IMG/VR virus record: IMGVR_UViG_3300021958_000038
DNA length: 64,000 bases
From: a virus
Direction: 5' to 3' (one strand)
In this document: positions 1-64,000 of the stretch, one piece after another
Numbering within the stretch: position 1 is the stretch's first letter
How the letters are laid out: every line of letters begins with the position of its first letter
The notes under the pieces: model-generated
Seen by the model: the letters and a program-made list of their open reading frames with translations, nothing else
The model's database searches: none
Told to the model about the DNA's origin: nothing
Made by a program: the position numbers and the translations under genes

Positions 1-133
1 CTTCTTTTACTGAGACTGCACCATAAGTTACGATGACATCTGCATACTTTCCTTTTTGAATTTTAATTCCATAAAACTCAGAACCTGGATGTTCGACCAT
101 AGTGAATGTTCCAGAATCTATACTATTATACAC
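1..133 (-). CDS. Partial small protein, gp40-like head-vertex assembly chaperone (runs off window edge)
   Basis: Open frame from GTG at 133: VYNSIDSGTFTMVEHPGSEFYGIKIQKGKYADVIVTYGAVSVKE; position directly after uvsX matches the T4 order uvsX-40-41. Confidence 0.5.
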   Translation of the reverse strand, partial: MYNSIDSGTFTMVEHPGSEFYGIKIQKGKYADVIVTYGAVSVKE

Positions 134-153
134 TATTTTGGTCCTCTTGTACA
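125..153 (-). promoter_or_regulatory. Early/middle-type promoter TGTACA-N17-TATAAT (within uvsX 3' end)
   Basis: tgtaca agaggaccaaaatagtg tataat. Confidence 0.6.
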
Positions 154-1196
154 GTGTCTGGGTCAATCTCTACATCTAGTAATGGTTTATGACCTATTGA
201 ATAGTATGTCTTAACAAACTCTTTAAAATCTGTTTCTTCTAAAACTGGTTTCCAAAACGCTTCAGTTAGAGTATCTTTTTCTCTTACTTTTGGTTCAACA
301 ATTTCACCAGTTTCTCTATCGACTCTAGCATACCAGCCAACATTTGGTTTTACTACATAACCACCTGCCATGGCAACATCGAGCATTCCGCCATATTCTG
401 AAATACCACCTTCCCATGTAACTGATACTGGAATCTTAGATTTTTCTTTTACAAACCTAGATTTCTCAACATTAATCACAAAGTTATAGCCTTTAATTTC
501 GCCTGACTTTTTCTGTTGTTGTCTTCCAATAATCCAAATATTATCAGCTGAGTAATAGATGCCTGTTCCGCCTGAAACAATTGCTTTAGGGAATAAGCCA
601 ATCTCTTGATAAGTATGATTAACAGCAAGTAAAGGGATATTCTTCATAGTTAAATAAGGAGTGACCATTCTGAATAGTCCCTTTAATGCTTTTGCTCTTG
701 ACATATCTGCAACTGATTTTTCATTCTTAGCATCTTCAAGTTCTTTCTTAGATGCAAGGTTACCAATAGAATCAATAACAATAATAACATTATCTTTTCT
801 GTCGATATTATCTAATTGATTTACGATATCAAATTTGAGTTCTTCAACATCTGTAATTGGTGTGTGTAAAACTCTAGATGTATCAATACCAAATGCTTCA
901 AAATAGGATTGTGGTGAACCAAACTCTGAATCATAGAATAACAATACAGCATCATCATGTTCTTTTAGATAAGCAGCTGCCATCAATAATGCAAATGATG
1001 TTTTAAAATGTTTACTTGGACCAGCAAGAACTGTAAGTCCAGATGATAATCCACCATCAATATCGCCTGATAAAGCAACATTAATCATTGGAACTGGTGT
1101 TGTAACCATATCCTTTTCTGTAAAGAAATGTGAATCTTGTAGAATTTGTGTTTCTTTAATTCTACTATTCTTTTTAAGTTTATCCATTACGCCCAT
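126..1196 (-). CDS. uvsX: RecA-like recombinase UvsX
   Basis: Walker A GPSKHFKT, FYDSEFG, IDSIGNLASKKE and SGGTGIYYSAD motifs of T4 UvsX. Confidence 0.97.
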   Translation of the reverse strand: MGVMDKLKKNSRIKETQILQDSHFFTEKDMVTTPVPMINVALSGDIDGGLSSGLTVLAGPSKHFKTSFALLMAAAYLKEHDDAVLLFYDSEFGSPQSYFEAFGIDTSRVLHTPITDVEELKFDIVNQLDNIDRKDNVIIVIDSIGNLASKKELEDAKNEKSVADMSRAKALKGLFRMVTPYLTMKNIPLLAVNHTYQEIGLFPKAIVSGGTGIYYSADNIWIIGRQQQKKSGEIKGYNFVINVEKSRFVKEKSKIPVSVTWEGGISEYGGMLDVAMAGGYVVKPNVGWYARVDRETGEIVEPKVREKDTLTEAFWKPVLEETDFKEFVKTYYSIGHKPLLDVEIDPDTVQEDQNSV

Positions 1197-1453
1197 TATT
1201 TTCTCCTATTTCTATATGTGCCGGGGTTATTTTGCCTTTCGTACTTACGCCATCTGGCAACGGCCTCTTTTTTCTTTCTTATTCGCTTCTGGTTTGGTTT
1301 TTCATAAAATTCTCTTGCGCGAACTTCTTGAACAATACCTGCTCTTTCACATTGTTTTTTAAATTTTCTTAAAGCAACATCAAATGGCATTGGCTTAGCT
1401 GGCCTTTTGTCTCTTGGATGTCTATTCCGAGGTGTTAAATCTACTTTAGGCAA
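1196..1453 (-). CDS. rpsU: Phage-encoded 30S ribosomal protein bS21
   Basis: [36 protein letters not shown] matches the bS21 signature. Confidence 0.92.
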
Positions 1454-1967
1454 CGAAATCCTCCCCTGGTTCCCAACTGCATCCAGTTAGTCCTCCAGCC
1501 TGAAGTGCCTTTAGTGTTCTCAATACTTCTTGTGCATTTCTGCCAGTATCGAGTGCGTTGACTGACACGTGTTGGATAACACTGTTTTTATCAATGATAA
1601 AGGTTGCTCTATAGCAAACACCTTCTGCTTCATTAACAATACCTAGTGCGTGGCTTAAACCTAAACCACAATCAGCTGCAAGTGGATGCTGAATACTTCC
1701 TATTAGCTCGTTGTCTTTTTTCCAAGCTAATTTACAGAACTCATTATCACCGCTGATTCCGATGACATTTGCATCATCGTTTAATGCATCCATTGCCGCA
1801 ATCTCAGTTGGACAAATGAATGTAAAATCTTTAGGATAGAAATAAACTACAGTCCAATCTTTTTTCAAAGGTTCATAACTGCTACTTACATCTACACTAA
1901 TGAATTCGTTATCTTTTGAAATACCCTGTAAATTGAATTCAGGGAATTTATTTCCTACAGTTAACAT
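1446..1967 (-). CDS. ahpC: Peroxiredoxin (AhpC/Prx1 type)
   Basis: [15 protein letters not shown] peroxidatic Cys motif, RATFIID, GRN.QEVLR, C-terminal Cys in GLTGCSW. Confidence 0.93.
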
Positions 1968-1990
1968 AGTTTTCTCCTATTAATGTGTAT

Positions 1991-2019
1991 ATTATACCAT
2001 ACTTTAACCATTTTGTACA
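1991..2019 (-). promoter_or_regulatory. Promoter TGTACA-N17-TATAAT upstream of ahpC
   Basis: tgtaca aaatggttaaagtatgg tataat. Confidence 0.75.
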
Positions 2020-2837
2020 TGGTTAAATTGAATATTTTGCTCTTTTTCTCTTTCGTCCCTATCATATTGTGACCTATATTCATTATTAATCTCAATCGCT
2101 TTAGCCAAAAGAGTTAGTTTATCGCTAAACTTAGAAAATGCTAAAGTGTCTTTAGGGAAACATGCTCCGCCATAACCTTGTTTTCCATCGTATCCTGGAA
2201 CCTTGGTATGCGAAATACTTACTCTATCGTCAGCACCTACGGCTTTAATAATTTTATTAAAGTTTACATCGCCGTATTGATTACATGCATCGTATAGCTG
2301 ATTAAAGAATGTTACTTTTGTAGATAAGAATGAATTAATAGCATATTTTACAAAACTTGCTTCTGCTTTATTCATTTTATAAACTGGACAAGGTGAACAT
2401 AAACTAAAAGTTTCATAATAGTACTCTAGTTTCTCAGCTTGAGCTTGTAATCCGCCAATAATGTGAAACTCTGGATTTACGAATTGTTCACATGCTGACT
2501 TTTCAGTTAGAAACTCTGGATTATAAAGTACATTTACTTGATTGTATTTATCAATTGTACTTGGTGTAATAGTAGATTTAATTACAATCATACTTGTCAA
2601 TTCTTTTAAATTTTCCATTACACTATCTAAAATAGTTGTATCAATATCACCATCTTCTGCCATAGGTGTTGGTACACAAACAAAAGTTAAATGTGGTTTC
2701 CAATCTACTAACTGTTGTTGGTCAATACCATCATGACCATATTTTGGGTCGAGTATTTTTTTCTCTACTGTGGGATTACTAAATCCATAATCAACAGCTT
2801 TTCCTACAAAGCCGTGTCCAATAATTGCGATTCTCAT
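2004..2837 (-). CDS. UDP-glucose/GDP-mannose 6-dehydrogenase family protein (short form)
   Basis: GHGFVG Rossmann motif, CVPTP, IKST, NPEFL, K..N helix and catalytic GYGGACFPKD; only 277 aa. Confidence 0.9.
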   Translation of the reverse strand: MRIAIIGHGFVGKAVDYGFSNPTVEKKILDPKYGHDGIDQQQLVDWKPHLTFVCVPTPMAEDGDIDTTILDSVMENLKELTSMIVIKSTITPSTIDKYNQVNVLYNPEFLTEKSACEQFVNPEFHIIGGLQAQAEKLEYYYETFSLCSPCPVYKMNKAEASFVKYAINSFLSTKVTFFNQLYDACNQYGDVNFNKIIKAVGADDRVSISHTKVPGYDGKQGYGGACFPKDTLAFSKFSDKLTLLAKAIEINNEYRSQYDRDEREKEQNIQFNHVQNG

Positions 2838-3619
2838 TTTTCCTCCATAATAAAATGTTTAGGTTTCCAACCAAGTTCCATGAGCTCTTTTGGATTAGCA
2901 CATGTATCTTGTCTTTCCCCTGTTACTTCTTTAATTGGTAAATTATTATCTGGCCAAATTTTATCTGCCATTTCTTTTACTGATACTGGTCTACCATTAC
3001 CAACATCAATTGCCTTATGTTTAGCTAATTTATTATAGTTTCTTATACAAAGATGAATTGCACTACAAACATCTTCAACATGTGTCCAATCTCTTGTATG
3101 GTTTGTAAGATATGTAATTTTTGGATTTTTTTCTTCTAGGTTTCTATATAACATATCTGTTCTACTATTTGGCCCATATACTGTGTGAAATCTTAATCCT
3201 AATGAACTATAAGGTGCAATTGCTTCCATAGCTTTTTTACTTGCAGCATAAGGAGATAACCACCATTCATAAATTGATGAAGATGATGCATATACAATTG
3301 GAAGATGATTACGTTCACAAGCATCAAAAATCTTTTTAGATGCGTCAACATTAACTTCCCAGAATTCTTCTGGTATTTCATGCGACCTTCGTACTCCAGC
3401 CATTGCAGCTAAATGAATTACCATATCGTATTTTTTAGCTGATAAATCTTCGTCAAAATCTCTAATGTCTCCCATGTATTCAGTGATGTCATAAGTATCT
3501 TTGTAATTATCTAAAAAGTAATTAGCAATAAATCCTTTACGATATCCTCTTGTACCAGTTAGTAAAATTCTAATTTTATAATTGTTTACTTTATGCATGT
3601 GATAACCTTTTCCTTTCAT
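2834..3619 (-). CDS. NAD-dependent epimerase/dehydratase (extended SDR)
   Basis: LLTG...GFI, HLAAMAGV, YASSSS, SPYAASK (YxxxK), LRFHTVYGP, RDWTHVED. Confidence 0.88.
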   Translation of the reverse strand: MKGKGYHMHKVNNYKIRILLTGTRGYRKGFIANYFLDNYKDTYDITEYMGDIRDFDEDLSAKKYDMVIHLAAMAGVRRSHEIPEEFWEVNVDASKKIFDACERNHLPIVYASSSSIYEWWLSPYAASKKAMEAIAPYSSLGLRFHTVYGPNSRTDMLYRNLEEKNPKITYLTNHTRDWTHVEDVCSAIHLCIRNYNKLAKHKAIDVGNGRPVSVKEMADKIWPDNNLPIKEVTGERQDTCANPKELMELGWKPKHFIMEEK

Positions 3620-4842
3620 AGAAACGCCTCCAAACTATTTTCATCTCTTTTATAATCTACTTTCCTAGCTAAATTATTTTGAAATAAATATGATGTTTCA
3701 ATTAAATCTCTTTTATTTTCCAATACTGCTTTAACTTCTGTTGCCATATCCTTTGCTGTATTAAATGGTACATTTTGACAGATATGATTATAATTTTTCA
3801 TTGGGTCAATAACTTCTAAGCTATCTGGTAATCCCATAATAGCTTTTGCTTCAGCTATATTTAGATACCTATCTTCAGTTGGATGAGCTACTACTTTTGG
3901 TAAATGTACAACAAATGCTCCAATATAATTCACTGGAATAATTGTACCTCTCAACATGATGTTTCCACCTGCTTCTAATTTTGCATGTTTACGTCTAGCT
4001 TTAGCTGCTTCTCTTTCAAACTCTGGGAATTGGTCCATCCACTCAGCAATTGTTCCATGTTTAATTCCCATTTTCATTAACCTAGACTCAATAGTAACTG
4101 ATTTTTCTTCATGAGCTACAGATGCAGAATATTCAGCATGAGTCATTCCACCTTGTACAACTTCTAGCATATATTTGTAATATGGGTCATCTTGACTTGG
4201 TATCTTTTTATTTAATACTTCAGTTTGAAAATTACTTTTTACATTTAAAAGTAACTCTTGAATAGTTGGTCTTTCTTTATCAAAGTAATTTAATACTGGA
4301 ATCCTATCTTGGAAATGTTCTTTATCCCAGAAAAAGAAAAATGTTCTTTTACGATATTGTGGATTGCCATGATTTAAACTTTTAGTAAGATAAATGGAGA
4401 AGTTGTACCCATTTTCTTGGCCAAGATGGTACAACTTCTCTCTCATGAATGCACCAATTTTTCCAGCCAGACCTGGTGCATTCTCTCCCCACAGTACTTT
4501 TGGTCTGACGTGTTTCAAAACATACTCAGATGATTTTTCCATCCATTGATTATTTTCGTTTTGCTCTCCGTGCGAATTGTGATAAGTACTTAAACCTGCA
4601 CATGGACATACAGATGAAACAACGTCCACCTTTTTAGTTTTGTGAAGTGGATTTGTAAATCCCTCTTCATCGAGAACATAATATGGAACATCAACATTAT
4701 TATCTTTATAGTGTTTAATGAGATGTTCTTCATTACCCATAAACCCAGAATATGTCATTAGATATTCTGGTGTTTTTCCATAAGCTTCATCTGAAGCTAA
4801 AATTTCTCCACCAATTAGTGGAACTATACCTGCATGTTTCAT
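3616..4842 (-). CDS. C5-cytosine DNA methyltransferase-like protein
   Basis: Motif IV CPCAGLS, motif VI ENAPG, motif VIII QYRKRTF, motif IX HPTEDRYL and motif X QNVP; motif I atypical (IVPLIGG). Confidence 0.82.
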   Translation of the reverse strand: MKHAGIVPLIGGEILASDEAYGKTPEYLMTYSGFMGNEEHLIKHYKDNNVDVPYYVLDEEGFTNPLHKTKKVDVVSSVCPCAGLSTYHNSHGEQNENNQWMEKSSEYVLKHVRPKVLWGENAPGLAGKIGAFMREKLYHLGQENGYNFSIYLTKSLNHGNPQYRKRTFFFFWDKEHFQDRIPVLNYFDKERPTIQELLLNVKSNFQTEVLNKKIPSQDDPYYKYMLEVVQGGMTHAEYSASVAHEEKSVTIESRLMKMGIKHGTIAEWMDQFPEFEREAAKARRKHAKLEAGGNIMLRGTIIPVNYIGAFVVHLPKVVAHPTEDRYLNIAEAKAIMGLPDSLEVIDPMKNYNHICQNVPFNTAKDMATEVKAVLENKRDLIETSYLFQNNLARKVDYKRDENSLEAFL

Positions 4843-5672
4843 CCGAAAAACTCCTCCAAAGAATTAGATTCCTTTGCTTTAATTGCATCTTTATAAGCTT
4901 TTGACCATTGAATATGACAAGTAATTCGTTCCTCGCCTTTCCATGGACCATTAGCTAGTGTTTTTGTTTTTAGTGAAACATAGTCTGGGTACATTTCAGC
5001 AAGTTTTCTGTGTACCTCATTACTTAGTTCAACTGTTCTATATTCTGAACATCCGCCTTTTGCATTTGTAGCAGAAATAGAAACTCTATATCTTGTTGTA
5101 ATTCTATTTGCAAAGCCTTGTGTTAACAACTGTAAGTTTGCATGGAAATCTTGCGATGTAGGTAATTTATCCCACACAATATTTCTTGGTAAATTTTTAG
5201 AATCAAAATAAGAATTAGTCATAATCCTTACATTGTTCTGATGTGGCCAATATTTTAAATCTGGTACAACCCAAGATGTTGAGAATCCGCCATGATAAAT
5301 TTGCTCTTCGTCCATCCATTTATTAAATGTATTGAAAGCATCATCAAACTCTTCTCCTGTCATATCCCTAGTTTCCCATTTGGTATCTAGGTGCTCTGGT
5401 GCTGGGCCTTTGTATTTAAAGTACTCCATGTCATCGTCGAGTACCATGTGCCTAGTGCCATAAAATTCATCCCAAATCCATTGTCTAGTAGGTGATAAAC
5501 CTTTTACTGACTCTGGTAATGGTAATACTTTATCGCCATAGATGTCTCTCATTTCGTCAACCTCATGCGGTTGAACAGTAAATTTTACTTTTTCTTTCCA
5601 CTTATCAGGTAGATTATTATAAGTTTTTTGCTTATGGATTCTACCTAATGTAGGGATTATTAAATGTTCCAT
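4839..5672 (-). CDS. hmC-DNA glycosyltransferase-like protein (T2/T6 beta-glucosyl-HMC alpha-glucosyltransferase / TAGT-type GT-A)
   Basis: IPTLGR, TRQWI, MVLDDD (DxD), QDFHANLQLLTQG and AKGGCSEYR parallel the T2/T6 enzyme as recalled; adjacent to gp42 homolog. Confidence 0.75.
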   Translation of the reverse strand: MEHLIIPTLGRIHKQKTYNNLPDKWKEKVKFTVQPHEVDEMRDIYGDKVLPLPESVKGLSPTRQWIWDEFYGTRHMVLDDDMEYFKYKGPAPEHLDTKWETRDMTGEEFDDAFNTFNKWMDEEQIYHGGFSTSWVVPDLKYWPHQNNVRIMTNSYFDSKNLPRNIVWDKLPTSQDFHANLQLLTQGFANRITTRYRVSISATNAKGGCSEYRTVELSNEVHRKLAEMYPDYVSLKTKTLANGPWKGEERITCHIQWSKAYKDAIKAKESNSLEEFFG

Positions 5673-5968
5673 TATGCTCCTGATATAGTTCTGGCTAAAT
5701 TATTAATTAAAAACATTAATCCTACGCCATTTAATAGAATTAGTGCTCTATCTTTCCAAATAAAGGAAACAATTGTCCATAAAAATATACCGACAATCGA
5801 TAGATATAAATCGTAAATTTGCATACCTTCAACTCCTCGAATTGACATTGCAAATAAAACGAATGCAGATGCAATCCATTTTAAATACCAGTCAATTGTA
5901 TACTTGGGTGTTGCTGATTTGTAAATTCGTTTTGAATTTTTTAGCTCTTCTTTAGTGTATTCGCTCAT
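5672..5968 (-). CDS. Small membrane protein (about 3 TM helices), DUF6552-like
   Basis: Hydrophobic segments WYLKWIASAFVLFAM, LYLSIVGIFLWTIVSF, LILLNGVGLMFL; start moved to MSEY, which has an upstream GAGG. Confidence 0.6.
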   Translation of the reverse strand: MSEYTKEELKNSKRIYKSATPKYTIDWYLKWIASAFVLFAMSIRGVEGMQIYDLYLSIVGIFLWTIVSFIWKDRALILLNGVGLMFLINNLARTISGA

Positions 5969-6395
5969 AACTGATGTCTGCCTCACTTAATAATTCAATT
6001 GTTGTTTCGTTATGTTCTTTCCAAATATTTGGTACATCGTCTCCACATTCGTAAACTACTCTTTTGACTCCGACTTGAATTAATCCTTTTGCACATTCGC
6101 TACAAACCGGAAGCCCTGAAATATATATAGTAGCTCCTTGTAATGAAACTCCGTTAAATGTTGCATTGTAAATACAATTCATTTCTGCATGTACAACATA
6201 CTTATACTTTTCGTTTCTGTCATTATACCGATGGTCGCTATCTGCAATGCCTCTTGGAAATCCATTATAACCTTGAGCTAATACTTGTCCTTTTTCTCCG
6301 ATAGCAACTGCTCCAATTTGTTTACTTGGGTCCTTTGACCAAGAAGCAATTTCTTTAGCTAAACCAATATATCTTTTATCCCATTTATTTGACAA
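5952..6395 (-). CDS. cd: dCMP deaminase family protein
   Basis: GYNGFPRG, HAEMN and PVCSECAK zinc motifs; likely TTG start at 6395 with GAGG upstream. Confidence 0.9.
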   Translation of the reverse strand: MSNKWDKRYIGLAKEIASWSKDPSKQIGAVAIGEKGQVLAQGYNGFPRGIADSDHRYNDRNEKYKYVVHAEMNCIYNATFNGVSLQGATIYISGLPVCSECAKGLIQVGVKRVVYECGDDVPNIWKEHNETTIELLSEADISYERIH

Positions 6396-7095
6396 GGTTA
6401 AAGTGCCTCTCATACACATGTAAGTTTTGTACCTGCCAGTAAATATCACCAGCTTTTATAACATCGCCACTAAATGCTGAACCAGTTAATTTATTTAAAT
6501 CGTTTACCATTGTATCTCTAACATGTTTCTGCCATGCAAAGTCATTACGATAACCAAAGATAACATCGTTACTACGCATTTGAATAACGCAATCTAGGAA
6601 ACCATCACGAATATAATATGTTACAGCATTAGTACAAATGAAATCGTTTTTACCATTTTCTTTGTACTCAACCCAAATGCTTGGACGGTTGTAAACCATA
6701 CATGCTCTGCGAGAGTCTGGGTTTTTAATTAATTCGTCAAGTGCATTTTCATATTGTTCAAAGTATTTTTCACCATAGATTAGTAATCCATAATTAGAAT
6801 TGATTTCCCCATGTTTGTTTGCTGTATATAGCCATGCTTGCGGTGGTTCCATATCGTTACCTACAGCATCTACACCTCTGTTAATATCATAAATGTTTGT
6901 TGACTCAGAATCATACCATTCAATTTCTTGTTGAATATATATTTTGTTTGGAGTACCAAAGATAGCATCTTCATCTGCAATAAATGAAGCACCAATAAGT
7001 TCAATTGTCTTTTGACCTGTTTTATCAATAGTAAAATTTTCGTTACCTAGCTCATTTATAAAATGAGTTCTAATATCACTAACTGTCTGATGCAT
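6385..7095 (-). CDS. gp42: dCMP hydroxymethylase (T4 gp42-like, thymidylate synthase fold)
   Basis: DKTG.KTIELIGASF, EINSNYG, NPDSRR, DFICTN (catalytic Cys), MRSNDVIFGYRNDFAW (Asp = dCMP specificity), LHVYERHF; start at MHQTV. Confidence 0.9.
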   Translation of the reverse strand: MHQTVSDIRTHFINELGNENFTIDKTGQKTIELIGASFIADEDAIFGTPNKIYIQQEIEWYDSESTNIYDINRGVDAVGNDMEPPQAWLYTANKHGEINSNYGLLIYGEKYFEQYENALDELIKNPDSRRACMVYNRPSIWVEYKENGKNDFICTNAVTYYIRDGFLDCVIQMRSNDVIFGYRNDFAWQKHVRDTMVNDLNKLTGSAFSGDVIKAGDIYWQVQNLHVYERHFNLVK

Positions 7096-7420
7096 TTTTG
7101 CTCCTGTTGAAAATATCGTTGTTTGGATTCTGGCCTGAAATACCACCTCTGCAGTAAGCTACAAAGAATGATGAATAATTAATTAAATCTTTAGCTGAGT
7201 CTTCGAGTGATTCGAAGTTTGGTTGATAGTTATCAGATTGCATAGCTTCCATAACAGATAGCATTCTTAGCATTTTGGCATGCATAATGTCATGAATGGT
7301 TGTTACACCATTAGGATAATAGTCTGCTTGACTTATCTTGGAATTGGGATTCTGATAATCGTTGGATTTTTTAGTTTGTAATTCTGCGCATTCTTGCAGG
7401 ACTTTTAAAGATTCTTTCAT
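7079..7420 (-). CDS. Nucleotide-modification-associated domain protein (Nmad1/DUF1599-like, all-alpha NTP-PPase fold)
   Basis: KKSNDY, KMLRM and ESLEDSAKDLINYS pattern; translationally coupled to gp42. Confidence 0.6.
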   Translation of the reverse strand: MKESLKVLQECAELQTKKSNDYQNPNSKISQADYYPNGVTTIHDIMHAKMLRMLSVMEAMQSDNYQPNFESLEDSAKDLINYSSFFVAYCRGGISGQNPNNDIFNRSKNASDS

Positions 7421-7442
7421 AATAACTCCATAATTTAATAGT

Positions 7443-7471
7443 ATTATACCATAAACTCACGCAAATGTACA
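7443..7471 (-). promoter_or_regulatory. Promoter TGTACA-N17-TATAAT upstream of the modification cluster
   Basis: tgtaca tttgcgtgagtttatgg tataat. Confidence 0.75.
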
Positions 7472-7479
7472 GGGTTTTT

Positions 7480-7899
7480 TTATTTTTTTTCGTAAATAAT
7501 TCCCTGCTCATTAAGTGCTGCTCTATTCCATAGATGACCTTGTTCTGTATCATCTTTAGATTGTCCAAAATATGGCACTGCATGATGTTCATCAATTTGT
7601 TGTTGATTAATACTATATGAACTATCTCCAATAAAAAGTTCACCAAGTATTCTACCAAACTTACCTTTGTCATGCGATACCATTTGTATCTCTTGGTCTT
7701 TTAAAATTTTCTTTAAATTTGCTTTACTTGCTTTACCGTAAAATTTTTCTTCTAAATCACGAGTCCTAGATTCTGGAGTATCAATACCCATCATTCTAAC
7801 TCTTTGCTTTTTGTAAATCATTCCGAAGCCTAAATCGACATCAACGTCAATTGTATCTCCGTCAACAATTCTCGTAACATAAACTTTATATCTATACAT
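7480..7899 (-). CDS. Thermonuclease (SNase-like) nuclease
   Basis: RIVDGDTIDV, RVRMMGIDTPES, KGKFGRILGEL. Confidence 0.88.
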   Translation of the reverse strand: MYRYKVYVTRIVDGDTIDVDVDLGFGMIYKKQRVRMMGIDTPESRTRDLEEKFYGKASKANLKKILKDQEIQMVSHDKGKFGRILGELFIGDSSYSINQQQIDEHHAVPYFGQSKDDTEQGHLWNRAALNEQGIIYEKK

Positions 7900-8165
7900 T
7901 ATTCTTCTTCTCCTATAATTGCTCTAACATGTTCTGAACGAATTATTACAGCTGCATTTCCTTCTACATTTACTGGCATAGATTTAGACCAATCTAGGAA
8001 AACTCTTTGACCTCTTTTTAATTGGCTATTTGCTTCTGAACCTACTGATAGAACTAAACCAGGTTTACTTGCTTTATCAATTGATTCCGTTAATATAATT
8101 CCACCAGCTGATTGTTTATCTTCTGCAACTTCAGCTATTAATACATTGTCTGCTAACATTTTCAT
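7899..8165 (-). CDS. groES: GroES-like co-chaperonin
   Basis: LADNVLI, mobile loop SAGGIILT, GLVLSVG, GQRVFL; start at MKMLAD with AGGA upstream. Confidence 0.82.
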   Translation of the reverse strand: MKMLADNVLIAEVAEDKQSAGGIILTESIDKASKPGLVLSVGSEANSQLKRGQRVFLDWSKSMPVNVEGNAAVIIRSEHVRAIIGEEE

Positions 8166-8175
8166 AATTTTTTTC

Positions 8176-8688
8176 CTATTTGTAAAATATATGTTCATCA
8201 ATTTGAGTCACATATTCAAGTTGGTCTGCCCAATAAGGCAGAATGTAATCTGCATGATACCATAAGGCACCTTCAGTAATATCTTTATACTTTCCCGTCA
8301 ATGCTAAATCTGCAATATAAAGCGATTTAATCCAAGTCTTAGAATCAACCGGTTCATCAGATTTTCCATCACAATACCAACTAAATTGACACTGATTTCT
8401 AATTGGAACTTCATTGCCTTTCCAATTTGTGTATGTTTTAGCTTGATAAATTACACCGCATACTGTATTTGGGAACTGTAAATCTTCCATTCTATTTATA
8501 ACAACATGTGCTACAGCTAATTTACCAGCAAATGATTGATTTGCTGATTCAAAATAAATATTTTGTGCCATACAATATCTATCATAAGTTTCTTCTTCCT
8601 CACTTGCAAATACATGAGGTACACTTAAAATTGCTACAACCAATGCTGCAATCCATAGTGAAATTTTTCCATAATCCGGACTATTCAT
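8176..8688 (-). CDS. Cell wall hydrolase (SleB/Hydrolase_2 family) with N-terminal signal/TM segment
   Basis: CMAQNIYFES, AVAHVVINR, FPNTVCGVIYQ, CQFSWYCDGKSD, GALWYHADY, HIFY. Confidence 0.88.
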   Translation of the reverse strand: MNSPDYGKISLWIAALVVAILSVPHVFASEEEETYDRYCMAQNIYFESANQSFAGKLAVAHVVINRMEDLQFPNTVCGVIYQAKTYTNWKGNEVPIRNQCQFSWYCDGKSDEPVDSKTWIKSLYIADLALTGKYKDITEGALWYHADYILPYWADQLEYVTQIDEHIFYK

Positions 8689-9541
8689 CTAACTTCTCCT
8701 TAATATAATCTTTTAGTGAAACTTTAGCCGACCAACCTAGGTCTTTTAATTTTTCATTTTTAACATCAGCATCTAAACGATTTGCTGAATTACCTTGAAC
8801 CATTTTAGGTTTACAACCTAGCATTTCTACTACGTCTAAAATAGAATAACTTTGATTCGATGCTATACCATACTCATCACCTATACCTTCCATACCAGCA
8901 ATTATTAATCCGTTGACTGTATCATCAATATGAGTAAAGTTTCTCAGCTGAGTTCCTGGTTCTGTAACTGGTAATTCAGTGGCTCCATTTTTTACCATAC
9001 TTAAATATTTTGCAATTACTGTAGAATAATCGCCTTCTGAAATTTCACCATCACCATAAACATTGTAAAAGTATACAATTGAATATTCTAAATAGAACCA
9101 ATTAGAATAAGATTTTAAAAATTCTGTATTTTGCCATTTTGTATATGCGTATGGACTCATTGTATATCCTGGAACATCTCCTTTACTAAATTTAGTTGAA
9201 GAGCCAGAATAAATAAACTTTGCTTGTTGATGTTTTGCAAATTCAACTACAGCTGGAAATGACATATAATTAGATTGAATTACTTTTTGATAATCATCAA
9301 ATGATTTTTCTACTCTTGCATATTCTCCTAAATGCCAAATATAATTAAATTTTTCTTTATTATGTTGCCATATAGAAAATAAATCAAATGCATCACCATA
9401 ATAGTACTTTGCACCTTTATGTTGTTTTTTACCTGTAGAATGATTATCCAAGACTGTAACATCTTCGCCAGCTTTAACTAATTTTTCTACCAAATGTGAA
9501 CCAATAAATCCACAGCCACCAGTTACTAAATGTCTAGCCAT
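8681..9541 (-). CDS. NAD-dependent epimerase/dehydratase (extended SDR)
   Basis: LVTGGCGFIGSHL, SPYAYTK, FYNVYG, RNFTHIDD. Confidence 0.92.
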   Translation of the reverse strand: MARHLVTGGCGFIGSHLVEKLVKAGEDVTVLDNHSTGKKQHKGAKYYYGDAFDLFSIWQHNKEKFNYIWHLGEYARVEKSFDDYQKVIQSNYMSFPAVVEFAKHQQAKFIYSGSSTKFSKGDVPGYTMSPYAYTKWQNTEFLKSYSNWFYLEYSIVYFYNVYGDGEISEGDYSTVIAKYLSMVKNGATELPVTEPGTQLRNFTHIDDTVNGLIIAGMEGIGDEYGIASNQSYSILDVVEMLGCKPKMVQGNSANRLDADVKNEKLKDLGWSAKVSLKDYIKEKLDE

Positions 9542-10458
9542 TATATATTATTCCTAAAAACGAATTCAATTGCTCTTTCAGCTTCTCGACCAATATCTCT
9601 TTTTGAATACCAGTTGCCAGTATCATTATCCAAATCTCTACAAAGATATTCGATTTCTTTTGATGTAATAGGATAACCCTTGGACATTGCATTACCTGCA
9701 GTTGACACCATAATCTGATACATTTTACTATACCAGCCAGTTCCATTAATTGCTTTATATTCTTCAACTTGTTTTTTGTTTACAAAAGGACAGTCCAAAT
9801 ATCCGGTCCAAGAATAGTTAGTGTTGTTAAGTTGTCCTTTTCTGTGTTCGATGAGTCCTTTTTTAATTGCATCTGGTAACTTATCGAAAAATGATTCATT
9901 TGGTACAACGTATCTGTGCTTTTCCATGAGTGCCATTGGTTCCATAATTTTTCCATCATGGGAGAATATGAAATTGAAAGCCCCGTCGTATTGACTTGGT
10001 ACGTAGTACATTCTGGATAAATCTTTTGTTTGTGCATCTGCGATATCTCCTATCTCTTTATTTAATGCATACCAAAAATGTTTAATGTTATCTGCTGGGA
10101 TTGCTTCAGTTAGTGGAAATACTAAACGAAACTTTGGTTTTTCTTTGGTTGATGATGCTGTTGAATAGCAAACATATCGATATTGAGAATATTTCTTTTC
10201 GATATCTTTTACATCACCTTCATAATCATCAATATCAAGAATGCCGAAACCACCCCAGCCGGTTACATTGGAATTTGCTCGAGTGGTCTCGGTCTTATAA
10301 ATTGCTGGACTGATTAAGGGAGCATCTTTTTTCTTAAGATACTTTTTCTGTTCCGCTAAACGATATAAAACTTGCTCAAACTCATCGAATGAATTGTAAT
10401 CCATTCGCTTTTCTGTTTTATTATCGTATATGTTATCAAATATTGTTAAGCTTACCAT
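9541..10458 (-). CDS. Archaeo-eukaryotic-type primase/PrimPol-like protein
   Basis: PLISPA, LDIDD (DxD), YSTASS..KPKFRLVFPL, D.QTKDLSRMYYVP, helical PriCT-like C-terminus. Confidence 0.7.
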   Translation of the reverse strand: MVSLTIFDNIYDNKTEKRMDYNSFDEFEQVLYRLAEQKKYLKKKDAPLISPAIYKTETTRANSNVTGWGGFGILDIDDYEGDVKDIEKKYSQYRYVCYSTASSTKEKPKFRLVFPLTEAIPADNIKHFWYALNKEIGDIADAQTKDLSRMYYVPSQYDGAFNFIFSHDGKIMEPMALMEKHRYVVPNESFFDKLPDAIKKGLIEHRKGQLNNTNYSWTGYLDCPFVNKKQVEEYKAINGTGWYSKMYQIMVSTAGNAMSKGYPITSKEIEYLCRDLDNDTGNWYSKRDIGREAERAIEFVFRNNI

Positions 10459-10858
10459 GATTACCGCTGTGGTCTGGACCCTCCCAGTCCGCTGGTTTAA
10501 TTAAATCTGGCAATCCAAGTGGATTTGGCCTTGATTCTTTTACACCTACTTCTTTTGCAAGATTTGCTTTGAGTACTTCGTCCCATGCTTTGTATGGGTC
10601 AACGCCAAATGCATCGAGTGTACCAATAGCAACAACACATAAATCAATTAATCCATCGACAATTTCTTCTGCATCTTTATTTGTTAATGCTGCTTCAGTC
10701 TCCATTAGTTCTTCTCGTAAGAATCTAACTCTGAACTGTAGATATTCTCTTAGATTATCTTTATTATCTTTATTTTTATGCATCCACATCTTTACGCCAT
10801 ATTTGTATTGCATATCTGATATGTCTTTTACCCAATTGTTACTCATTATAGTCTCCAT
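10436..10858 (-). CDS. MazG/PRA-PH-like NTP pyrophosphohydrolase
   Basis: FLREELMET, EIVDGLIDL, AWDEVLKANLAK, DLIKP.DW..PD. Confidence 0.8.
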   Translation of the reverse strand: METIMSNNWVKDISDMQYKYGVKMWMHKNKDNKDNLREYLQFRVRFLREELMETEAALTNKDAEEIVDGLIDLCVVAIGTLDAFGVDPYKAWDEVLKANLAKEVGVKESRPNPLGLPDLIKPADWEGPDHSGNHGKLNNI

Positions 10859-11468
10859 TAACTATTTGTTCTACTTCCGATGCAATATGATTTGCACCTA
10901 ATTGTTTTGTTATCTCAATTACTTCTGGTAGAATCTTTATTGCCTGCGTATATGTAAGCTCTCTCCAATTCTTTAAAACATAATTGTGTTTATTATCGTT
11001 ACTCAGTTGAGCATTTACCCACTTATATCTATAACCAAATTTTTTATCCATTTCGTCATGTAAATATGTTTCGAGCTTTCTGCCATTAGTAAAATTAACT
11101 GCATCAGCTGCATTCTTAATAAACAGATATCTAACTCTTAGGTCATCGACATCATAATCGCCAGCTGCCAAAAGCATTTTAATTGGATGTGCTCCCTTTG
11201 GTACAGTGACTGCTCTTGTTCTACCAATAATATCTCTAAGCGCGGTTCCGATATATCCAATGTCTCCGTGAATAACTTTTTCGCCAATTTTTTCTAAATC
11301 GTCTTTATGTGCCCATTGATATACCCCATGGATTTGATTTCCTCCTGGGTCTTTAGAACCTGTGAATTTTCCATATTCACTTACCCATTCTTCGTATTGA
11401 GGAACAGATAATGTAGGTACTTCGTCTGCTTTAATCCAGTCAGTTATATGTTCAATTGATTTTATCAT
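10839..11468 (-). CDS. Hypothetical protein, putative GIY-YIG-like nuclease
   Basis: HGVY...GYIGT...GR...KLETYL...WVN resembles the GIY-YIG motif order. Confidence 0.5.
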   Translation of the reverse strand: MIKSIEHITDWIKADEVPTLSVPQYEEWVSEYGKFTGSKDPGGNQIHGVYQWAHKDDLEKIGEKVIHGDIGYIGTALRDIIGRTRAVTVPKGAHPIKMLLAAGDYDVDDLRVRYLFIKNAADAVNFTNGRKLETYLHDEMDKKFGYRYKWVNAQLSNDNKHNYVLKNWRELTYTQAIKILPEVIEITKQLGANHIASEVEQIVNGDYNE

Positions 11469-11785
11469 TTTGGTACGATAATATCCTTGGAAGGTACTTG
11501 GATTCCAGCACCCTTGCCTGACATTTGATTAATTTGGTCGGAAAGTTGTCCGACTGGTTTTACTGTGAATAATATATGTTTATTATCAATTGTAACACCT
11601 TTGTGAGCTTCTGTATAAGCCATAAAAGGAATGAATGCGATTTTACCTTCACCACCTGGTAATAAGTTAAAGCCGTTTTCAATTGTAAGTGAATCTTTAC
11701 CTTTGGTAACATCACCAACAATTTCTTCTCCTGATACGAGTCTTACAAGAAGTTGTTCAGTTTTTAGTTTCATAGTTTTCTCCAT
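11465..11785 (-). CDS. Conserved T4-like phage small protein (Sm-like fold)
   Basis: LVRLVSGEEIVGDV N-terminus and FIPFM; typical gene next to gp43. Confidence 0.6.
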   Translation of the reverse strand: MEKTMKLKTEQLLVRLVSGEEIVGDVTKGKDSLTIENGFNLLPGGEGKIAFIPFMAYTEAHKGVTIDNKHILFTVKPVGQLSDQINQMSGKGAGIQVPSKDIIVPK

Positions 11786-11796
11786 TTTGTAGTAGT

Positions 11797-11825
11797 ATTA
11801 TACCATACTTTTTATTAAATGTACA
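11797..11825 (-). promoter_or_regulatory. Promoter TGTACA-N17-TATAAT downstream of gp43
   Basis: Exact 6-17-6 spacing, TGG extended -10. Confidence 0.75.
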
Positions 11826-11829
11826 GTGC

Positions 11830-14352
11830 TTATCCAAAGAAATCCTCCAATGTAGATATTTCTTCAGGTGACCACCCTACAGCATCCAATACTGGCTGAA
11901 TTGGGTCCAAGAATGTTTTTTGGAATTGCAATTCAAAGTCAATATATTTGTGTAAACCAAATTCGTCTGGTAAGTAATCTGGAAATGCGATTACATTTTC
12001 ATGTATACGATTTGGCGTTTTCAAATAGACGAATTTAATCTTTTCGCCGTTTTTGATTTTTGTGTATTTTTTATTTAATGAAAGGTCATCAACTTGGCTG
12101 TTGTATAATAATGAGCCTCTGACATGAATTGGTGTACCTTTTTTGTAAATAGTTGTGTTGCCTTTGTATTCTCTAACTTTGGATACGCCACGAGGGAATG
12201 CAATTTCATGTGGCTGTAATGTTGTAAAGTAATTTTTAAAATGGTCAATAGCTTGTTGTGTTTGGCTTTCGTTACCACTCATAATAACTTTAAAGATTTC
12301 TTTAAGAGCATCACGACATGGCTCAGGTGTTGACGATTTAATAGCTTCAATACCCATAATCTTAAGTTTAGGTTCAGCATAACGAACACCTTCGTTATCG
12401 TGGACATTTAGAATATATCGCTTTTTAGCTGTCCACAATCCTTTGTCTGCAATAGCTTCTCGTTTCATAACCATACGATTATCAATACCGCCAAACATTC
12501 CAAAGAGTACATCATATGAATTTTCGAGTACTGGCTCTAGATTTTGTGCACAAACTTTATCAAGAAAGTCAATAGGATTTGGTGGATTAATTGCTTTTAC
12601 TAAATCATCTAGGCATACATACAATGAATCTGTGTCGATGGCAAGTACATAATCTTTCCATGATTTTCCTTTTCGCAATGTTTTATTGAGGTGGGCGTTG
12701 ATTGCATATTCGGCCCATCGAATGGTGAGCTGTCCTGTAAGGGTAATTGCTTCTGCGATTCTCTGGTCAAAGAATCTAAAATATTTATTCCCCATAGCAC
12801 CATAGAGAGAATTAAGAAGAATTTTAATTGCCATCTGTCTATTTTCGGCCAGTGAAATTTCCCTTTCAATCGAGTAAAGTTCTTGTTTATCATTTTTATC
12901 TACCTTTTGTAATTTTTTTTGAGCATTAATCATTTCGCTTTTAATGCCAACCCTTTCGTTATACATATCGTCAATAATCGCTGGAAGAATACCTTGCCTT
13001 TCTGTTCTGAAGTATTGTCCATTTGCGGCTAGGGCTTTGCCTTTATTGTCGATGTTTTGTGATTTGGTGAGGACAGCTTCGATATCGACTTTAGTAACTT
13101 CTCCATCTGCAATAGTTTCAGGTGACATATTGTATTGCATAATGATAGAAGGATATAGTGAGTTGAGGTCGAAGCTGACCACATTGTCATGAATACCAAC
13201 TAATGGGTCTTTTACGAAACCACCAGGATAGTTAGTTTTTGTTTTATCTTCTGAGAATGGAACAACCATTTTATTATCTGTCAACTTACGATAAATGATT
13301 GTGTCCCATATAGCAGTTGTACCAAAAGTATCAGAATAGTTTACACCTGCTTTATATGCGATTGTCATTGCAAGAGTAATAAGACCCATCTTATCTTCTA
13401 GTCTATCAACCAACTCAACGTCTTTGATATTATAGTCAATAAACTTTTGAAAATCGTTTTTATATAAACTATAAATTGAACCATATTCTTCGTATGACAA
13501 TTTCTTTTCGCCAAGTACGACATTTGCAATATGGTCGAGTTTGTAAGATTCTTGAGCACCGTATGAGTAACCAAACTTAATGAATAACTCTAGGTAATCC
13601 ATATTAGATATACCTTTTAATTCATAGGCAACTTGTGTTCTGCCTTGTTTAGTAATTTCTCTACGTTCAATCATTCCCCAGGGACTTAGTCGCTTAGAGA
13701 ATTGTTCGCCAAGAAGTTTTAGAATTCTGTTGTGTAAATATGGAATATCAAAGAATCTTGTATTCCAACCAGTAATAACATCTGGTGAATGTGTTGTTGA
13801 ATCCCAATGACCAATAAAATCGATTAACAAACTAGATTCTTGTTCGAATTTTTTATAGACCACACGGTGGGTTTTCATAATAGTATTTTCAACATTATAA
13901 TCACCGAGTCCCCAGACGTAGTAAGTATTATCGATATTGTTTTTGATAGTAATAGCTGTAATGACATTATCTGCTCTATCTGGTTCTGGGAATCCGTCGT
14001 CTGATGCGACCTCGATGTCGATTGTTGTTACGTTAATTAGATTACGATTAAATTCAATCTGTCCAGGGAATTCATCGTTAATAAAAGTAGAAATATAACG
14101 AGTGTTTCCAAAGATATCTCTACCAGCTACATCTTTGTTTTGGCCAATCCAATCTTTGGCTTCTCGCATGGATTCAAATCTGACTTCTCCGACTGGAGTT
14201 CCGTCAAGTGCTTTCCATGATGTTGGACGGTTTGTTGAAACATACAGTTTCGGACCGTATTTGATTTTTTGTGTTACACGTTTTCCATTTTCGTAACCAC
14301 GATATAATAGCATATTGCCATATCGGGATACGTTTGTGTAGAATTTCATCAT
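11830..14352 (-). CDS. gp43: DNA polymerase family B (gp43)
   Basis: Exo DIEV, GWN..FFDIPY, YNIKDV; polymerase [28 protein letters not shown]; C-terminal clamp motif TLEDFFG. Confidence 0.99.
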
Positions 14353-14377
14353 ATAATTGTCACCTTGTATATTATAT

Positions 14378-14406
14378 ATTATACCATACTATCATAGGTT
14401 TGTACA
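14378..14406 (-). promoter_or_regulatory. Promoter TGTACA-N17-TATAAT upstream of gp43
   Basis: aaaaaaacactgtaca...atggtataat. Confidence 0.78.
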
Positions 14407-14424
14407 GTGTTTTTTTGAAAATTT

Positions 14425-14446
14425 GGAGGGAGATTTCTCTCCCCCC
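14425..14446 (-). terminator. Hairpin (9-bp stem, GAAA loop), probable terminator upstream of the gp43 promoter
   Basis: ggggggaga-gaaa-tctccctcc followed by aaattttc. Confidence 0.5.
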
Positions 14447-14466
14447 GCATGAGTTTCAATTGGAGG

Positions 14467-14607
14467 CTAAAACGCTTGAGTAGTAAGTAATATTACCATT
14501 GGTGCTAATCCTAAAATTATTCCACCTGTTAATAACATTATTGTTACTCCGCCTAGGGCCTCCGCAATGTCCTCGTGTTTTTGCACTAAGTGCATAAATG
14601 TTTTCAT
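14467..14607 (-). CDS. Small single-TM protein (46 aa, not in the ORF track)
   Basis: ATG 14607 with GGAG upstream; MKTFMHLVQKHEDIAEALGGVTIMLLTGGIILGLAPMVILLTTQAF*. Confidence 0.55.
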   Translation of the reverse strand: MKTFMHLVQKHEDIAEALGGVTIMLLTGGIILGLAPMVILLTTQAF

Positions 14608-14661
14608 TGCTGTTCTCCAGTAAAAAAGTTTATTACTTATCTACTGAGTTTTCGCTGATAC

Positions 14662-15117
14662 TTATCCTTTAAGAAAAGACTTTTTCTTTGATGCCCCAGC
14701 AGACCCTATCTGAATCTTCCTAGGACGCCTTTCTTCGGGAAGTTCAACTCTGGCATACACCACGAGTATTCCATTCTCTAAATCGGCACCATCTATTACG
14801 ACAAATTCTGAGAGACGGAAGCTCTTCTCAAATTTGCGGGATGATATACCTTTCCAAGCGTATTCGCGTTCATCATTTTCGATTTTACCTCTGACCTTTA
14901 AAATACCATCTTTTACTTCAAGTTCAATATCGTCTTGAGTAAATCCAGCAACAGCCATTTCGATAAGGAATTTCTCCTCATCGACTTTCACGATGTTGTG
15001 TGGTGGGTAATTATCATTCCCTGACCTAGCGGATGTGTGAATCCTTTCTAGTTCATCGAACAGGCCTTCAAAGCCTACAAAAAGTGAACGAGGTACGTTC
15101 AAAGTATTTCTAACCAT
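14662..15117 (-). CDS. hsp20: Small heat-shock protein Hsp20 (IbpA-like)
   Basis: NYPPHNIVK, EMAVAGF, GISSRKFEKSFRL, LENGILVV, PRKIQI; AGGAGG RBS before ATG 15117. Confidence 0.95.
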   Translation of the reverse strand: MVRNTLNVPRSLFVGFEGLFDELERIHTSARSGNDNYPPHNIVKVDEEKFLIEMAVAGFTQDDIELEVKDGILKVRGKIENDEREYAWKGISSRKFEKSFRLSEFVVIDGADLENGILVVYARVELPEERRPRKIQIGSAGASKKKSFLKG

Positions 15118-15185
15118 CTTATTTCCTCCTATTATTAAGCAAGGGTTATTAATATATGAGACCCGACTATTCGGCATCTCGGTTT

Positions 15186-15193
15186 TATTTATA
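15186..15193 (-). promoter_or_regulatory. T4-type late promoter TATAAATA (hsp20)
   Basis: Exact TATAAATA, intergenic. Confidence 0.65.
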
Positions 15194-15215
15194 AGACTTT
15201 TTGTCTTATTTGTGT

Positions 15216-15244
15216 ATTATACCAGGTTTTTATTGAAATGTACA
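15216..15244 (-). promoter_or_regulatory. Promoter TGTACA-N17-TATAAT upstream of hsp20
   Basis: Exact 6-17-6 spacing, TGG extended -10. Confidence 0.72.
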
Positions 15245-15247
15245 GTG

Positions 15248-16372
15248 TTATTTCGGTCTAGGACCAAAATTTTCCTCATACGTAGTAGCAGGTTGAGGAA
15301 ATTGTACTAAATTTAATGTATCGGGTTTATATCCTTCTGGGAAATAAGGTAAATCAATCCAAGGGATTAGATAATCATCGATGTGATGTAATTTTCCAGC
15401 TGCTTCAAATCTTTTAAAGTAAGCAATAAAAACAGTCATCCAATCTAACCATCCACGACCATGGTTTTTATCATTAGCTAATGATACAATACCGCCTATT
15501 CTTTGGTCGTACACATAAGTTGGATAAAGGTCATTCATAGCTCTTACGTCTAGTAAACCTTTTTTGCCTGCGTCTTTTACTTCTAGGTAATTAATTACGT
15601 CTTCACCTACTAGCAAATCTTCTGGAAACTTTGCATATTCTACTGCTTTACGAGAATACCACGTAATTCTGTTATGTGACTCACAGCCATTAACATAATC
15701 GTGTTCGTATATTGATAATTCTTGGTGAGCATCTGACAGCATTGTTAAGTATGGACTTCCTTTTTCAATCCAATTTCCGGACATGGCCCATTTCCACCAA
15801 CCTTTTGGTCTTACAAAGCATCTATATCCACGCCCTGCAATGTGGTCTTGATTATTGGGGTCTAATGCATGTCTGTGTGATGACCTTATGCAATCGTCCC
15901 ATCTCATATGCCAGCTATAACCTTCATTAGGAATAATACCATATTGATTTTCTATGGAAATTACATCTGGAGGTGTTGGCCTTACCCAATCATCAGGTGC
16001 ACCAGCTGATTCTGCATGTGCTTCTGGATTTGCTATTGCTTTATATAAGTAAATGCCATGAGGTGTTAAAAAGTCATCACCATCTATCATTACCATATAG
16101 TCATCGTCAGATTTTAAAAATTCAGCAAGAACAGAGTTTTTACCTTTTGAAGGTCCCCCATTACTTTTTGTAGATACCCAAGATATGCCTTCTGAATCAA
16201 GCCATTCTATAGCAGTTGCTTTAAAATTTTCATTTCTTGTATTGATTACAAATTTTACTTCTGACTTATCTAGTGTTTGACTTTGACTACCGTCCCACAT
16301 GCGTTTATGCCTTTTCATTGCAGCAACGCCTCGTGTAATTAAAACATAAAATCCTAGCTTTTTAGTCGACAT
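15248..16372 (-). CDS. Hypothetical protein, putative GT-A-fold glycosyltransferase
   Basis: SNGGPSKGKNSVL...DYMVMIDGDDFL (GT2-like G...N / DxDD pattern) and GEDV. Confidence 0.45.
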   Translation of the reverse strand: MSTKKLGFYVLITRGVAAMKRHKRMWDGSQSQTLDKSEVKFVINTRNENFKATAIEWLDSEGISWVSTKSNGGPSKGKNSVLAEFLKSDDDYMVMIDGDDFLTPHGIYLYKAIANPEAHAESAGAPDDWVRPTPPDVISIENQYGIIPNEGYSWHMRWDDCIRSSHRHALDPNNQDHIAGRGYRCFVRPKGWWKWAMSGNWIEKGSPYLTMLSDAHQELSIYEHDYVNGCESHNRITWYSRKAVEYAKFPEDLLVGEDVINYLEVKDAGKKGLLDVRAMNDLYPTYVYDQRIGGIVSLANDKNHGRGWLDWMTVFIAYFKRFEAAGKLHHIDDYLIPWIDLPYFPEGYKPDTLNLVQFPQPATTYEENFGPRPK

Positions 16373-16380
16373 GTTAAATC

Positions 16381-16911
16381 CTAGATTGGAAGAATTGGCC
16401 AGATAACACTATTTGGAAATGTTTCTTGTTTAGTGATATCCCTTAAAGCTTGTCTATAGTTTTTCATTTCATCACTCATTGTTCTGTCTGATAAAGCAAA
16501 AATGTCAGTCATTCCTAACTCTTGATTTCTTCTTTCTCTAATTTGAAAAGCTAAATCTGATGCTGATTTTTCTGTAATAGTATATGTTTTATACCTTGTA
16601 GTAGCATCTTCAGTCCATTCCCATGTTACGTTTGAAACTTGTGGGTCATAATCTGGCACGTTTGACACAACAACTTCTTTAATTTGTTTAGTAGGTTCAG
16701 CAACTACATAGTTATCTGCTACACCATCTGTTTTTTTCCACCATGTTGCAGCTGCTTGAGCACTATCCTCAGCAAGATTATGCAAATAGTCATCATCAAA
16801 GCTATCTGGTAATCCTAATTTTCTCCACCAATCAGAACTTCCTTCTTTTTGGTATTTAATAAGTACTTGCTTATTTAGCAAATCTACTTTTTCAATTGTA
16901 TATGTTATCAT
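16381..16911 (-). CDS. Tail-fibre assembly chaperone-like protein
   Basis: C-terminal IRERRNQEL..TD......D...MKNYRQALRDITKQETFP..VIWP typical of Tfa/tail assembly chaperones. Confidence 0.75.
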   Translation of the reverse strand: MITYTIEKVDLLNKQVLIKYQKEGSSDWWRKLGLPDSFDDDYLHNLAEDSAQAAATWWKKTDGVADNYVVAEPTKQIKEVVVSNVPDYDPQVSNVTWEWTEDATTRYKTYTITEKSASDLAFQIRERRNQELGMTDIFALSDRTMSDEMKNYRQALRDITKQETFPNSVIWPILPI

Positions 16912-16920
16912 AATTTCTCC

Positions 16921-17802
16921 TTAATAAAAATAAAAGTATACTTCGTTACCGGAACCGTACAGATTGTCTTGGACACCACCTGAATAAAGCATTTGAGCAG
17001 CATGTCTATGTTTGTTTTGATGTCCTACATAAAATGTATTGGTGTTGGGGTCGTATCTAGAACTATAGCTGTTAGTGAAATGCATTCCGTAAGCAGTTGG
17101 ACTTGTATTCGCTAAAGACTTAAAATGGTACAGAGGATAATTTCCCGATGTGCCGCTCAATGTCATGTATGCAGTTCTTGGAAACGTGTAAACAGTATTT
17201 GCAGATGTTACTTGATTGGTATAGTTATAGCCGGTTACAAGATACTGTGTTGCGCTTCCTCCACCCCATGGATTGTATATACTACTTGGAGCATAAGGCA
17301 AGGAATCACAAAAGGCTGAACAGTTATTCCATCCTGTGCTGCTAGAGCTATTAATTGATATTAAAAGATTAATTCCAGCTTGGGTCGCGTATGTTGTGGT
17401 GCCGGCCGAGGGTGTTAAGCTAGTCACGGGTTGATACACTCCAGCAAACTCAGCAACAATACCTCTAATATCTGTTGTATCTGTTACTACATCGGCCGTT
17501 CTGCTTTCTACTCCAAATGCAGCAGCTGATTCTCCGCTTTCAGCTACGTAATATGAACTTCCTTGATATTCACTAAATCCATATCTTGGTGCCGAGTCGG
17601 ACGACCTTTGGGGCTCAATTCTAACTGTTTGTTTACTTGTTCCTCGTAAATCATCTACTCCAATCTGGCCGGCAGCTGGTACATCGTGATAAGGGTCTAC
17701 ATCATAGTACTCATTTATTCCTAGCTGAGCATCAGCTGATGCATCAAATTCAGCTTCTATTTCAGAAAATGCTAATGAACCATTTGTTGTGAGTGTTCCC
17801 AT
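16921..17802 (-). CDS. Putative fibre-tip adhesin / receptor-binding protein
   Basis: N-terminus TLTTNGSLAFSEIEAEF...INEYY...VPAAGQIGVDDLRG resembles the adaptor domain of fibre-tip adhesins; aromatic/Ser/Thr-rich C-domain; own late promoter. Confidence 0.55.
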   Translation of the reverse strand: MGTLTTNGSLAFSEIEAEFDASADAQLGINEYYDVDPYHDVPAAGQIGVDDLRGTSKQTVRIEPQRSSDSAPRYGFSEYQGSSYYVAESGESAAAFGVESRTADVVTDTTDIRGIVAEFAGVYQPVTSLTPSAGTTTYATQAGINLLISINSSSSTGWNNCSAFCDSLPYAPSSIYNPWGGGSATQYLVTGYNYTNQVTSANTVYTFPRTAYMTLSGTSGNYPLYHFKSLANTSPTAYGMHFTNSYSSRYDPNTNTFYVGHQNKHRHAAQMLYSGGVQDNLYGSGNEVYFYFY

Positions 17803-17825
17803 TTAAATCTCCTATAATTTACTAT

Positions 17826-17833
17826 TATTTATA
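17826..17833 (-). promoter_or_regulatory. Late promoter TATAAATA (adhesin cassette)
   Basis: Exact TATAAATA just after regA stop. Confidence 0.7.
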
Positions 17834-17839
17834 AGACTT

Positions 17840-18265
17840 TTACTGCTTATTTGTGTTACCAATGTTATATTTTGGACATAATTCCCAATGAGCTTTTTCT
17901 TTGAAAGGTATAACTTTAATTTGTCTCAATGGTGCAAGTTCTGTTACAGGGCCTTTTTTAACTATACTGATAAGACCCCAATCAGCCAATAAGGTGGCAA
18001 TTGTGTTTCTTCTTTGTAAATCATTCTCGATTAAATTAGACGGCTTACCATCTAATAAGAATAGTTCTTTAAAGTGTACTAAAAAGTACCTACCTTGCTT
18101 ATGCAAAATATGACATGACTGATAAAGCTTATTATCTTTTCTTGAAGCGACTCCGATACGAGTAAGAGTTTCTCGTACTTTAAGAAAATCGTCCGGTTCG
18201 TTTAAAGATACTTCTAACATATCAGCTGGTGACCAGTTTTTTATTTCAATATTTTCGTTTTCCAC
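17840..18265 (-). CDS. regA: Translational repressor RegA
   Basis: DDFLKVRETLTRIGVAS, LYQSCHILHKQGRYFLVHFKELFLLDG. Confidence 0.97.
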   Translation of the reverse strand: MENENIEIKNWSPADMLEVSLNEPDDFLKVRETLTRIGVASRKDNKLYQSCHILHKQGRYFLVHFKELFLLDGKPSNLIENDLQRRNTIATLLADWGLISIVKKGPVTELAPLRQIKVIPFKEKAHWELCPKYNIGNTNKQ

Positions 18266-18629
18266 CTTTATAAATCCTTTTTTTCAATTCTTCTATTTTA
18301 TCATCATTTAATAATTGTATAACAGATTTAGCCTTTTCATCGCTATATCCATAATATTCTTTTATGACTTCTATATCGGCAATCTCTTGTGGCTTAACCC
18401 ATTTTGAGAACCGTTTTTTCTTCTTAATTATATTTATAAGAAAATCATATTGAAGCTTATGGTCTAGGTGGTGCTTTAAATTCATTTCGTTCGCATATAA
18501 AATCGTATCTGGAAAGAATGACAATCCACGATTAATAATAAATGGACTGTATTCCTTTTCAGTTACATCATCGACCATAATATTTTTTTTGGTCGAATTA
18601 ATAGATTTTAAATAGTCAAACGGATTCAT
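18246..18629 (-). CDS. gp62: Clamp loader small subunit gp62
   Basis: MNPFDYLKSIN, YSPFIINRGLS..D, KKKRFSKW, IKEYYGYS; position between 44 and regA. Confidence 0.92.
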   Translation of the reverse strand: MNPFDYLKSINSTKKNIMVDDVTEKEYSPFIINRGLSFFPDTILYANEMNLKHHLDHKLQYDFLINIIKKKKRFSKWVKPQEIADIEVIKEYYGYSDEKAKSVIQLLNDDKIEELKKRIYKGGKRKY

Positions 18630-18786
18630 TCTGCTCCTGCTTTTGTTCGTATGCGATATAAACCTCTGCTTCGATTTTGTTTTCAAAGGTTTGTTCTTTG
18701 GTTATTACATTATCTTCATTAAATCGGCATGCTCTATATTTTTTAGCTTCGCCTTCATAACTAACTACAATAATATCCCATCTCAT
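18616..18786 (-). CDS. Small hypothetical protein (56 aa) between genes 44 and 62
   Basis: ATG overlaps the gp44 stop; MRWDIIVVSYEGEAKKYRAC...; fills the gap exactly. Confidence 0.55.
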   Translation of the reverse strand: MRWDIIVVSYEGEAKKYRACRFNEDNVITKEQTFENKIEAEVYIAYEQKQEQNESV

Positions 18787-19718
18787 TTGAATTGTACTCC
18801 TGCCATTATTTCTGTACAACAAGCAACCATATTGAGTTCATGGTCAGCAACAAAACTATTCTTATATTGATAATCGGCGAGAATGAGAACCAACTGTGGA
18901 ATACTCTGTGGGTTTACATAATCGTTCATATTATCATATATTTTTCTGAATAGCTGGGCTGGGTCTGAGTCAATATTATTAGATACCCATTGTCTCATCT
19001 TTTTAAAGTCTTTAAGTTTAAGAGCGTTCATTAGCTCGTTGATTGATACATCAGATAATGAAACAAGAATACCTGAATCAATATTACCTGATGTTCCATA
19101 TCGCTGTAATTCATTTAGAACTCTTCGCCAATCTGGCATATACTTCATAATGAGTTCTGCTAAAATCTTTTCGTCATATGCAACACCTTCTTCTGAAAGA
19201 ATATTTTTGCATCTTTGAAGAAAAGAACCACATAATTTTACCGACTCTTTTTTAGAGATATTGAATTCAATCACACTACAGCGAGAATGCAATGGGTCAA
19301 TAATTCGGTTTTTAAAATTACATGTAAGTATAAATCTACAATTAGCTGAGAACTCTTCGATGAATCCCCTTAGTGCTGGTTGTGTAGATTGTGGATTAAG
19401 GTAATCCGCTTCGTCGAGGATAACTACTTTGTAGCCTCCTTGGAGTGAGACCGACGAAGCGAATTGTTTAATTTTATTTCTTAGTGTATCAATACCTGAT
19501 TCTTCTGAACCATTAATTAATAAATAATCTAAATCAAGTTCGTTACATAACGCTTTTGCAACTGTAGTTTTACCAAGACCAGCAGTGCCAGTCAATAGCA
19601 TGTTGTGCAATTCACCTCCGTTAACAACAGCTTTAAATGTTTTTTTAATGTTATCTGGTAAGATACATTGGTCAATCGTTTGCGGACGATACTTTTCTAC
19701 CCATAAAAACTCATTCAT
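18783..19718 (-). CDS. gp44: Clamp loader large subunit gp44
   Basis: LWVEKYRP, GTAGLGKTT, ILDEAD, SRC sensor. Confidence 0.97.
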   Translation of the reverse strand: MNEFLWVEKYRPQTIDQCILPDNIKKTFKAVVNGGELHNMLLTGTAGLGKTTVAKALCNELDLDYLLINGSEESGIDTLRNKIKQFASSVSLQGGYKVVILDEADYLNPQSTQPALRGFIEEFSANCRFILTCNFKNRIIDPLHSRCSVIEFNISKKESVKLCGSFLQRCKNILSEEGVAYDEKILAELIMKYMPDWRRVLNELQRYGTSGNIDSGILVSLSDVSINELMNALKLKDFKKMRQWVSNNIDSDPAQLFRKIYDNMNDYVNPQSIPQLVLILADYQYKNSFVADHELNMVACCTEIMAGVQFK

Positions 19719-20029
19719 CCTACAAATTTCCCCGTTGCTAAATCGACTCCAGCGTCATCTACAACTCTGGTTGGCCAGTTGACATCCCACTGCATAACAG
19801 TATCCAATCTGAAACTTCTCCATGCTTTTTTGTCTAGTGACCAAACAGCAAATGCATCAGAATCAGGATTCATATCGACAGTGATATCAACACCTTGTTC
19901 TTTTAGTATTTCGGGTTTAAGAGTACATGGCATAATTCTTATTTCGCCAGTACCTATCTTTTTGAATGTGACTGTTACGTTTCCAGTCTTGAGTGCTTCG
20001 AGTAGCTTTGTTTTTTCAGTTTGTTCCAT
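19715..20029 (-). CDS. Conserved phage protein, WYL_2/SH3-like
   Basis: VTVTFKK..GEIRIM.CTL...AVWSLDKKAWRSFR. Confidence 0.6.
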   Translation of the reverse strand: MEQTEKTKLLEALKTGNVTVTFKKIGTGEIRIMPCTLKPEILKEQGVDITVDMNPDSDAFAVWSLDKKAWRSFRLDTVMQWDVNWPTRVVDDAGVDLATGKFVG

Positions 20030-20044
20030 AATATAATCCTTAAT

Positions 20045-20070
20045 AAAAAATGTGGGGAATGTCTTCCCCT
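20045..20070 (-). terminator. Rho-independent terminator
   Basis: ggggaa-gaca-ttcccc followed by acatttttt. Confidence 0.6.
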
Positions 20071-20074
20071 CAAG

Positions 20075-20329
20075 TTAAGCGTCTGAATCTTCTTCAGATG
20101 GTTGCTCATCAGCAACTGGTACTTCACCTTCAGGAACTTCGTCCTTAGGTGCAGCAGCTTGTAGGAATGAAAGAATTCTATTTCTTACACCGCCTACTAC
20201 TTCTAGCTCTTGGCCTTCAAATGCTCCACGCTTTGAACAGATATCAATTACCTGAACTGCAGTTGCAATATCTTGAAGACTGAGCTGAGGGGCTTGTTGC
20301 TCCTCTACGTTATTATTTTCTTCAGCCAT
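20075..20329 (-). CDS. Small acidic hypothetical protein
   Basis: AAGGAG RBS; LSLQDIATAVQVIDICSKRGAFEG.EL..VG core. Confidence 0.7.
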   Translation of the reverse strand: MAEENNNVEEQQAPQLSLQDIATAVQVIDICSKRGAFEGQELEVVGGVRNRILSFLQAAAPKDEVPEGEVPVADEQPSEEDSDA

Positions 20330-20430
20330 TTGTTTCTCCTTTGCAAAGTTTATAGACTAAAATAGGAAACCCATGCTTGGCATCTCCTATATTATCCTCA
20401 TAATTAGTATGAGAATTCGGTTGTATAATA

Positions 20431-20438
20431 TATTTATA
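20431..20438 (-). promoter_or_regulatory. Late promoter TATAAATA overlapping gp45 stop
   Basis: Exact TATAAATA. Confidence 0.6.
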
Positions 20439-21108
20439 CATTGTATGTTGATGATTTCTCTAAAGCGATAAAATATTCTACTGGATAATCATTGTTTGTC
20501 CAATTAGAGATTAGTTTAGATGAAATACTTACGAAATAATCACCAGGTAATAGTTTGAGATTTGGCATATTTACAACGAAATTAAAATCGTTTTTACATG
20601 CATTATCTCTATCTAGTGTTAGTTCAAATGTATTAGATGTTGCATCTTTTTCATCAAATACTTTAGCAGTGATAACTCCGCTTTCACCGACTAGAGCTAA
20701 GTCAGTATGACCTAGAACTGAGCTGGCTTGTTTGAGAGCTTTAAGGTTATCATCTGTAAGTGTGATTCCAACTTCAGCATCAGGCATTGTAATATCCTTA
20801 GATGGTTGAGTTAGAATATCAATTTCAGAGAAGTAATATTGAATCCTTTTACTTTCATCGTTCTTAATGGTAACAGATTTATCACTAAATTCTAGTTGTG
20901 CATCTTCAATAAGACCATACACTGATAAGAATTCGTTTAAATCATAGATTCCAAACTCTTGTGCAAAATCTTCAACAATATCAGATGAAGCCAAAATGGT
21001 TTTAGCTTCAGAAATTGTTTTCAGTTTCTGACCAGGTTTAATTACCAAATTAGGATTAATGGCCGCAAAGTTTTTCAATACGTTAATTGTATCATTACTT
21101 AAATTCAT
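20434..21108 (-). CDS. gp45: Sliding clamp gp45
   Basis: MNLSNDTINVLKNFAAINPNL, FGIYDLNEFL, YFIALE. Confidence 0.97.
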   Translation of the reverse strand: MNLSNDTINVLKNFAAINPNLVIKPGQKLKTISEAKTILASSDIVEDFAQEFGIYDLNEFLSVYGLIEDAQLEFSDKSVTIKNDESKRIQYYFSEIDILTQPSKDITMPDAEVGITLTDDNLKALKQASSVLGHTDLALVGESGVITAKVFDEKDATSNTFELTLDRDNACKNDFNFVVNMPNLKLLPGDYFVSISSKLISNWTNNDYPVEYFIALEKSSTYNV

Positions 21109-21137
21109 AATATTTTTCCTTTTTAAATTTCTGTACT

Positions 21138-21166
21138 ATTATACCATAAAAGCGAATCATTGTACA
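21138..21166 (-). promoter_or_regulatory. Promoter TGTACA-N17-TATAAT upstream of gp45
   Basis: Exact 6-17-6 spacing, ATGG extended -10. Confidence 0.75.
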
Positions 21167-21462
21167 GGATTATTTTCGCTATCATGTATTGAAAGTGCAA
21201 TAATGGAATAGTGTAAAACTTTCATCAAATCTTTTCTAGCGTCTTGACTACTTCCTTTACGTCCATACCTTTGTGCGTATTTCAATACATTTCCAATTGT
21301 GAAGCCCATACCATGGCCACAGTCTAAAATAAATTCTGTTGATTGAAACTTATTTTTAGAATAGTGACTATCGTAAGTACTATCAATATAATTCTGAAGC
21401 TCTTGGATTAGAGCTCCTTCATTAAACTTGTAGTTTATTTGTTCTTTCTTTTTACTAAACAT
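21157..21462 (-). CDS. DUF3310-like protein (T7 gp1.7-like nucleotide kinase family)
   Basis: HY...Q..EFI...GFTIGNVLKYAQRYGRKG...DLMKVLHY. Confidence 0.7.
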   Translation of the reverse strand: MFSKKKEQINYKFNEGALIQELQNYIDSTYDSHYSKNKFQSTEFILDCGHGMGFTIGNVLKYAQRYGRKGSSQDARKDLMKVLHYSIIALSIHDSENNPVQ

Positions 21463-21826
21463 ATCTATTTAAATTATCTTTATTAATATAAGTTTTATAA
21501 TCATGGCAATTAGAACAAAGAGTTTGACAATTATCTTTATTGTTATTTTTACGATTGCCGTCTTTATGGTCAACTTGTAGTTGGCATAAGTCAACTATAG
21601 TTGATGTGCATTTATATCCTAATCTTCCATCTATATTTTCACAATAACTCTTTTTAAATTTTACATATTTAAAATTTGTAAAATTGCCTACAACTTTTCT
21701 GTGATGGTCGCAATATTTAGCTCTAGGTATAAGACCATCTCTTTTTCTAACATTATTTTTTCCAGTAGATAAACCTTGTTTATTACAACTAGAATATGCG
21801 CATACTCTATTTTCATGAATATTCAT
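21455..21826 (-). CDS. HNH endonuclease
   Basis: LQVDHKDGNRKNNNKDNCQTLCSNCHDYKT plus Cys-rich N-terminus. Confidence 0.88.
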   Translation of the reverse strand: MNIHENRVCAYSSCNKQGLSTGKNNVRKRDGLIPRAKYCDHHRKVVGNFTNFKYVKFKKSYCENIDGRLGYKCTSTIVDLCQLQVDHKDGNRKNNNKDNCQTLCSNCHDYKTYINKDNLNRYV

Positions 21827-22947
21827 TACACTACCTCCTCTTCAGTAGTTTCAGCTTCCTCGGCATTAAAATCGACTCCTGCATCTACTTTTGAGTAGAG
21901 GTCAAGGAATGCTTCTTTAGTATCATCATCAAACCTTGCAATACATAGGTCGATTGCTTTCATTCTATCGTTGAAAATAGAGTTTGTTTGAACTATATGA
22001 CAGAGCCTTCTTGTTGAAATGACTTCATCGACACCATCATCATAAAAAGTTTTTCTGATGATATCGGCCCATGCAACTAGGTTTTCTGCAAAGTCTGCAT
22101 CTATAGAGCCAAACTTTTCCATGTGTTTAGTAACAATTTTATTTTCAACTCTTGGTGAAGGAAACTGTTGGTCGATAGAAATAGTGAACCTTTCAAGGAA
22201 AGCTTCGTCAATAATTGATGCGGCTGTGAACCTACCATCATCTGAACCTTTACCTTTTGTATTCGCAGTAGCGATTACATTAAATCCAGGTGCCGGAGAT
22301 ATTGTCTCACCCGTCTTTTTAACAACAACAGGTTTACCTTCAAGAATACCTTGAAGACACATAATTTTATTTGTAGCTCTGTCGATTTCATCGAGTAATA
22401 AGACTGCACCGTTTTCCATCGCTTTGAGAACTGGACCTTTAGCAAAGACAGTTTCTCCATCGATGAGTCTGAAACCACCAATAAGGTCGTCTTCATCTGT
22501 TTCAGGATTGATTTGTACACGTATAAACTCCCTATTAAGTTTTGCACATGATTGTTCTACCATGAATGTTTTACCATTCCCTGATAGACCAGAGATGTAA
22601 ACTGGGTAGAACATTTCGGATTGAATAACTTTAGTTATGTCTTTAAAAGGACCCCAAGGTACGAATGTAGGGTCAGCTGTAGCATAACTTTTTTCTTGGT
22701 TAACGATTGATTGCATTTGTAAAGTAGAAGTATTAGTTTCTTCCTTTTGTCTCAATGGAACGATAACTGAGGATAAGTCATATTGACCTCTGATATCGCT
22801 TTTTACGCTGAGTAGCGGTGACCAATCGCCTTTAGAAAATCCTAGGGATTTTGCAGTATCGACGATAACTGCTTTCCTAAAGATAGTTTGGTCGGGATAA
22901 TTTTCTTGTAGTTTCTCAACTATTGTGTTTGTATTCACTTTCATCAT
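21826..22947 (-). CDS. cobS: MoxR/CobS-like AAA+ ATPase
   Basis: GLSGNGKT, LLLDEIDR, ATANTKG, AFLERF, EVISTRRL. Confidence 0.9.
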   Translation of the reverse strand: MMKVNTNTIVEKLQENYPDQTIFRKAVIVDTAKSLGFSKGDWSPLLSVKSDIRGQYDLSSVIVPLRQKEETNTSTLQMQSIVNQEKSYATADPTFVPWGPFKDITKVIQSEMFYPVYISGLSGNGKTFMVEQSCAKLNREFIRVQINPETDEDDLIGGFRLIDGETVFAKGPVLKAMENGAVLLLDEIDRATNKIMCLQGILEGKPVVVKKTGETISPAPGFNVIATANTKGKGSDDGRFTAASIIDEAFLERFTISIDQQFPSPRVENKIVTKHMEKFGSIDADFAENLVAWADIIRKTFYDDGVDEVISTRRLCHIVQTNSIFNDRMKAIDLCIARFDDDTKEAFLDLYSKVDAGVDFNAEEAETTEEEVV

Positions 22948-22984
22948 AATATAAATTTCACTCCTTTTAATAATTTATAATAGT

Positions 22985-23013
22985 ATTGTACCAGGTTTAA
23001 GGCCATTTGTACA
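22985..23013 (-). promoter_or_regulatory. Promoter TGTACA-N17-TACAAT upstream of cobS
   Basis: aaaaaaacactgtaca...tggtacaat. Confidence 0.72.
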
Positions 23014-23041
23014 GTGTTTTTTTGCAGAAACATGCATGTTT

Positions 23042-25195
23042 TTATGCCACTGCCTGACCAAATTTAGTCATTAGGTTCTTATTATTCTTCTTGTTATTTG
23101 AAAACTTCTTGAATGCTCTTAGAACTTGGCCTTTTGACATATCGGAATCAGCTTCAATTTCAGCTTCAGCATCGATTTGAAAGCTTTCGTTTTTAACAAT
23201 ATACCAATTATCATATCCTAAGACATCTTGAAAATGAACACATTTGTTCTTTTTATGTTGTGCAAAATATCTTCTTTTAGCTTCAGCAAATTCTTCTGAC
23301 CACCACATATTTTCCTCGCCGTTAGAGTGTGCTTTGGATAATGCATGATTGAAATCGTTTCTATGGTCTGCAATAAAGAATCCCATAGTTGTAACACCGT
23401 ATGATTTCTTTAGATTTTGTAGTAAATCTCTAGTACCTTTAGCTGTGCCATTGAATAATTCTACGGTTCTGCCTTGAATATCCAACTTGACTTTAGGGTT
23501 GAACAAAAGTGGTTGTTTAATTTTATTAAGAGTTCTGTCTTCCATAATGTTAAGACGATTTGTGTCGCCATCAGTAATTGTAAGGAAGGTAACTTTTTCA
23601 ATACCAAATTTTCTTTTAAAATCTCTAACTAAATCGTGAGAAACAATAAGTGCTTGGTTTAGAGGTGTTGAACCAAAGTCTTCACATTCAGCTCTTGACC
23701 ATCTGTCGTAAGGACCATTACATTGCTTCATTCTTGAGAATAAATGCTTTAGAGCTTCTTCAAATTTTGATTTAGTTAAAGCACTGTGGATTAACTGAGG
23801 CATTGATAAACTATCCATGTAGATATCGCCATCTTTGTAGGATTGGTCGACATTATTACCAGACGTAAATGCATATACATCAAATGGAATATTAACTGCT
23901 TTACAGAACATTACGCTGTGAATCAATTGGTCTAATACATTATTTAAAGACTCAAACATTGACCCAGAGTAATCGATAATCATAAACATTCCATGATTTT
24001 TACTATTTGCTAATTGAGTAGTTTTTGCAAAGATATCTTCTGAAACTTTATACCTATGCAATTTGTTAACATCAATTCTACCAGTTTTAGCTGTAGTTGC
24101 ATGCATCCACTGATGCGCAGCTTTTTTCTGCTCAAATTCTTTTACAGCTGGAACGATAGCCTTTTTAACACTTTTAATATAAGCTTTAAATTTTTCTTCT
24201 GAATCTTTTTTATAAAAAGGACCAATGCTATTATTATAGATTTCATTATTGTAATCATAATTGTTTTCTCTTTGTTTCATTTGGATTCTTAGTTTTGCAA
24301 GCTCTTCATATTTAAAAACACATTTTTTAATAGTATCTTTAGAAACAGCATTACCATAATTATATTCAGTAGATTCAGGAACTAGTGTTTTTTCCATTGC
24401 TCTAAAAATGCTGTCAGTAACTGAGATATCTTCATCATGCTGAGGGATAGCACTTTTTAATGATGTTTCGTCTTCTGATTCTTCTTCTGTTTCTTCATCA
24501 CCAGCTTCTGAACCACCATCTTTATTTTGTTCTTCTTGATTCTCTTGTGATTCATAATCATCATGTCCACCTTGTGATGGGTCATAATCATGATTTTCTT
24601 CTTGCTCTGAATCGTCTTCGGAAACTTCTGGTTGTTGGATTAATTCTGGTTGGTTTTCTTGAGTCCAAGCTAGAATTTCTCTAACGACATCGAGTACTTC
24701 TGAAAACTCTTCTGTCTGCATAGATTTATTATAAAACGATAATTCTACATCTGACATTGGTACATCAAGAAGATTACCAATTTTAGCTTTTAGATTAATT
24801 TTATCAATGAGTTTTACTTGGTCCCAATCGATAGCATCGACATCACCAAAAAATTCGTCAGCTACTAGTTTTTTATAGCCTCTTGACATTGGTCCGATAA
24901 GACCAGGATAATCTCTTTTAATTTTCTTTTCAATTCTACAATCTTCAACTACATTAATATATGACCTAGGGCATCCTTCCAATTTCTCTGGACTATCGTG
25001 CCATCCTTCGAAAGGTGTATATAATGCGTGGCCAACTTCGTGACCAATTAAAAGGTCCTTGACATCTTTACCCATATCTTTCCAATCTGGAAGACCTAGG
25101 GTTCTGTTTTTAATGTCAAACCAAGCAGTAGAATATGCACCGGTTTGAACGGTAACGTCTTCTTTTGCTAGTAGTTTTGCGATTGTTGTATTCAT
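23042..25195 (-). CDS. CobT-like vWA protein with N-terminal HExxH metalloprotease-like domain
   Basis: HEVGHALYT, NVVEDCRIE, acidic linker, MIIDYSGSM (MIDAS), STPLN, ITDGD. Confidence 0.85.
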   Translation of the reverse strand: MNTTIAKLLAKEDVTVQTGAYSTAWFDIKNRTLGLPDWKDMGKDVKDLLIGHEVGHALYTPFEGWHDSPEKLEGCPRSYINVVEDCRIEKKIKRDYPGLIGPMSRGYKKLVADEFFGDVDAIDWDQVKLIDKINLKAKIGNLLDVPMSDVELSFYNKSMQTEEFSEVLDVVREILAWTQENQPELIQQPEVSEDDSEQEENHDYDPSQGGHDDYESQENQEEQNKDGGSEAGDEETEEESEDETSLKSAIPQHDEDISVTDSIFRAMEKTLVPESTEYNYGNAVSKDTIKKCVFKYEELAKLRIQMKQRENNYDYNNEIYNNSIGPFYKKDSEEKFKAYIKSVKKAIVPAVKEFEQKKAAHQWMHATTAKTGRIDVNKLHRYKVSEDIFAKTTQLANSKNHGMFMIIDYSGSMFESLNNVLDQLIHSVMFCKAVNIPFDVYAFTSGNNVDQSYKDGDIYMDSLSMPQLIHSALTKSKFEEALKHLFSRMKQCNGPYDRWSRAECEDFGSTPLNQALIVSHDLVRDFKRKFGIEKVTFLTITDGDTNRLNIMEDRTLNKIKQPLLFNPKVKLDIQGRTVELFNGTAKGTRDLLQNLKKSYGVTTMGFFIADHRNDFNHALSKAHSNGEENMWWSEEFAEAKRRYFAQHKKNKCVHFQDVLGYDNWYIVKNESFQIDAEAEIEADSDMSKGQVLRAFKKFSNNKKNNKNLMTKFGQAVA

Positions 25196-25225
25196 ATAAT
25201 CACTCCTTTATTTGAATATATGTAT

Positions 25226-25254
25226 ATTGTACCATAGCTTGAGCCATTTGTACA
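25226..25254 (-). promoter_or_regulatory. Promoter TGTACA-N17-TACAAT upstream of vWA gene
   Basis: aaaaaaacactgtaca...atggtacaat. Confidence 0.72.
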
Positions 25255-25289
25255 GTGTTTTTTTGCAAATAATGCATGTTTTTTTAGCC

Positions 25290-25373
25290 TGGTGCCCACA
25301 CCCGGACTTGAACCGGGACGCCATAAGCGAGGGATTTTAAGTCCCTTGTGTCTACCAATTCCACCATGTGGGC
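25290..25373 (-). tRNA. tRNA-Leu(TAA), encoded CCA
   Basis: gcccaca..tggaattggtagaca..agggacTTAAAAtccct..variable arm..ggttcaagtcc..tgtgggcACCA. Confidence 0.95.
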
Positions 25374-25389
25374 CTTTCAGGCTAAATAT

Positions 25390-25466
25390 TGGCCTGCCCT
25401 GGAGGATTCGAACCTCCGACCTACGGTTTAGAAGACCGTTGCTCTATCCAGCTGAGCTAAGGGCAG
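25390..25466 (-). tRNA. tRNA-Arg(TCT), encoded CCA
   Basis: ctgccct-tagctcagctggatagagc-acggtctTCTaaaccgt-ggaggttcgaatcctcc-agggcagGCCA. Confidence 0.95.
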
Positions 25467-25483
25467 ATAATTAATTCTGTACC

Positions 25484-25512
25484 ATTATACCATAGTAAAG
25501 TATGTTTGTACA
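25484..25512 (-). promoter_or_regulatory. Promoter TGTACA-N17-TATAAT upstream of tRNA pair
   Basis: Exact 6-17-6 spacing, ATGG extended -10. Confidence 0.72.
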
Positions 25513-25520
25513 GAAAAAAA

Positions 25521-27236
25521 TTATCTTATTTTAGAGAAATTTCTGTCTTTAAAGAATTCAATCTTAGACCTAAATTTATTCTCTAGAACATCTCCTTTAT
25601 GAGAGATGATGAATACATTAGAACCATCTTCTAGCGTATCCAGGATTTTGGTTAGATTATCGATTCCATCCATATCTAAACTTGAATCAAATGTTTCGTC
25701 CAAAACTAATAAGTTAGTTGATGCACTATTTTTCATTTTAGCAATTTGTCTCCAAGTAAAGAGTAGTGCTAAATCGATTCTTTGTTTCTCTCCTTCAGAA
25801 AATGATGCATAATTAAATGTATCTCTGTGTCGTGACCTAATTGTTTCGTCAAAATTTTCATCGAGATGGAATGCTACGAAGAAATCCAATACTTGTAAAT
25901 ATTGATTAATTAACCTATTCATTACTGGCAGATATTGTTTGATAACTTTAGTTTTAATACCTGTATCTTTTAACATCTCACCAATAGCTTCGTTATAGGT
26001 TCTTTCCTCAACATACTCTAGTTTCTTTTCGGTTGTAGATTCCTTTTTCTTTCTGAGAGTAGATAACTCCTTCTTTGCCGTCTTTGTGTCGCCTGACGTT
26101 TTAAGGAGCGTATCGATTTCCTTTTGGGTTTTACCAATTTCTTTTTGTAAGAGCGCGACTTTGTCATTGTTAGAATTTATCCTTTGTTGCTTTTGTCTTA
26201 GCTGATTAAGGTTGTTCATAATCTCTTGACCTTCTTTTTCTAAAGTATTTACTTCTTTTTCTAAAGAATTTTTATGTTCTTGAACATCCTTTGCCTTTTC
26301 CTTAAGTACATCTAATTTTTTTACTTTAATAGTTGCGTCTATGTCCTGCTCACATGTAGGACAAATATCGTTATCCTCAAAGAATCTAGCTTCTTCAACT
26401 AATGTTTTGATTTTATTATTAAAGTCTTTATTATAAGCTTTCATATCTGACATTTTATCGCCAAAATACTTATAGTTCTTTTCTTCCCCTTGAATCATTG
26501 TCTGTAGGTTTTTACCTAGATTTTTAGATTCTTCAAATATTTCTGCTATTTCTTCTTTATAGACATTAATTGCATCACGTTTTATATCAACTTGTTCTTC
26601 GTTTAGATTTTCTAAATCTTTAATATATTTTGATTGTGCATCAATTTTTGTTTTAAATAACTCAATGTTATGATTAATGTCGACTAATTCTTCACGAATC
26701 TTTGAGTTTCTTTCCTTTAATAACTGATTCATTTTAGAAAAAATGCCGATATCTAATAAATCTTCGATTACAGCTCTTCGTGACCAAGCAGGTAATTGCA
26801 TAAATGGAATGAATGAACTACTTCCTAATACAACTACTTGGTGAAATGATTTATGGTTAAGTTTTAGAATATTTGTTTCTAAAAACTTCTGGTAATCTCT
26901 TACATTAGATGCTTGGTTAATCATATTACCATTTTGCCAAATCTCAAATTTAGTTGGTTTGATTCCTCTTACAATTTTAAAATCAGAATCACCAATAACA
27001 AATTCGACTTCGACAACTGTACCTTTTCGATTAATAGAGTTCATCAATTGTTTTTTATTGATATCTCTGTGTGGTTTACCAAATAATCCAAATGATAGTG
27101 CATCTAGCAATGTAGATTTACCTGCACCATTTTGACCTACAATAAGAGTTGTCGGTGATTTATTTAATGATATAGTAATAGGGTCGTTTCCTGTTGAAAG
27201 AAAATTCTTCCAGGAAACAGATTTAAAATGTATCAT
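25521..27236 (-). CDS. gp46: Recombination endonuclease subunit gp46 (Rad50/SbcC-like)
   Basis: GQNGAGKST, coiled coil with CPTC hook, FSEGEKQRIDL, LDETFDSSLD. Confidence 0.97.
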   Translation of the reverse strand: MIHFKSVSWKNFLSTGNDPITISLNKSPTTLIVGQNGAGKSTLLDALSFGLFGKPHRDINKKQLMNSINRKGTVVEVEFVIGDSDFKIVRGIKPTKFEIWQNGNMINQASNVRDYQKFLETNILKLNHKSFHQVVVLGSSSFIPFMQLPAWSRRAVIEDLLDIGIFSKMNQLLKERNSKIREELVDINHNIELFKTKIDAQSKYIKDLENLNEEQVDIKRDAINVYKEEIAEIFEESKNLGKNLQTMIQGEEKNYKYFGDKMSDMKAYNKDFNNKIKTLVEEARFFEDNDICPTCEQDIDATIKVKKLDVLKEKAKDVQEHKNSLEKEVNTLEKEGQEIMNNLNQLRQKQQRINSNNDKVALLQKEIGKTQKEIDTLLKTSGDTKTAKKELSTLRKKKESTTEKKLEYVEERTYNEAIGEMLKDTGIKTKVIKQYLPVMNRLINQYLQVLDFFVAFHLDENFDETIRSRHRDTFNYASFSEGEKQRIDLALLFTWRQIAKMKNSASTNLLVLDETFDSSLDMDGIDNLTKILDTLEDGSNVFIISHKGDVLENKFRSKIEFFKDRNFSKIR

Positions 27237-28294
27237 AATACTTCCAAGTTTTGTGCTTCAGTATAAAGCTTTCTCAATTCAACTTTTAAATGGTCTTTAT
27301 CTAAATCTGTATCTACAGCATCGACATATGAATCAAGCAATTCAGTAGTATCTTCTAGTGAAACTTTGTCGTCTTCTACGCTATCACCTAGATACTCTTC
27401 AAATGATTCTGCAATCTTTAATTCGTATGTTTCAATACTTTGTAATTTGTCGACAAATTTATCGAACATGTACAAGTCGTTTTTATTAATAACAATCAGC
27501 TTAATAAATTTCTTTTCAAACTGACTCATATCTATTTCATCATAATTTACTTTTGTGTCATCATAAATTACCTTTTTGAACATCGTGATTGGATTTCTTA
27601 CAGCTTCAATTTCTCTTGTTTCTGTATCTAATACATGGAAGTATTTTGGGTCATCTACATCAGCCCAAGTAAATTCCATTTGAGAACCAAGATATGTGAC
27701 ATTGTCTCTTGATGATTTAGTATGAAAATGGCCAGATAGAACCATTTCAAATCTCTCAAATACATCAGCACTCATTCCATGTGGATTGGGTACTCCAGGT
27801 AATAAATCAAATCCTTTTAGCTCTAAATGTGCACCAAGAATAGATGCTTTACAATTCATAGCCCATTTAGTATATTCTTGGTAATTACTATTATTAATCC
27901 ATGGAATTACAGCAACTTTACAGCCTGCATAATCCAAGACTTTTGGTTTCATAATAATGTTGACATTTGAAGTAAAATATCCGAGCAACTCTTTGAGTGA
28001 GCACAACTCATTAGTATTTTTAAAATACACATCGTGATTGCCAGGAATGATATCCATAGTAATACCAGCATCCCGCATAGGCTCAAGAAAATGTTTGCGA
28101 TTTTGATTAAGAGCTTTAAAATTGACGAATTTTCTGTGTTCATAATAATCACCTAAATGCAAAATATTCTTGATGTTATGTTCTTTTAGATATGGGAAGA
28201 ATACTTCTTCATAAAATCTTTCTTGGTATCTAAGAAAAATGTCACTTGAATTTCTTACACCACAATGGGTGTCGTTTAATATAGCTACTTTCAT
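27233..28294 (-). CDS. gp47: Recombination endonuclease subunit gp47 (Mre11/SbcD-like)
   Basis: DTHCG, HLGDYY, GNHD, GAHLE, SGHFH. Confidence 0.97.
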   Translation of the reverse strand: MKVAILNDTHCGVRNSSDIFLRYQERFYEEVFFPYLKEHNIKNILHLGDYYEHRKFVNFKALNQNRKHFLEPMRDAGITMDIIPGNHDVYFKNTNELCSLKELLGYFTSNVNIIMKPKVLDYAGCKVAVIPWINNSNYQEYTKWAMNCKASILGAHLELKGFDLLPGVPNPHGMSADVFERFEMVLSGHFHTKSSRDNVTYLGSQMEFTWADVDDPKYFHVLDTETREIEAVRNPITMFKKVIYDDTKVNYDEIDMSQFEKKFIKLIVINKNDLYMFDKFVDKLQSIETYELKIAESFEEYLGDSVEDDKVSLEDTTELLDSYVDAVDTDLDKDHLKVELRKLYTEAQNLEVL

Positions 28295-28863
28295 TATTTC
28301 ATGAATAGCTCAAGCTTTTGTTGAGCCTTTTCTTTTTTAGCAAATTTCTTAACTTTCTCATCGTTTGTTTTAACTCTTGCAATTCTAGTTTTTAGAGTAT
28401 CAACATACGCCATAGTTTCAGCTGCCATTTCGCCATCCATTCCGGCTTGAACAAATTCTTCAATTCCCATTCTTTCGATAAATCTAAATTTAATATCTTG
28501 TTGCTTCTTCTCTTTAGTAATTCTTCTGATAAAAGCAAAGTAACAAATTTGAGTAAAGTATGAGAATGCATTTGGTTTACCTGTTCTTGTAGCTGTTTCA
28601 AGATTATAGTTTCCTATTGCTCTTAAACAATTTTCTACTGCATCCATAACCATTTCTTCACGATAAGTATACCTCACGAAGTTCGGTCTATGGGATAATC
28701 CTTCTGCAATTTTAATAAAGCATTTAGCAATATAGTCAGTAACTTTCGGAATATCTTTTCCTTTACTTTCTGCTAAATTCTTATCAGTAACATAATCCAT
28801 TACTGCTTGAGAGAATTCTCTGTTATTTACATAGTGTGGTTTTTCTTTTGGTTTTAAAGCCAT
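28294..28863 (-). CDS. gp55: Late sigma factor gp55
   Basis: HYVNNREF, IAEGLSHRPNF..YTYREEMVMDAVENC, NAFSYFTQI..AFIRRI.KEKKQ. Confidence 0.97.
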   Translation of the reverse strand: MALKPKEKPHYVNNREFSQAVMDYVTDKNLAESKGKDIPKVTDYIAKCFIKIAEGLSHRPNFVRYTYREEMVMDAVENCLRAIGNYNLETATRTGKPNAFSYFTQICYFAFIRRITKEKKQQDIKFRFIERMGIEEFVQAGMDGEMAAETMAYVDTLKTRIARVKTNDEKVKKFAKKEKAQQKLELFMK

Positions 28864-28889
28864 AGTTGGGTTTCCTCCATAATTTGTAT

Positions 28890-28918
28890 ATTATACCATA
28901 ACTTAAGGGTTTTGTACA
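28890..28918 (-). promoter_or_regulatory. Promoter TGTACA-N17-TATAAT upstream of gp55
   Basis: tgtaca aaacccttaagttatgg tataat. Confidence 0.75.
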
Positions 28919-28961
28919 GGATTAATCTTGGTTTTTATTTGCATTATTTTGCAGAAAACAC

Positions 28962-28990
28962 TGTACAAAACGTTGTTTATAGTATATAAT
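28962..28990 (+). promoter_or_regulatory. Same-class promoter on the plus strand (antisense orientation)
   Basis: gcagaaaacac-tgtaca aaacgttgtttatagta tataat. Confidence 0.6.
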
Positions 28991-29026
28991 AGTATTGTAT
29001 ACTGGGGCGGGGAAGATATAGCTATG

Positions 29027-29440
29027 TCAATGCAGTATCTTCTTTGAAGGTAGTTCATCTTCTTCATAATAATAGTCCTCTTCTTCAGCCACCTGAGTCG
29101 CATACTCTTTCAAAACATCTTGATACTGTTGTAACATCTCACTTTCACCAGCCAACAGTTCACCGGTGGGAGCTCTCATCTGAAGTACATAACCTAAATA
29201 CTTTTGCTTTAAAGAATCATCAACTTTAACGCTACATAAGACTCTATTCTTTAAAAATTTAAATAGTGTACTTGATGAAAATGGAAAGTATGGACTTAGA
29301 TTATAGGTACCAATCATGTTTTTAATAACAGCACATGGTCTCTCTACTAACATATTGTCATCATTATTTCGACTAACAAGTGCGATAATTTCATCTCCGT
29401 TAATCATCTTAATATGTCTAATATCCATTTTATTTTCCAT
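29027..29440 (-). CDS. Conserved T4-like small protein (Sm-like fold)
   Basis: IRHIKMINGDEIIA; standard position between uvsW and 55. Confidence 0.65.
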   Translation of the reverse strand: MENKMDIRHIKMINGDEIIALVSRNNDDNMLVERPCAVIKNMIGTYNLSPYFPFSSSTLFKFLKNRVLCSVKVDDSLKQKYLGYVLQMRAPTGELLAGESEMLQQYQDVLKEYATQVAEEEDYYYEEDELPSKKILH

Positions 29441-29445
29441 ATATC

Positions 29446-29453
29446 TATTTATA
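29446..29453 (-). promoter_or_regulatory. Late promoter TATAAATA, 5 nt before ATG
   Basis: tataaata-gatat-atg. Confidence 0.7.
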
Positions 29454-30945
29454 TCTTTACTTCGTGTATCTCGTAATTAAATTTTTCTTTACTGTATATT
29501 TTAATTCTTTCGGCTGCATGATTTAATGTATAATTCTTCTTTGATTTCCAGTGCATATCATCAGCTAAATCATAAACTACAGTATTTCTTCCATCATTAC
29601 TTTTTCTTAATCCTCGTCCTATTGACTGAAGGACTCTAATTTGGCTTTTAGTAGGGCTGGCAAAGATAATATTATGAAGATTACGAATATTAATACCAGT
29701 AGAAAAGGTACCCATGGAAGCAACAATAATGGCATTGGTCTGTGTCTCGGTAATCTCACGGATTGATTCTCTGGTATCGACATCTGTTTCTCCTGATACA
29801 TAAAAAAGTTTCCTATCTTTATTTATCTTTTCTGATAGCATATCATGCAATGGTTTACCATGTTTATCTACAAACTGAAATAAGATTAGTGTATTACCAT
29901 TTTGGTCTAATGCTAGATTAGAAATAAAATTATTCCTAGGTATATATTTGACAATATAATCTACTTCTTCCTGGTATTTTCTTTTAGCCATTTCTTTACA
30001 TATAGCATCTTCGTATTTCATTAACAATATTTTAATATCTAATTTGGCTAAATCTTTATTGTCCATTAATTTTTTCGTCGTCGTAACTTGGTGGACAGGA
30101 CCAAATAATCCTTCTAATACTAACTGATGAGTTTGTGTTCCATCTAATGTACCAGTAGTTCCAATCCTATATTTTGCTTCAGTACATTTTTCTAATATTG
30201 CCGTAAGTGACTTAGCTTTAAAATTATGTGCTTCATCACCTATAACCATGCCAAATTTTTGGAACCATTGAGGCCCTAATTTATAGATTGATTGCCATGT
30301 AGTAATAGTAACTCTTTCGTTATAGTTATATTTGTCTCTACCTGCATATATTCTATGACAATTTTTATCACAATCCCAAGTGTCCTTACTTGAGTAGTCA
30401 GCAAAATCAGAATACATCTGTTCTACCAATGATGTAGTAGGGACAATTATTAACACATTATCCTCGTACATTTCAAGGTAATATCTCAGTGCCATATAAA
30501 TGATTAATGACTTCCCAGAAGCAGTTGGTGATAATAAAAGGCTTTTAGTTTCTTTTAACAAGAGCGAGAAGGCATCTATTTGGTAATCCCTGGGGGATAT
30601 ATCCTCTCCATTCACGCTAGCCGTCAAATTGGCCAAAAAGGTGTCAATGTCATGATTTAGCACCTCGTCAGGAGTGCCATAGAAGGCATCTTCTTTACAG
30701 ACAATATCGTATTGCCTTTCATTTGCGAATTGTGTAAGATACTTATATAGTCCAGTATATAAAGTTTTCTTTCTCATATCGTATAATCGTATTTTTCCAT
30801 CCCACATACGATTTTTATATGCTGGCATAAACTTATAACCAGGTACATAAAAACAAAAATGTTCTGATAACTCTTGTTCTACGCTTGGTTCTGTTTTAAT
30901 TTCTAAAAAAGCTTCGTTTCGCTTTTTAACTTCAATAATGTCCAT
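29449..30945 (-). CDS. uvsW: DNA helicase UvsW
   Basis: SPTASGKS, GDEAH, GTTGTL, TFSTGINI, QSIGRGLR. Confidence 0.97.
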   Translation of the reverse strand: MDIIEVKKRNEAFLEIKTEPSVEQELSEHFCFYVPGYKFMPAYKNRMWDGKIRLYDMRKKTLYTGLYKYLTQFANERQYDIVCKEDAFYGTPDEVLNHDIDTFLANLTASVNGEDISPRDYQIDAFSLLLKETKSLLLSPTASGKSLIIYMALRYYLEMYEDNVLIIVPTTSLVEQMYSDFADYSSKDTWDCDKNCHRIYAGRDKYNYNERVTITTWQSIYKLGPQWFQKFGMVIGDEAHNFKAKSLTAILEKCTEAKYRIGTTGTLDGTQTHQLVLEGLFGPVHQVTTTKKLMDNKDLAKLDIKILLMKYEDAICKEMAKRKYQEEVDYIVKYIPRNNFISNLALDQNGNTLILFQFVDKHGKPLHDMLSEKINKDRKLFYVSGETDVDTRESIREITETQTNAIIVASMGTFSTGINIRNLHNIIFASPTKSQIRVLQSIGRGLRKSNDGRNTVVYDLADDMHWKSKKNYTLNHAAERIKIYSKEKFNYEIHEVKI

Positions 30946-30957
30946 TTCGGTATAATC

Positions 30958-31404
30958 TTATATCCCACTAGTAAACTTATTCCATTCTATAATGTTTTTA
31001 ATATTCTGATGTCGCCATTTAATGTTTTCTAAAATTTCTTTTAGTGTATCAACTATTTCTTGAGCGTATTGTATTTTGGCCTGATGGTCTTGTATCATAG
31101 GGTCGGAGTCATAAAACTTATCCATATCACCTTTAAGAACTGTAAGTCCATTCATAGGGTCATATGTCCATCCTAATTCGTCTATTTCCTCCTTACTCAA
31201 TTTGCCGTTATAATGTAACCATTTGTTCTTAAGTAGCACTTTAAAGTCATTATCTAGCTTTTTAACTTTAAGCTTATTGACTGAATAAATTTCTAGGTAT
31301 TTGGAATGGAGTTTGGCTGAGTCTCTGGCAGATTTATCTAGGTCAATTTTATCAATAAGACAATCTTTTTTCCACATTTCATGTATCTGTTCTAATGTAT
31401 TCAT
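30958..31404 (-). CDS. uvsY: Recombination mediator UvsY
   Basis: LHSKYL, KWLHYNGK, WRHQNIKNIIEW; position next to uvsW. Confidence 0.9.
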   Translation of the reverse strand: MNTLEQIHEMWKKDCLIDKIDLDKSARDSAKLHSKYLEIYSVNKLKVKKLDNDFKVLLKNKWLHYNGKLSKEEIDELGWTYDPMNGLTVLKGDMDKFYDSDPMIQDHQAKIQYAQEIVDTLKEILENIKWRHQNIKNIIEWNKFTSGI

Positions 31405-31435
31405 AATTTCCTCATAATCATATCATATATTATAT

Positions 31436-31464
31436 ATTATACCATTAAAAATGATATTTGTACA
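31436..31464 (-). promoter_or_regulatory. Promoter TGTACA-N17-TATAAT upstream of uvsY
   Basis: aaacactgtaca...atggtataat. Confidence 0.75.
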
Positions 31465-31468
31465 GTGT

Positions 31469-31930
31469 TTATTTAAATTCGTACGTAGTATATTGAAACG
31501 ATACTGTAGCTTTTAAATATTCAACATCACCTGCTGTATCAAAGGATAGTTCACTAATACTTATTGGAAATATTGAATTAAATTTTACTTCCTTTGCTAT
31601 GTTATTATGAGAATTCATAATAAGCAAGGTCGCATCAGATTTAAAATCACCTTTTTGGTTTACAATACGATGCATCCAATTAGTAATTTCTAGATAATTA
31701 TCCATATCTTCAGTAACGTTAAAGGTAATAGATAATTCGGAAAATTCTAGCCTATCGCCAGTTTCGGTAAATGTTCCGCCACGATATCCTAAATCTACGT
31801 TTCCTAAATTAATTCCTGGTAAATTCACAGCTGTGCAAAAATATTCTACATTTGCAAATTGGTCTCTATCAATAGAAAACTGAAATCCGACAGGTGATAA
31901 AAAGTTTTTGTTTGTAGTTAATGTACTCAT
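31469..31930 (-). CDS. gp3: Tail completion/terminator protein gp3
   Basis: NFLSPVGFQF, VNLPGINLG, GDRLEFSEL, DMDNYLEI.NW. Confidence 0.85.
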   Translation of the reverse strand: MSTLTTNKNFLSPVGFQFSIDRDQFANVEYFCTAVNLPGINLGNVDLGYRGGTFTETGDRLEFSELSITFNVTEDMDNYLEITNWMHRIVNQKGDFKSDATLLIMNSHNNIAKEVKFNSIFPISISELSFDTAGDVEYLKATVSFQYTTYEFK

Positions 31931-31935
31931 ATATC

Positions 31936-31943
31936 TATTTATA
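31936..31943 (-). promoter_or_regulatory. Late promoter TATAAATA, 5 nt before gp3 ATG
   Basis: tataaata-gatat-atg. Confidence 0.72.
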
Positions 31944-31946
31944 AGC

Positions 31947-31974
31947 AAAAAAGAGGGGATTTAAAATCCCCTCT
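31947..31974 (-). terminator. Rho-independent terminator after gene 23
   Basis: agaggggatt-tta-aatcccctct followed by a T-run. Confidence 0.8.
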
Positions 31975-32001
31975 AAAATGAATCTGATTAATTAACCAGG
32001 T

Positions 32002-33315
32002 TTACACCATGATGTCATCAATTCTGAAGATTCTGAAGTATGGGTTAGACCTGTCTGTACCAGCTCCTGATGCTACGCCCACGAATGGGTTTTGTTGCAT
32101 TCCATATCTTGTTTTGAATCCGATTCTTGGTTGGAAATCACTCTCCCCAACTGCTTTAACCATTGTTAAAGGTACGTATGGGCAGTAGAAAAGACCAGCG
32201 TCATAAGGATTTGAACCTCTGTAACCTACACAAGCGAAGTCAACAGTTGCATAAGGGTCGATATAGACCTTTAATTTACCGTTAAGAACACCAGCGAAAG
32301 TGTTACCAGTATCATCAACATTTAAGTCTGTTGATAATGCAGGTGTGTAATCCATTTGACCAGCAGCTGCTAAAGCTGAAGCTACGTCTGAAGAAACGAT
32401 AACAAAGTTACCTTTGCCTCTTCTTGTTTCTTTAGCAATTACGTTAGCTTCTCTTTCGAGTTGCATGATTAGGCCTTTAAATTTCTCAACCATCCATCTG
32501 CCGTCTGAGTCTGTAGCGACATCAAAGATACCAGATACTGCTGTTGATGATTGTGTAGCACCGATTTTAGCTTTTGTTAGAATAGTTCTAACCACTTCTC
32601 TATTGATTTCCGCAAGGATTTCAGAAGATAAGATATTTGCTAATTCGCCTTCAGCATCCAACCCGTGGATTGCTTTAAGGTCTTGTGCTAATTCCATTGT
32701 GTACTCAGCTTTTAGAGCTCTTGACTTAGCTTCTACTGTAGCTTTTTCGATTGAGAAAGCCATTTCGCCGAATGAACCACCAGTGTTACCTAGTGCTTCA
32801 GCATCAGCTGTAGCTAAACCAGCACCGAATGTTGAAACTGTATCAGCTTCGTCAGCGATTGTTGCGTCTGAATCAGCGTCAGTTACACCACCCAAACCTG
32901 TTGGTTCAGCTTGATGAGTACCAGTACCTGAGAAGTCAGTATCAGCTTCGTTAAATAACGCTTCTGTACCACCTTGTGTACTGTATTTTGATTTCATCGC
33001 AAAGATTAATCCTGTTGGTCCAGTCATTGGCTGAACACCACAGATATCATAAGCGATTAAGTTAGGCATTGCTCTTCTAACAAGAGAGATAAGCACAGGG
33101 TCAAAGTTTGATACGTTTGAACCAGTAGCGTTAGCTGCTGTTTCAGAAATCATATTACCTTGTGCATGTGCTGCTTCTTGTCTTAGGGCAACTTCCTGGT
33201 TTTCTAATAAGCGAGCTGTTACTGCTCTCTTATATCTGTCCTTGATTTCAGGTGCACTTTCGTGCTCTAAAACAGGACCCCATTTTTCTATTAATTGTGA
33301 ATCTGCATTAAACAT
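32002..33315 (-). CDS. gp23: Major capsid protein gp23
   Basis: DPVLISLVRR, VQPMTGPTGLIFA, KSRALKAEYT.ELAQDLKA.HGLDAE, FYCPYVPL, GFKTRYG. Confidence 0.99.
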   Translation of the reverse strand: MFNADSQLIEKWGPVLEHESAPEIKDRYKRAVTARLLENQEVALRQEAAHAQGNMISETAANATGSNVSNFDPVLISLVRRAMPNLIAYDICGVQPMTGPTGLIFAMKSKYSTQGGTEALFNEADTDFSGTGTHQAEPTGLGGVTDADSDATIADEADTVSTFGAGLATADAEALGNTGGSFGEMAFSIEKATVEAKSRALKAEYTMELAQDLKAIHGLDAEGELANILSSEILAEINREVVRTILTKAKIGATQSSTAVSGIFDVATDSDGRWMVEKFKGLIMQLEREANVIAKETRRGKGNFVIVSSDVASALAAAGQMDYTPALSTDLNVDDTGNTFAGVLNGKLKVYIDPYATVDFACVGYRGSNPYDAGLFYCPYVPLTMVKAVGESDFQPRIGFKTRYGMQQNPFVGVASGAGTDRSNPYFRIFRIDDIMV

Positions 33316-33332
33316 TTTCGTTTTCCCTATAG

Positions 33333-34454
33333 TTATTTATTAAATTTAGTTATAGCTTGTGTGTATCTAGCCATTGGGTCTGATAAATCGATATCGATTG
33401 AATCTTCTCCAATAACACTAGCTACTTCATCAGCTGTTTCATTAACTTCTTTAGTGAAGTATGATTCTTTAACAGTTTTAACTTTCATTTCGAAAGATTC
33501 TCTGTTATCAAATTCAATATCTTCTACTAATGATGCTAATTTTTCAGCTTCAGTTTCAGCAAGCCCTGATGATTGTTCTCTTACTACTTCGTTCTTTTCA
33601 AATTCTTGAACTGATTGATGTAGTTTAATATTATCATCTGTGGATTTATTGAGTTGCTCCTCTAGCTCAGTAACTTGTTCTGATAAATCATCAACAAGGT
33701 CAACTTTACCTTCTGGAACTTCAATATAATGTTCTTTGAACACTGTTTGTAAAGAAGTCATGAATTCTTCAGCAATTTCGGTTCTTAAACCATTAGTTAC
33801 TGCGACTTCATTTTCCTTCATCCAATTTTCAACTACATAGTTAAGATATGAATCTACCTTCTCTACTAAGTTTGATTGAATTTCAGATACCTCTTCTTCT
33901 AGGTTTTTTGCATACTCTGCATCAAGATTTTCGATGTGTTGTGAAAGTTTAGATGTTAACACAGCTTCAAAAATAGCTCCTGCTTTTCCTTTGAATTCAT
34001 CGGAAAGAGTTGCTTCTTCTGAAATTAGTGCATCTAAATCTTCGTCAAAGTCAGTTGATTCAACCTTTGCTTTAGCACCAGGTGCTACAGCTTTAGGCGC
34101 TTTTTTAATAGCGTTTCCTACTGAACCGTCATCTTCTGACTCATCCATTTTCGTCATCTTGGAGAAGAGTTTTTGCGCGTCTTCTTTTCTAGCTTTCTTT
34201 AGGATTTCGACTGCAGCTTGGATAACACCGGCTTTAGTTTTAGGAACGGCAATAGCTTCGGCTTTAGACTCATGTTCTTCTTCTTCGTCTTCTTCCTCTT
34301 CTTCGTGTCCGTCTTCTTCTACTTCTTCCTTTTTCTTATCCTCTTCTAGAGATTCCTCGTCTAAATTCTCATCTTCAACGAGCTCTTCCTCTTGAAGCTC
34401 TTCAGCCACATCCTCTTCGACTAGATTTTCGTTTTTTACATCTTCGAGTGACAT
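33333..34454 (-). CDS. gp22: Prohead core scaffold gp22
   Basis: Acidic N-terminus, IFEAVL, VDSYLNYVVENW, GLRTEIAEEF, IEVPEGKVD. Confidence 0.92.
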   Translation of the reverse strand: MSLEDVKNENLVEEDVAEELQEEELVEDENLDEESLEEDKKKEEVEEDGHEEEEEDEEEEHESKAEAIAVPKTKAGVIQAAVEILKKARKEDAQKLFSKMTKMDESEDDGSVGNAIKKAPKAVAPGAKAKVESTDFDEDLDALISEEATLSDEFKGKAGAIFEAVLTSKLSQHIENLDAEYAKNLEEEVSEIQSNLVEKVDSYLNYVVENWMKENEVAVTNGLRTEIAEEFMTSLQTVFKEHYIEVPEGKVDLVDDLSEQVTELEEQLNKSTDDNIKLHQSVQEFEKNEVVREQSSGLAETEAEKLASLVEDIEFDNRESFEMKVKTVKESYFTKEVNETADEVASVIGEDSIDIDLSDPMARYTQAITKFNK

Positions 34455-34463
34455 AACGTTCTC

Positions 34464-35120
34464 CTATATTTTAGAGTTTAGTTTAGAGAGGAAACTTTTG
34501 AATGCTTTGATTTCAACGTTTGAATCGCCTACTTTCCTTGCTCTCGTTATTTCAGTCTCAATTTCTTCAATTTCTTGTGGAACTAATACACCGTTTTCCC
34601 ATATCCAATCAACGCCTTCCATAATACCATTAACAAATGCCTCAGGAGCACTAGGGTCCTGGACAATATCAACAGTAGCTAATAGAAAGTCGTTATTTAC
34701 ATACGTTGTACCTCGTTTATTCACAAGACTACCCATACCACGACTTGATACCCCAAGCTTAACTCCACCCTCTAATAAACCTTTTACGATTTGTCCCATA
34801 GGGGTGTCTAAGATTGAAGCCTTTCCAACAACATTACTTCCTTCCCATTTGAGGTCTGTAATTTTGTGTGAAACTTTATCAAGATTGATAGTCGGTCCAT
34901 CTGGGTGATTTAATTCACCGACCGCTCTACCAGTCTTTACTTGTTCTTTGACATATTTGTCGACTGCCGCTTCGAGAATACCTTTCTCGTATATACGGCC
35001 ATTACGGTTCTTTTGGTCCGCTTGCATAAATACACCTTCGATTGCAAGTGACTTTTTACCGTTTACTTTTTCTTCGATAACTTCTAAATCGCTATCGATA
35101 TATTCTGCTATTAATTTCAT
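34464..35120 (-). CDS. gp21: Prohead protease gp21
   Basis: NRNGRIY, GELNHP, VSSRGMGSL, DIVQDPSAPEAFV. Confidence 0.97.
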   Translation of the reverse strand: MKLIAEYIDSDLEVIEEKVNGKKSLAIEGVFMQADQKNRNGRIYEKGILEAAVDKYVKEQVKTGRAVGELNHPDGPTINLDKVSHKITDLKWEGSNVVGKASILDTPMGQIVKGLLEGGVKLGVSSRGMGSLVNKRGTTYVNNDFLLATVDIVQDPSAPEAFVNGIMEGVDWIWENGVLVPQEIEEIETEITRARKVGDSNVEIKAFKSFLSKLNSKI

Positions 35121-35299
35121 TATTCGTTATCTGCGGTTTTTGTAATAACCTCGTCTCTATTTACCATTCCTGATGCAATATCAATCTTTTTGGCATCCAG
35201 AGCGTCGGATATCTTTTGGCCCATAGAAGTTTCAAACTCCTTCTGTGCTGTTACATTATCACCATCATTTAAAGCTTTAATTAAATTTTCAACATTCAT
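35120..35299 (-). CDS. Prohead core protein (gp67-like, 59 aa, not in the ORF track)
   Basis: MNVENLIKALNDGDNVTAQKEFETSMGQKISDALDAKKIDIAS...; stop overlaps gp21 ATG; position between 20 and 21. Confidence 0.75.
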   Translation of the reverse strand: MNVENLIKALNDGDNVTAQKEFETSMGQKISDALDAKKIDIASGMVNRDEVITKTADNE

Positions 35300-35317
35300 A
35301 ATTTTTTCCTTCTGTAT

Positions 35318-35325
35318 TATTTATA
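35318..35325 (-). promoter_or_regulatory. Late promoter TATAAATA (67-21-22-23)
   Basis: Exact TATAAATA, intergenic. Confidence 0.75.
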
Positions 35326-35331
35326 AGATTA

Positions 35332-36840
35332 CTATGCCCAACGTGGGTCATCTGGGTCAGGAGCCATATCGTCTCCACTCTTTTTCTCTTTATCAATTTG
35401 TTTCTGAATATCTTTAATATCTTCATCATCAAATTGTAACACATTTTTTCTAACCCATTCATTAGAAATAAATGTTCCCACATATTCGTCAAGAGCACCT
35501 AACATATCAAATCTTTCTCTCCAGATTTCTGCTTGTTTTAGCTCTGCAAAATAATTATCTTCGATAAAGTTATAGCTAATCTGATTCTTCCAACTATTCC
35601 AATCATCTTTAGTAATTATACCTTTTAACAATAATTGAGTCCTTAATAGTTGCATGAATAAATCTGAGAATCTTTTTCTTAATCTATCGATGAATTTTTT
35701 AAACTTTACTTCGTCTCTGGTTATTTCTGAAGCTCTACCTAAACTAAACTGGGCTTCTTGTTCTAACCTATTCATTGGAACATTTAATGATTTATATAGT
35801 TTCTTTTGGAAGTATATAATATCATCAATCTGTCCTAGGTTTTCGCCACCAGGTAATGTTGAGATTTCTGTTCCTCTTCCACCTTCTCTACGAGGTAAGA
35901 AAAAGTCCTCTAACATTGACATATGTTTCTTGTCGTCTTTAATATCTCCTGTTTTAGCATCATAAATCAGTTTGTTTCTATACTGACCCATAATGTTTTT
36001 CAAATATTCTTCTGCTTTACCTTTTGGTAAGTTACCAACATCGATATAGAATATTCTTCTTTCAGGAGCTCTTGAAATTCTGTAGATAACCAATGAATCT
36101 TCCATCATTCTTAATTGGTTAACTGGTTTAATTGCTTTTTGCAAATATGATAAAATTCTTTTTCTGCTTGTGTCTAATACACCAGATGTTGCATAAGCAA
36201 TAGCATCGGGGTGAATTTTTAACCCCTGATTGGCTTGACCCATTTTATTATCTGAAAATAAGAAATATTCTTTTTGTTTCTTAATTATTTTTGCACCAGT
36301 CTTTGGGTCTTCTTCCTCTTCGATTTCTTTGACCTTTCTTAATTTAGTAGGGTCAATATATCTTAATTCTTTAATACCAGTTTTTGCATTTTCAGAATCA
36401 ATAATAATATGATATGGTAATCTACCATCAACATACCATCTTCTAAAAATATCGTGCGCGTATTGGTTAAAGTTTAATAAGCCTAATAAGTGTTGAAATT
36501 CTTCTTGTAATGTCTTTTTAATTTTATCCGAAGCTTCCACTTGGTCTAAAACTAATCTAACAGGAACTTCTACATTATCGCCAATAATAGCTTCATTCAC
36601 TATATCTTCAATAGCGGCATCGCACTCAGGCTGTGACGCTATATCTCTATATTTGTAAATAAGTTCAATTTCATTTTTAGCCTTGTCACCATCTAAATCT
36701 AGGTAAGCACCAAAATGACCACCTGCTTGAATTACACCAGCACCATCTTCATCTGTATTAGGTACAAATGATGGTCTAACTGCATCTACGCCTGTGTTTG
36801 AACCTTTACGTTTTATTTCAAAACCAAAAAATTCTGCCAT
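35332..36840 (-). CDS. gp20: Portal protein gp20
   Basis: FRRWYVDGR, RAPERRIFYIDVGNLPK.KAEEY, EDFFLPRREGGRGTEI.TLPGG. Confidence 0.98.
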   Translation of the reverse strand: MAEFFGFEIKRKGSNTGVDAVRPSFVPNTDEDGAGVIQAGGHFGAYLDLDGDKAKNEIELIYKYRDIASQPECDAAIEDIVNEAIIGDNVEVPVRLVLDQVEASDKIKKTLQEEFQHLLGLLNFNQYAHDIFRRWYVDGRLPYHIIIDSENAKTGIKELRYIDPTKLRKVKEIEEEEDPKTGAKIIKKQKEYFLFSDNKMGQANQGLKIHPDAIAYATSGVLDTSRKRILSYLQKAIKPVNQLRMMEDSLVIYRISRAPERRIFYIDVGNLPKGKAEEYLKNIMGQYRNKLIYDAKTGDIKDDKKHMSMLEDFFLPRREGGRGTEISTLPGGENLGQIDDIIYFQKKLYKSLNVPMNRLEQEAQFSLGRASEITRDEVKFKKFIDRLRKRFSDLFMQLLRTQLLLKGIITKDDWNSWKNQISYNFIEDNYFAELKQAEIWRERFDMLGALDEYVGTFISNEWVRKNVLQFDDEDIKDIQKQIDKEKKSGDDMAPDPDDPRWA

Positions 36841-36888
36841 GTTTATCCTCAAATATTATCGGAGGGAAATTAATCCCTCCTCAAATAT

Positions 36889-36896
36889 TATTTATA
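36889..36896 (-). promoter_or_regulatory. Late promoter TATAAATA (gp20)
   Basis: Exact TATAAATA, intergenic. Confidence 0.75.
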
Positions 36897-36899
36897 ACC

Positions 36900-37427
36900 T
36901 TACGAAGTCGTATTAGATTCCCAGTATTGAATGTTTAATTCTACTGTGAATTCTTCAATCGCTGAAGCTTCATCGTAACTTAATTCGATAGCTCCAATGT
37001 TTGTTGGATACGCTCCTCTAAAGTCGTATTTTTTAACTGGATTACCGCTGTTATCTAATTGTTCTACAATCATATCAGCCATATAATCCGTTGGGTTTGC
37101 AAGCCCTGTATTTGCACTATGTGCATTAATACCATTGCTCCATCTTTCAAATGCGTCTCTAACACCAAAATCGATATCGTTATAAACAGTAATTGTCCAA
37201 GGTTCAAAAGACCTATCGCCAGCCATGTTTAGTTTTCTTCCTCTAAAAGGAACTTCGATATTGGTAAGAACGGATGCAGGTAATTGAGCAGCCTTACACA
37301 TAAATGATGTTAATTCTACATCACCCTGTGCATAGCCTGGAAAATTACATGTTACTTTGAAAAGGTTGGGTCTTGCACCGCCCCCTACTAGCTTCGATTT
37401 AAAATCGTCTATGCCTAAAATTGCCAT
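36900..37427 (-). CDS. gp19: Tail tube protein gp19
   Basis: GGARPNLF, CKAAQLP, AGDRSFEPWTITV, GAYPTNIG.IEL. Confidence 0.95.
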   Translation of the reverse strand: MAILGIDDFKSKLVGGGARPNLFKVTCNFPGYAQGDVELTSFMCKAAQLPASVLTNIEVPFRGRKLNMAGDRSFEPWTITVYNDIDFGVRDAFERWSNGINAHSANTGLANPTDYMADMIVEQLDNSGNPVKKYDFRGAYPTNIGAIELSYDEASAIEEFTVELNIQYWESNTTS

Positions 37428-37439
37428 GTTATTCTCCTA

Positions 37440-39137
37440 TTATCCGCCAGCGACTTCAGTAAAGTCGACTCCGGTTCTTGTTGCAATAAAATTAAGAGTA
37501 ATAAAGTTAATAGACCTTGCAGGCTTAACAAAAATGTCAGCTACAAATCTATTTGTATCTATTACTTGTCCGGTATTGTTTGACTCATCGCAAACCACTA
37601 AGAAATCTGTAATTCCTCTTCTGCCTTTCACATCTCTCAAGAATGGCTCTAGTAAATTTCTAAACTGAGCTCTTGTGAATTCGTCATTGAATTCAAATAG
37701 TTGTGATTTAGCAGCTGTTGAAATCGCTTTCTCTATAACAATGAATAACCTTCTTACATTAATTCTATCAAAGGCTGATGCTCTACTTAATAGTGTTTTA
37801 TCACCAAAAAGCATTGTACCTTGACCTGGGAAAGAAACTAATGGATTAATCCTTGCCTTATAAAGTGTGTCTCTTTGAGCTTTAGTTGGGTTGTAAGCTA
37901 ATTTTGCTACACCTAGTAATTGACCTCTATTCACACCTGCTGGTGAGAACCATGCGTCAGCTACTGAATCAGTGTTAGCACAAAGACCTGCACACAGGCC
38001 GTTACTTCCAATCCATCTATATACATCGTTGTATTTGTCATACAAATATACAGCACCACTATCTAATGATGCGTAAGATGTTGACGGTAATAAATTTGCA
38101 TACGCTACAACGTCAGTAACTGGGTCTGTTCCAGTTGAATCGTCTATAGGAGGTGAAATGAATGCTATACAATCTTTTCTTGCCTCGGCTATAGAAATCA
38201 GTTTTTCTCCGACAGTATCTACACCATCAGCATCAGGTGCTGCAAACAATAAATTTACATCTACTGTTTCACCATCGGCTAAATAATCTAATGCAGTCGA
38301 TACTTCGCCTGCAGTTAGGGCGTTATCAGATACTCCGTGTTGTAGTGAGTCAGTAAAAACAGTATCAACAGTTGTATAAGCAGTAGTCGATGCATCAATC
38401 AATGATTGTACAGTGTCTCCAGCTTGTGTTAAATCTGTTTCGTGGCTTCCCCACCAAATATATTCTGATTTATTATTAATGACGTCTTTGTAAAATAATG
38501 AAGAGCCTGAGCTATCTTTAGCATCTGAAGCCTGTGATAAGAAACCAAAAGTTTCTAATACAGTTCCTCTTGTGCCAGTAAATAGTCCATCTTCATCAAT
38601 TACTGCTATATGCATTTCGTCCGCGCCGCTTGCTAATCCTTTTCCTTTTACGTAATCGGATGTACCAGGTGCTGCTTCAAATTGGCCTGCGTGAGTCCAA
38701 GTTGAAAATGCAGTTGCGTTAGTACAAACTTCTACTTTAAGGGAATTACCAATAGCGCCAGGGTATTTAGCAATCCATGGACCGTCTGTGGCAGACGCCA
38801 ATGTTGCTTGGTCATACTCTGTTTCGTTAGATACGAGTCGTCCGGTAGTACCGGAAACAGCGTTTACTGCTGTGCTTCCAACTCCTCTAACCACTTTTAA
38901 TGCGTTACCATACTTTAAAAAAGATGCCGCATTCAAAAAGTGTTTTGCTGTGTCTGCATCAATCGGTGCACCGAACTTTTCAGCTAGTTCGTTTTCAGAA
39001 CCTACGGTTACAACCTCTTTTGCAGGACCCCAGACAAATGCTCCCGCGAATCCACCAATACTAGTAGAAACAGCTGGAACCACGTTCGTTGCGTCAATTT
39101 CCTTGACTTGAACGCCTGGTGATACTTGAAATGCCAT
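37440..39137 (-). CDS. gp18: Tail sheath protein gp18
   Basis: SPGVQVKEID, WFSPAG.NRG, FDRINVRRLF, KPARSINFITLNF. Confidence 0.98.
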   Translation of the reverse strand: MAFQVSPGVQVKEIDATNVVPAVSTSIGGFAGAFVWGPAKEVVTVGSENELAEKFGAPIDADTAKHFLNAASFLKYGNALKVVRGVGSTAVNAVSGTTGRLVSNETEYDQATLASATDGPWIAKYPGAIGNSLKVEVCTNATAFSTWTHAGQFEAAPGTSDYVKGKGLASGADEMHIAVIDEDGLFTGTRGTVLETFGFLSQASDAKDSSGSSLFYKDVINNKSEYIWWGSHETDLTQAGDTVQSLIDASTTAYTTVDTVFTDSLQHGVSDNALTAGEVSTALDYLADGETVDVNLLFAAPDADGVDTVGEKLISIAEARKDCIAFISPPIDDSTGTDPVTDVVAYANLLPSTSYASLDSGAVYLYDKYNDVYRWIGSNGLCAGLCANTDSVADAWFSPAGVNRGQLLGVAKLAYNPTKAQRDTLYKARINPLVSFPGQGTMLFGDKTLLSRASAFDRINVRRLFIVIEKAISTAAKSQLFEFNDEFTRAQFRNLLEPFLRDVKGRRGITDFLVVCDESNNTGQVIDTNRFVADIFVKPARSINFITLNFIATRTGVDFTEVAGG

Positions 39138-39196
39138 CGCTTTATCCTCTCTTTGAGTTAGTTAATAAGTTTCATAATACGTATATTCACTAGTAT

Positions 39197-39204
39197 TATT
39201 TATA
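39197..39204 (-). promoter_or_regulatory. Late promoter TATAAATA (gp18)
   Basis: Exact TATAAATA, intergenic. Confidence 0.75.
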
Positions 39205-39225
39205 ATAATTGCTATTTTATAAGCA

Positions 39226-40665
39226 TTAATGGTCGGTCGAATCGTTAGCCTCTACAATATCGCTCAATATAAAGCGTTTATTTGGGTTAATTGCAACCTT
39301 AAATTTGGTCATTAATTTACGATTAACTAACATTTCGGATGCCGTATCCTTGGTAGATAATCCTATTTCTGCATTATAACGTTTGTTGTTAAATATAATT
39401 GTGTGTTCTATTACAGGTCTTCTATCAAATGGTTTTAAACCTCTTTTTGGTTCAGATACATATAATACTTCACTCTTAAATGATGCACCATTTTTGGTCC
39501 ATTTTACATAATCACCATCAGCTTCCATGCTATCGACATGTAACATAGTAGCAGAAGCACTATTACCAGTATCAAACTTCGCTCTAATAGGGTCATTTTC
39601 CATACCTTCTAATCTAATACTCTCAATATACCCTGCCTCTTGTCTCATTAGAGCTCTCCTAGCTCTCTCATCTGAATATATGTCTAATATACTCTCTATT
39701 GTTTCTTCATCAGAAATCTTCCTAGTAGGTTTTTGTGTTTTATAATCATAACCCATAAAGTGTGAACGAATACCTGGTGAACCGTTTACTTCTAATATAT
39801 AAGCTTTTCCTTTATATACACAATGGTCAACACCACAATATGAAGCTCCACTACTTCTTGCAGCCTTTATAACTAATTCTTTTTCTTCTTCTGACAATTT
39901 ATATGGCTTTGTATCTGCCCCTAAATGAACATTATTTCTAAAATCTTTATTTTCTCGTTGTCTTATTCTTTCAGCAGCACCAATAATTTTATTATTTACT
40001 AATAATGTACGAACATCAGAGCTTACATCTAAAAATTCTTGTAATAAAATAGACGCATCGTATTTCCATAATGATTGACATACCGAAACTAATGAACTCA
40101 TATCATTTACTTTAGATACACCAACGCCTTGAGTACCAGTTAGTGTTTTAATAATTACTGGAAATTTACCACCAATTCTTCTATGAGCATCTTCGATTGA
40201 TTTAACATTATTTACAATAGATGTTTTTGGTATGTTTATATTATTTCTTTCTAGTGCAATAGCATTTGACATCTTGTTACTACATAACATCATAGCTTCT
40301 AAATCATTCACTAAGAAAAAGCCGATTGTTTGTAAAGATGATACTAGTGATTGTGAAGTTAAACTTTCCACAGCTCCACCTCGTACGAAAATAAGTGTAT
40401 TACTTGTTTCTATATCTAATGAATTATCTTCTCCATCATAGTTCTGAATAGTTACCTTACCAATTTCAACATCAGAATCTGCAATAAAGGCTTCATCGAC
40501 ATCAATAAGTTCGCAGAAAATATTCTTTTTCTTTGCAACTTTTTTAAGTAAATTAGCAAAAGTACCATCAGCATCGCCATAACCTAATATGACAATTTGC
40601 ATATCCTGTATAGGTATATCCTCTGTCTGTTCTTTTACTGTAAAATAATCGTTAAAGTTTTCCAT
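39226..40665 (-). CDS. RimK-like ATP-grasp ligase fused to C-terminal retropepsin-like (RimK-associated) protease domain
   Basis: FPVIIKT..GTQG.GV, LLQEFL, DVRTLLV, FRNNVHLG, ILEVNGSPG; then AKFDTGNSA..LH, RRPVI; start likely overlaps gp17 stop. Confidence 0.85.
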   Translation of the reverse strand: MENFNDYFTVKEQTEDIPIQDMQIVILGYGDADGTFANLLKKVAKKKNIFCELIDVDEAFIADSDVEIGKVTIQNYDGEDNSLDIETSNTLIFVRGGAVESLTSQSLVSSLQTIGFFLVNDLEAMMLCSNKMSNAIALERNNINIPKTSIVNNVKSIEDAHRRIGGKFPVIIKTLTGTQGVGVSKVNDMSSLVSVCQSLWKYDASILLQEFLDVSSDVRTLLVNNKIIGAAERIRQRENKDFRNNVHLGADTKPYKLSEEEKELVIKAARSSGASYCGVDHCVYKGKAYILEVNGSPGIRSHFMGYDYKTQKPTRKISDEETIESILDIYSDERARRALMRQEAGYIESIRLEGMENDPIRAKFDTGNSASATMLHVDSMEADGDYVKWTKNGASFKSEVLYVSEPKRGLKPFDRRPVIEHTIIFNNKRYNAEIGLSTKDTASEMLVNRKLMTKFKVAINPNKRFILSDIVEANDSTDH

Positions 40666-42275
40666 TAGAAATTTTGTTTCCACTCTTGTTCGAACCAGAT
40701 GTTTCCATCTTCATCTTTTATACCTTTATTTATACTGCTTGGATTACCATCATCTATATAACCAAACGGCAGCATATCATCTTGAATAGCTGCTAACTTT
40801 TCTCTAAATAATAAATCTTTCATATCAATATTAGATAAATTTTCAAATATATCGGTTGATGTAAACCACGCAAATAAAACTAAGTTCATCATTAAATCAT
40901 CGTGATTAGGTGGTGATGCTTGATATGAATTGCCTTTCATTACAAAAGTACTTAATTCTACAATTGTATTAGCATCGTGTATATCTAGTCTTTTTGTCTC
41001 AATTAAATCTTTTATATTTGAACAACCAATTCTTTTAACTCTCTTTGTCATTGTACAACCTAAAGCATTTGCTTTAATACTTGATTCTACAAACATATTT
41101 TCATATTCTAAATCATAATATAAACCATTACATACAACAGCTCCTGCATCATTACTTTCAATTACTACATAAGCATCATTAAAAGTTTTTGCATATTTGT
41201 ATATAATATCTGGAAATAATATTGGTGATAAAGTATTATCTCTAAACGTAGCTACTTGACTAAATGGATTTGTTGTTACATCTATAATAGTAAATGTACT
41301 GTAGTCTTGATTTCTACCCTTAGATACATCAACCGTCATTACATATTCGTGGTCTGGTTCAGGCTCTGAATATATCCAAACATTTTCTTTATAGTATAAT
41401 GGGTCTTTAGATTTTTGTCTCATTAAATGATTAGCATCAATTAGCGTATTACCTCTGCCATGGAATGTATTACCAAACTCTTGGTCAAATTGTAATTCTG
41501 ATGTGTTAGCTATTGTAGTTTCTTTCCACTTTTCATCTCTTCCAGGTACATCCCACCAATCAACTCTTAAAGGTTTAAATTCATTTGTACCTTGAGCAGC
41601 ACCTTCCCATAGTTTATGATACACATTACCTACACCATTTGCAGTAGATGTAATAATAACCTTTGAATCGCTACCAGATGAAACCACCGGATAAGTTGAT
41701 GTAAAGAACTGTGCATCTTTTTCTACAAAGGCAAACTCATCGAGAAATAGTAAGTTAATAGATAAACCCCTAATAGAACTACCAGATGTAGCTGCTGCTA
41801 TAATCTTAGAGTTATTGCTAAATTCAAGTGAACCTTTATTTAATGCTTTTGTTCCTGGCTGTAAAAAGAATGGTAAATTTTCTAAAGCCAAAGTAATCCT
41901 GGCCAACATTTCTCTTGCCACTGCGCCTTTGTTAGCTAATATAGCAATAGTTTTTTCTGGGTGAAATATTGCATACCATAATAGAAATACAACTGATGAA
42001 ATAGATTTTCCAGACTGACGACATGCAAGAACAATATTAAATCTCTCATCTTTAAATTGATTAAACATTTTCTCTTGATAAGGATATAAATTAAATGGTA
42101 CTAAACCTTCATCAAGAGAAATAACTTTTACATAAGTCCTAGCAAAATATGCAGGGTTTTGCATACATTTAGCATATTCTTGTACTTCATCTTTTGTAAA
42201 AGATGTTTCGACTCCGTCTCTTTTGACAGATGGATTACCTAAGTAACCAAATTCGCTATTCTTTATCCTCTGCAT
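40665..42275 (-). CDS. gp17: Terminase large subunit gp17
   Basis: ACRQSGKS, FLDEFAF, ITSTANG, DVSKG..DYS, HDDLMM. Confidence 0.98.
   Translation of the reverse strand: MQRIKNSEFGYLGNPSVKRDGVETSFTKDEVQEYAKCMQNPAYFARTYVKVISLDEGLVPFNLYPYQEKMFNQFKDERFNIVLACRQSGKSISSVVFLLWYAIFHPEKTIAILANKGAVAREMLARITLALENLPFFLQPGTKALNKGSLEFSNNSKIIAAATSGSSIRGLSINLLFLDEFAFVEKDAQFFTSTYPVVSSGSDSKVIITSTANGVGNVYHKLWEGAAQGTNEFKPLRVDWWDVPGRDEKWKETTIANTSELQFDQEFGNTFHGRGNTLIDANHLMRQKSKDPLYYKENVWIYSEPEPDHEYVMTVDVSKGRNQDYSTFTIIDVTTNPFSQVATFRDNTLSPILFPDIIYKYAKTFNDAYVVIESNDAGAVVCNGLYYDLEYENMFVESSIKANALGCTMTKRVKRIGCSNIKDLIETKRLDIHDANTIVELSTFVMKGNSYQASPPNHDDLMMNLVLFAWFTSTDIFENLSNIDMKDLLFREKLAAIQDDMLPFGYIDDGNPSSINKGIKDEDGNIWFEQEWKQNF
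40727..40734 (-). promoter_or_regulatory. Possible late promoter TATAAATA within gp17 3' end (RimK fusion)
   Basis: Exact TATAAATA about 60 nt upstream of the RimK start. Confidence 0.5.
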
Positions 42276-42681
42276 CGATTATTACATTATCCTTATTTGT
42301 ATCTAATAAAGCTCTTTGTAGCTCAGTTGTGCTACCAACAAAAACATTATTTTGAGTTAACCTCTGTTCTTGTTTTTTCTTGTCATCATCTTCTTTATTT
42401 AATTCTTTTTTAGCTTTTTGTAAAGCCATCAACTTTTCAGTTGTATCACCAATGTCTTTTATAGATTTAGATAAAACTTCGAATGCCCTTGGACTTTCCG
42501 CTTCTCTGGCAAGTTGTGATAGTGCATCAAGAGATTGTACACCAGTTCTTATTAAGTCTTTATATGTTGACCTTGAAAATTCATAATCGTCTTTTATGTC
42601 TTTTTTATCGACATAATCTTTTTGTTTTTTCACTGGCAAATTCTTTTCTAAAGAATTTTTTAACTTATTTAGTTTTTCCAT
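42256..42681 (-). CDS. gp16: Terminase small subunit gp16
   Basis: DDYEFSR, ESPRAFEV, NNVFVGSTTELQ; position before 17. Confidence 0.88.
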   Translation of the reverse strand: MEKLNKLKNSLEKNLPVKKQKDYVDKKDIKDDYEFSRSTYKDLIRTGVQSLDALSQLAREAESPRAFEVLSKSIKDIGDTTEKLMALQKAKKELNKEDDDKKKQEQRLTQNNVFVGSTTELQRALLDTNKDNVIIDAEDKE

Positions 42682-43445
42682 TAATCATCATAAGGATTAT
42701 TATCAATTGTAGTTGTTACGGTATAACTTTCTGCCGTATCAGTATTACCAACTGTAAAATCCATCTCCTCAAATATGTTTGTATTATTGCTAGTTCCAAA
42801 CTTTTCCAAATCAACATTAATTTCTCTAATTAAACCAACATCTCCTGTAGGTCCATAGAATTTCATTTTCATAGTAAAATCCATTTGATAGATTAATACT
42901 CTTCTTGTAACAAAGTCAGATTCATAATCATCTTGAATTGTTACACTGTCTAAAATAACTGGGACATCTTGTTTCATATCGAAACCATCAACAGGTTTAA
43001 TAGTAACTGTATAATCTGGTTGGAAATATGGAATGATTTGTTCTATAATTTGTAAGCCATCATCTTGGTTTTTAACCATTGCATATAATGACATTGTTAT
43101 ATTGTATGAAGCATAGTTTTTTATTGTCTTTCTTTTTGTAACATCACTACCATGTGCTTCTACTATTTTTTTTAGTTTACCTAATGATTGGTTAGTATCT
43201 TTTTCTACACCAGTAATTTCAAAAGCCAATCTTGGTAGTTTAATTGCTAACGGTGCTTCAAAGCCAGCCTCTTGGTCTAACCTAGCTAAAAACTTTTGTT
43301 TAGGTCCGTATGCTAATGGTACTTTTACTTGATTAAGTATACCGCCACTGCCATCTTTTCTGATTACACTTATGTTATTAAACAGTGTACCAAAAACAGC
43401 TACTGCCTTTCTGGTTGTTGCGTGGTAAAAATGACCTCCAAACAT
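42681..43445 (-). CDS. gp15: Tail sheath stabiliser/terminator gp15
   Basis: FYH..RKAV..FGTLFNNI, VPLAYGPKQKF, QIIEQI.PYFQP. Confidence 0.95.
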   Translation of the reverse strand: MFGGHFYHATTRKAVAVFGTLFNNISVIRKDGSGGILNQVKVPLAYGPKQKFLARLDQEAGFEAPLAIKLPRLAFEITGVEKDTNQSLGKLKKIVEAHGSDVTKRKTIKNYASYNITMSLYAMVKNQDDGLQIIEQIIPYFQPDYTVTIKPVDGFDMKQDVPVILDSVTIQDDYESDFVTRRVLIYQMDFTMKMKFYGPTGDVGLIREINVDLEKFGTSNNTNIFEEMDFTVGNTDTAESYTVTTTIDNNPYDD

Positions 43446-44371
43446 TAGTAACTCTCCGATGGGTCACCGAACGGATTAGATTCAGTAAAGTCTATAAAAT
43501 TATCTGCTACGTGCTCAAACGCTACGTTATCAGCTCCACCGTCAGATGGGAATACATTATCGTCATCGTTATCGCCTATATCATATACCTTTGTAATTGT
43601 ACTTGAGTAACTATTTTCAGAACCAACTATTGGCTTAGTTGCTGAAGCTACAAATTGTCTATAAGTTTCTGAACCGCTTACACCGATATTAGCAACTGTA
43701 ATTTTTCCAGAATTACCAGATGTCTTAGTTACAGAAGCCACTTCAGCAAATATTGAAATGCCAGTTTCTAGTTCTTGCGTTACTGTTTCACCAACTACAA
43801 AGTGTTGGTCTCCAGTACCTAGTGTTATATTCATAGCAATTTGATATGCCTGTGATACAGTTTTATTATCTATATCAGCAACACCGGTATCAAAGTCTTC
43901 ATCTGAGAACTCGAATAATGTACATGCTAATCTATAAACTGGTAAATTAGATAACTGGAAGAATGGTGAATCGTCTTCTACATATGAAATCTCAAAGAAT
44001 GAGTTAGTCATTGGTAGGAATAATAAATCACCTTCCAACGGTTTGTCCGTAGCTTCTTTTAAACCTACTGCATGATTCCAAACTTTTCTAGAGATAACAA
44101 ATTGTGCTTCGTCTCTAATCTCTAATCCAAACTTAGAATATAAGTCCCCGTCTCCTTCAAAGCCATCAACGTTTTCGATATATGCTTCCATTAAATAAGC
44201 ATCATCAAATCTAGACGCAGGGTCTTCATTTAAAATGGTATCTCTATTTACTAAAGTTCTTGGAATATAATAGACATCTTGTCCATATATCTTAAGAGAC
44301 TCGACAATAAGGTCTTCGTATAAATTTTGTTCAGCCCTTACTGCCTGAGAGAAATATACATTCCTAGGCAT
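43445..44371 (-). CDS. gp14: Neck protein gp14
   Basis: ESLKIYGQDVYYIPR, SKFGLEIRD, PLEGDLLF.P, NPFG. Confidence 0.95.
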   Translation of the reverse strand: MPRNVYFSQAVRAEQNLYEDLIVESLKIYGQDVYYIPRTLVNRDTILNEDPASRFDDAYLMEAYIENVDGFEGDGDLYSKFGLEIRDEAQFVISRKVWNHAVGLKEATDKPLEGDLLFLPMTNSFFEISYVEDDSPFFQLSNLPVYRLACTLFEFSDEDFDTGVADIDNKTVSQAYQIAMNITLGTGDQHFVVGETVTQELETGISIFAEVASVTKTSGNSGKITVANIGVSGSETYRQFVASATKPIVGSENSYSSTITKVYDIGDNDDDNVFPSDGGADNVAFEHVADNFIDFTESNPFGDPSESY

Positions 44372-44374
44372 ATT

Positions 44375-45124
44375 TTATCCTGTATAGAAGTCGATTGGTT
44401 GTTCCCAATTCAATCTAACTTCTTCTTCTAATTTTTCTAATTCTGCTATCGCATCGTCAAATAACTGTCTTCCGTTAAATGTAACTCCGCCTGGCATTAC
44501 CATTCCTTCAAATTTAAGAAGGTTTGTTCCCCATTGTTTCTTTAACAATGAAGTTAGATATTTCTTTAAATAATAATCGTTATAAACATCTGTAAATGTG
44601 TCTGGGTCGATGATACGATAACATTCAACTACTAAATAATCATTTACTGAAACTTCTTCGCTCCAAGCCATATCAATTCTTAATCTATTTCTATGTCTGT
44701 CAAAGGAAATAAATTTATTGTCATTATCAATAACTAAATCTAGTGTTGAAAGATATTGCTGGGCCATTGAGTATTCTAATAGTGAACCCATATAACCTAA
44801 ACTAAACATATCGTTTAAATGCATCTGATATTTAATATCAAATAAATTATTAGCTGAATATGTATCTCGGATTGGTAACACTCTTAATACATCAGTAACT
44901 AAATCATTAATAGCAATATAGCCATTATCAATATCTGTTTGTGTTACTTGGTGTTTTAAAAATACCTTTTCAATAGCATCAGCATGGTAGTGCTGATAGA
45001 ATTGTAGAGCTTCGTCTACTCTATCATCGATTTGGTCTTCATCAACATTAATTTCAATTACTGGTGCACCTAGATTTCTAAGGCAGTAATCAATTAATGT
45101 AGTTCTGCTGTTTGGTTTTGCCAT
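44375..45124 (-). CDS. gp13: Neck protein gp13
   Basis: YCLRNLGAPVIEINV, KKQWG.NL.KFEG..MPGGVT.NG. Confidence 0.96.
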   Translation of the reverse strand: MAKPNSRTTLIDYCLRNLGAPVIEINVDEDQIDDRVDEALQFYQHYHADAIEKVFLKHQVTQTDIDNGYIAINDLVTDVLRVLPIRDTYSANNLFDIKYQMHLNDMFSLGYMGSLLEYSMAQQYLSTLDLVIDNDNKFISFDRHRNRLRIDMAWSEEVSVNDYLVVECYRIIDPDTFTDVYNDYYLKKYLTSLLKKQWGTNLLKFEGMVMPGGVTFNGRQLFDDAIAELEKLEEEVRLNWEQPIDFYTG

Positions 45125-45147
45125 TTAATACCTCGATAATAATAGTT

Positions 45148-45167
45148 TATTTATAGAACTATTTATA
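45148..45167 (-). promoter_or_regulatory. Tandem late promoters TATAAATA x2 (gp13)
   Basis: Copies at 45148-45155 and 45160-45167. Confidence 0.72.
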
Positions 45168-45183
45168 AGATTTTAGATACTAT

Positions 45184-47073
45184 CTAATACTTATCACCAG
45201 TATATCTGCTAGACCACATTGTAAGAGAATATTTAGTTCCTTTTAATAATTCAGTACATTCATGACCATGAGTAACGGCCCCAGGGAATAATATACACCA
45301 ACCTGGTGGAATTTCTTTATTAGAAATACCTTGTCTAGGAAATATTAAATCGGCTCCTTCATAATCTTCATTTAATTTAACTGAACCAGTAACTAAACTT
45401 GCATCAGTATGCAATGGTAAATCTTTTTGTGTATCTACAGAATACTTCATAATAAAAGCATCTCTTAACCCATACATTTCCATAGGATGCCAATATCTTT
45501 CAATGATGGGATATAAATGTTTTTTCCAATGTGATTCTAATTCTTCAAATAGTCCTAATTCTTTCATTCTAATTTCTTGAGCTGGAAATTTATCACCTGG
45601 CATTGGCTCCCAAGTATTTAATTTATCACCCATTTCAATTAATCTTTCACATTGAGATTGGTTCATAAATTTAACTAATAACATATCTTTATCTAAAATC
45701 TGAAATTCGTTACCTGTGGGTAAATATAACTGTGGAAAACTTGAAGGTAATAGTTTAGCTTTTACATCTTGCAATGTTGAATAATTAAAATTATTATCGC
45801 CATTTGCATGATAAACTAATGGGCAACTATTAGTATTTGGATTATATAATTGATTATCAAGAGTAGTTATATCTTTATCAGCTGTTTGAAATAAATAACC
45901 TGTATTATCAATTATAATATCCCATTCGTTTTTAAAGAATTGTTCTTGGTAAAAAGCTTGGTCATCATCGTGTACATTTTCATCATAATGTGATATAATA
46001 TCTTGTAGCACACCAGCTCTTCCAATAAAGCCACCACTATTTAAATATGGAAAAGGTTGTGTCTCATCAAATCTATCAGCCCATTCTGCATTTGGCCAAC
46101 AACTATTTTCGCCTGAAAAGATTACATCAGCTTTCATTTCTAAAAATCTATTTACTATAGTTTCTTTATCATCACATATTAAAGAATCATATCCATCAGT
46201 AAAGAAAACTAAATCTGTTGGAGCTAGTTGATTAATAAATTCTTTTTGTAAATAAACTTTTTTACCACCATCGCGATGAGTCATAGGACTAAACCAATCA
46301 AAGTTATTACCTAGATTTTTTAAGTATATTCCATTATGAATAGCAGAATCATTTAAGTCTACGAGTTTATGTCTATCAGTACCAATTGTAGTAAAGTGTA
46401 TATTTGTAAAGTCGTGGAAAGCATTGTCTTGTCCGACTTCAATATCAGAAGCTACTTGACTTCTAAAATGTTGCCAACAAGGCTGTGGATTTTCTGTGCT
46501 GTCTGTATAACCTACTGATGACAATGTACCATTCATAATTAATTTTGGAATATGCTCATCTGAAGGTATTAAAGTTCTACCAAACTTTTCTATAAGTATA
46601 CTTGCAGTCTCAGGATACATTGCATAAGCTGTAAGGTTATATGGATAATAAGGTACTACTAAGTTATCATCAATTACTTTTTCCAACCCTGGTTCATTTT
46701 CATTATGCTGTAGATATACAATGTCATAACTGTCTAATAAAGTTTCTACTTCTTCTTCATTATATCTTTCTGGATTTCTAATCCAACAATCGTCTTCCAT
46801 AACAATAACTGGTTCATCACCTTCTGCTATAGCTTTCCAAGCCGCGTAATGACTTAATGTACAACCAACTTCACCTTTCTGCATTTTTCTATCTTTATAT
46901 GGGTCTCTCCATGTTGTATCGATATTCCACCCATGTCTGACTAAAGTTTGCATATTGATTTCTTCGCCATCAACACCTTCAATATACGTATAGTCTTTTA
47001 AATTATTTTTTTCAAATAATTCTTTTCTGTCAGTTCGTCTTTTTAAATTTATTACTAGTTTTTTCATTTCCAA
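45184..47073 (-). CDS. Three-domain collagen-modifying enzyme candidate: GT25 (COLGALT-like) + PLOD-type glycosyltransferase + PLOD-type 2OG-Fe(II) lysyl hydroxylase
   Basis: N: INLKRRTDR, GVDG, WRDPY...KGEVGCTLSHY, VMEDD. Middle: FFTDGYD, FSGENSCWP, YLNSGGFIG, DDQAFY, HANG. C: DAFIMKY, LHTDAS, LNEDYEG, GWCILFPG..THGHE, GTKYS. Confidence 0.85.
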   Translation of the reverse strand: MEMKKLVINLKRRTDRKELFEKNNLKDYTYIEGVDGEEINMQTLVRHGWNIDTTWRDPYKDRKMQKGEVGCTLSHYAAWKAIAEGDEPVIVMEDDCWIRNPERYNEEEVETLLDSYDIVYLQHNENEPGLEKVIDDNLVVPYYPYNLTAYAMYPETASILIEKFGRTLIPSDEHIPKLIMNGTLSSVGYTDSTENPQPCWQHFRSQVASDIEVGQDNAFHDFTNIHFTTIGTDRHKLVDLNDSAIHNGIYLKNLGNNFDWFSPMTHRDGGKKVYLQKEFINQLAPTDLVFFTDGYDSLICDDKETIVNRFLEMKADVIFSGENSCWPNAEWADRFDETQPFPYLNSGGFIGRAGVLQDIISHYDENVHDDDQAFYQEQFFKNEWDIIIDNTGYLFQTADKDITTLDNQLYNPNTNSCPLVYHANGDNNFNYSTLQDVKAKLLPSSFPQLYLPTGNEFQILDKDMLLVKFMNQSQCERLIEMGDKLNTWEPMPGDKFPAQEIRMKELGLFEELESHWKKHLYPIIERYWHPMEMYGLRDAFIMKYSVDTQKDLPLHTDASLVTGSVKLNEDYEGADLIFPRQGISNKEIPPGWCILFPGAVTHGHECTELLKGTKYSLTMWSSRYTGDKY

Positions 47074-47651
47074 TTAGGTCCTTCAATCCAAACAACTAGA
47101 GATTTCCTTACGCCTTTTGTGACTGGTAAAACTCTATGTCTTATATATGATGGGAACATTATGGCGGTTCCCCTATTTCTTATTTCATTCGATGGTATAG
47201 CTGTAAATGAATCTTCAGTTTCAAATTCTCCACCTTGATAATCAGATGGGTCTGATAGTTGAATGCTTAAGCTTAATTTTCTATCTTCATTACTACCATT
47301 ACTTCCATACCAAGAGTCAACATGCCAATTATAATATCCTTTATCCTCAGCAGGATAGACAGTATATTGCATATCGTAAATATTAGTTAATTCGAAATTA
47401 AAACTTTGATTCCAACTATGAAATAGATTATATACTTCTTGTTTTACAGATTTTTCATAATCGTTTCTATCTTGCAACCAACCAGTAATAGAACTTCTAA
47501 CTCCAGTAGTATCAAGCTCGACATTAGGGTCGTGGCCAACACTAGCTGATTTTAATTCTAAATGATTGTCGCAATAGTTCACTAAATCATCACAAAATTG
47601 CTTTGAAAAATATTGGTCTTGGTACAACCAAGCCGGTACACTTACATTCAT
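47064..47651 (-). CDS. 2OG-Fe(II) oxygenase (prolyl-hydroxylase/PKHD-like superfamily)
   Basis: VRSS, YNWHVD (HxD), RKLSLSIQLSDP..YQGGEF, FPSYIRHRV.PVTKG.RKSLV.W. Confidence 0.9.
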   Translation of the reverse strand: MNVSVPAWLYQDQYFSKQFCDDLVNYCDNHLELKSASVGHDPNVELDTTGVRSSITGWLQDRNDYEKSVKQEVYNLFHSWNQSFNFELTNIYDMQYTVYPAEDKGYYNWHVDSWYGSNGSNEDRKLSLSIQLSDPSDYQGGEFETEDSFTAIPSNEIRNRGTAIMFPSYIRHRVLPVTKGVRKSLVVWIEGPNWK

Positions 47652-47656
47652 AATAT

Positions 47657-47664
47657 TATTTATA
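47657..47664 (-). promoter_or_regulatory. Late promoter TATAAATA for the oxygenase + GT/LH pair
   Basis: tataaata-atatt-atg. Confidence 0.72.
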
Positions 47665-47667
47665 CAG

Positions 47668-54597
<6,930 letters not shown>

Positions 54598-54633
54598 AGT
54601 TCCGTTTCACTCTCCACGGTTAATATATTAATC

Positions 54634-54641
54634 TATTTATA
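54634..54641 (-). promoter_or_regulatory. Late promoter TATAAATA for collagen fibre genes
   Basis: Exact TATAAATA, intergenic. Confidence 0.72.
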
Positions 54642-54652
54642 CGAAAAAGGGA

Positions 54653-57622
54653 TTAAGCTGTGATGCTATGGCAAATAACTTTAAATGTCATACTGTCAGC
54701 TGTAGCTGGAGTAGCAAGTAGTCTTACATTGCCTGAATCGATATCTGCATCAAAGACTGCTTCAGCATTAGCTGTAAAGATTGTACCATATTCTGCAATA
54801 TTAGCATCAGTACCATCGTGTACCATTAATACTTCAGTTGTATGATATGATGAGTCAGTAGAATTAGTTACTTGAATAGTATATCTTGCTGACCTGAATG
54901 AAGCTGCAGCAAATGAATGAATTGTCGCAACTGCTGTTGAACTTGTAGATGTGCTAGTAGTATCAATTTTATAATCACCAATCTCAGCTGAGTCTGAAAC
55001 ATCTATACTACCTGTTACGCCTATACTACCCGTTACGTCTATGCCTGATGAAGTGGTTTCTAACTTACCTGCATTATCATAATATAATTGTGTTTTTCCA
55101 TTGCTTACAAACCTAGCCATGTAGTCTGTACCTGAATTACCTGTAAGCTGAATTTCAGTTCCGTTTGTTCTAACTTCTAAAACTCCAGTGCCTTGTTCAC
55201 TTATTATTGAATTAGTTCCTGAGTGATAAATTTGTAAATCATCACTAGCACCTAATAAAATTTTATTATTATCGCCTAAATCTATATCTCCTGTACCAGT
55301 TATTGTACCAGTAGATATAGTTCCAGCTGAAATATTACCAGAAACTCCTAGAGCATTTGTACTAGGATTATATGTAAGATGGCCATCTGATAATCTTGCT
55401 TGTGAACCTGCTCCACTAGAATTTCCTCCACCGTTAGTGGCAGCAAAAGTAATATAATGAGTAGCATTACTTCCTGTTGCATAAACAGGAGTATTACTTG
55501 CTGTGCTAGCATTACCACTAAGAGTTCCAACAAAAATTGTTGATGCAGAAGCACCAATTGTTGTTGGCATTCTAGCATCACCTAATCTTCCACTATCAAT
55601 ATTTGAAGCAGCTATGCTACCAGTAATTGAGCCTGAGAAGTTGGCGTTACCACTTGAGTTAATTGTAAATCTAGAAGCAGTATTAGTTCCATCATAAACT
55701 GTAAATGTTCCATTGTTGTTTATGATTTGATAATCTGAATTATTATCTGTGTCTGTTAAGAAAATTTTAGGCTGTGTATTTTCTAGTGTTAAATTGCCAG
55801 TCGATTTAATTCCGTTATTAAAATCAAATCTGTCTGATGCGGATACGTAAGTTATAGTAGCATCAGTATCTGAACCACAATCAATTGTAATCCCAGCACC
55901 ATTCGCGGCTGTCTTATCTGCAGCACCATCTGCTAAAGTAATATTTAAATCATCAACAGTTAGAGTTGCTGTATTTAAAGTTGTGGTTGTACCATTTACT
56001 ACGAGGTTACCACCAAGAGTTAAGTTACCAGAAATATCAGCTGCACCATCAATATCAAGTGAATCCGCTTGTAATTCACCAGTGATATCTACACCGTCTG
56101 ATTTTGTGGCTAGTTTGGCTGATGCATCATAATATAAACTAGAAGCACCATTAGCATTACCTCTAAACATATATTCACCATCAGCAGACTGTAAAAATAA
56201 ATTTGTTCCTTTAATTATAAGAGAACCTGTACCAGACTCCGAAATAATTGACTGTCCTGTTGCACCATCATGATAAATTTCTAAATCATTACCTGTACCA
56301 AATTGTGCTTTAACATTATCAGGTAATGTTAAACCATTAGCATCTAAATATGATTCAACATCTGAGTCACCGTATTGAGCAACTCCAGTAATTTGTAAAG
56401 TACCAGCTGAATCATCATAGCTTAAGGTAATACCTGTACCTGCTGTTAATAAAGCTGCAACTCTGTCATCGACTCTTTCGTTAGTAAAATATAAATTACC
56501 ACTTTCTGGTACAATAGAAGTATTTAATGCAGCTGATATTGCTTGATTACTTCCATTACCAATAAAAATATCACCATCATCTAAATTAGGAACAGCATTA
56601 CTTCTTCCAGCACCCATAATAAATATGGACCCAGATGAATTATCTGACCTTGTGACCTTTGCTATTTTTTGTAATTTTGATGATTCACCTGTTGGTGCAG
56701 TAGATGTTAATGCACCCGCTGTAGTTGAAACAAATAATTCATCACCCAATGTAAATGCTGAAGTATCTAGACCAGATAAAGTACCAAAGGTAAAAATATC
56801 TCCAGTTGTACCAGACGTAATGTCAGTAGCAGCAACACCAAATGCAGGCATTTTATTTGCATCATCAGCATCAGCTTTAGAAACAATTGTTGTATTACCA
56901 TTAATACCTGAAATATAAACAACATCTCCTTTGGAGAGAGCTTCACCAGCCTGGGCCTTAAATAATATAGCACCTCGTAAGTCACCAATAAACTCGTTTG
57001 CTTCAACATCAAGTCCATCATTTAAGACAATACCGTCTGTGGTCACATCATAAATTGCTGTTCCGCCTACTTGGAATTGAAGAACACCAGTACCAACTTC
57101 ATTTATGATACTGTTTGAACCATTATGGAAAATTTCTAAATCACCATCGTTACCAAACTGTGCTTTAATATTATCGTTAAATAATAAGTTTGAGCCAGCA
57201 ACTACTGTTGATTTATAAGCTTGAATTTGTACAAGGTCGCCACTTGCAGCTGCAGAAGTTAGAACAACACTAGTTCCATTTGTTGCTGTAAAATCTGTTC
57301 CCCAATCAAGTAACAAACCATTTAGGTATACTGCTACTCTTGGAGGAGACCCTGTTGTATAAGATAGAGTATTACTATTATCGTCTGAACCAGAGAAAGA
57401 TGTTTGTGATGATGTAACTGAGTATTCATAAATTTGGAATGTATCAGCTAAATTATTAGCACCAACTTCAACGATAGATTCAGTACCACCAACACTTTTC
57501 TTAAGGAATAATTTACCATCGTAAGTATTGATGGCTAACTCACCTAAGTTTAATTGTGTTGTTGTTGGTACGGCATTCTGCGAAGCAGAACGTCTTAACC
57601 TAATATCGCTTTGACGTGCCAA
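54653..57622 (-). CDS. Virion fibre/structural protein (Mtd-N-like N-terminus), TTG start
   Basis: IRLRRS....PT...LNLGELAINT.DGKLF; Gly/Thr/Asp-rich beta repeats; AGGAG RBS before TTG. Confidence 0.75.
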   Translation of the reverse strand: MARQSDIRLRRSASQNAVPTTTQLNLGELAINTYDGKLFLKKSVGGTESIVEVGANNLADTFQIYEYSVTSSQTSFSGSDDNSNTLSYTTGSPPRVAVYLNGLLLDWGTDFTATNGTSVVLTSAAASGDLVQIQAYKSTVVAGSNLLFNDNIKAQFGNDGDLEIFHNGSNSIINEVGTGVLQFQVGGTAIYDVTTDGIVLNDGLDVEANEFIGDLRGAILFKAQAGEALSKGDVVYISGINGNTTIVSKADADDANKMPAFGVAATDITSGTTGDIFTFGTLSGLDTSAFTLGDELFVSTTAGALTSTAPTGESSKLQKIAKVTRSDNSSGSIFIMGAGRSNAVPNLDDGDIFIGNGSNQAISAALNTSIVPESGNLYFTNERVDDRVAALLTAGTGITLSYDDSAGTLQITGVAQYGDSDVESYLDANGLTLPDNVKAQFGTGNDLEIYHDGATGQSIISESGTGSLIIKGTNLFLQSADGEYMFRGNANGASSLYYDASAKLATKSDGVDITGELQADSLDIDGAADISGNLTLGGNLVVNGTTTTLNTATLTVDDLNITLADGAADKTAANGAGITIDCGSDTDATITYVSASDRFDFNNGIKSTGNLTLENTQPKIFLTDTDNNSDYQIINNNGTFTVYDGTNTASRFTINSSGNANFSGSITGSIAASNIDSGRLGDARMPTTIGASASTIFVGTLSGNASTASNTPVYATGSNATHYITFAATNGGGNSSGAGSQARLSDGHLTYNPSTNALGVSGNISAGTISTGTITGTGDIDLGDNNKILLGASDDLQIYHSGTNSIISEQGTGVLEVRTNGTEIQLTGNSGTDYMARFVSNGKTQLYYDNAGKLETTSSGIDVTGSIGVTGSIDVSDSAEIGDYKIDTTSTSTSSTAVATIHSFAAASFRSARYTIQVTNSTDSSYHTTEVLMVHDGTDANIAEYGTIFTANAEAVFDADIDSGNVRLLATPATADSMTFKVICHSITA

Positions 57623-57700
57623 TTTTGGCTTCTCCTATGTTCAATCTCTATATAGAGTTTATCTAAAATTTTTCACCCTGTATATACAGGAATTATATAG

Positions 57701-57708
57701 TATTTATA
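57701..57708 (-). promoter_or_regulatory. Late promoter TATAAATA (989-aa fibre)
   Basis: Exact TATAAATA abutting upstream stop. Confidence 0.68.
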
Positions 57709-59406
57709 TTAGTAGGTTCCGCCGTCAATTACTTCTGACGCTACAGGTACTCCTGAGGAATTAAATTGAACTACTTGTCCCTCTGTTCCAGTTATATAAC
57801 TGATTGCAGTACCACCTGCGTTTGATATAAAGACTGCATCACCTGTAAATGATGATACTCCAGTACCACCATGTGTTACAGCTAGGTCTGTTCCTAGTGT
57901 AACGCTTCCAGAGACATCCAAGTCTCCGTTTAAATCTAAGTTTGCATTTACTTCGACTTCGTTTGTATTTGAGTCAAGTATTAATTTACCTGATGTTGTT
58001 GTAATAGTATTGTCATCTGTAAGACCAACTGTAACAGCACCAAAGTCAGCACCTGTACCATATACGTTTCCAAATTCAGCATCATGCCATGGTGAGGAAG
58101 CATCTTCCCCTCCACTAAAGTCTTCATCTTTAGTAAATACGAATCTTTCAGTCTCATAATCAAAACCGAAGAAACCTTCTTTTACAGCTGAACCGTCATA
58201 CCATTTAAATCTAACACCACGGTCTTCACCATCATCTGATGATGTATTATTTGCCAATACCATGACTGGGTCATTTAATGTAACCTCAGTTGTATTAACA
58301 GAAGTAGTTGTTCCACTAACTGTTAAGTTACCAGTAACAATAACATTACCGCTAAGAGTTGGGTTAGAAACAATACCTACTGTGATTGTATCGCCTGATA
58401 CAGAAGTTTCAATCTCATTATTTGTACCAGAGATTCTAAGAGTGTCTGTACCTAATAGAACTCCATCGTCTGTTCCACTATCAGCTGCTAAATCAAGAGT
58501 TGTAGATATTGCTGCAGTTCCTGCATCAGTTAATCTACCTTGAGCGTCAACAGTAAATGTTGGAATTAAAGTAGCTGAACCGTATGAACCTGCTGATACT
58601 GCTGTATTGTCTAGATTAAATGTTACATCATCTCCAGTATTGGTTGATGTAATACCAGTTCCACCTAATAATTTTAATTTATCAGATGCTAATGATACAG
58701 TATTATCTGAAGCATCGTCTGATTGAATTGTTAATGATGTAGTAATAGAAGCTGTGCCAGCTGCTGTTAATCTACCTTGAGCATCTACTGTAAATGTTGG
58801 GATAGCTGTTGAGCTTCCGTATGAACCAGCTGTAACATCTGTGTTATCTAATACTATTGATAATCCATTACCTGATGCAGTTGATGTTAATCCTGTTCCA
58901 CCAGTAATTGCAAGAGTTTCAGAGTTTGTAATAGTTCCTGAACCACTATCGCCACTAAAGTCTAAGTCATAACCTACAGCAACCTCTGCGTCAACGTATT
59001 CTTTTACACCTTGTGCTGTAATAAGTTGTGCGTCAGTTGGTGAAGCTCCCATGGATGTTTCAATACTTGTAACTACTTGACCTGAGCCACCAGAAGCTTC
59101 TAATGCTAAGCTTCCAATATTTAATTCATTAATGTGTTTATTGCCGTTTACAATTAAAGCTTTATTTGCAGCTAATGTACCAGGTGTAACATCTTTTAAT
59201 AAATTTACGTAGTATAAACCACCAATTTCTACTACAGCTGACGCCACTCCACCTGATTCTGTACCTGTACCGATATATAATCTATCACCGTTGTTACCAA
59301 CAGTTCCGGTCACCCACGAGTATGCAAGCTCACCAGTTTTTAGATTAGCCGGGGCTGTGGTGGTTGACCCCGTATTTAAAATTTTCATTCTTGTTAATTT
59401 TGCCAC
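57709..59406 (-). CDS. Virion fibre/structural protein with internal repeat
   Basis: P.NLKTGELAYS N-terminus; two copies of V.AGSYGS.T.IPTFTVDAQGRLT.AGTA.I; C-terminal IDGGTY. Confidence 0.75.
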   Translation of the reverse strand: MAKLTRMKILNTGSTTTAPANLKTGELAYSWVTGTVGNNGDRLYIGTGTESGGVASAVVEIGGLYYVNLLKDVTPGTLAANKALIVNGNKHINELNIGSLALEASGGSGQVVTSIETSMGASPTDAQLITAQGVKEYVDAEVAVGYDLDFSGDSGSGTITNSETLAITGGTGLTSTASGNGLSIVLDNTDVTAGSYGSSTAIPTFTVDAQGRLTAAGTASITTSLTIQSDDASDNTVSLASDKLKLLGGTGITSTNTGDDVTFNLDNTAVSAGSYGSATLIPTFTVDAQGRLTDAGTAAISTTLDLAADSGTDDGVLLGTDTLRISGTNNEIETSVSGDTITVGIVSNPTLSGNVIVTGNLTVSGTTTSVNTTEVTLNDPVMVLANNTSSDDGEDRGVRFKWYDGSAVKEGFFGFDYETERFVFTKDEDFSGGEDASSPWHDAEFGNVYGTGADFGAVTVGLTDDNTITTTSGKLILDSNTNEVEVNANLDLNGDLDVSGSVTLGTDLAVTHGGTGVSSFTGDAVFISNAGGTAISYITGTEGQVVQFNSSGVPVASEVIDGGTY

Positions 59407-59624
59407 TAGTAAGTGCCTCCTATAATGTTAAGGTTATCGTTTTGTAATTCAGTAGTAACCTCATATTTTCCACTTGTTGCGTTGTAAATCATCATTACGC
59501 CATCTGATTGACCTGATGTATCTACGTCAGTTAAATCTCCAAGAGATATTTGAGCGGTTCCAATCTTTACAGTTTTTGCAACTATTTCTTTATTGTTTCT
59601 AACTTTAGCTTTTATATTTGCCAT
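59406..59624 (-). CDS. Small virion protein
   Basis: LGDLTDVD, GVMMIYNA, C-terminal IIGGTY shared with the neighbouring fibre. Confidence 0.65.
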   Translation of the reverse strand: MANIKAKVRNNKEIVAKTVKIGTAQISLGDLTDVDTSGQSDGVMMIYNATSGKYEVTTELQNDNLNIIGGTY

Positions 59625-59628
59625 TAGT

Positions 59629-59964
59629 TTACCTTGTTACTCCTGGTGTTATTTCAACTTGTCCTTCAACAATCCTTATAACTTCTTGAGTCGATGTATT
59701 TGTGATTTCTACATCATAAACATATCGTCCCGCTTTTATCGCATTAGTTTCAGTTGCTGTTAAAGCTATTCTTACAGTACCTAAACTAGCCGATTGAATA
59801 CTTGCGGTAAAATTAGTAGCTGTAGTAGATGAATATGTTCTTCTCATCTGACCGGCAGCTGTGTAACCAGTTAAGTTTAATGCGTCTCCATCAGCATCAG
59901 TAACATCAATGTCAGCTGAAAAGGAAGCGCCTTGGTCGATTACTAAATTTGATACTATCGCCAT
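59629..59964 (-). CDS. Small structural protein (BppU-N-like Ig-type adaptor)
   Basis: NLVIDQGASF, LNLTGYTAAGQMRR, GRYVYDVEI, RIVEGQVEITPGVT. Confidence 0.7.
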   Translation of the reverse strand: MAIVSNLVIDQGASFSADIDVTDADGDALNLTGYTAAGQMRRTYSSTTATNFTASIQSASLGTVRIALTATETNAIKAGRYVYDVEITNTSTQEVIRIVEGQVEITPGVTR

Positions 59965-59969
59965 ATCCT

Positions 59970-62900
59970 TTACCTATTATTTATATCTTTTAGGCTTTCA
60001 ATCTCAGCCCTTAATAATTTATTTTCTTCTTTTAATTCTTTAATTGCTTCAATAAACAATGCTGATAGTTGGTTATAATCTACATGCTTATTAATTTCTT
60101 CGCCGTCTCGTGTCTCAACTTCTCTTACTGCAGATGGTAATACCTTTTCTACATTTTGAGCAATAACACCAGCTGATGCTGTACCATCTTTCTTCCATGT
60201 AAATGTTACACCATCTAATTGGTCTACTAATTCTAGAGCCCCATCAATCTTTTGAATATTATCTTTTAATTTAACATCGGATGATACTGAAGTTGAGAAA
60301 GCAACAACGTCTCCATTTGCATGGAAGGTACCACCTTCATAAAAATCAAAGTCAGCTGAATCATCTAGATATAAAGTGATTCTATCAATTCCACCTGGGC
60401 CACCTGTGTTATCAAACTGTGCATAGGTATTACCAGAACCAACAAATACATCGATGTTATCGCCTTTTCTTTGGTCGTTTGATAAACTAATTTGTCCAGA
60501 GCCATTAATATCAATGCCTGTACCAGCTGAGTTTGTAGTTGCAGTACCTGAGTAAGCAACTTGTATTACTCCAGAAGAAGGTTGAGTTAAACTAATATCA
60601 GTACCTTCTCTAATACTAAGTGTCGCTGAACCTGATGCATTGTTATTATGTAAAAGTGTTCCACCTGAATTCTGTGTTCTAATATTTGAGAAAGCATCAC
60701 CGATTGTAGCATCTAATGTAATTTTATCTGTGGTATCTGTAATAGTAATACCTGAACCAGCATTAATTGTAAATGTATCTTGCTTGGCATCAGCTGTATG
60801 TAATGTACTATTAGTTCCATTATTTTGTGATTGTACTTTAGCAAATGTATTTTGGTTTATTTCAGCACCATCAGGAACATTAGGTAATCCTATATCGTCT
60901 TTAGTTAATGTTCTAGGTGTTACAGCCGCATTTGTAACTGAGCCAATATTGTCTGTTGTTAATGTTATGCCACCAACTACTTGAGCACCGGTTGTAGTAA
61001 AATTAACTGTCCTTGCTGTATATGTTGGGTGAGTATAGACTGTATTAGTATCAGTGGAATTAATTGTAATTGTATTACCGCTTTGTGATACTGATGCTGA
61101 ACCTGAAGCAGCAATTGTAATATCACCTGATTGGAAACTTCCGCCTGTGCCTTTAAGTCTTGTAACAGTATTAGTATCAGTGTTAGTATCTGACCATGGT
61201 ACGTTAACTACCAAGTCATTGTCTGAATCGAACTGAACTGGATATGTTCTGCCAGAAGTACTTGATGCAGAATTAGCTGCAACTGTTTGAGCAGTATCAC
61301 TAATTAAATTAACTTTTAACGTATTACCATTTAATACTAAACCTGCACCTGCAGCTCTTTGTGTATTAGTGTTTGTATCTGTCCATGGTACATTAACAAC
61401 TGCTTGTCCATCAGAGTTTAATTGTATACCGTAAGTTCTATTTGCTGTTGATGAAACAGAATTAGCAGCAACTGATTGGTCAGTATTTGAAAATAATTCA
61501 ATACCACCTCTTACTGTTGCTGTAGCTTCTGGTAATGAATAATTATTTGCATTTGCAGCAATACCATCAAGCTTATTTTTAAGAGTTGTGGTAAAGTTTT
61601 TCTGTGTTAATCCGCCATCACCTACTGAGTATGTTGTGTTCGTATCAGTAGATACAAATTCAAAAACACCACTTGAAGTCTCTGTAATGGTTACATTAGT
61701 TCCACCTACTAAATTAATATTACCAGTTCTATAAGTACCAGTATTATCTCTTCTTATTGATGTTACAGTGTCTGTATCAGTTGTAGAATATCTTCCATCT
61801 AAGTCTACAGTAACAGCTGCTAACCCGCCATTTCTGTTTAATGTTAAAACACCATTACCATTATTAAATGATGCACTTGTGACATAATAATTATCACTAG
61901 CTATAGTGCCCCAAGTCATTGTACCATCACCGTCGGATAGTAAAGCTTGGCCATTAGTACCATTTCCACTTACATTTAATTGTGCAGCTCCGATGGAGTT
62001 AGATACTATATTAAATAATAGTTGGTCATCTGCTGTAAATCTTGGTTCAATGTGTGAAGTATCGACAAAGGATAATGTATCACCTGAAGTAATAGTATAT
62101 GATGTTGGTGTACCAGCACCGTCTGATGCTGTCCATGAAACATAATTATCTCTATTTACCCAAGAGAATGTTCCATCACCATCAGACGCTAATACTTGGC
62201 CTGATGTTCCGTTTGCACCAACTTTAAGTTCTGATGCTCCAACGGTGTTTGCATCGATAGAAGCATTTAATACTACAGCACCTGAACCATTAAATGATAC
62301 ATTACTTGCTGTTATATCTCCAGAGATTGAGAAGTTTCTAGCCGTAGCTAATGTTGTTGCTGTTGTTGCATTACCAACAACGTCACCAGTAAATCCAACT
62401 GATGAATGCAATCTTTTATTAACTGTTAATCTTGTATTTCCATTATCCCAAGTTAATGTTGGTTTACTTGATGAAGCACCAAATGTTATTCCAGCTCCGT
62501 TTGTAGCAGCTAATGTACTTGCTCCAGAACCAACTGTAATGTTTAAGTCTTCAACATCAAGTGTCGCTGTATTTAAAGTTGTTGTGTCGCCTTGTACAAT
62601 TAAATCACCAGTAACTGTTAAGTCATTTCCAATTGTGACATCGTTTGGTAATCCTACTGTTACTGTACCAGCATTTTCTGCAACGGTTACTTCTGATGAA
62701 GTACCTTGAATGGTTAATGTTCCGCCTAATGCAACTGGAGATGTATTTGAGCCATCACTAATTGTAATTGATGAATTTGATAGTTTGTTATTCGCTATTG
62801 AACCAGCTAACATACTATTTTCTACAACACCAGTACCAATTGTAAGATTTACATTACTTACATTTCCAAGGTTAGTCATTGTATAACTACCAGAAACATC

Positions 62901-64000
62901 TCCTCCAGAGAATGAAATGGTTGGGTCGTTTACATTAAAGTCAAAGTTATTATTAGTATCATCAAAGGTTACATTAATACCACTTTCAGCATTACTTGCA
63001 ATTAAGCTTCTAGCATTTTCAAATGTTACTAGGGAACTTGTTTCAGCAGTTGTACCATCAGCAGCTAATCCTTTTACCTGCCATGCTTTTCTTGGGTCCA
63101 CTGAAACCTGTGAATGGTTCCAGAATATTTGTGGAGCAACACTATATCCAGAATGAACTGTTTGATTTTTAATTTGTAAACCTTGTGATGTGCCTCCGCC
63201 ATCTGTCTCTAGGAAATCAACACCGAATGTAGATATACCTGAAGACGAACCAGCAATTGTGAGTGTACCATTAACAGTTAATGTAGCACCACTATCAATT
63301 GTTAGTGAGCCACCACTTGGAATACTCTTATTACCTGCAATATTTTGGTCGCCTGTTGTTCTTATTACTGTTGAATCGATATCAAAGTCTATTGTTCCAT
63401 CGCTATCTTCGTAAGTTACAACTATACCATCTTCAGTATTTCCTGCAACCATAAGTCCTATGATATCTTGGATTCTTTCAGCTTTTAATGTAACATCACC
63501 GCCTGATACTGTAAAGTCTGTGCCATCAAATGTTGCTACACCAAGATTAGTTTCTGATGCTAATTCAGCTGATAGTGTAAGAGTATTAGATGCAATGGCA
63601 CCATTTAATCCTTCACCTATTTCTACCGCTAATGTTTCACCTAATGAAATTGCATCGGATGAATTACTGCCGTCGTTATCTACGGAAAATGTAATTGTTG
63701 AATTTGATAATTTATTATTTGCAATTGAGCCAGCTAACTTAGCATTAGTGATACTACCTGCTAACATTCCATTGGTAATTCCACCAGCTTTTACTCTGAG
63801 TGAGTCTGAATTAATTTCAATAGAAGAATCGTCTACGTTTACTGCAAAGCTTCTATTAGATTCTAATGTTCCACCGCCTGATAGACCATTACCTGCTGTT
63901 AATGTTAAAGCATTTAAAGCATCTAATTCGTTATTTAGATTTACTAATGTTCCTGCAATTGTGGTTGCGCCAAATGTAATAGTACCAGAAGTATAAGATT
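59970..64000 (-). CDS. Long tail fibre with S74 chaperone, 5' end beyond the window
   Basis: Frame stays open from 63767 to the window end (SYTSGTITFGATT...); C-terminal SSDVKLKDNI...[17 protein letters not shown]. Confidence 0.85.
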   Translation of the reverse strand, partial: SYTSGTITFGATTIAGTLVNLNNELDALNALTLTAGNGLSGGGTLESNRSFAVNVDDSSIEINSDSLRVKAGGITNGMLAGSITNAKLAGSIANNKLSNSTITFSVDNDGSNSSDAISLGETLAVEIGEGLNGAIASNTLTLSAELASETNLGVATFDGTDFTVSGGDVTLKAERIQDIIGLMVAGNTEDGIVVTYEDSDGTIDFDIDSTVIRTTGDQNIAGNKSIPSGGSLTIDSGATLTVNGTLTIAGSSSGISTFGVDFLETDGGGTSQGLQIKNQTVHSGYSVAPQIFWNHSQVSVDPRKAWQVKGLAADGTTAETSSLVTFENARSLIASNAESGINVTFDDTNNNFDFNVNDPTISFSGGDVSGSYTMTNLGNVSNVNLTIGTGVVENSMLAGSIANNKLSNSSITISDGSNTSPVALGGTLTIQGTSSEVTVAENAGTVTVGLPNDVTIGNDLTVTGDLIVQGDTTTLNTATLDVEDLNITVGSGASTLAATNGAGITFGASSSKPTLTWDNGNTRLTVNKRLHSSVGFTGDVVGNATTATTLATARNFSISGDITASNVSFNGSGAVVLNASIDANTVGASELKVGANGTSGQVLASDGDGTFSWVNRDNYVSWTASDGAGTPTSYTITSGDTLSFVDTSHIEPRFTADDQLLFNIVSNSIGAAQLNVSGNGTNGQALLSDGDGTMTWGTIASDNYYVTSASFNNGNGVLTLNRNGGLAAVTVDLDGRYSTTDTDTVTSIRRDNTGTYRTGNINLVGGTNVTITETSSGVFEFVSTDTNTTYSVGDGGLTQKNFTTTLKNKLDGIAANANNYSLPEATATVRGGIELFSNTDQSVAANSVSSTANRTYGIQLNSDGQAVVNVPWTDTNTNTQRAAGAGLVLNGNTLKVNLISDTAQTVAANSASSTSGRTYPVQFDSDNDLVVNVPWSDTNTDTNTVTRLKGTGGSFQSGDITIAASGSASVSQSGNTITINSTDTNTVYTHPTYTARTVNFTTTGAQVVGGITLTTDNIGSVTNAAVTPRTLTKDDIGLPNVPDGAEINQNTFAKVQSQNNGTNSTLHTADAKQDTFTINAGSGITITDTTDKITLDATIGDAFSNIRTQNSGGTLLHNNNASGSATLSIREGTDISLTQPSSGVIQVAYSGTATTNSAGTGIDINGSGQISLSNDQRKGDNIDVFVGSGNTYAQFDNTGGPGGIDRITLYLDDSADFDFYEGGTFHANGDVVAFSTSVSSDVKLKDNIQKIDGALELVDQLDGVTFTWKKDGTASAGVIAQNVEKVLPSAVREVETRDGEEINKHVDYNQLSALFIEAIKELKEENKLLRAEIESLKDINNR
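59978..59985 (-). promoter_or_regulatory. Late promoter TATAAATA (111-aa protein operon)
   Basis: Exact TATAAATA 13 nt before ATG, with AGGA RBS. Confidence 0.65.

Follow-up and report, generated by a model that had tools for sequence, protein, structure and literature searches.

The glucosyl-hmC of the T-even phages involves gp42, cd, gp56, alpha-GT and beta-GT in T4, and ggt, a TAGT, in T2/T6. The T2/T6 TAGT uses UDP-glucose as its donor, and the T4 alpha-GT binds the sliding clamp gp45 (PMC13216743). RB69 carries arabinose on 5-hydroxycytosine rather than on hmC, and the 5-hydroxycytosine synthase was described in 2026 (Lee et al., NAR 2026, PMC13326640), so that the premise of RB69-like arabinose on hmC, from which an earlier note on the DNA analysed here had started, is outdated. 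The sequence marks RSND, ND and D-F-x-C separate 5hmdCMP synthases from 5hodCMP synthases, and every tested 5hodCMP synthase has Asn at the equivalent of E. coli D169 (PMC13326640). No report of a uronic acid on hmC was found in the literature.

In this study, we analysed a 64-kb window (the whole stretch of DNA considered) of the IMG/VR record IMGVR_UViG_3300021958_000038, which derives from an uncultured marine T4-like phage and is 49% complete, so that a dNMP kinase, a dCTPase or other GTs may lie in the missing part. Eight ORFs, all co-directional on the minus strand, were confirmed with their boundaries unchanged, with overlaps of 1-4 nt at four of their junctions and longer ones at the other three. 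They are flanked by consecutive copies of a promoter motif (Table 1) that occurs 14 times in the window versus 1.23 expected, a number reached in 0 of 100 shuffles. The ORFs, their overlaps and the over-represented flanking motif bear out the operon structure proposed in the earlier note, with one promoter ahead of eight genes. A further SDR, SDR2, lies a little upstream of the operon and was absent from that note's gene list.

We propose, with a probability of about one half, that these genes form an early operon through which hmC is made and a uronic-acid sugar attached to DNA during replication. The proposal builds on enzyme families, catalytic residues, common tails and a conserved gene neighbourhood, all observed in the sequences and folds. 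In the proposed pathway, gp42 would convert dCMP to 5-hydroxymethyl-dCMP, the dCMP deaminase would supply dTMP synthesis, the nearby MazG-like enzyme may deplete dCTP, and the polymerase would build hmC DNA, presumably with full replacement of cytosine. The GT would dock on gp45 via its polymerase-type C-terminal tail and move a sugar from an NDP-sugar straight onto the hydroxymethyl group of hmC, while MTl, likewise clamp-tailed, would act on the same nascent DNA. For sugar supply, UDP-glucose would be oxidised by UGDHs, yielding UDP-glucuronate, which SDR1 would convert to UDP-galacturonate, provided that the two truncated enzymes are active. The donor sugar would most likely be a uronic acid (galacturonic or glucuronic) rather than glucose.

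Table 1. Operon genes, promoter motif copies and related features, with positions in the window.
Feature	Position	Strand	Remarks
Promoter-like site (early or middle)	7443..7471	-	TGTACA-N17-(TG)GTATAAT; heads operon; GGAG Shine-Dalgarno and ATG 7420 downstream
p113, small helical protein, 113 aa	7079..7420	-	phrog_18404, phrog_1485
dCMP hydroxymethylase (T4 type), gp42 orthologue	6385..7146	-	TS homologue; PDB 1b49
dCMP deaminase, T4 cd analogue	5952..6449	-	PF00383 E 8.5e-20; phrog_174 E 3.3e-46
DUF6552 small membrane protein	5672..5986	-	PF20189 E 2.5e-17; three predicted TM helices
TAGT-family DNA glycosyltransferase (GT)	4839..5672	-	PF20691 53.4 bits; phrog_842 E 4.8e-38
MTl, C5-cytosine-MTase-fold protein	3616..4842	-	PF00145 E 4.4e-17
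SDR1, truncated SDR, 261 aa	2834..3619	-	PF01370 E 5e-24
UGDHs, two-domain UGDH-like dehydrogenase, 277 aa	2004..2837	-	PF03721 and PF00984
Next promoter motif copy	1991..2019	-	begins AhpC-S21-uvsX unit; operon end marker
SDR2, second NDP-sugar SDR, adjoining primase	8681..9541	-	separate SDR clade
MazG/PRA-PH-like pyrophosphatase, candidate dCTPase (gp56 analogue)	10436..10858	-	PF01503 E 1.9e-10
DNA polymerase gp43	11830..14352	-	C-terminus STLEDFFG, reference clamp-binding tail
Sliding clamp gp45	20434..21108	-	phrog_223 E 1.2e-70; presumed dock for GT and MTl tails

The gp42 homologue, whose true start is probably the ATG at 7095, matches the T4 dCMP hydroxymethylase structures over its full length (E 2.5e-68) and retains Cys148, Asp179 (RND), Glu60, the L143D equivalent and the RSND Asp at the E. 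coli D169 position, in agreement with the earlier call of a gp42-like enzyme of the dCMP type. RSND, ND and D-F-x-C are kept in all 34 gp42 homologues of related loci. That this TS homologue is a T4-type dCMP hydroxymethylase and not an RB69-type 5-hydroxycytosine synthase is well supported by these residues. p113 always lies directly ahead of gp42, and the triad of p113, gp42 and dCMP deaminase is conserved across loci. The description of p113 as Nmad1-like fared less well: it has no Pfam match, even at E <= 10, and what speaks for the label is its Atlas neighbours, found with a language model, 48% of which carry DUF1599. p113 may be a DUF1599/Nmad1-like protein. The deaminase has the zinc motifs HAEMNC (HAE) and PVCSEC (PCxxC region). 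The DUF6552 protein sits where T4 has imm; its Atlas neighbours are all viral DUF6552 proteins, and it gives a weak SemiSWEET_2 match (16 bits versus a cut-off of 80). The MazG-like enzyme is a candidate dCTPase by its family.

The GT was correctly placed in the T2/T6-type family of hmC glycosyltransferases, as it exceeds the PF20691 cut-off of 27.5 bits and matches phrog_842. Its identity to T2-type ggt is about 24%, and of 21 GT sequences inspected, 17 retain its DxD motif, LDDD; its donor specificity is unreadable from sequence. Neither the 49%-complete record nor relatives of 70-76% completeness yielded an alpha-GT, and no beta-GT was found in the 49%-complete record; the substrate of the TAGT would therefore have to be bare hmC instead of glucosyl-hmC. 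MTl has an altered yet invariant motif I (IVPLIGGE), retains PC, ENA and QxRxR, and its fold reaches a TM of 0.69 normalised to M.HhaI.

The DNA polymerase, the GT (NSLEEFFG) and MTl (NSLEAFL) share a C-terminal tail, S/T-L-E-x-F-F/L, and these three are the only ORFs of the 64-kb window that end in [ST]LEx[FL][FL]. In related loci (1843 ORFs), the strict form of the motif was present on 43/45 polymerases, 28/30 MTl and 19/29 TAGT proteins, the overall count for the polymerase tail being 43-44 of 45; it was also carried by three singletons, the two identified ones being an MTl fragment and a C48C1 methyltransferase. With a looser pattern, the tail was also seen on an unrelated AGT-like GT (6/6). 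Because the polymerase-type tail is found on no other ORF of the window, GT and MTl probably both ride the sliding clamp gp45. A complex prediction for gp45 with GT residues 225-277 lends weak support, as it scored 0.56 (best of three controls, 0.00), with at least 85% of contacts shared between runs and a partner pLDDT of at least 43. Of 80 solved complexes, 58 passed the mark for such predictions, as did 2 of 110 mismatches; those passing with a score of 0.60 or less were only 7 of the 80 solved complexes, but both of these mismatches. The gp45-GT score is possibly memorised, since a similar complex may be solved already.

UGDHs lies downstream of the GT in 23/23 GT-centred loci that reach far enough. 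The orders seen were TAGT-MTl-SDR-UGDHs, TAGT-SDR-UGDHs-MTl and TAGT-SDR-UGDHs, and the association is kept where a PF11440 alpha-GT-like enzyme replaces the TAGT, so that GT-SDR adjacency is seen with both TAGT and T4 alpha-GT-like transferases, two families without relationship to each other. In dereplicated loci, an adjacent SDR is present in 13/13 with a clamp-tailed GT versus 9/23 without (Fisher p = 2e-4, uncorrected for phylogeny), consistent with the earlier suggestion that a DNA GT is linked to a sugar-nucleotide SDR.

A possible, though doubtful, alternative is that the DNA contains plain glucosyl-hmC or bare hmC, the TAGT using host UDP-glucose, and that UGDHs and the SDRs are backbone genes of the lineage with purposes such as virion fibre glycosylation, host envelope changes or draining of host UDP-glucose. 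UGDHs relatives are encoded on more than 524 IMG/VR stretches, usually just upstream of uvsX, and in the related loci examined there is often no gp42, GT or SDR nearby; the complete genomes C48C1 and G003 have UGDHs but neither TAGT nor AGT. As a near-universal neighbour of uvsX in this phage lineage that also occurs in complete genomes without gp42, TAGT or AGT, UGDHs is not a dedicated part of the hmC pathway. Moreover, the order primase-SDR-UGDHs-uvsX looks ancestral, with the hmC module inserted into it, virion glycosylation enzymes of the same genome could use the sugars, and the T2/T6 TAGT takes UDP-glucose (PMC13216743). The pair of UDP-GlcA epimerase and UGDHs is also seen without hmC genes and would therefore have some other use there. 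However, the constant placement of an SDR right beside clamp-tailed GTs argues against this alternative, as does the persistence of the GT-SDR link through several rearrangements and a GT family swap. Furthermore, members of the short-form SDR clade lie in p113/gp42 contexts, except for one row on a truncated contig, and the sugar genes lie in one early operon between two promoters, whereas the virion glycosylation genes are late and tens of kilobases away.

UGDHs has the fold of the N-terminal and central domains of UGDH only (model pLDDT 94.4), lacking the C-terminal UDP-binding domain of every solved UGDH, and scores under the NCBIfam cut-off (133.9 versus 189.8 bits), but its catalytic residues Cys226, Lys164, Asn168, Asp230, Glu108 and Glu112 are invariant. 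The earlier identification of a UDP-glucose dehydrogenase serving the hmC sugar is weakened in that the UDP-binding domain is missing and the gene is lineage-wide. Its frequent pairing with a UDP-GlcA-using enzyme argues that UGDHs still makes UDP-GlcA. SDR1 keeps the S-Y-K triad and Ser113-115 (the Ser-Ser-Ser carboxylate grip). It lacks the beta2 strand (NAD-binding Asp) and about 55 aa, including parts of the UDP-binding domain, and its Gly loop has an RGYRK insertion; because of these changes, its activity is uncertain. As both sugar enzymes have shed parts of the nucleotide handle while all catalytic residues are strongly conserved, the GT might instead add glucose to hmC, with UGDHs and SDR1 then oxidising and epimerising the DNA-bound sugar, an idea that the basic nature of the RGYRK insertion and the gp42 contexts of the short-form SDRs (with the same exception) would also fit. 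We consider such editing improbable, however, since the same truncated UGDHs occurs in phages without a DNA GT, since it also lies beside full-length canonical UDP-GlcA epimerases, which points to a soluble UDP-sugar substrate, and since tail scans of related loci found the clamp tail on neither SDR1 nor UGDHs. To our knowledge, there is no precedent for the editing of a DNA-bound sugar.

In the SDR tree, SDR1 falls in the short-form clade, and its best PDB matches (5u4q, MoeE5 and 6zl6) are the same three structures as for full-length SDRs. The full-length SDRs adjoining clamp-tailed GTs match 5u4q at 1e-79 and 2.5e-71 and 6zl6 at 2e-52 and 7.5e-40, versus 1e-26 or weaker for GalE, which clearly classes them as UDP-glucuronate 4-epimerases; SDR1 is assigned as a truncated derivative of this family. 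The Ser-Ser-Ser carboxylate grip is an epimerase trait and the catalytic Glu a decarboxylase trait (PMC7984243); in SDR1 and its relatives, the position of that Glu is taken by Ser or Cys. Because the full-length SDRs are clear 4-epimerases, UDP-galacturonate is favoured and xylose disfavoured. Among the non-glucose sugars that the earlier note predicted on hmC, glucuronate or galacturonate is favoured (by SDR clade, Ser-Ser-Ser and lack of the Glu), and the prediction is weakened by the lineage-wide occurrence of UGDHs and the truncation of SDR1. It appears very improbable that the sugar is a pentose, xylose or arabinose, which a decarboxylating SDR would form from UDP-glucuronate, as the earlier note also suggested. 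In favour of it, UDP-xylose is usually made by a UGDH together with an extended SDR, phage cytosine derivatives bearing pentoses are known from RB69, DLP3 and Thanatos (PMC13326640, PMC12838424), and SDR2, which may contribute to the sugar supply, resembles UDP-glucuronate decarboxylases (E about 1e-14). Against it, besides the replaced Glu, 4-epimerases are the closest of the solved structures to SDR1 and its relatives, ahead by 20-50 orders of magnitude in E-value, the known pentose systems start from 5-hydroxycytosine made by D169N TS homologues, whereas gp42 here keeps Asp, and SDR2 is present in the closest relatives only. Least probable of all is an RB69-like 5-hydroxycytosine base with the sugar ether-linked to C5, for although a TS homologue with the dCMP-type Asp may turn out to make 5hodCMP, an error present in the annotation of many T4-like phages (PMC13326640), the D169 equivalent is Asp here and in all 34 relatives and the match to T4 gp42 is full-length.

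Among known systems, Bacillus phage SP-15 has a UGDH homologue in common with the phage studied here, the tblastn match spanning residues 50-259 only of the UGDHs query. We take the SP-15 enzyme to be a UGDH of the usual full-length kind. According to what Kropinski et al. reportedly described in 2018, the hypermodified thymine of SP-15 carries glucuronolactone, a uronic acid thus being part of a DNA modification. However, the modified base there is a uracil derivative rather than hmC, and SP-15 falls outside the T4-like phages. TET-associated glycosyltransferase systems, said to have been described by Iyer et al. in 2013 and Burke et al. in 2021, combine a C5-MTase, TET and TAGT. As here, a C5-MTase-fold protein and a TAGT are encoded side by side and target substituents on C5 of DNA cytosine. 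They differ in that hmC here would come from the nucleotide pool via gp42, that the motif I of MTl is non-canonical and that MTl bears a clamp tail. The genes examined in and around the operon (1-23 kb of the window) did not include a TET dioxygenase.

The arabinosyl-5-hydroxycytosine systems of RB69 and DLP3 and the hexosyl-5hoC system of RL38JI resemble the present locus in having a TS homologue, DNA GTs and phage genes for NDP-sugar synthesis, likewise clustered in the plastic region between polymerase and uvsX, and in their non-glucose sugar, which is predicted here too (PMC13326640). On the other hand, their 5hoC comes from a flavin-using D169N TS homologue, whereas Asp169 here predicts hmC, and their isomerase, HAD phosphatase, nucleotidyltransferase and mutase are unrelated to UGDH and UDP-GlcA epimerase (PMC13326640).

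The T-even phages and the phage studied here both have gp42, a dCMP deaminase and a DNA GT. The locus lies between gene 42 and uvsX, like T4 bgt and T2 ggt, and the GT and T2/T6 ggt are members of one family (PF20691), T2-type ggt also adjoining gene 42. Clamp binding, known for the T4 alpha-GT (PMC13216743), is predicted for the GT here. Unlike the T-even systems, however, this GT bears a tail like that of the polymerase, the operon further encodes a C5-MTase-like protein along with two enzymes acting on sugar nucleotides, and the predicted donor is a uronic acid rather than the glucose of the T-even phages.

The operon most likely directs the synthesis of 5-hydroxymethylcytosine (hmC) and its glycosylation at the replication clamp, a reading to which we give a probability of about 0.8. 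It is textbook knowledge that phages decorate hmC with sugars to withstand restriction enzymes and CRISPR. To our knowledge, only neutral sugars (glucose, gentiobiose, arabinose and galactose) have been shown so far on cytosine derivatives. The operon described in the earlier note was confirmed as an observation, while its interpretation was supported in part, strongly for hmC and the glycosyltransferase and less so for the sugar.

The source is an 88.8-kb IMG/VR record, 49% complete, of a T4-like phage that has not been cultured. The G+C content of the operon region is 31-38%, and the minus strand carries the genes for UvsX, ribosomal protein S21, AhpC, primase, polymerase, the clamp loader and the clamp. 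All eight ORFs that had been claimed are present: p113 (a 113-aa first gene), gp42 (a thymidylate synthase (TS) homologue of the T4 dCMP hydroxymethylase type), an ordinary dCMP deaminase, a DUF6552 membrane protein, a TAGT-family DNA glycosyltransferase (GT), a C5-methyltransferase-like protein (MTl), a truncated SDR (SDR1) and a short UGDH-like protein (UGDHs). Their junctions do overlap, by 1-4 nt in four cases and by a longer stretch in three, and the promoter-like site ahead of them reads TGTACA-N17-TATAAT with a TG extension, followed by GGAG and the first ATG. The motif TGTACA-N17-(TG)GTATAAT occurs 14 times in the window, as compared to 1.23 expected, and none of 100 shuffles reached 14; 12 of them lie on the minus strand, where they precede early or middle genes. 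This motif is a predicted, distinct promoter class of this phage. As one copy precedes the eight genes and the next lies directly past the last of them, we infer that they form one unit between consecutive promoters. A hairpin considered as a terminator lies inside coding sequence, and such hairpins are no commoner than in shuffles. A DNA-level comparison of the whole operon with 50,697 phage records gave nothing beyond short gp42 matches and a single UGDH match; the operon itself turned up in none of these records. The DUF6552 gene occupies the position that imm has beside gene 42 in T4, and its product matched SemiSWEET_2 very weakly (16 bits, cut-off 80).

Coordinates of the features in the window and in related loci (L-numbers)
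Feature	Sequence	Position	Strand	Remarks
Eight-gene operon	window	7420-2004	-	p113 to UGDHs
Promoter motif	window	125-153		example site
Promoter motif	window	1991-2019	-	past last operon gene
Promoter motif	window	7443-7471	-	ahead of operon
Promoter motif	window	11797-11825		example site
Promoter motif	window	14378-14406		example site
Promoter motif	window	28890-28918		example site
Hairpin	window	7167-7146		rejected as terminator
S21 and AhpC/TSA peroxiredoxin genes	window	1196-1967	-	between operon and uvsX
DUF6552 membrane protein	window	5672-5986	-	three predicted TM helices
SDR2 (second SDR)	window	8681-9541	-	286 aa
Sliding clamp gp45	window	20434-21108	-
Distant TAGT-like gene	L103	7074-8039
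Distant TAGT-like gene	L118	1820-2770
Distant TAGT-like gene	L119	2927-3883
Distant TAGT-like gene	L104	4394-5341
PF03332 and PF01467 genes	L078	7825-8595		also in many of L053-L106
PF03332 and PF01467 genes	L084	6061-6633
Divergent TS homologue	L084	6494-7273		259 aa
Divergent TS homologue	L073	3022-5111		locus
Annotated DNA methyltransferase, phage C48C1	L026 (OQ984149.1)	33480-34364		294 aa, ends in STLDAFFG
QLD[AE]FMV-tailed family	L088	12244-13365
QLD[AE]FMV-tailed family	L094	11447-12610
QLD[AE]FMV-tailed family	L111	7975-8991

The call of gp42 as a dCMP-type enzyme was borne out. It matches T4 dCMP hydroxymethylase structures over its whole length (E 2.5e-68), with the catalytic Cys (T4 Cys148) and Glu60 aligned. 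The Asp of RND, which marks dCMP specificity at the position of E. coli N177, aligns as well, and FICTN and YRNDFAWQ fall on T4 FMCTN and FRNDYAWQ. The premise that RB69-like phages carry arabinose on hmC did not hold, as in RB69 and many other T4-like phages this sugar sits on 5-hydroxycytosine (5hoC), whose maker is a flavin-using TS homologue likewise with the dCMP-type Asp (2026 paper, PMC13326640). The published marks of a 5hmdCMP synthase are an acidic residue at the E. coli L143 position and, setting it apart from 5hodCMP synthases, Asp rather than Asn at the D169 position (PMC13326640). RSND (Asp at the D169 position) and ND are shared by gp42 and all 34 homologues from related contigs, as is an acidic residue at the L143 position (D-F-I-C), three before the catalytic Cys. 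Because gp42 agrees with the published Asp169 and acidic-residue marks, we predict hmC, not 5hoC, for this phage, in which gp42 would make 5hmdCMP from dCMP and methylene-tetrahydrofolate; with Asp kept at D169, the RB69-type 5hoC pathway was rejected. The first gene, p113, always precedes gp42 in relatives. Its "Nmad1-like" label came solely from language-model neighbours, one neighbour cluster having PF07659 (DUF1599) on 48% of its members, and p113 itself had no Pfam match even at E <= 10, PF07659 included.

The assignment of GT to the T2/T6-type hmC glycosyltransferases stands as well. The protein scored 53.4 bits against PF20691 (cut-off 27.5) and E 4.8e-38 against phrog_842, and it is about 24% identical to T2 ggt across 90% of the query (tblastn); T2-type ggt also adjoins gene 42. 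The DxD motif, for metal and NDP-sugar in GT-A enzymes, is LDDD (residues 78-81), with D79 and D80 conserved to at least 95% among 21 sequences. Against the PDB, the GT sequence had no match even at E <= 1. Neither an alpha-GT nor a beta-GT was found in the 49%-complete record. An alpha-GT was likewise not found in two relatives of 70-76% completeness; the same search did detect the AGT-like (alpha-GT-like, PF11440) gene in a positive-control contig. With no first-step transferase found, the acceptor of GT is probably bare hmC, whereas the T2/T6 enzyme takes alpha-glucosyl-hmC as acceptor and UDP-glucose as donor. Four related loci carry a branch of distant TAGT-like proteins, 315-321 aa long and 23-26% identical, that lacks the C-terminal motif discussed below and a DDD-type match at the DxD site, with no gp42 in view. 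In three of the four its gene directly precedes an SDR and a short UGDH; in L104, primase and other genes intervene. This branch may be a glycosyltransferase with a different acceptor and the same sugar.

The second part of the main reading concerns protein ends. The DNA polymerases of T4 and RB69 bind the gp45 clamp by their tails. The T4 alpha-GT binds gp45 too (PMC13216743). Only three ORFs of at least 60 aa in the 64-kb window end in such a tail ([ST]LEx[FL][FL]): polymerase (STLEDFFG), GT (NSLEEFFG) and MTl (NSLEAFL). The tail is family-specific among 1843 ORFs of related loci, where the strict pattern was found in 43/45 polymerases, 28/30 MTl and 19/29 TAGT proteins, and a looser one in 25/29 TAGT proteins, 6/6 AGT-like enzymes, 4/5 members of an ORF family labelled c61 and the methyltransferase of cultured phage C48C1. 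A predicted complex between gp45 and the C-terminal 53 residues of GT is weakly supportive, scoring 0.56 (best of three controls, 0.00), its runs agreeing in at least 85% of contacts with a partner pLDDT of at least 43. Of 80 solved complexes, 58 reached the mark, as did 2 of 110 mismatches; at scores up to 0.60 it was reached by only 7 of those 80 complexes plus both passing mismatches. Similar solved complexes may account for the score. Given the polymerase-type tails, the gp45-binding precedents and the complex prediction, we conclude that GT and MTl are probably active at the clamp, on newly made DNA. As the C48C1 methyltransferase has such an end too, clamp tails on DNA-modifying enzymes seem to be general in the lineage, and their occurrence on two unrelated GT families and on MTl suggests that coupling of DNA modification to the replisome is routine in these phages. 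A Pfam-less family of 338-388 aa with the clamp-type end QLD[AE]FMV adjoins gp42 and short UGDH genes, and may be another DNA-modifying enzyme.

The donor sugar is less certain, beginning with UGDHs. That this gene encodes a UDP-glucose dehydrogenase is supported by its catalytic residues: GHGFVG (the N-terminal Rossmann GxGxxG), GGACFPKD and NPEFLTE are present, and none of C226, K164, N168, D230, E108 and E112 varies among 45 sequences. However, it matches only PF03721 and PF00984 and lacks the C-terminal UDP-binding domain PF03720, which is missing throughout its family, and its score against TIGR03026 (NCBIfam), 133.9 bits, is below the cut-off of 189.8. The protein stops about 50 aa past the catalytic Cys, a short length conserved in relatives; its model (pLDDT 94.4) has N-terminal and central domains only and covers about half of UGDH targets (target-normalised TM 0.44-0.56). 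Relatives occur in more than 524 IMG/VR stretches, almost always directly upstream of uvsX. Among about 100 related loci examined, the gene often stands alone after primase; its other neighbours are genes for phosphomannomutase-like and cytidylyltransferase-like proteins, or the epimerase gene in loci that have no hmC genes. Phage C48C1, on which a literature search found nothing, has the order primase-SDR-UGDHs-uvsX with no detectable gp42 or TAGT, and a complete 157-kb genome (L084) has UGDHs without TAGT or AGT. Being lineage-wide and present in complete genomes without a DNA GT, UGDHs is a backbone gene whose role is independent of hmC; a UGDH dedicated to the hmC pathway was rejected on this distribution. 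The gene is often paired with canonical UDP-GlcA epimerases, which still points to UDP-GlcA as the product of the enzyme. Because this "UDP-glucose dehydrogenase" is truncated and belongs to the backbone of the lineage, its presence alone does not predict the sugar, which sets a limit on gene-neighbourhood inference.

In many relatives, PF03332 phosphomannomutase-like and PF01467 cytidylyltransferase-like genes stand directly ahead of a short UGDH gene and look like a self-contained NDP-sugar supply line; neither of the two was found in the 88.8-kb, 49%-complete record. In L084 and L073, a divergent TS homologue with the catalytic Cys, dCMP-type by its RSCD and HND, is followed by an asparagine-synthase-like amidotransferase, a dCMP deaminase and a short UGDH, with no TAGT or AGT. 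These loci may represent a different cytosine modification route.

The top three distinct PDB proteins for SDR1 were 5u4q (7.8e-14), which we take to be the Klebsiella UDP-GalA epimerase, MoeE5 (1e-12) and 6zl6 (1.4e-7), and full-length SDRs beside GTs gave 1e-79 and 2e-52 against UDP-glucuronate 4-epimerases, far above other SDRs. SDR1 keeps the Ser-Tyr-Lys triad and a Ser-Ser-Ser carboxylate grip (ASSSSIY, YAASK; [ST]-S-[SC] in relatives). The grip of BcUGAepi is T126-S127-S128, and Glu at 128 is found in decarboxylases (PMC7984243). At the same time, the NAD-binding Rossmann region and the UDP-binding C-terminal domain of SDR1 are not intact, with an RGYRK insertion in the Gly loop (TGxxGxxG region) and, relative to homologues of 314-320 aa, loss of the beta2/Asp stretch plus about 55 other residues; its activity is for these reasons uncertain. 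Its clade is short and fast-evolving and is found in p113/gp42 contexts except for one row on a truncated contig. SDR2, which adjoins primase (best PDB match 6pmh, 6e-25), belongs to a clade separate from SDR1 and was found in the closest relatives only.

UGDHs follows GT in 23 of the 23 GT-centred loci that reach far enough, and the GT-SDR-UGDHs association is kept in the orders TAGT-MTl-SDR-UGDHs, TAGT-SDR-UGDHs-MTl and TAGT-SDR-UGDHs. It persists even in one clade where a PF11440 alpha-GT-like enzyme, also tailed, takes the slot of TAGT. In dereplicated loci, an adjacent SDR was present in 13/13 with a clamp-tailed GT versus 9/23 without (Fisher p = 2e-4, phylogeny ignored). The earlier note had proposed a non-glucose sugar, a uronate or xylose among the candidates; the identity of the SDRs and the Ser grip without Glu favour UDP-galacturonate (or glucuronate) and disfavour xylose. 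A uronic-acid donor is the best single guess, at roughly even odds. The main rival, plain glucose on hmC with the sugar genes serving another purpose, is rather unlikely: the hmC-independent role of UGDHs and the donor of the T2/T6 enzyme speak for it, and the SDR association with tailed GTs speaks against it. The xylose route was rejected for SDR1, which has Ser where decarboxylating SDRs carry Glu. Searches of the literature, on hmC carrying a uronic acid and on a marine dCMP hydroxymethylase accompanied by an epimerase and a glycosyltransferase, returned nothing relevant beyond SP-15 and RB69.

MTl is accompanied by gp42 and a clamp-tailed GT in every locus with visible context. Its model (pLDDT 78) resembles M.HhaI (Foldseek target-normalised TM 0.69, E about 5e-11), and it scored 62.9 bits against PF00145 (cut-off 22), the match beginning only at residue 37, and 39 bits against TIGR00675, below the cut-off of 100.65. 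Motifs IV (VCPCAGLS, Pro-Cys), VI (WGENAP, ENA for the usual ENV) and VIII (PQYRKRTFFFFW, QxRxR) are invariant. The FxGxG of motif I (AdoMet loop) is absent, with IVPLIGGE instead, invariant in 15 sequences that are 39-89% identical; motif I has been altered under selection rather than degraded. C5 methylation by MTl is impossible if cytosine is fully replaced. Among its best structural and sequence neighbours is 8yf3, a natural C5-carboxymethyltransferase. A very improbable joint reading would have: a non-methylating MTl use covalent C6 attack for new chemistry on hmC or sugar-hmC, or for a non-methyl addition as in C5-carboxymethyltransferases; and UGDHs and SDR1 remodel the sugar on DNA, giving an undescribed cytosine adduct made co-replicatively in abundant marine phages. 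Distant MTl homologues occur in S-TIM5-type cyanophages, the one of S-TIM5 (L123, gp080) having a thymidylate synthase nearby. A Pseudoalteromonas phage and Bacillus phage G (L124, gp301-gp310) carry others, that of phage G being five genes from an alpha-glucosyltransferase with a glucose-1-phosphate thymidylyltransferase and a HAD phosphatase nearby.

An acidic sugar on every cytosine, if true, would be new DNA chemistry, and its negative charge in the major groove would affect packaging, recognition by nucleases and Cas proteins, and marine virome sequencing. The closest known systems are the glucosyl-hmC of T-even phages and the arabinosyl-5hoC clusters of RB69 and DLP3, and the present operon is a variant of those.

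Follow-up and report, generated by a model that had tools for sequence, protein, structure and literature searches.

Does a phage modify the lysines of its tail fibres with the hydroxylysine (Hyl) chemistry known from collagen? The question is raised by a gene of a marine, T4-like tailed phage, found in the window (the whole stretch of 64,000 nucleotides that was analysed). An earlier note on this DNA had proposed that one polypeptide joins a COLGALT-like GT25 domain, a PLOD-type glycosyltransferase (GT) domain and a lysyl hydroxylase (LH) domain. The open reading frame does exist (45184..47073 on the minus strand, with a TTG start at 47073), and every motif quoted for it was present in the translation. 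Judging from sequence, translation most likely begins at the ATG at 47067, two codons into the frame that opens with TTG, because this ATG overlaps the stop codon of the upstream gene as ATGA and the relatives begin with MKK(L/F)VINL. The upstream gene encodes a small 2OG oxygenase, and the overlap points to translational coupling of the two genes. Residue numbers of the fusion protein, for domains and sites alike, are counted from the TTG.

Table. Features of the enzyme locus, with their positions in the window
Feature	Position	Strand	Details
Three-domain enzyme gene	45184..47067	-	627 aa from ATG 47067; stop codon 45184-45186
GT25 domain, COLGALT1 GT2-like	46408..47067	-	aa 3-222
PLOD-type GT domain	45739..46407	-	aa 223-445
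LH double-stranded beta-helix domain	45187..45738	-	aa 446-629
2OG-Fe(II) oxygenase, 195 aa (PF13640, PKHD/PiuC-like)	47064..47651	-	coupled to the fusion gene via the ATGA overlap
T4-type late promoter box TATAAATA	47657..47664	-	5 nt before the oxygenase ATG
Collagen-like tail fibre A, 1336 aa	47668..51678	-	Peptidase_S74 chaperone at the C-terminus
Collagen-like tail fibre B, 972 aa	51679..54597	-	204 GXY triplets

Profile, sequence and fold matches placed the domains on one chain in the order GT25, PLOD-type GT, lysyl-hydroxylase fold. Both GT domains were matched by their Pfam models, and the AlphaFold2 model of the protein (pLDDT 91.2, pTM 0.81) was matched by Foldseek, domain by domain, to the GT domain of LH3, the LH domain of mimivirus L230 and COLGALT1 GT2, in agreement with the proposal. 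None of the NCBIfam models matched the fusion protein. None of the ligands for metal, donor sugar or iron is lost, and across 105 full-length relatives that share only 36-60% identity they vary little or not at all. For the PLOD-type domain, Pfam GT_PLOD (PF25342) aligned to residues 227-434 at 7.6e-33 (114.2 bits, cut-off 27), and the GT-A fold of the model superposed on the GT domain of LH3 (6wfv) with a TM of 0.84 and an rmsd of 2.0. Residues W260, K272, D293-x-Y295-D296 and W326 correspond to W75, K89, D112/Y114/D115 and W145 of LH3, and N345, D370-D371-Q372, H422 and N424 to its N165, D190/D191/Q192, H253 and N255. At the Mn site and the uridine-stacking position D293, D296, H422 and W260 were invariant and Y295 was Tyr in 101/105 relatives; in the glucose-donor pocket K272, N345, D370, D371 and Q372 were invariant and N424 was Asn in 104/105. 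The position of W326 was occupied by Trp in 77 and by Tyr in 28 of the 105 relatives, and that of LH3 W92 by Tyr in the fusion and by Asn in most relatives. The donor-pocket residues described for the mimivirus enzyme R699 (K62, W118, N138, D162, D163, Q164 and H216; PMC12279948) all have equivalents in the fusion.

The GT25 domain was recognized by Pfam Glyco_transf_25 at residues 4-125 (2.4e-18, 67.2 bits, cut-off 24). Its nearest solved structure is the catalytic GT2 domain of COLGALT1, which aligned to residues 6-179 at about 1e-13 in a phmmer search of the PDB (mimivirus R655, 1e-9) and was matched by Foldseek at 8.4e-14 with an rmsd of 2.9-3.7. The match to a bacterial beta-1,4-galactosyltransferase, a GT25 enzyme of LPS synthesis, was far weaker (3e-7). 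R13, C71, E93-D94-D95, Y145, D172 and S209-D210 are all present; among them E93-D94-D95, R13, C71 and D172 are equivalent to E435-D436-D437, R351, C412 and D522 of COLGALT1, whose roles have been described, including that of the EDD motif in Mn binding (PMC12003778), and are invariant or nearly so. Trp495 of COLGALT1 is essential, the W495A mutant being inactive (PMC12003778). Its position is taken by Asn146 in the fusion, and by Asn in 90/105 and Trp in 15/105 relatives. For this reason we class the domain as COLGALT-like and not as a COLGALT orthologue; on sequence grounds, it may differ from COLGALT1 in the handling of donor or acceptor. The donor of the homologous L230 domain is UDP-Glc. 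A search of the record for a clear galE (UDP-glucose 4-epimerase) gave no gene above the cut-off. Two genes of the SDR epimerase family scored far below it, and one of these lies in an apparent DNA-modification cluster.

No Pfam oxygenase model reached E<=0.01 on the C-terminus of the fusion, so that the LH assignment rests on sequence and fold matches to the PDB. With phmmer, the LH domain of LH3 aligned to residues 495-618 (4.5e-8 to 5e-7) and that of mimivirus L230 to residues 463-618 (2.9e-7 to 2.7e-6), and Foldseek superposed the model on the L230 domain (6ax6) with a TM of 0.75 and an rmsd of 1.6-2.3 over 170 columns. The HxD...H iron triad had been reported as intact, and H555/D557/H604 indeed align with H667/D669/H719 of LH3 and H825/D827/H877 of L230; the triad showed no variation among the 105 relatives or among the whole set of 109 representative sequences. 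The replacement of the usual 2OG-binding Arg by Lys was likewise found. Lys614 stands at the position of LH3 Arg729 and L230 Arg887, a Lys is present there in 105/105 family members, and the position of the 2OG C5-carboxylate ligand is therefore still occupied by a basic residue. Lys is the usual 2OG ligand in prolyl 4-hydroxylases. A second phage clade has Arg at this position, as do most of the long forms of the enzyme; three long forms have Lys. At the putative dimer interface the knob is V600 (L230 L873), and its pocket is formed by W528/M531/V561 in place of the L230 tyrosines Y798/Y801/Y831. A homodimer model of the LH domain, with V600 packed on W528/M531/V561, scored 0.65 against 0.27 for the best control, although this may reflect memory of solved LH dimers. 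That mark was reached by 21/30 solved pairs and by 0/23 single chains; the runs shared at least 87% of contacts with a partner pLDDT of at least 84.

The accessory (AC) domain of animal-type PLODs (PF13704-like, about 250 residues, between GT and LH) was said to be missing, and it is: only about 10-15 residues separate the PLOD-GT from the LH domain, and the model shows a direct connection. Across the family, the gap between domain envelopes was 1-46 residues in short forms and 216-330 residues in PLODs and long viral forms. The family extends over 532 IMG/VR stretches, with more than 100 clusters at 90% identity. About 35 clusters of giant-virus type (50% identity) carry GT25, PLOD-GT, accessory domain and LH in the same order. 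Because the family tree has no root, we make no claim of ancestry for the short form.

The closest characterised fusion is L230 of Acanthamoeba polyphaga mimivirus (895 aa; LH domain PDB 6AX6), whose activities as lysyl hydroxylase and Hyl-glucosyltransferase have been proven by experiment (PMC9614988, PMC5802723). It adds Glc directly to Hyl and is active when produced in E. coli. The comparison uses the architecture of L230 as known from publications (PMC9614988; supplementary file 4 of PMC9546862) and from long-form relatives; in one such relative, P0213, the GT25 domain is followed by an alignment to LH3 residues 15-712. L230 and the phage protein share an N-terminal GT25/GLT25D1-like domain with EDD, PLOD-like sequence (L230 is described as covering 78% of PLOD1) and, at the C-terminus, an LH domain in which the iron triad and a knob residue, putatively for dimer contact in the phage, recur. 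The two proteins have the three domains in one order on one chain, and both viruses also encode collagen-like proteins, which are Pro-poor, contain Lys and serve, in the phage by prediction, as substrates of the virus's own enzyme. In contrast to L230, the phage enzyme lacks the accessory domain of about 220-330 residues, is 30% shorter, carries at the 2OG site a Lys where L230 has Arg, adjoins tail-fibre genes and occurs in tailed phages of bacteria instead of giant viruses. COLGALT and PLOD are separate proteins in animals, as the earlier note had stated. Their joining as such is however not new, since L230 and the giant-virus clusters are already fused, and what is new is therefore how compact the phage version is, together with its predicted substrate, the tail fibres.

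Human LH3/PLOD3 (GT-AC-LH; PDB 6FXK) has a GT domain that superposes on that of the fusion, with Mn and UDP-Glc ligands kept, and an LH domain with the same fold and triad. COLGALT1/GLT25D1 (GT1-GT2; PDB 9EVJ) provides in GT2 the nearest counterpart of the GT25 domain, including the equivalents of EDD, R351, C412 and D522. However, the two human enzymes are separate ER proteins that form a complex, whereas the phage has a single cytoplasmic polypeptide that lacks the signal peptide region, the AC domain and the COLGALT1 GT1 domain, and in which COLGALT1 W495 is replaced by Asn, LH3 W92 by Tyr (Asn in most relatives) and LH3 R729 by Lys. Both GT modules exist as stand-alone versions in mimivirus R699 (a Gal-Hyl glucosyltransferase, PDB 9DYT) and R655 (GT25, PDB 9CRZ), which are encoded by separate genes; R699 dimerises via an accessory-like second Rossmann domain. 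True members of the phage family are PHROG phrog_61 and the proteins of S-CAM9 (S820908_031), S-PRM1, S-8S53/55/56 and Roseobacter phage CRP-6 (gp58). These are 38-43% identical over the full length and likewise lie beside fibre genes, but they are labelled only hypothetical protein or 2OG-Fe(II) oxygenase, and a role in collagen modification was never assigned. Relatives appear at JGI as 'GR25 family glycosyltransferase involved in LPS biosynthesis', and phrog_61 is filed under moron / auxiliary metabolic gene.

The genomic context points to the tail fibres. The fusion gene lies in the structural module, between fibre genes and neck genes and just downstream of both collagen-like fibre genes. 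The TATAAATA box heads a two-gene unit made of the oxygenase and fusion genes, and two more such boxes follow the fusion stop, ahead of a gp13-like gene; from these promoter sequences the fusion is a late-transcribed gene. Fragments of the gene were found at 99% identity or more in metatranscriptome contigs from four RNA libraries, where carry-over of DNA is possible. A megablast search of window positions 40000-48000 against a phage collection gave no matches. Fibre A contains 259 GXY triplets with 61 Lys at Y, and fibre B has 56; together, 117 Lys are found at Y and none at X in either fibre, while Thr occupies about 50% of Y positions. The same restriction of Lys to Y was observed beside relatives in S-CAM9, CRP-6 and further metagenomic phage, prophage and bacterial loci. 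Fibres A and B are the predicted substrates of the fusion enzyme, and the 195-aa oxygenase probably hydroxylates X-position proline in the same fibres.

We then compared enzyme and fibres over many loci. Of the 36 IMG/VR enzyme loci whose upstream flank reaches 5 kb or more, 33 had a same-strand collagen gene; no collagen gene was found within the available sequence at the other three or at loci L003 and L012. All 80 enzyme loci together gave 8362 triplets, with 2514 Lys at Y and 0 at X. Some phage collagen-like fibres have Lys at 15-80% of Y positions, and close relatives of theirs have none. A reverse test in IMG/VR, started from fibre C-termini, showed that all 24 Lys-rich cases had the enzyme and none of the 11 Lys-free cases did (Fisher p 2.4e-9, or 1.6e-8 when near-duplicates were removed, for loci of related phages, which are not independent samples). 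In fibres with and without the enzyme, Lys at Y amounted to 22% and 0%, respectively, and Thr at Y to 50% in both. This test replaced a smaller one with five single genomes, of which P-SSM2 was the only usable control (enzyme absent, about 320 collagen triplets, zero Lys); S-SSM7 gave one weak collagen match below the cut-off, and the collagen search found nothing in HTVC008M, Ralstonia YL1 or Burkholderia JC1. Synteny and the perfect co-occurrence with Lys-rich collagen-like fibres thus support the claim that the protein acts on collagen lysines.

We consider it likely that the fusion is a cytoplasmic, late-expressed maturation enzyme that hydroxylates and then twice glycosylates fibre lysines of its own phage. 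The LH domain, probably as a tail-to-tail dimer like L230 and LH3, would convert Y-position Lys of Gly-X-Lys into 5-hydroxylysine in new, still unfolded fibre chains. The GT25 domain would then use a UDP-sugar to place one hexose on the oxygen of hydroxylysine; this would be Gal if the domain works like COLGALT1 and Glc if it works like L230. The PLOD-type domain would add a second sugar, most likely alpha-1,2-glucose; its pocket for the glucose donor is conserved in full. Each chemical step and the identity of the sugars are thus proposed from the homologues, and the order Gal first, then Glc, would be that of the animal enzymes. Possible benefits to the fibre are a more stable helix, resistance to proteases or contact with the receptor. 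Even L230 is not known to make a two-sugar product, the only product found for it being the monosaccharide Glc-Hyl, and R699 did not extend Glc-Hyl (PMC9546862). In the literature searched, we found no biochemical or proteomic report of hydroxylysine or its glycosides in phage virions.

The measured L230 product and the behaviour of R699 suggest instead that hydroxylation may be followed by a single glycosylation, giving Glc-Hyl or Gal-Hyl, with one GT domain relevant and the other either playing a structural part, as COLGALT1 GT1 and the accessory domain of PLOD do, or directed to another acceptor. The Asn at the Trp495 position of the GT25 domain would fit, as would the existence of phage variants with only GT25 and LH or only PLOD-GT and LH. 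However, both GT domains keep all metal and donor ligands over 105 sequences, which is unexpected for a purely structural domain, and at locus L013, where GT25 is absent from the fusion, it is supplied by a separate gene directly upstream, so that the set of three activities is kept. A single glycosylation appears unlikely to us.

Other acceptors were considered as well. Glycosylated Y-position Thr stabilises some collagens, and the abundance of Thr at Y could mean that the GT domains O-glycosylate fibre Thr, as in Bacillus BclA or vent-worm cuticle collagen, and not hydroxylysine. We rejected this possibility, which we hold to be very improbable, because the Thr content of the fibres is the same with and without the enzyme whereas their Lys content is not; moreover, a lysyl hydroxylase always accompanies the GT domains, either fused to them or next to them, and Hyl or Gal-Hyl is the acceptor of every one of the nearest solved homologues. 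The database labels, 'GT25 LPS biosynthesis' and the PHROG 'moron, auxiliary metabolic gene', together with sugar-nucleotide and DNA-modification genes elsewhere in the phage, would rather suggest an auxiliary or host-takeover gene modifying host LPS, host proteins or phage DNA. Against such a role stand the late promoter, the location between fibre and neck genes and the strict association with Lys-rich collagen. The LH domain, too, is PLOD/L230-like and not TET/JBP- or AlkB-like, and bacterial LPS GT25 structures match far below COLGALT1 (3e-7 versus 8e-14). Fold specificity, position and promoter led us to reject a DNA- or LPS-modifying role, and a host-takeover function has in our opinion hardly any chance of being correct.

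Beyond the maturation of fibre lysines proposed above, a wider reading is possible, which we advance only tentatively: one soluble 627-residue phage protein may run the whole pathway from Lys through Hyl and hexosyl-Hyl to dihexosyl-Hyl on tail fibres in the bacterial cytoplasm, glycosylated Hyl may be common on marine phage virions, and the AC-less lineage may be separate from, and possibly older than, the clan of giant-virus and animal PLODs. The phage form would provide an outgroup-like lineage for studying the origin of the PLOD accessory domain and of the COLGALT/PLOD split. A compact enzyme suited to the bacterial cytoplasm would be a candidate for producing recombinant collagen with both hydroxylation and glycosylation in E. 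coli, as has earlier been proposed for mimivirus L230 and R699 (PMC9546862). The assignment would also correct an annotation gap for genes labelled 'hypothetical', '2OG-Fe(II) oxygenase', 'LPS GT25' or 'AMG'. If the fibre maturation proposed above is real, hydroxylysine glycosylation, whose products are regarded as a hallmark of animal collagen, would extend beyond animals and giant viruses and would occur widely on the fibres with which abundant marine phages bind their receptors. It would explain why closely related phage collagen-like fibres have either Lys-rich or Lys-free Y positions, and would give these phages a tunable fibre surface chemistry bearing on host range and virion stability.

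The ORF listing of the window contained a 629-codon open reading frame at 45184..47073 on the minus strand, and all motifs quoted in the earlier note were found in its translation. The frame stood as described, but an ATG at 47067 is likelier as its start than the TTG. This ATG, the third codon of the TTG frame, forms an ATGA overlap with the stop of the upstream gene, and the N-termini of relatives read MKK(L/F)VINL. We therefore placed the fusion gene at 45184..47067 (627 aa), the TTG start being probably unused. Residue numbers are counted from the TTG, to agree with the stored protein P0001. The fusion lies in a T4-like structural module, all genes of which are on the minus strand. The major capsid protein is closest to those of Pelagibacter phage HTVC008M (64%) and the Methylophilales Melnitz phages, and the source record is an 88.8-kb IMG/VR contig estimated to be 49% complete.

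Features of the structural module, in order of transcription, and Pfam domains of the fusion protein.
Feature	Position	Strand	Remark
Further tail-fibre genes		-	transcribed ahead of the two collagen-like fibres
Collagen-like fibre B	51679-54597	-	
Collagen-like fibre A	47668-51678	-	C-terminal Peptidase_S74 chaperone by Pfam
Late box TATAAATA	5 nt before the oxygenase gene	-	
195-aa PF13640 oxygenase	47064-47651	-	followed by the fusion gene
Two more late boxes	after the fusion, before the neck genes	-	
gp13-, gp14- and gp15-like neck genes		-	last in transcription order
Glyco_transf_25	fusion aa 4-125		Pfam, 2.4e-18
GT_PLOD	fusion aa 227-434		Pfam, 7.6e-33

In HTVC008M, the nearest relative in culture, the corresponding position ahead of the neck genes (locus L018, genome position 56.8-59.7 kb; compared with window 45184-47651) carries a ferrochelatase and a tandem row of four 2OG-Fe(II) oxygenases in place of the oxygenase and the fusion. 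This phage has no fusion, no collagen gene was found anywhere in its genome, and its gp072 is a 30%-identical homologue of the small oxygenase. Elsewhere in the window (2007-7146, minus strand), genes for an NDP-sugar dehydrogenase (truncated UDP-Glc dehydrogenase-like), an SDR epimerase/dehydratase, a TET-associated glycosyltransferase (PF20691) and C5-cytosine-methylase-like and thymidylate-synthase-like proteins resemble, taken together, a cluster for the hypermodification (glycosylation) of DNA bases.

The earlier note had read the fusion as GT25, PLOD-type GT and lysyl hydroxylase (LH) domains. Pfam profiles recovered both glycosyltransferase domains, while no Pfam oxygenase model matched the C-terminus; the LH domain was recovered by PDB sequence search and Foldseek. 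The sequence search matched residues 6-179 to the catalytic GT2 domain of COLGALT1, 251-430 to the human LH3 GT domain, 495-618 to the human LH3 LH domain and 463-618 to the LH domain of mimivirus L230; the mimivirus proteins R699 and R655 were likewise matched. An AlphaFold2 model built from an alignment of 61 relatives (mean pLDDT 91.2, pTM 0.81) was compared with known structures using Foldseek, and its domains matched LH3 and COLGALT1 as the note had anticipated. The full LH3 chain was matched at 1.5e-26 and its isolated GT domain 6wfv at TM 0.84 and rmsd 2.0; L230 LH (TM 0.75, rmsd about 2), COLGALT1 (about 230 columns, rmsd 2.9-3.7), R699 and R655 were also matched. Far weaker matches were those to bacterial prolyl 4-hydroxylases and to a bacterial beta-1,4-galactosyltransferase. 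With the PLOD-GT domain running to about residue 441 and the LH domain beginning at about 455, the PLOD accessory domain is absent, again as proposed.

Conservation was scored per position on an alignment of 105 full-length relatives (36-90% identity to the query), with chain numbering calibrated on residues named in papers on COLGALT1 (PMC12003778), R699 (PMC12279948) and L230 (PMC5802723). In the GT25 domain, R13 (COLGALT1 R351), C71 (C412), Y145 and D172 (D522) are invariant or near-invariant, as is E93-D94-D95, corresponding to the unusual Mn motif E435-D436-D437 of COLGALT1. The conserved S209-D210 probably corresponds to the S569-D570 lid. W495 of COLGALT1 is essential for activity (PMC12003778); its position is N146 in the fusion (Asn in 90 relatives, Trp in the other 15), a change that may matter. 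In the PLOD-GT domain, W260, K272, D293, D296, N345, D370, D371, Q372 and H422 (LH3 W75, K89, D112, D115, N165, D190, D191, Q192 and H253) are invariant, and Y295 (Y114) and N424 (N255) nearly so; these residues make up the Mn site and glucose-donor pocket. Position W326 (LH3 W145) is W or Y. The iron triad of the LH domain, reported as intact, is indeed so, H555, D557 and H604 being invariant. The lysine noted in place of the 2OG-binding arginine, K614, is present in 105/105 relatives. In a wider representative set it marks the clade of the window protein, while Arg is found in a second clade of phages and in most long forms (those with the accessory domain); Lys and Arg thus interchange naturally at this position.

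L230 and LH3 form tail-to-tail dimers in which L873 of L230 occupies an aromatic pocket on the other subunit (PMC5802723). The fusion equivalents are V600 and W528/M531/V561, and exactly these residues form the interface of a predicted homodimer of residues 446-629. This prediction scored 0.65 against 0.27 for the best control, a likeness and no proof of binding since such LH dimers are already solved; 21 of 30 solved pairs attained the mark set for this score, and none of 23 single chains did. Contacts agreed between runs at 87% or more, with partner pLDDT of at least 84.

The target site of lysyl hydroxylases is a Y-position lysine followed by glycine. Fibres A and B together contain 463 GXY triplets, with Lys 117 times at Y and never at X, Pro 122 times at X and 7 times at Y, and Thr in half of the Y positions. 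The sequence GLKGEP, present in both fibres, resembles the L230 test peptide ETGLKGII (PMC5802723). The same bias was found in collagen genes beside relatives of the fusion, with Lys Y:X counts of 22:0 in Synechococcus phage S-CAM9, 26:0 in Roseobacter phage CRP-6, 88:0 in a divergent myophage (L011), 26:0 in a small phage with GT25 as a separate gene (L013), 34:0 in a second-clade phage (L015) and 52:0 (Arg 22:5) in the GpJ fibre of a lambda-like prophage (L016). In IMG/VR, 532 stretches were found to encode a relative; among the 36 fetched loci whose upstream flank was 5 kb or longer, 33 had a same-strand collagen gene there, and all 80 enzyme loci together gave 8362 triplets, with Lys 2514 times at Y and 0 at X. 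On a bacterial chromosome (L017), collagen-like genes flank the enzyme, and the one tallied was Pro-rich with no Lys in its repeats. Here the small oxygenase and the three-domain enzyme form a cassette (6451-12189 of a 172-kb contig) with no obvious phage genes nearby; the flanking genes are short and the tallied one GPP-rich, a substrate composition unlike that of the phage fibres.

In the reverse test, we fetched 78 loci by way of the fibre's C-terminal chaperone region (61-98% identity, with the enzyme present or absent) and counted the 35 that contained collagen repeats and extended 5 kb or more downstream. The enzyme was encoded at all 24 loci with Lys-rich collagen and at none of the 11 whose collagen lacks any Lys (Fisher p 2.4e-9; 1.6e-8 without near-duplicates), although these loci come from related phages and the p-values therefore overstate independence. 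The two classes were interleaved in similarity rank, and Thr occupied 50% of Y positions in both. Prochlorococcus phage P-SSM2, without the enzyme, has about 320 triplets and no Lys. The PF13640 oxygenase upstream of the fusion tracks the Pro content of the adjoining collagen (loci L035-L114): it was present at 19/25 loci with X-position-Pro-rich fibres versus 1/22 Pro-poor loci (Fisher p 6e-7; 4e-5 without duplicates), which suggests that it hydroxylates X-position Pro in GP(T/Q/A) triplets. In contigs of two metatranscriptome runs, 216 bases of the C-terminal part of fibre A (47727-47944) were skipped and 195 other letters stood instead, a difference that probably reflects a variant fibre-tip allele in related phages and not processing of the RNA.

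In L230 (895 aa), a GLT25D1-like domain bearing an EDD motif stands at the N-terminus and an LH domain at the C-terminus, and the protein both hydroxylates Lys and adds glucose to Hyl (PMC9614988); it aligns over 78% of PLOD1 and also matches COLGALT1 (supplementary table, PMC9546862). An exhaustive representative search gave 3101 matches at E<=1e-3 and 149 at E<=1e-30; architectures were annotated by domain HMMs. The short form (GT25-PLODGT-LH, gap 1-46 aa) made up about 47 clusters at 50% identity, and the long form (same order, gap 218-330 aa, sometimes more) about 35. One long form, P0213, has a GT25 domain followed by an alignment to LH3 residues 15-712, and another lies on a giant-virus-like contig with HSP70. 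The ESM Atlas labels ~620-aa clusters Uroviricota, ~730-aa clusters chordate PLOD and an 881-aa cluster with PF13704 Nucleocytoviricota. As L230 and the long forms carry both modules, the joining of COLGALT-like and PLOD-like parts is not new. Database names for the family are hypothetical, 2OG-Fe(II) oxygenase (phrog_61, 'moron/AMG') and 'GR25 LPS glycosyltransferase'. The family is also modular: in one variant the three domains are preceded by a duplicated GT25 and a portion of PLOD-GT, another has an N-terminal TylF-like O-methyltransferase (a hint of sugar methylation) and a third has GT25 as its own gene adjoining PLOD-GT+LH (P0124, 942 aa; P0131, 875 aa; P0147 with L013), and phage clusters with only GT25+LH or only PLOD-GT+LH exist.

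A maximum likelihood tree was built for 94 representatives from their PLOD-GT and LH regions. All long forms made one clan with animal PLODs nested inside (100/100), and short forms fell into a clade holding the window protein (100/94) and a second clade (100/100). The tree shows the phage form not to be a recent offshoot of animal PLOD or L230; being unrooted, it does not indicate the ancestral form. In this tree (proteins P0122, P0260, P0193), animal-type PLODs, which lack GT25, lie deep within the clan of GT25-bearing long forms, their sister being a 984-aa GT25-PLOD protein taken from NCBI records; such a placement would agree with the GT25 module having been lost on the way to animal PLOD.

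Gal and Glc are both candidate sugars for the fusion, UDP-Gal being the donor for COLGALT1 and UDP-Glc that for L230. R699 extends Gal-Hyl, not Glc-Hyl (PMC9546862), and the phage record has no clear galE copy. Fragments of the fusion gene (at least 99% identity) occurred in four marine metatranscriptome libraries, where DNA carry-over is possible, and the DNA of this phage occurred in about 20 studies on samples from estuaries and the sea. Our literature search found no paper describing an accessory-domain-less phage form. The fusion is a real, well-conserved three-domain enzyme, which most likely hydroxylates and O-glycosylates Y-position Lys in the collagen-like tail fibres of the phage. 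It represents the L230/PLOD-COLGALT system in a compact phage variant, and what is new is the form without accessory domain in tailed phages, together with its predicted tail-fibre substrate.
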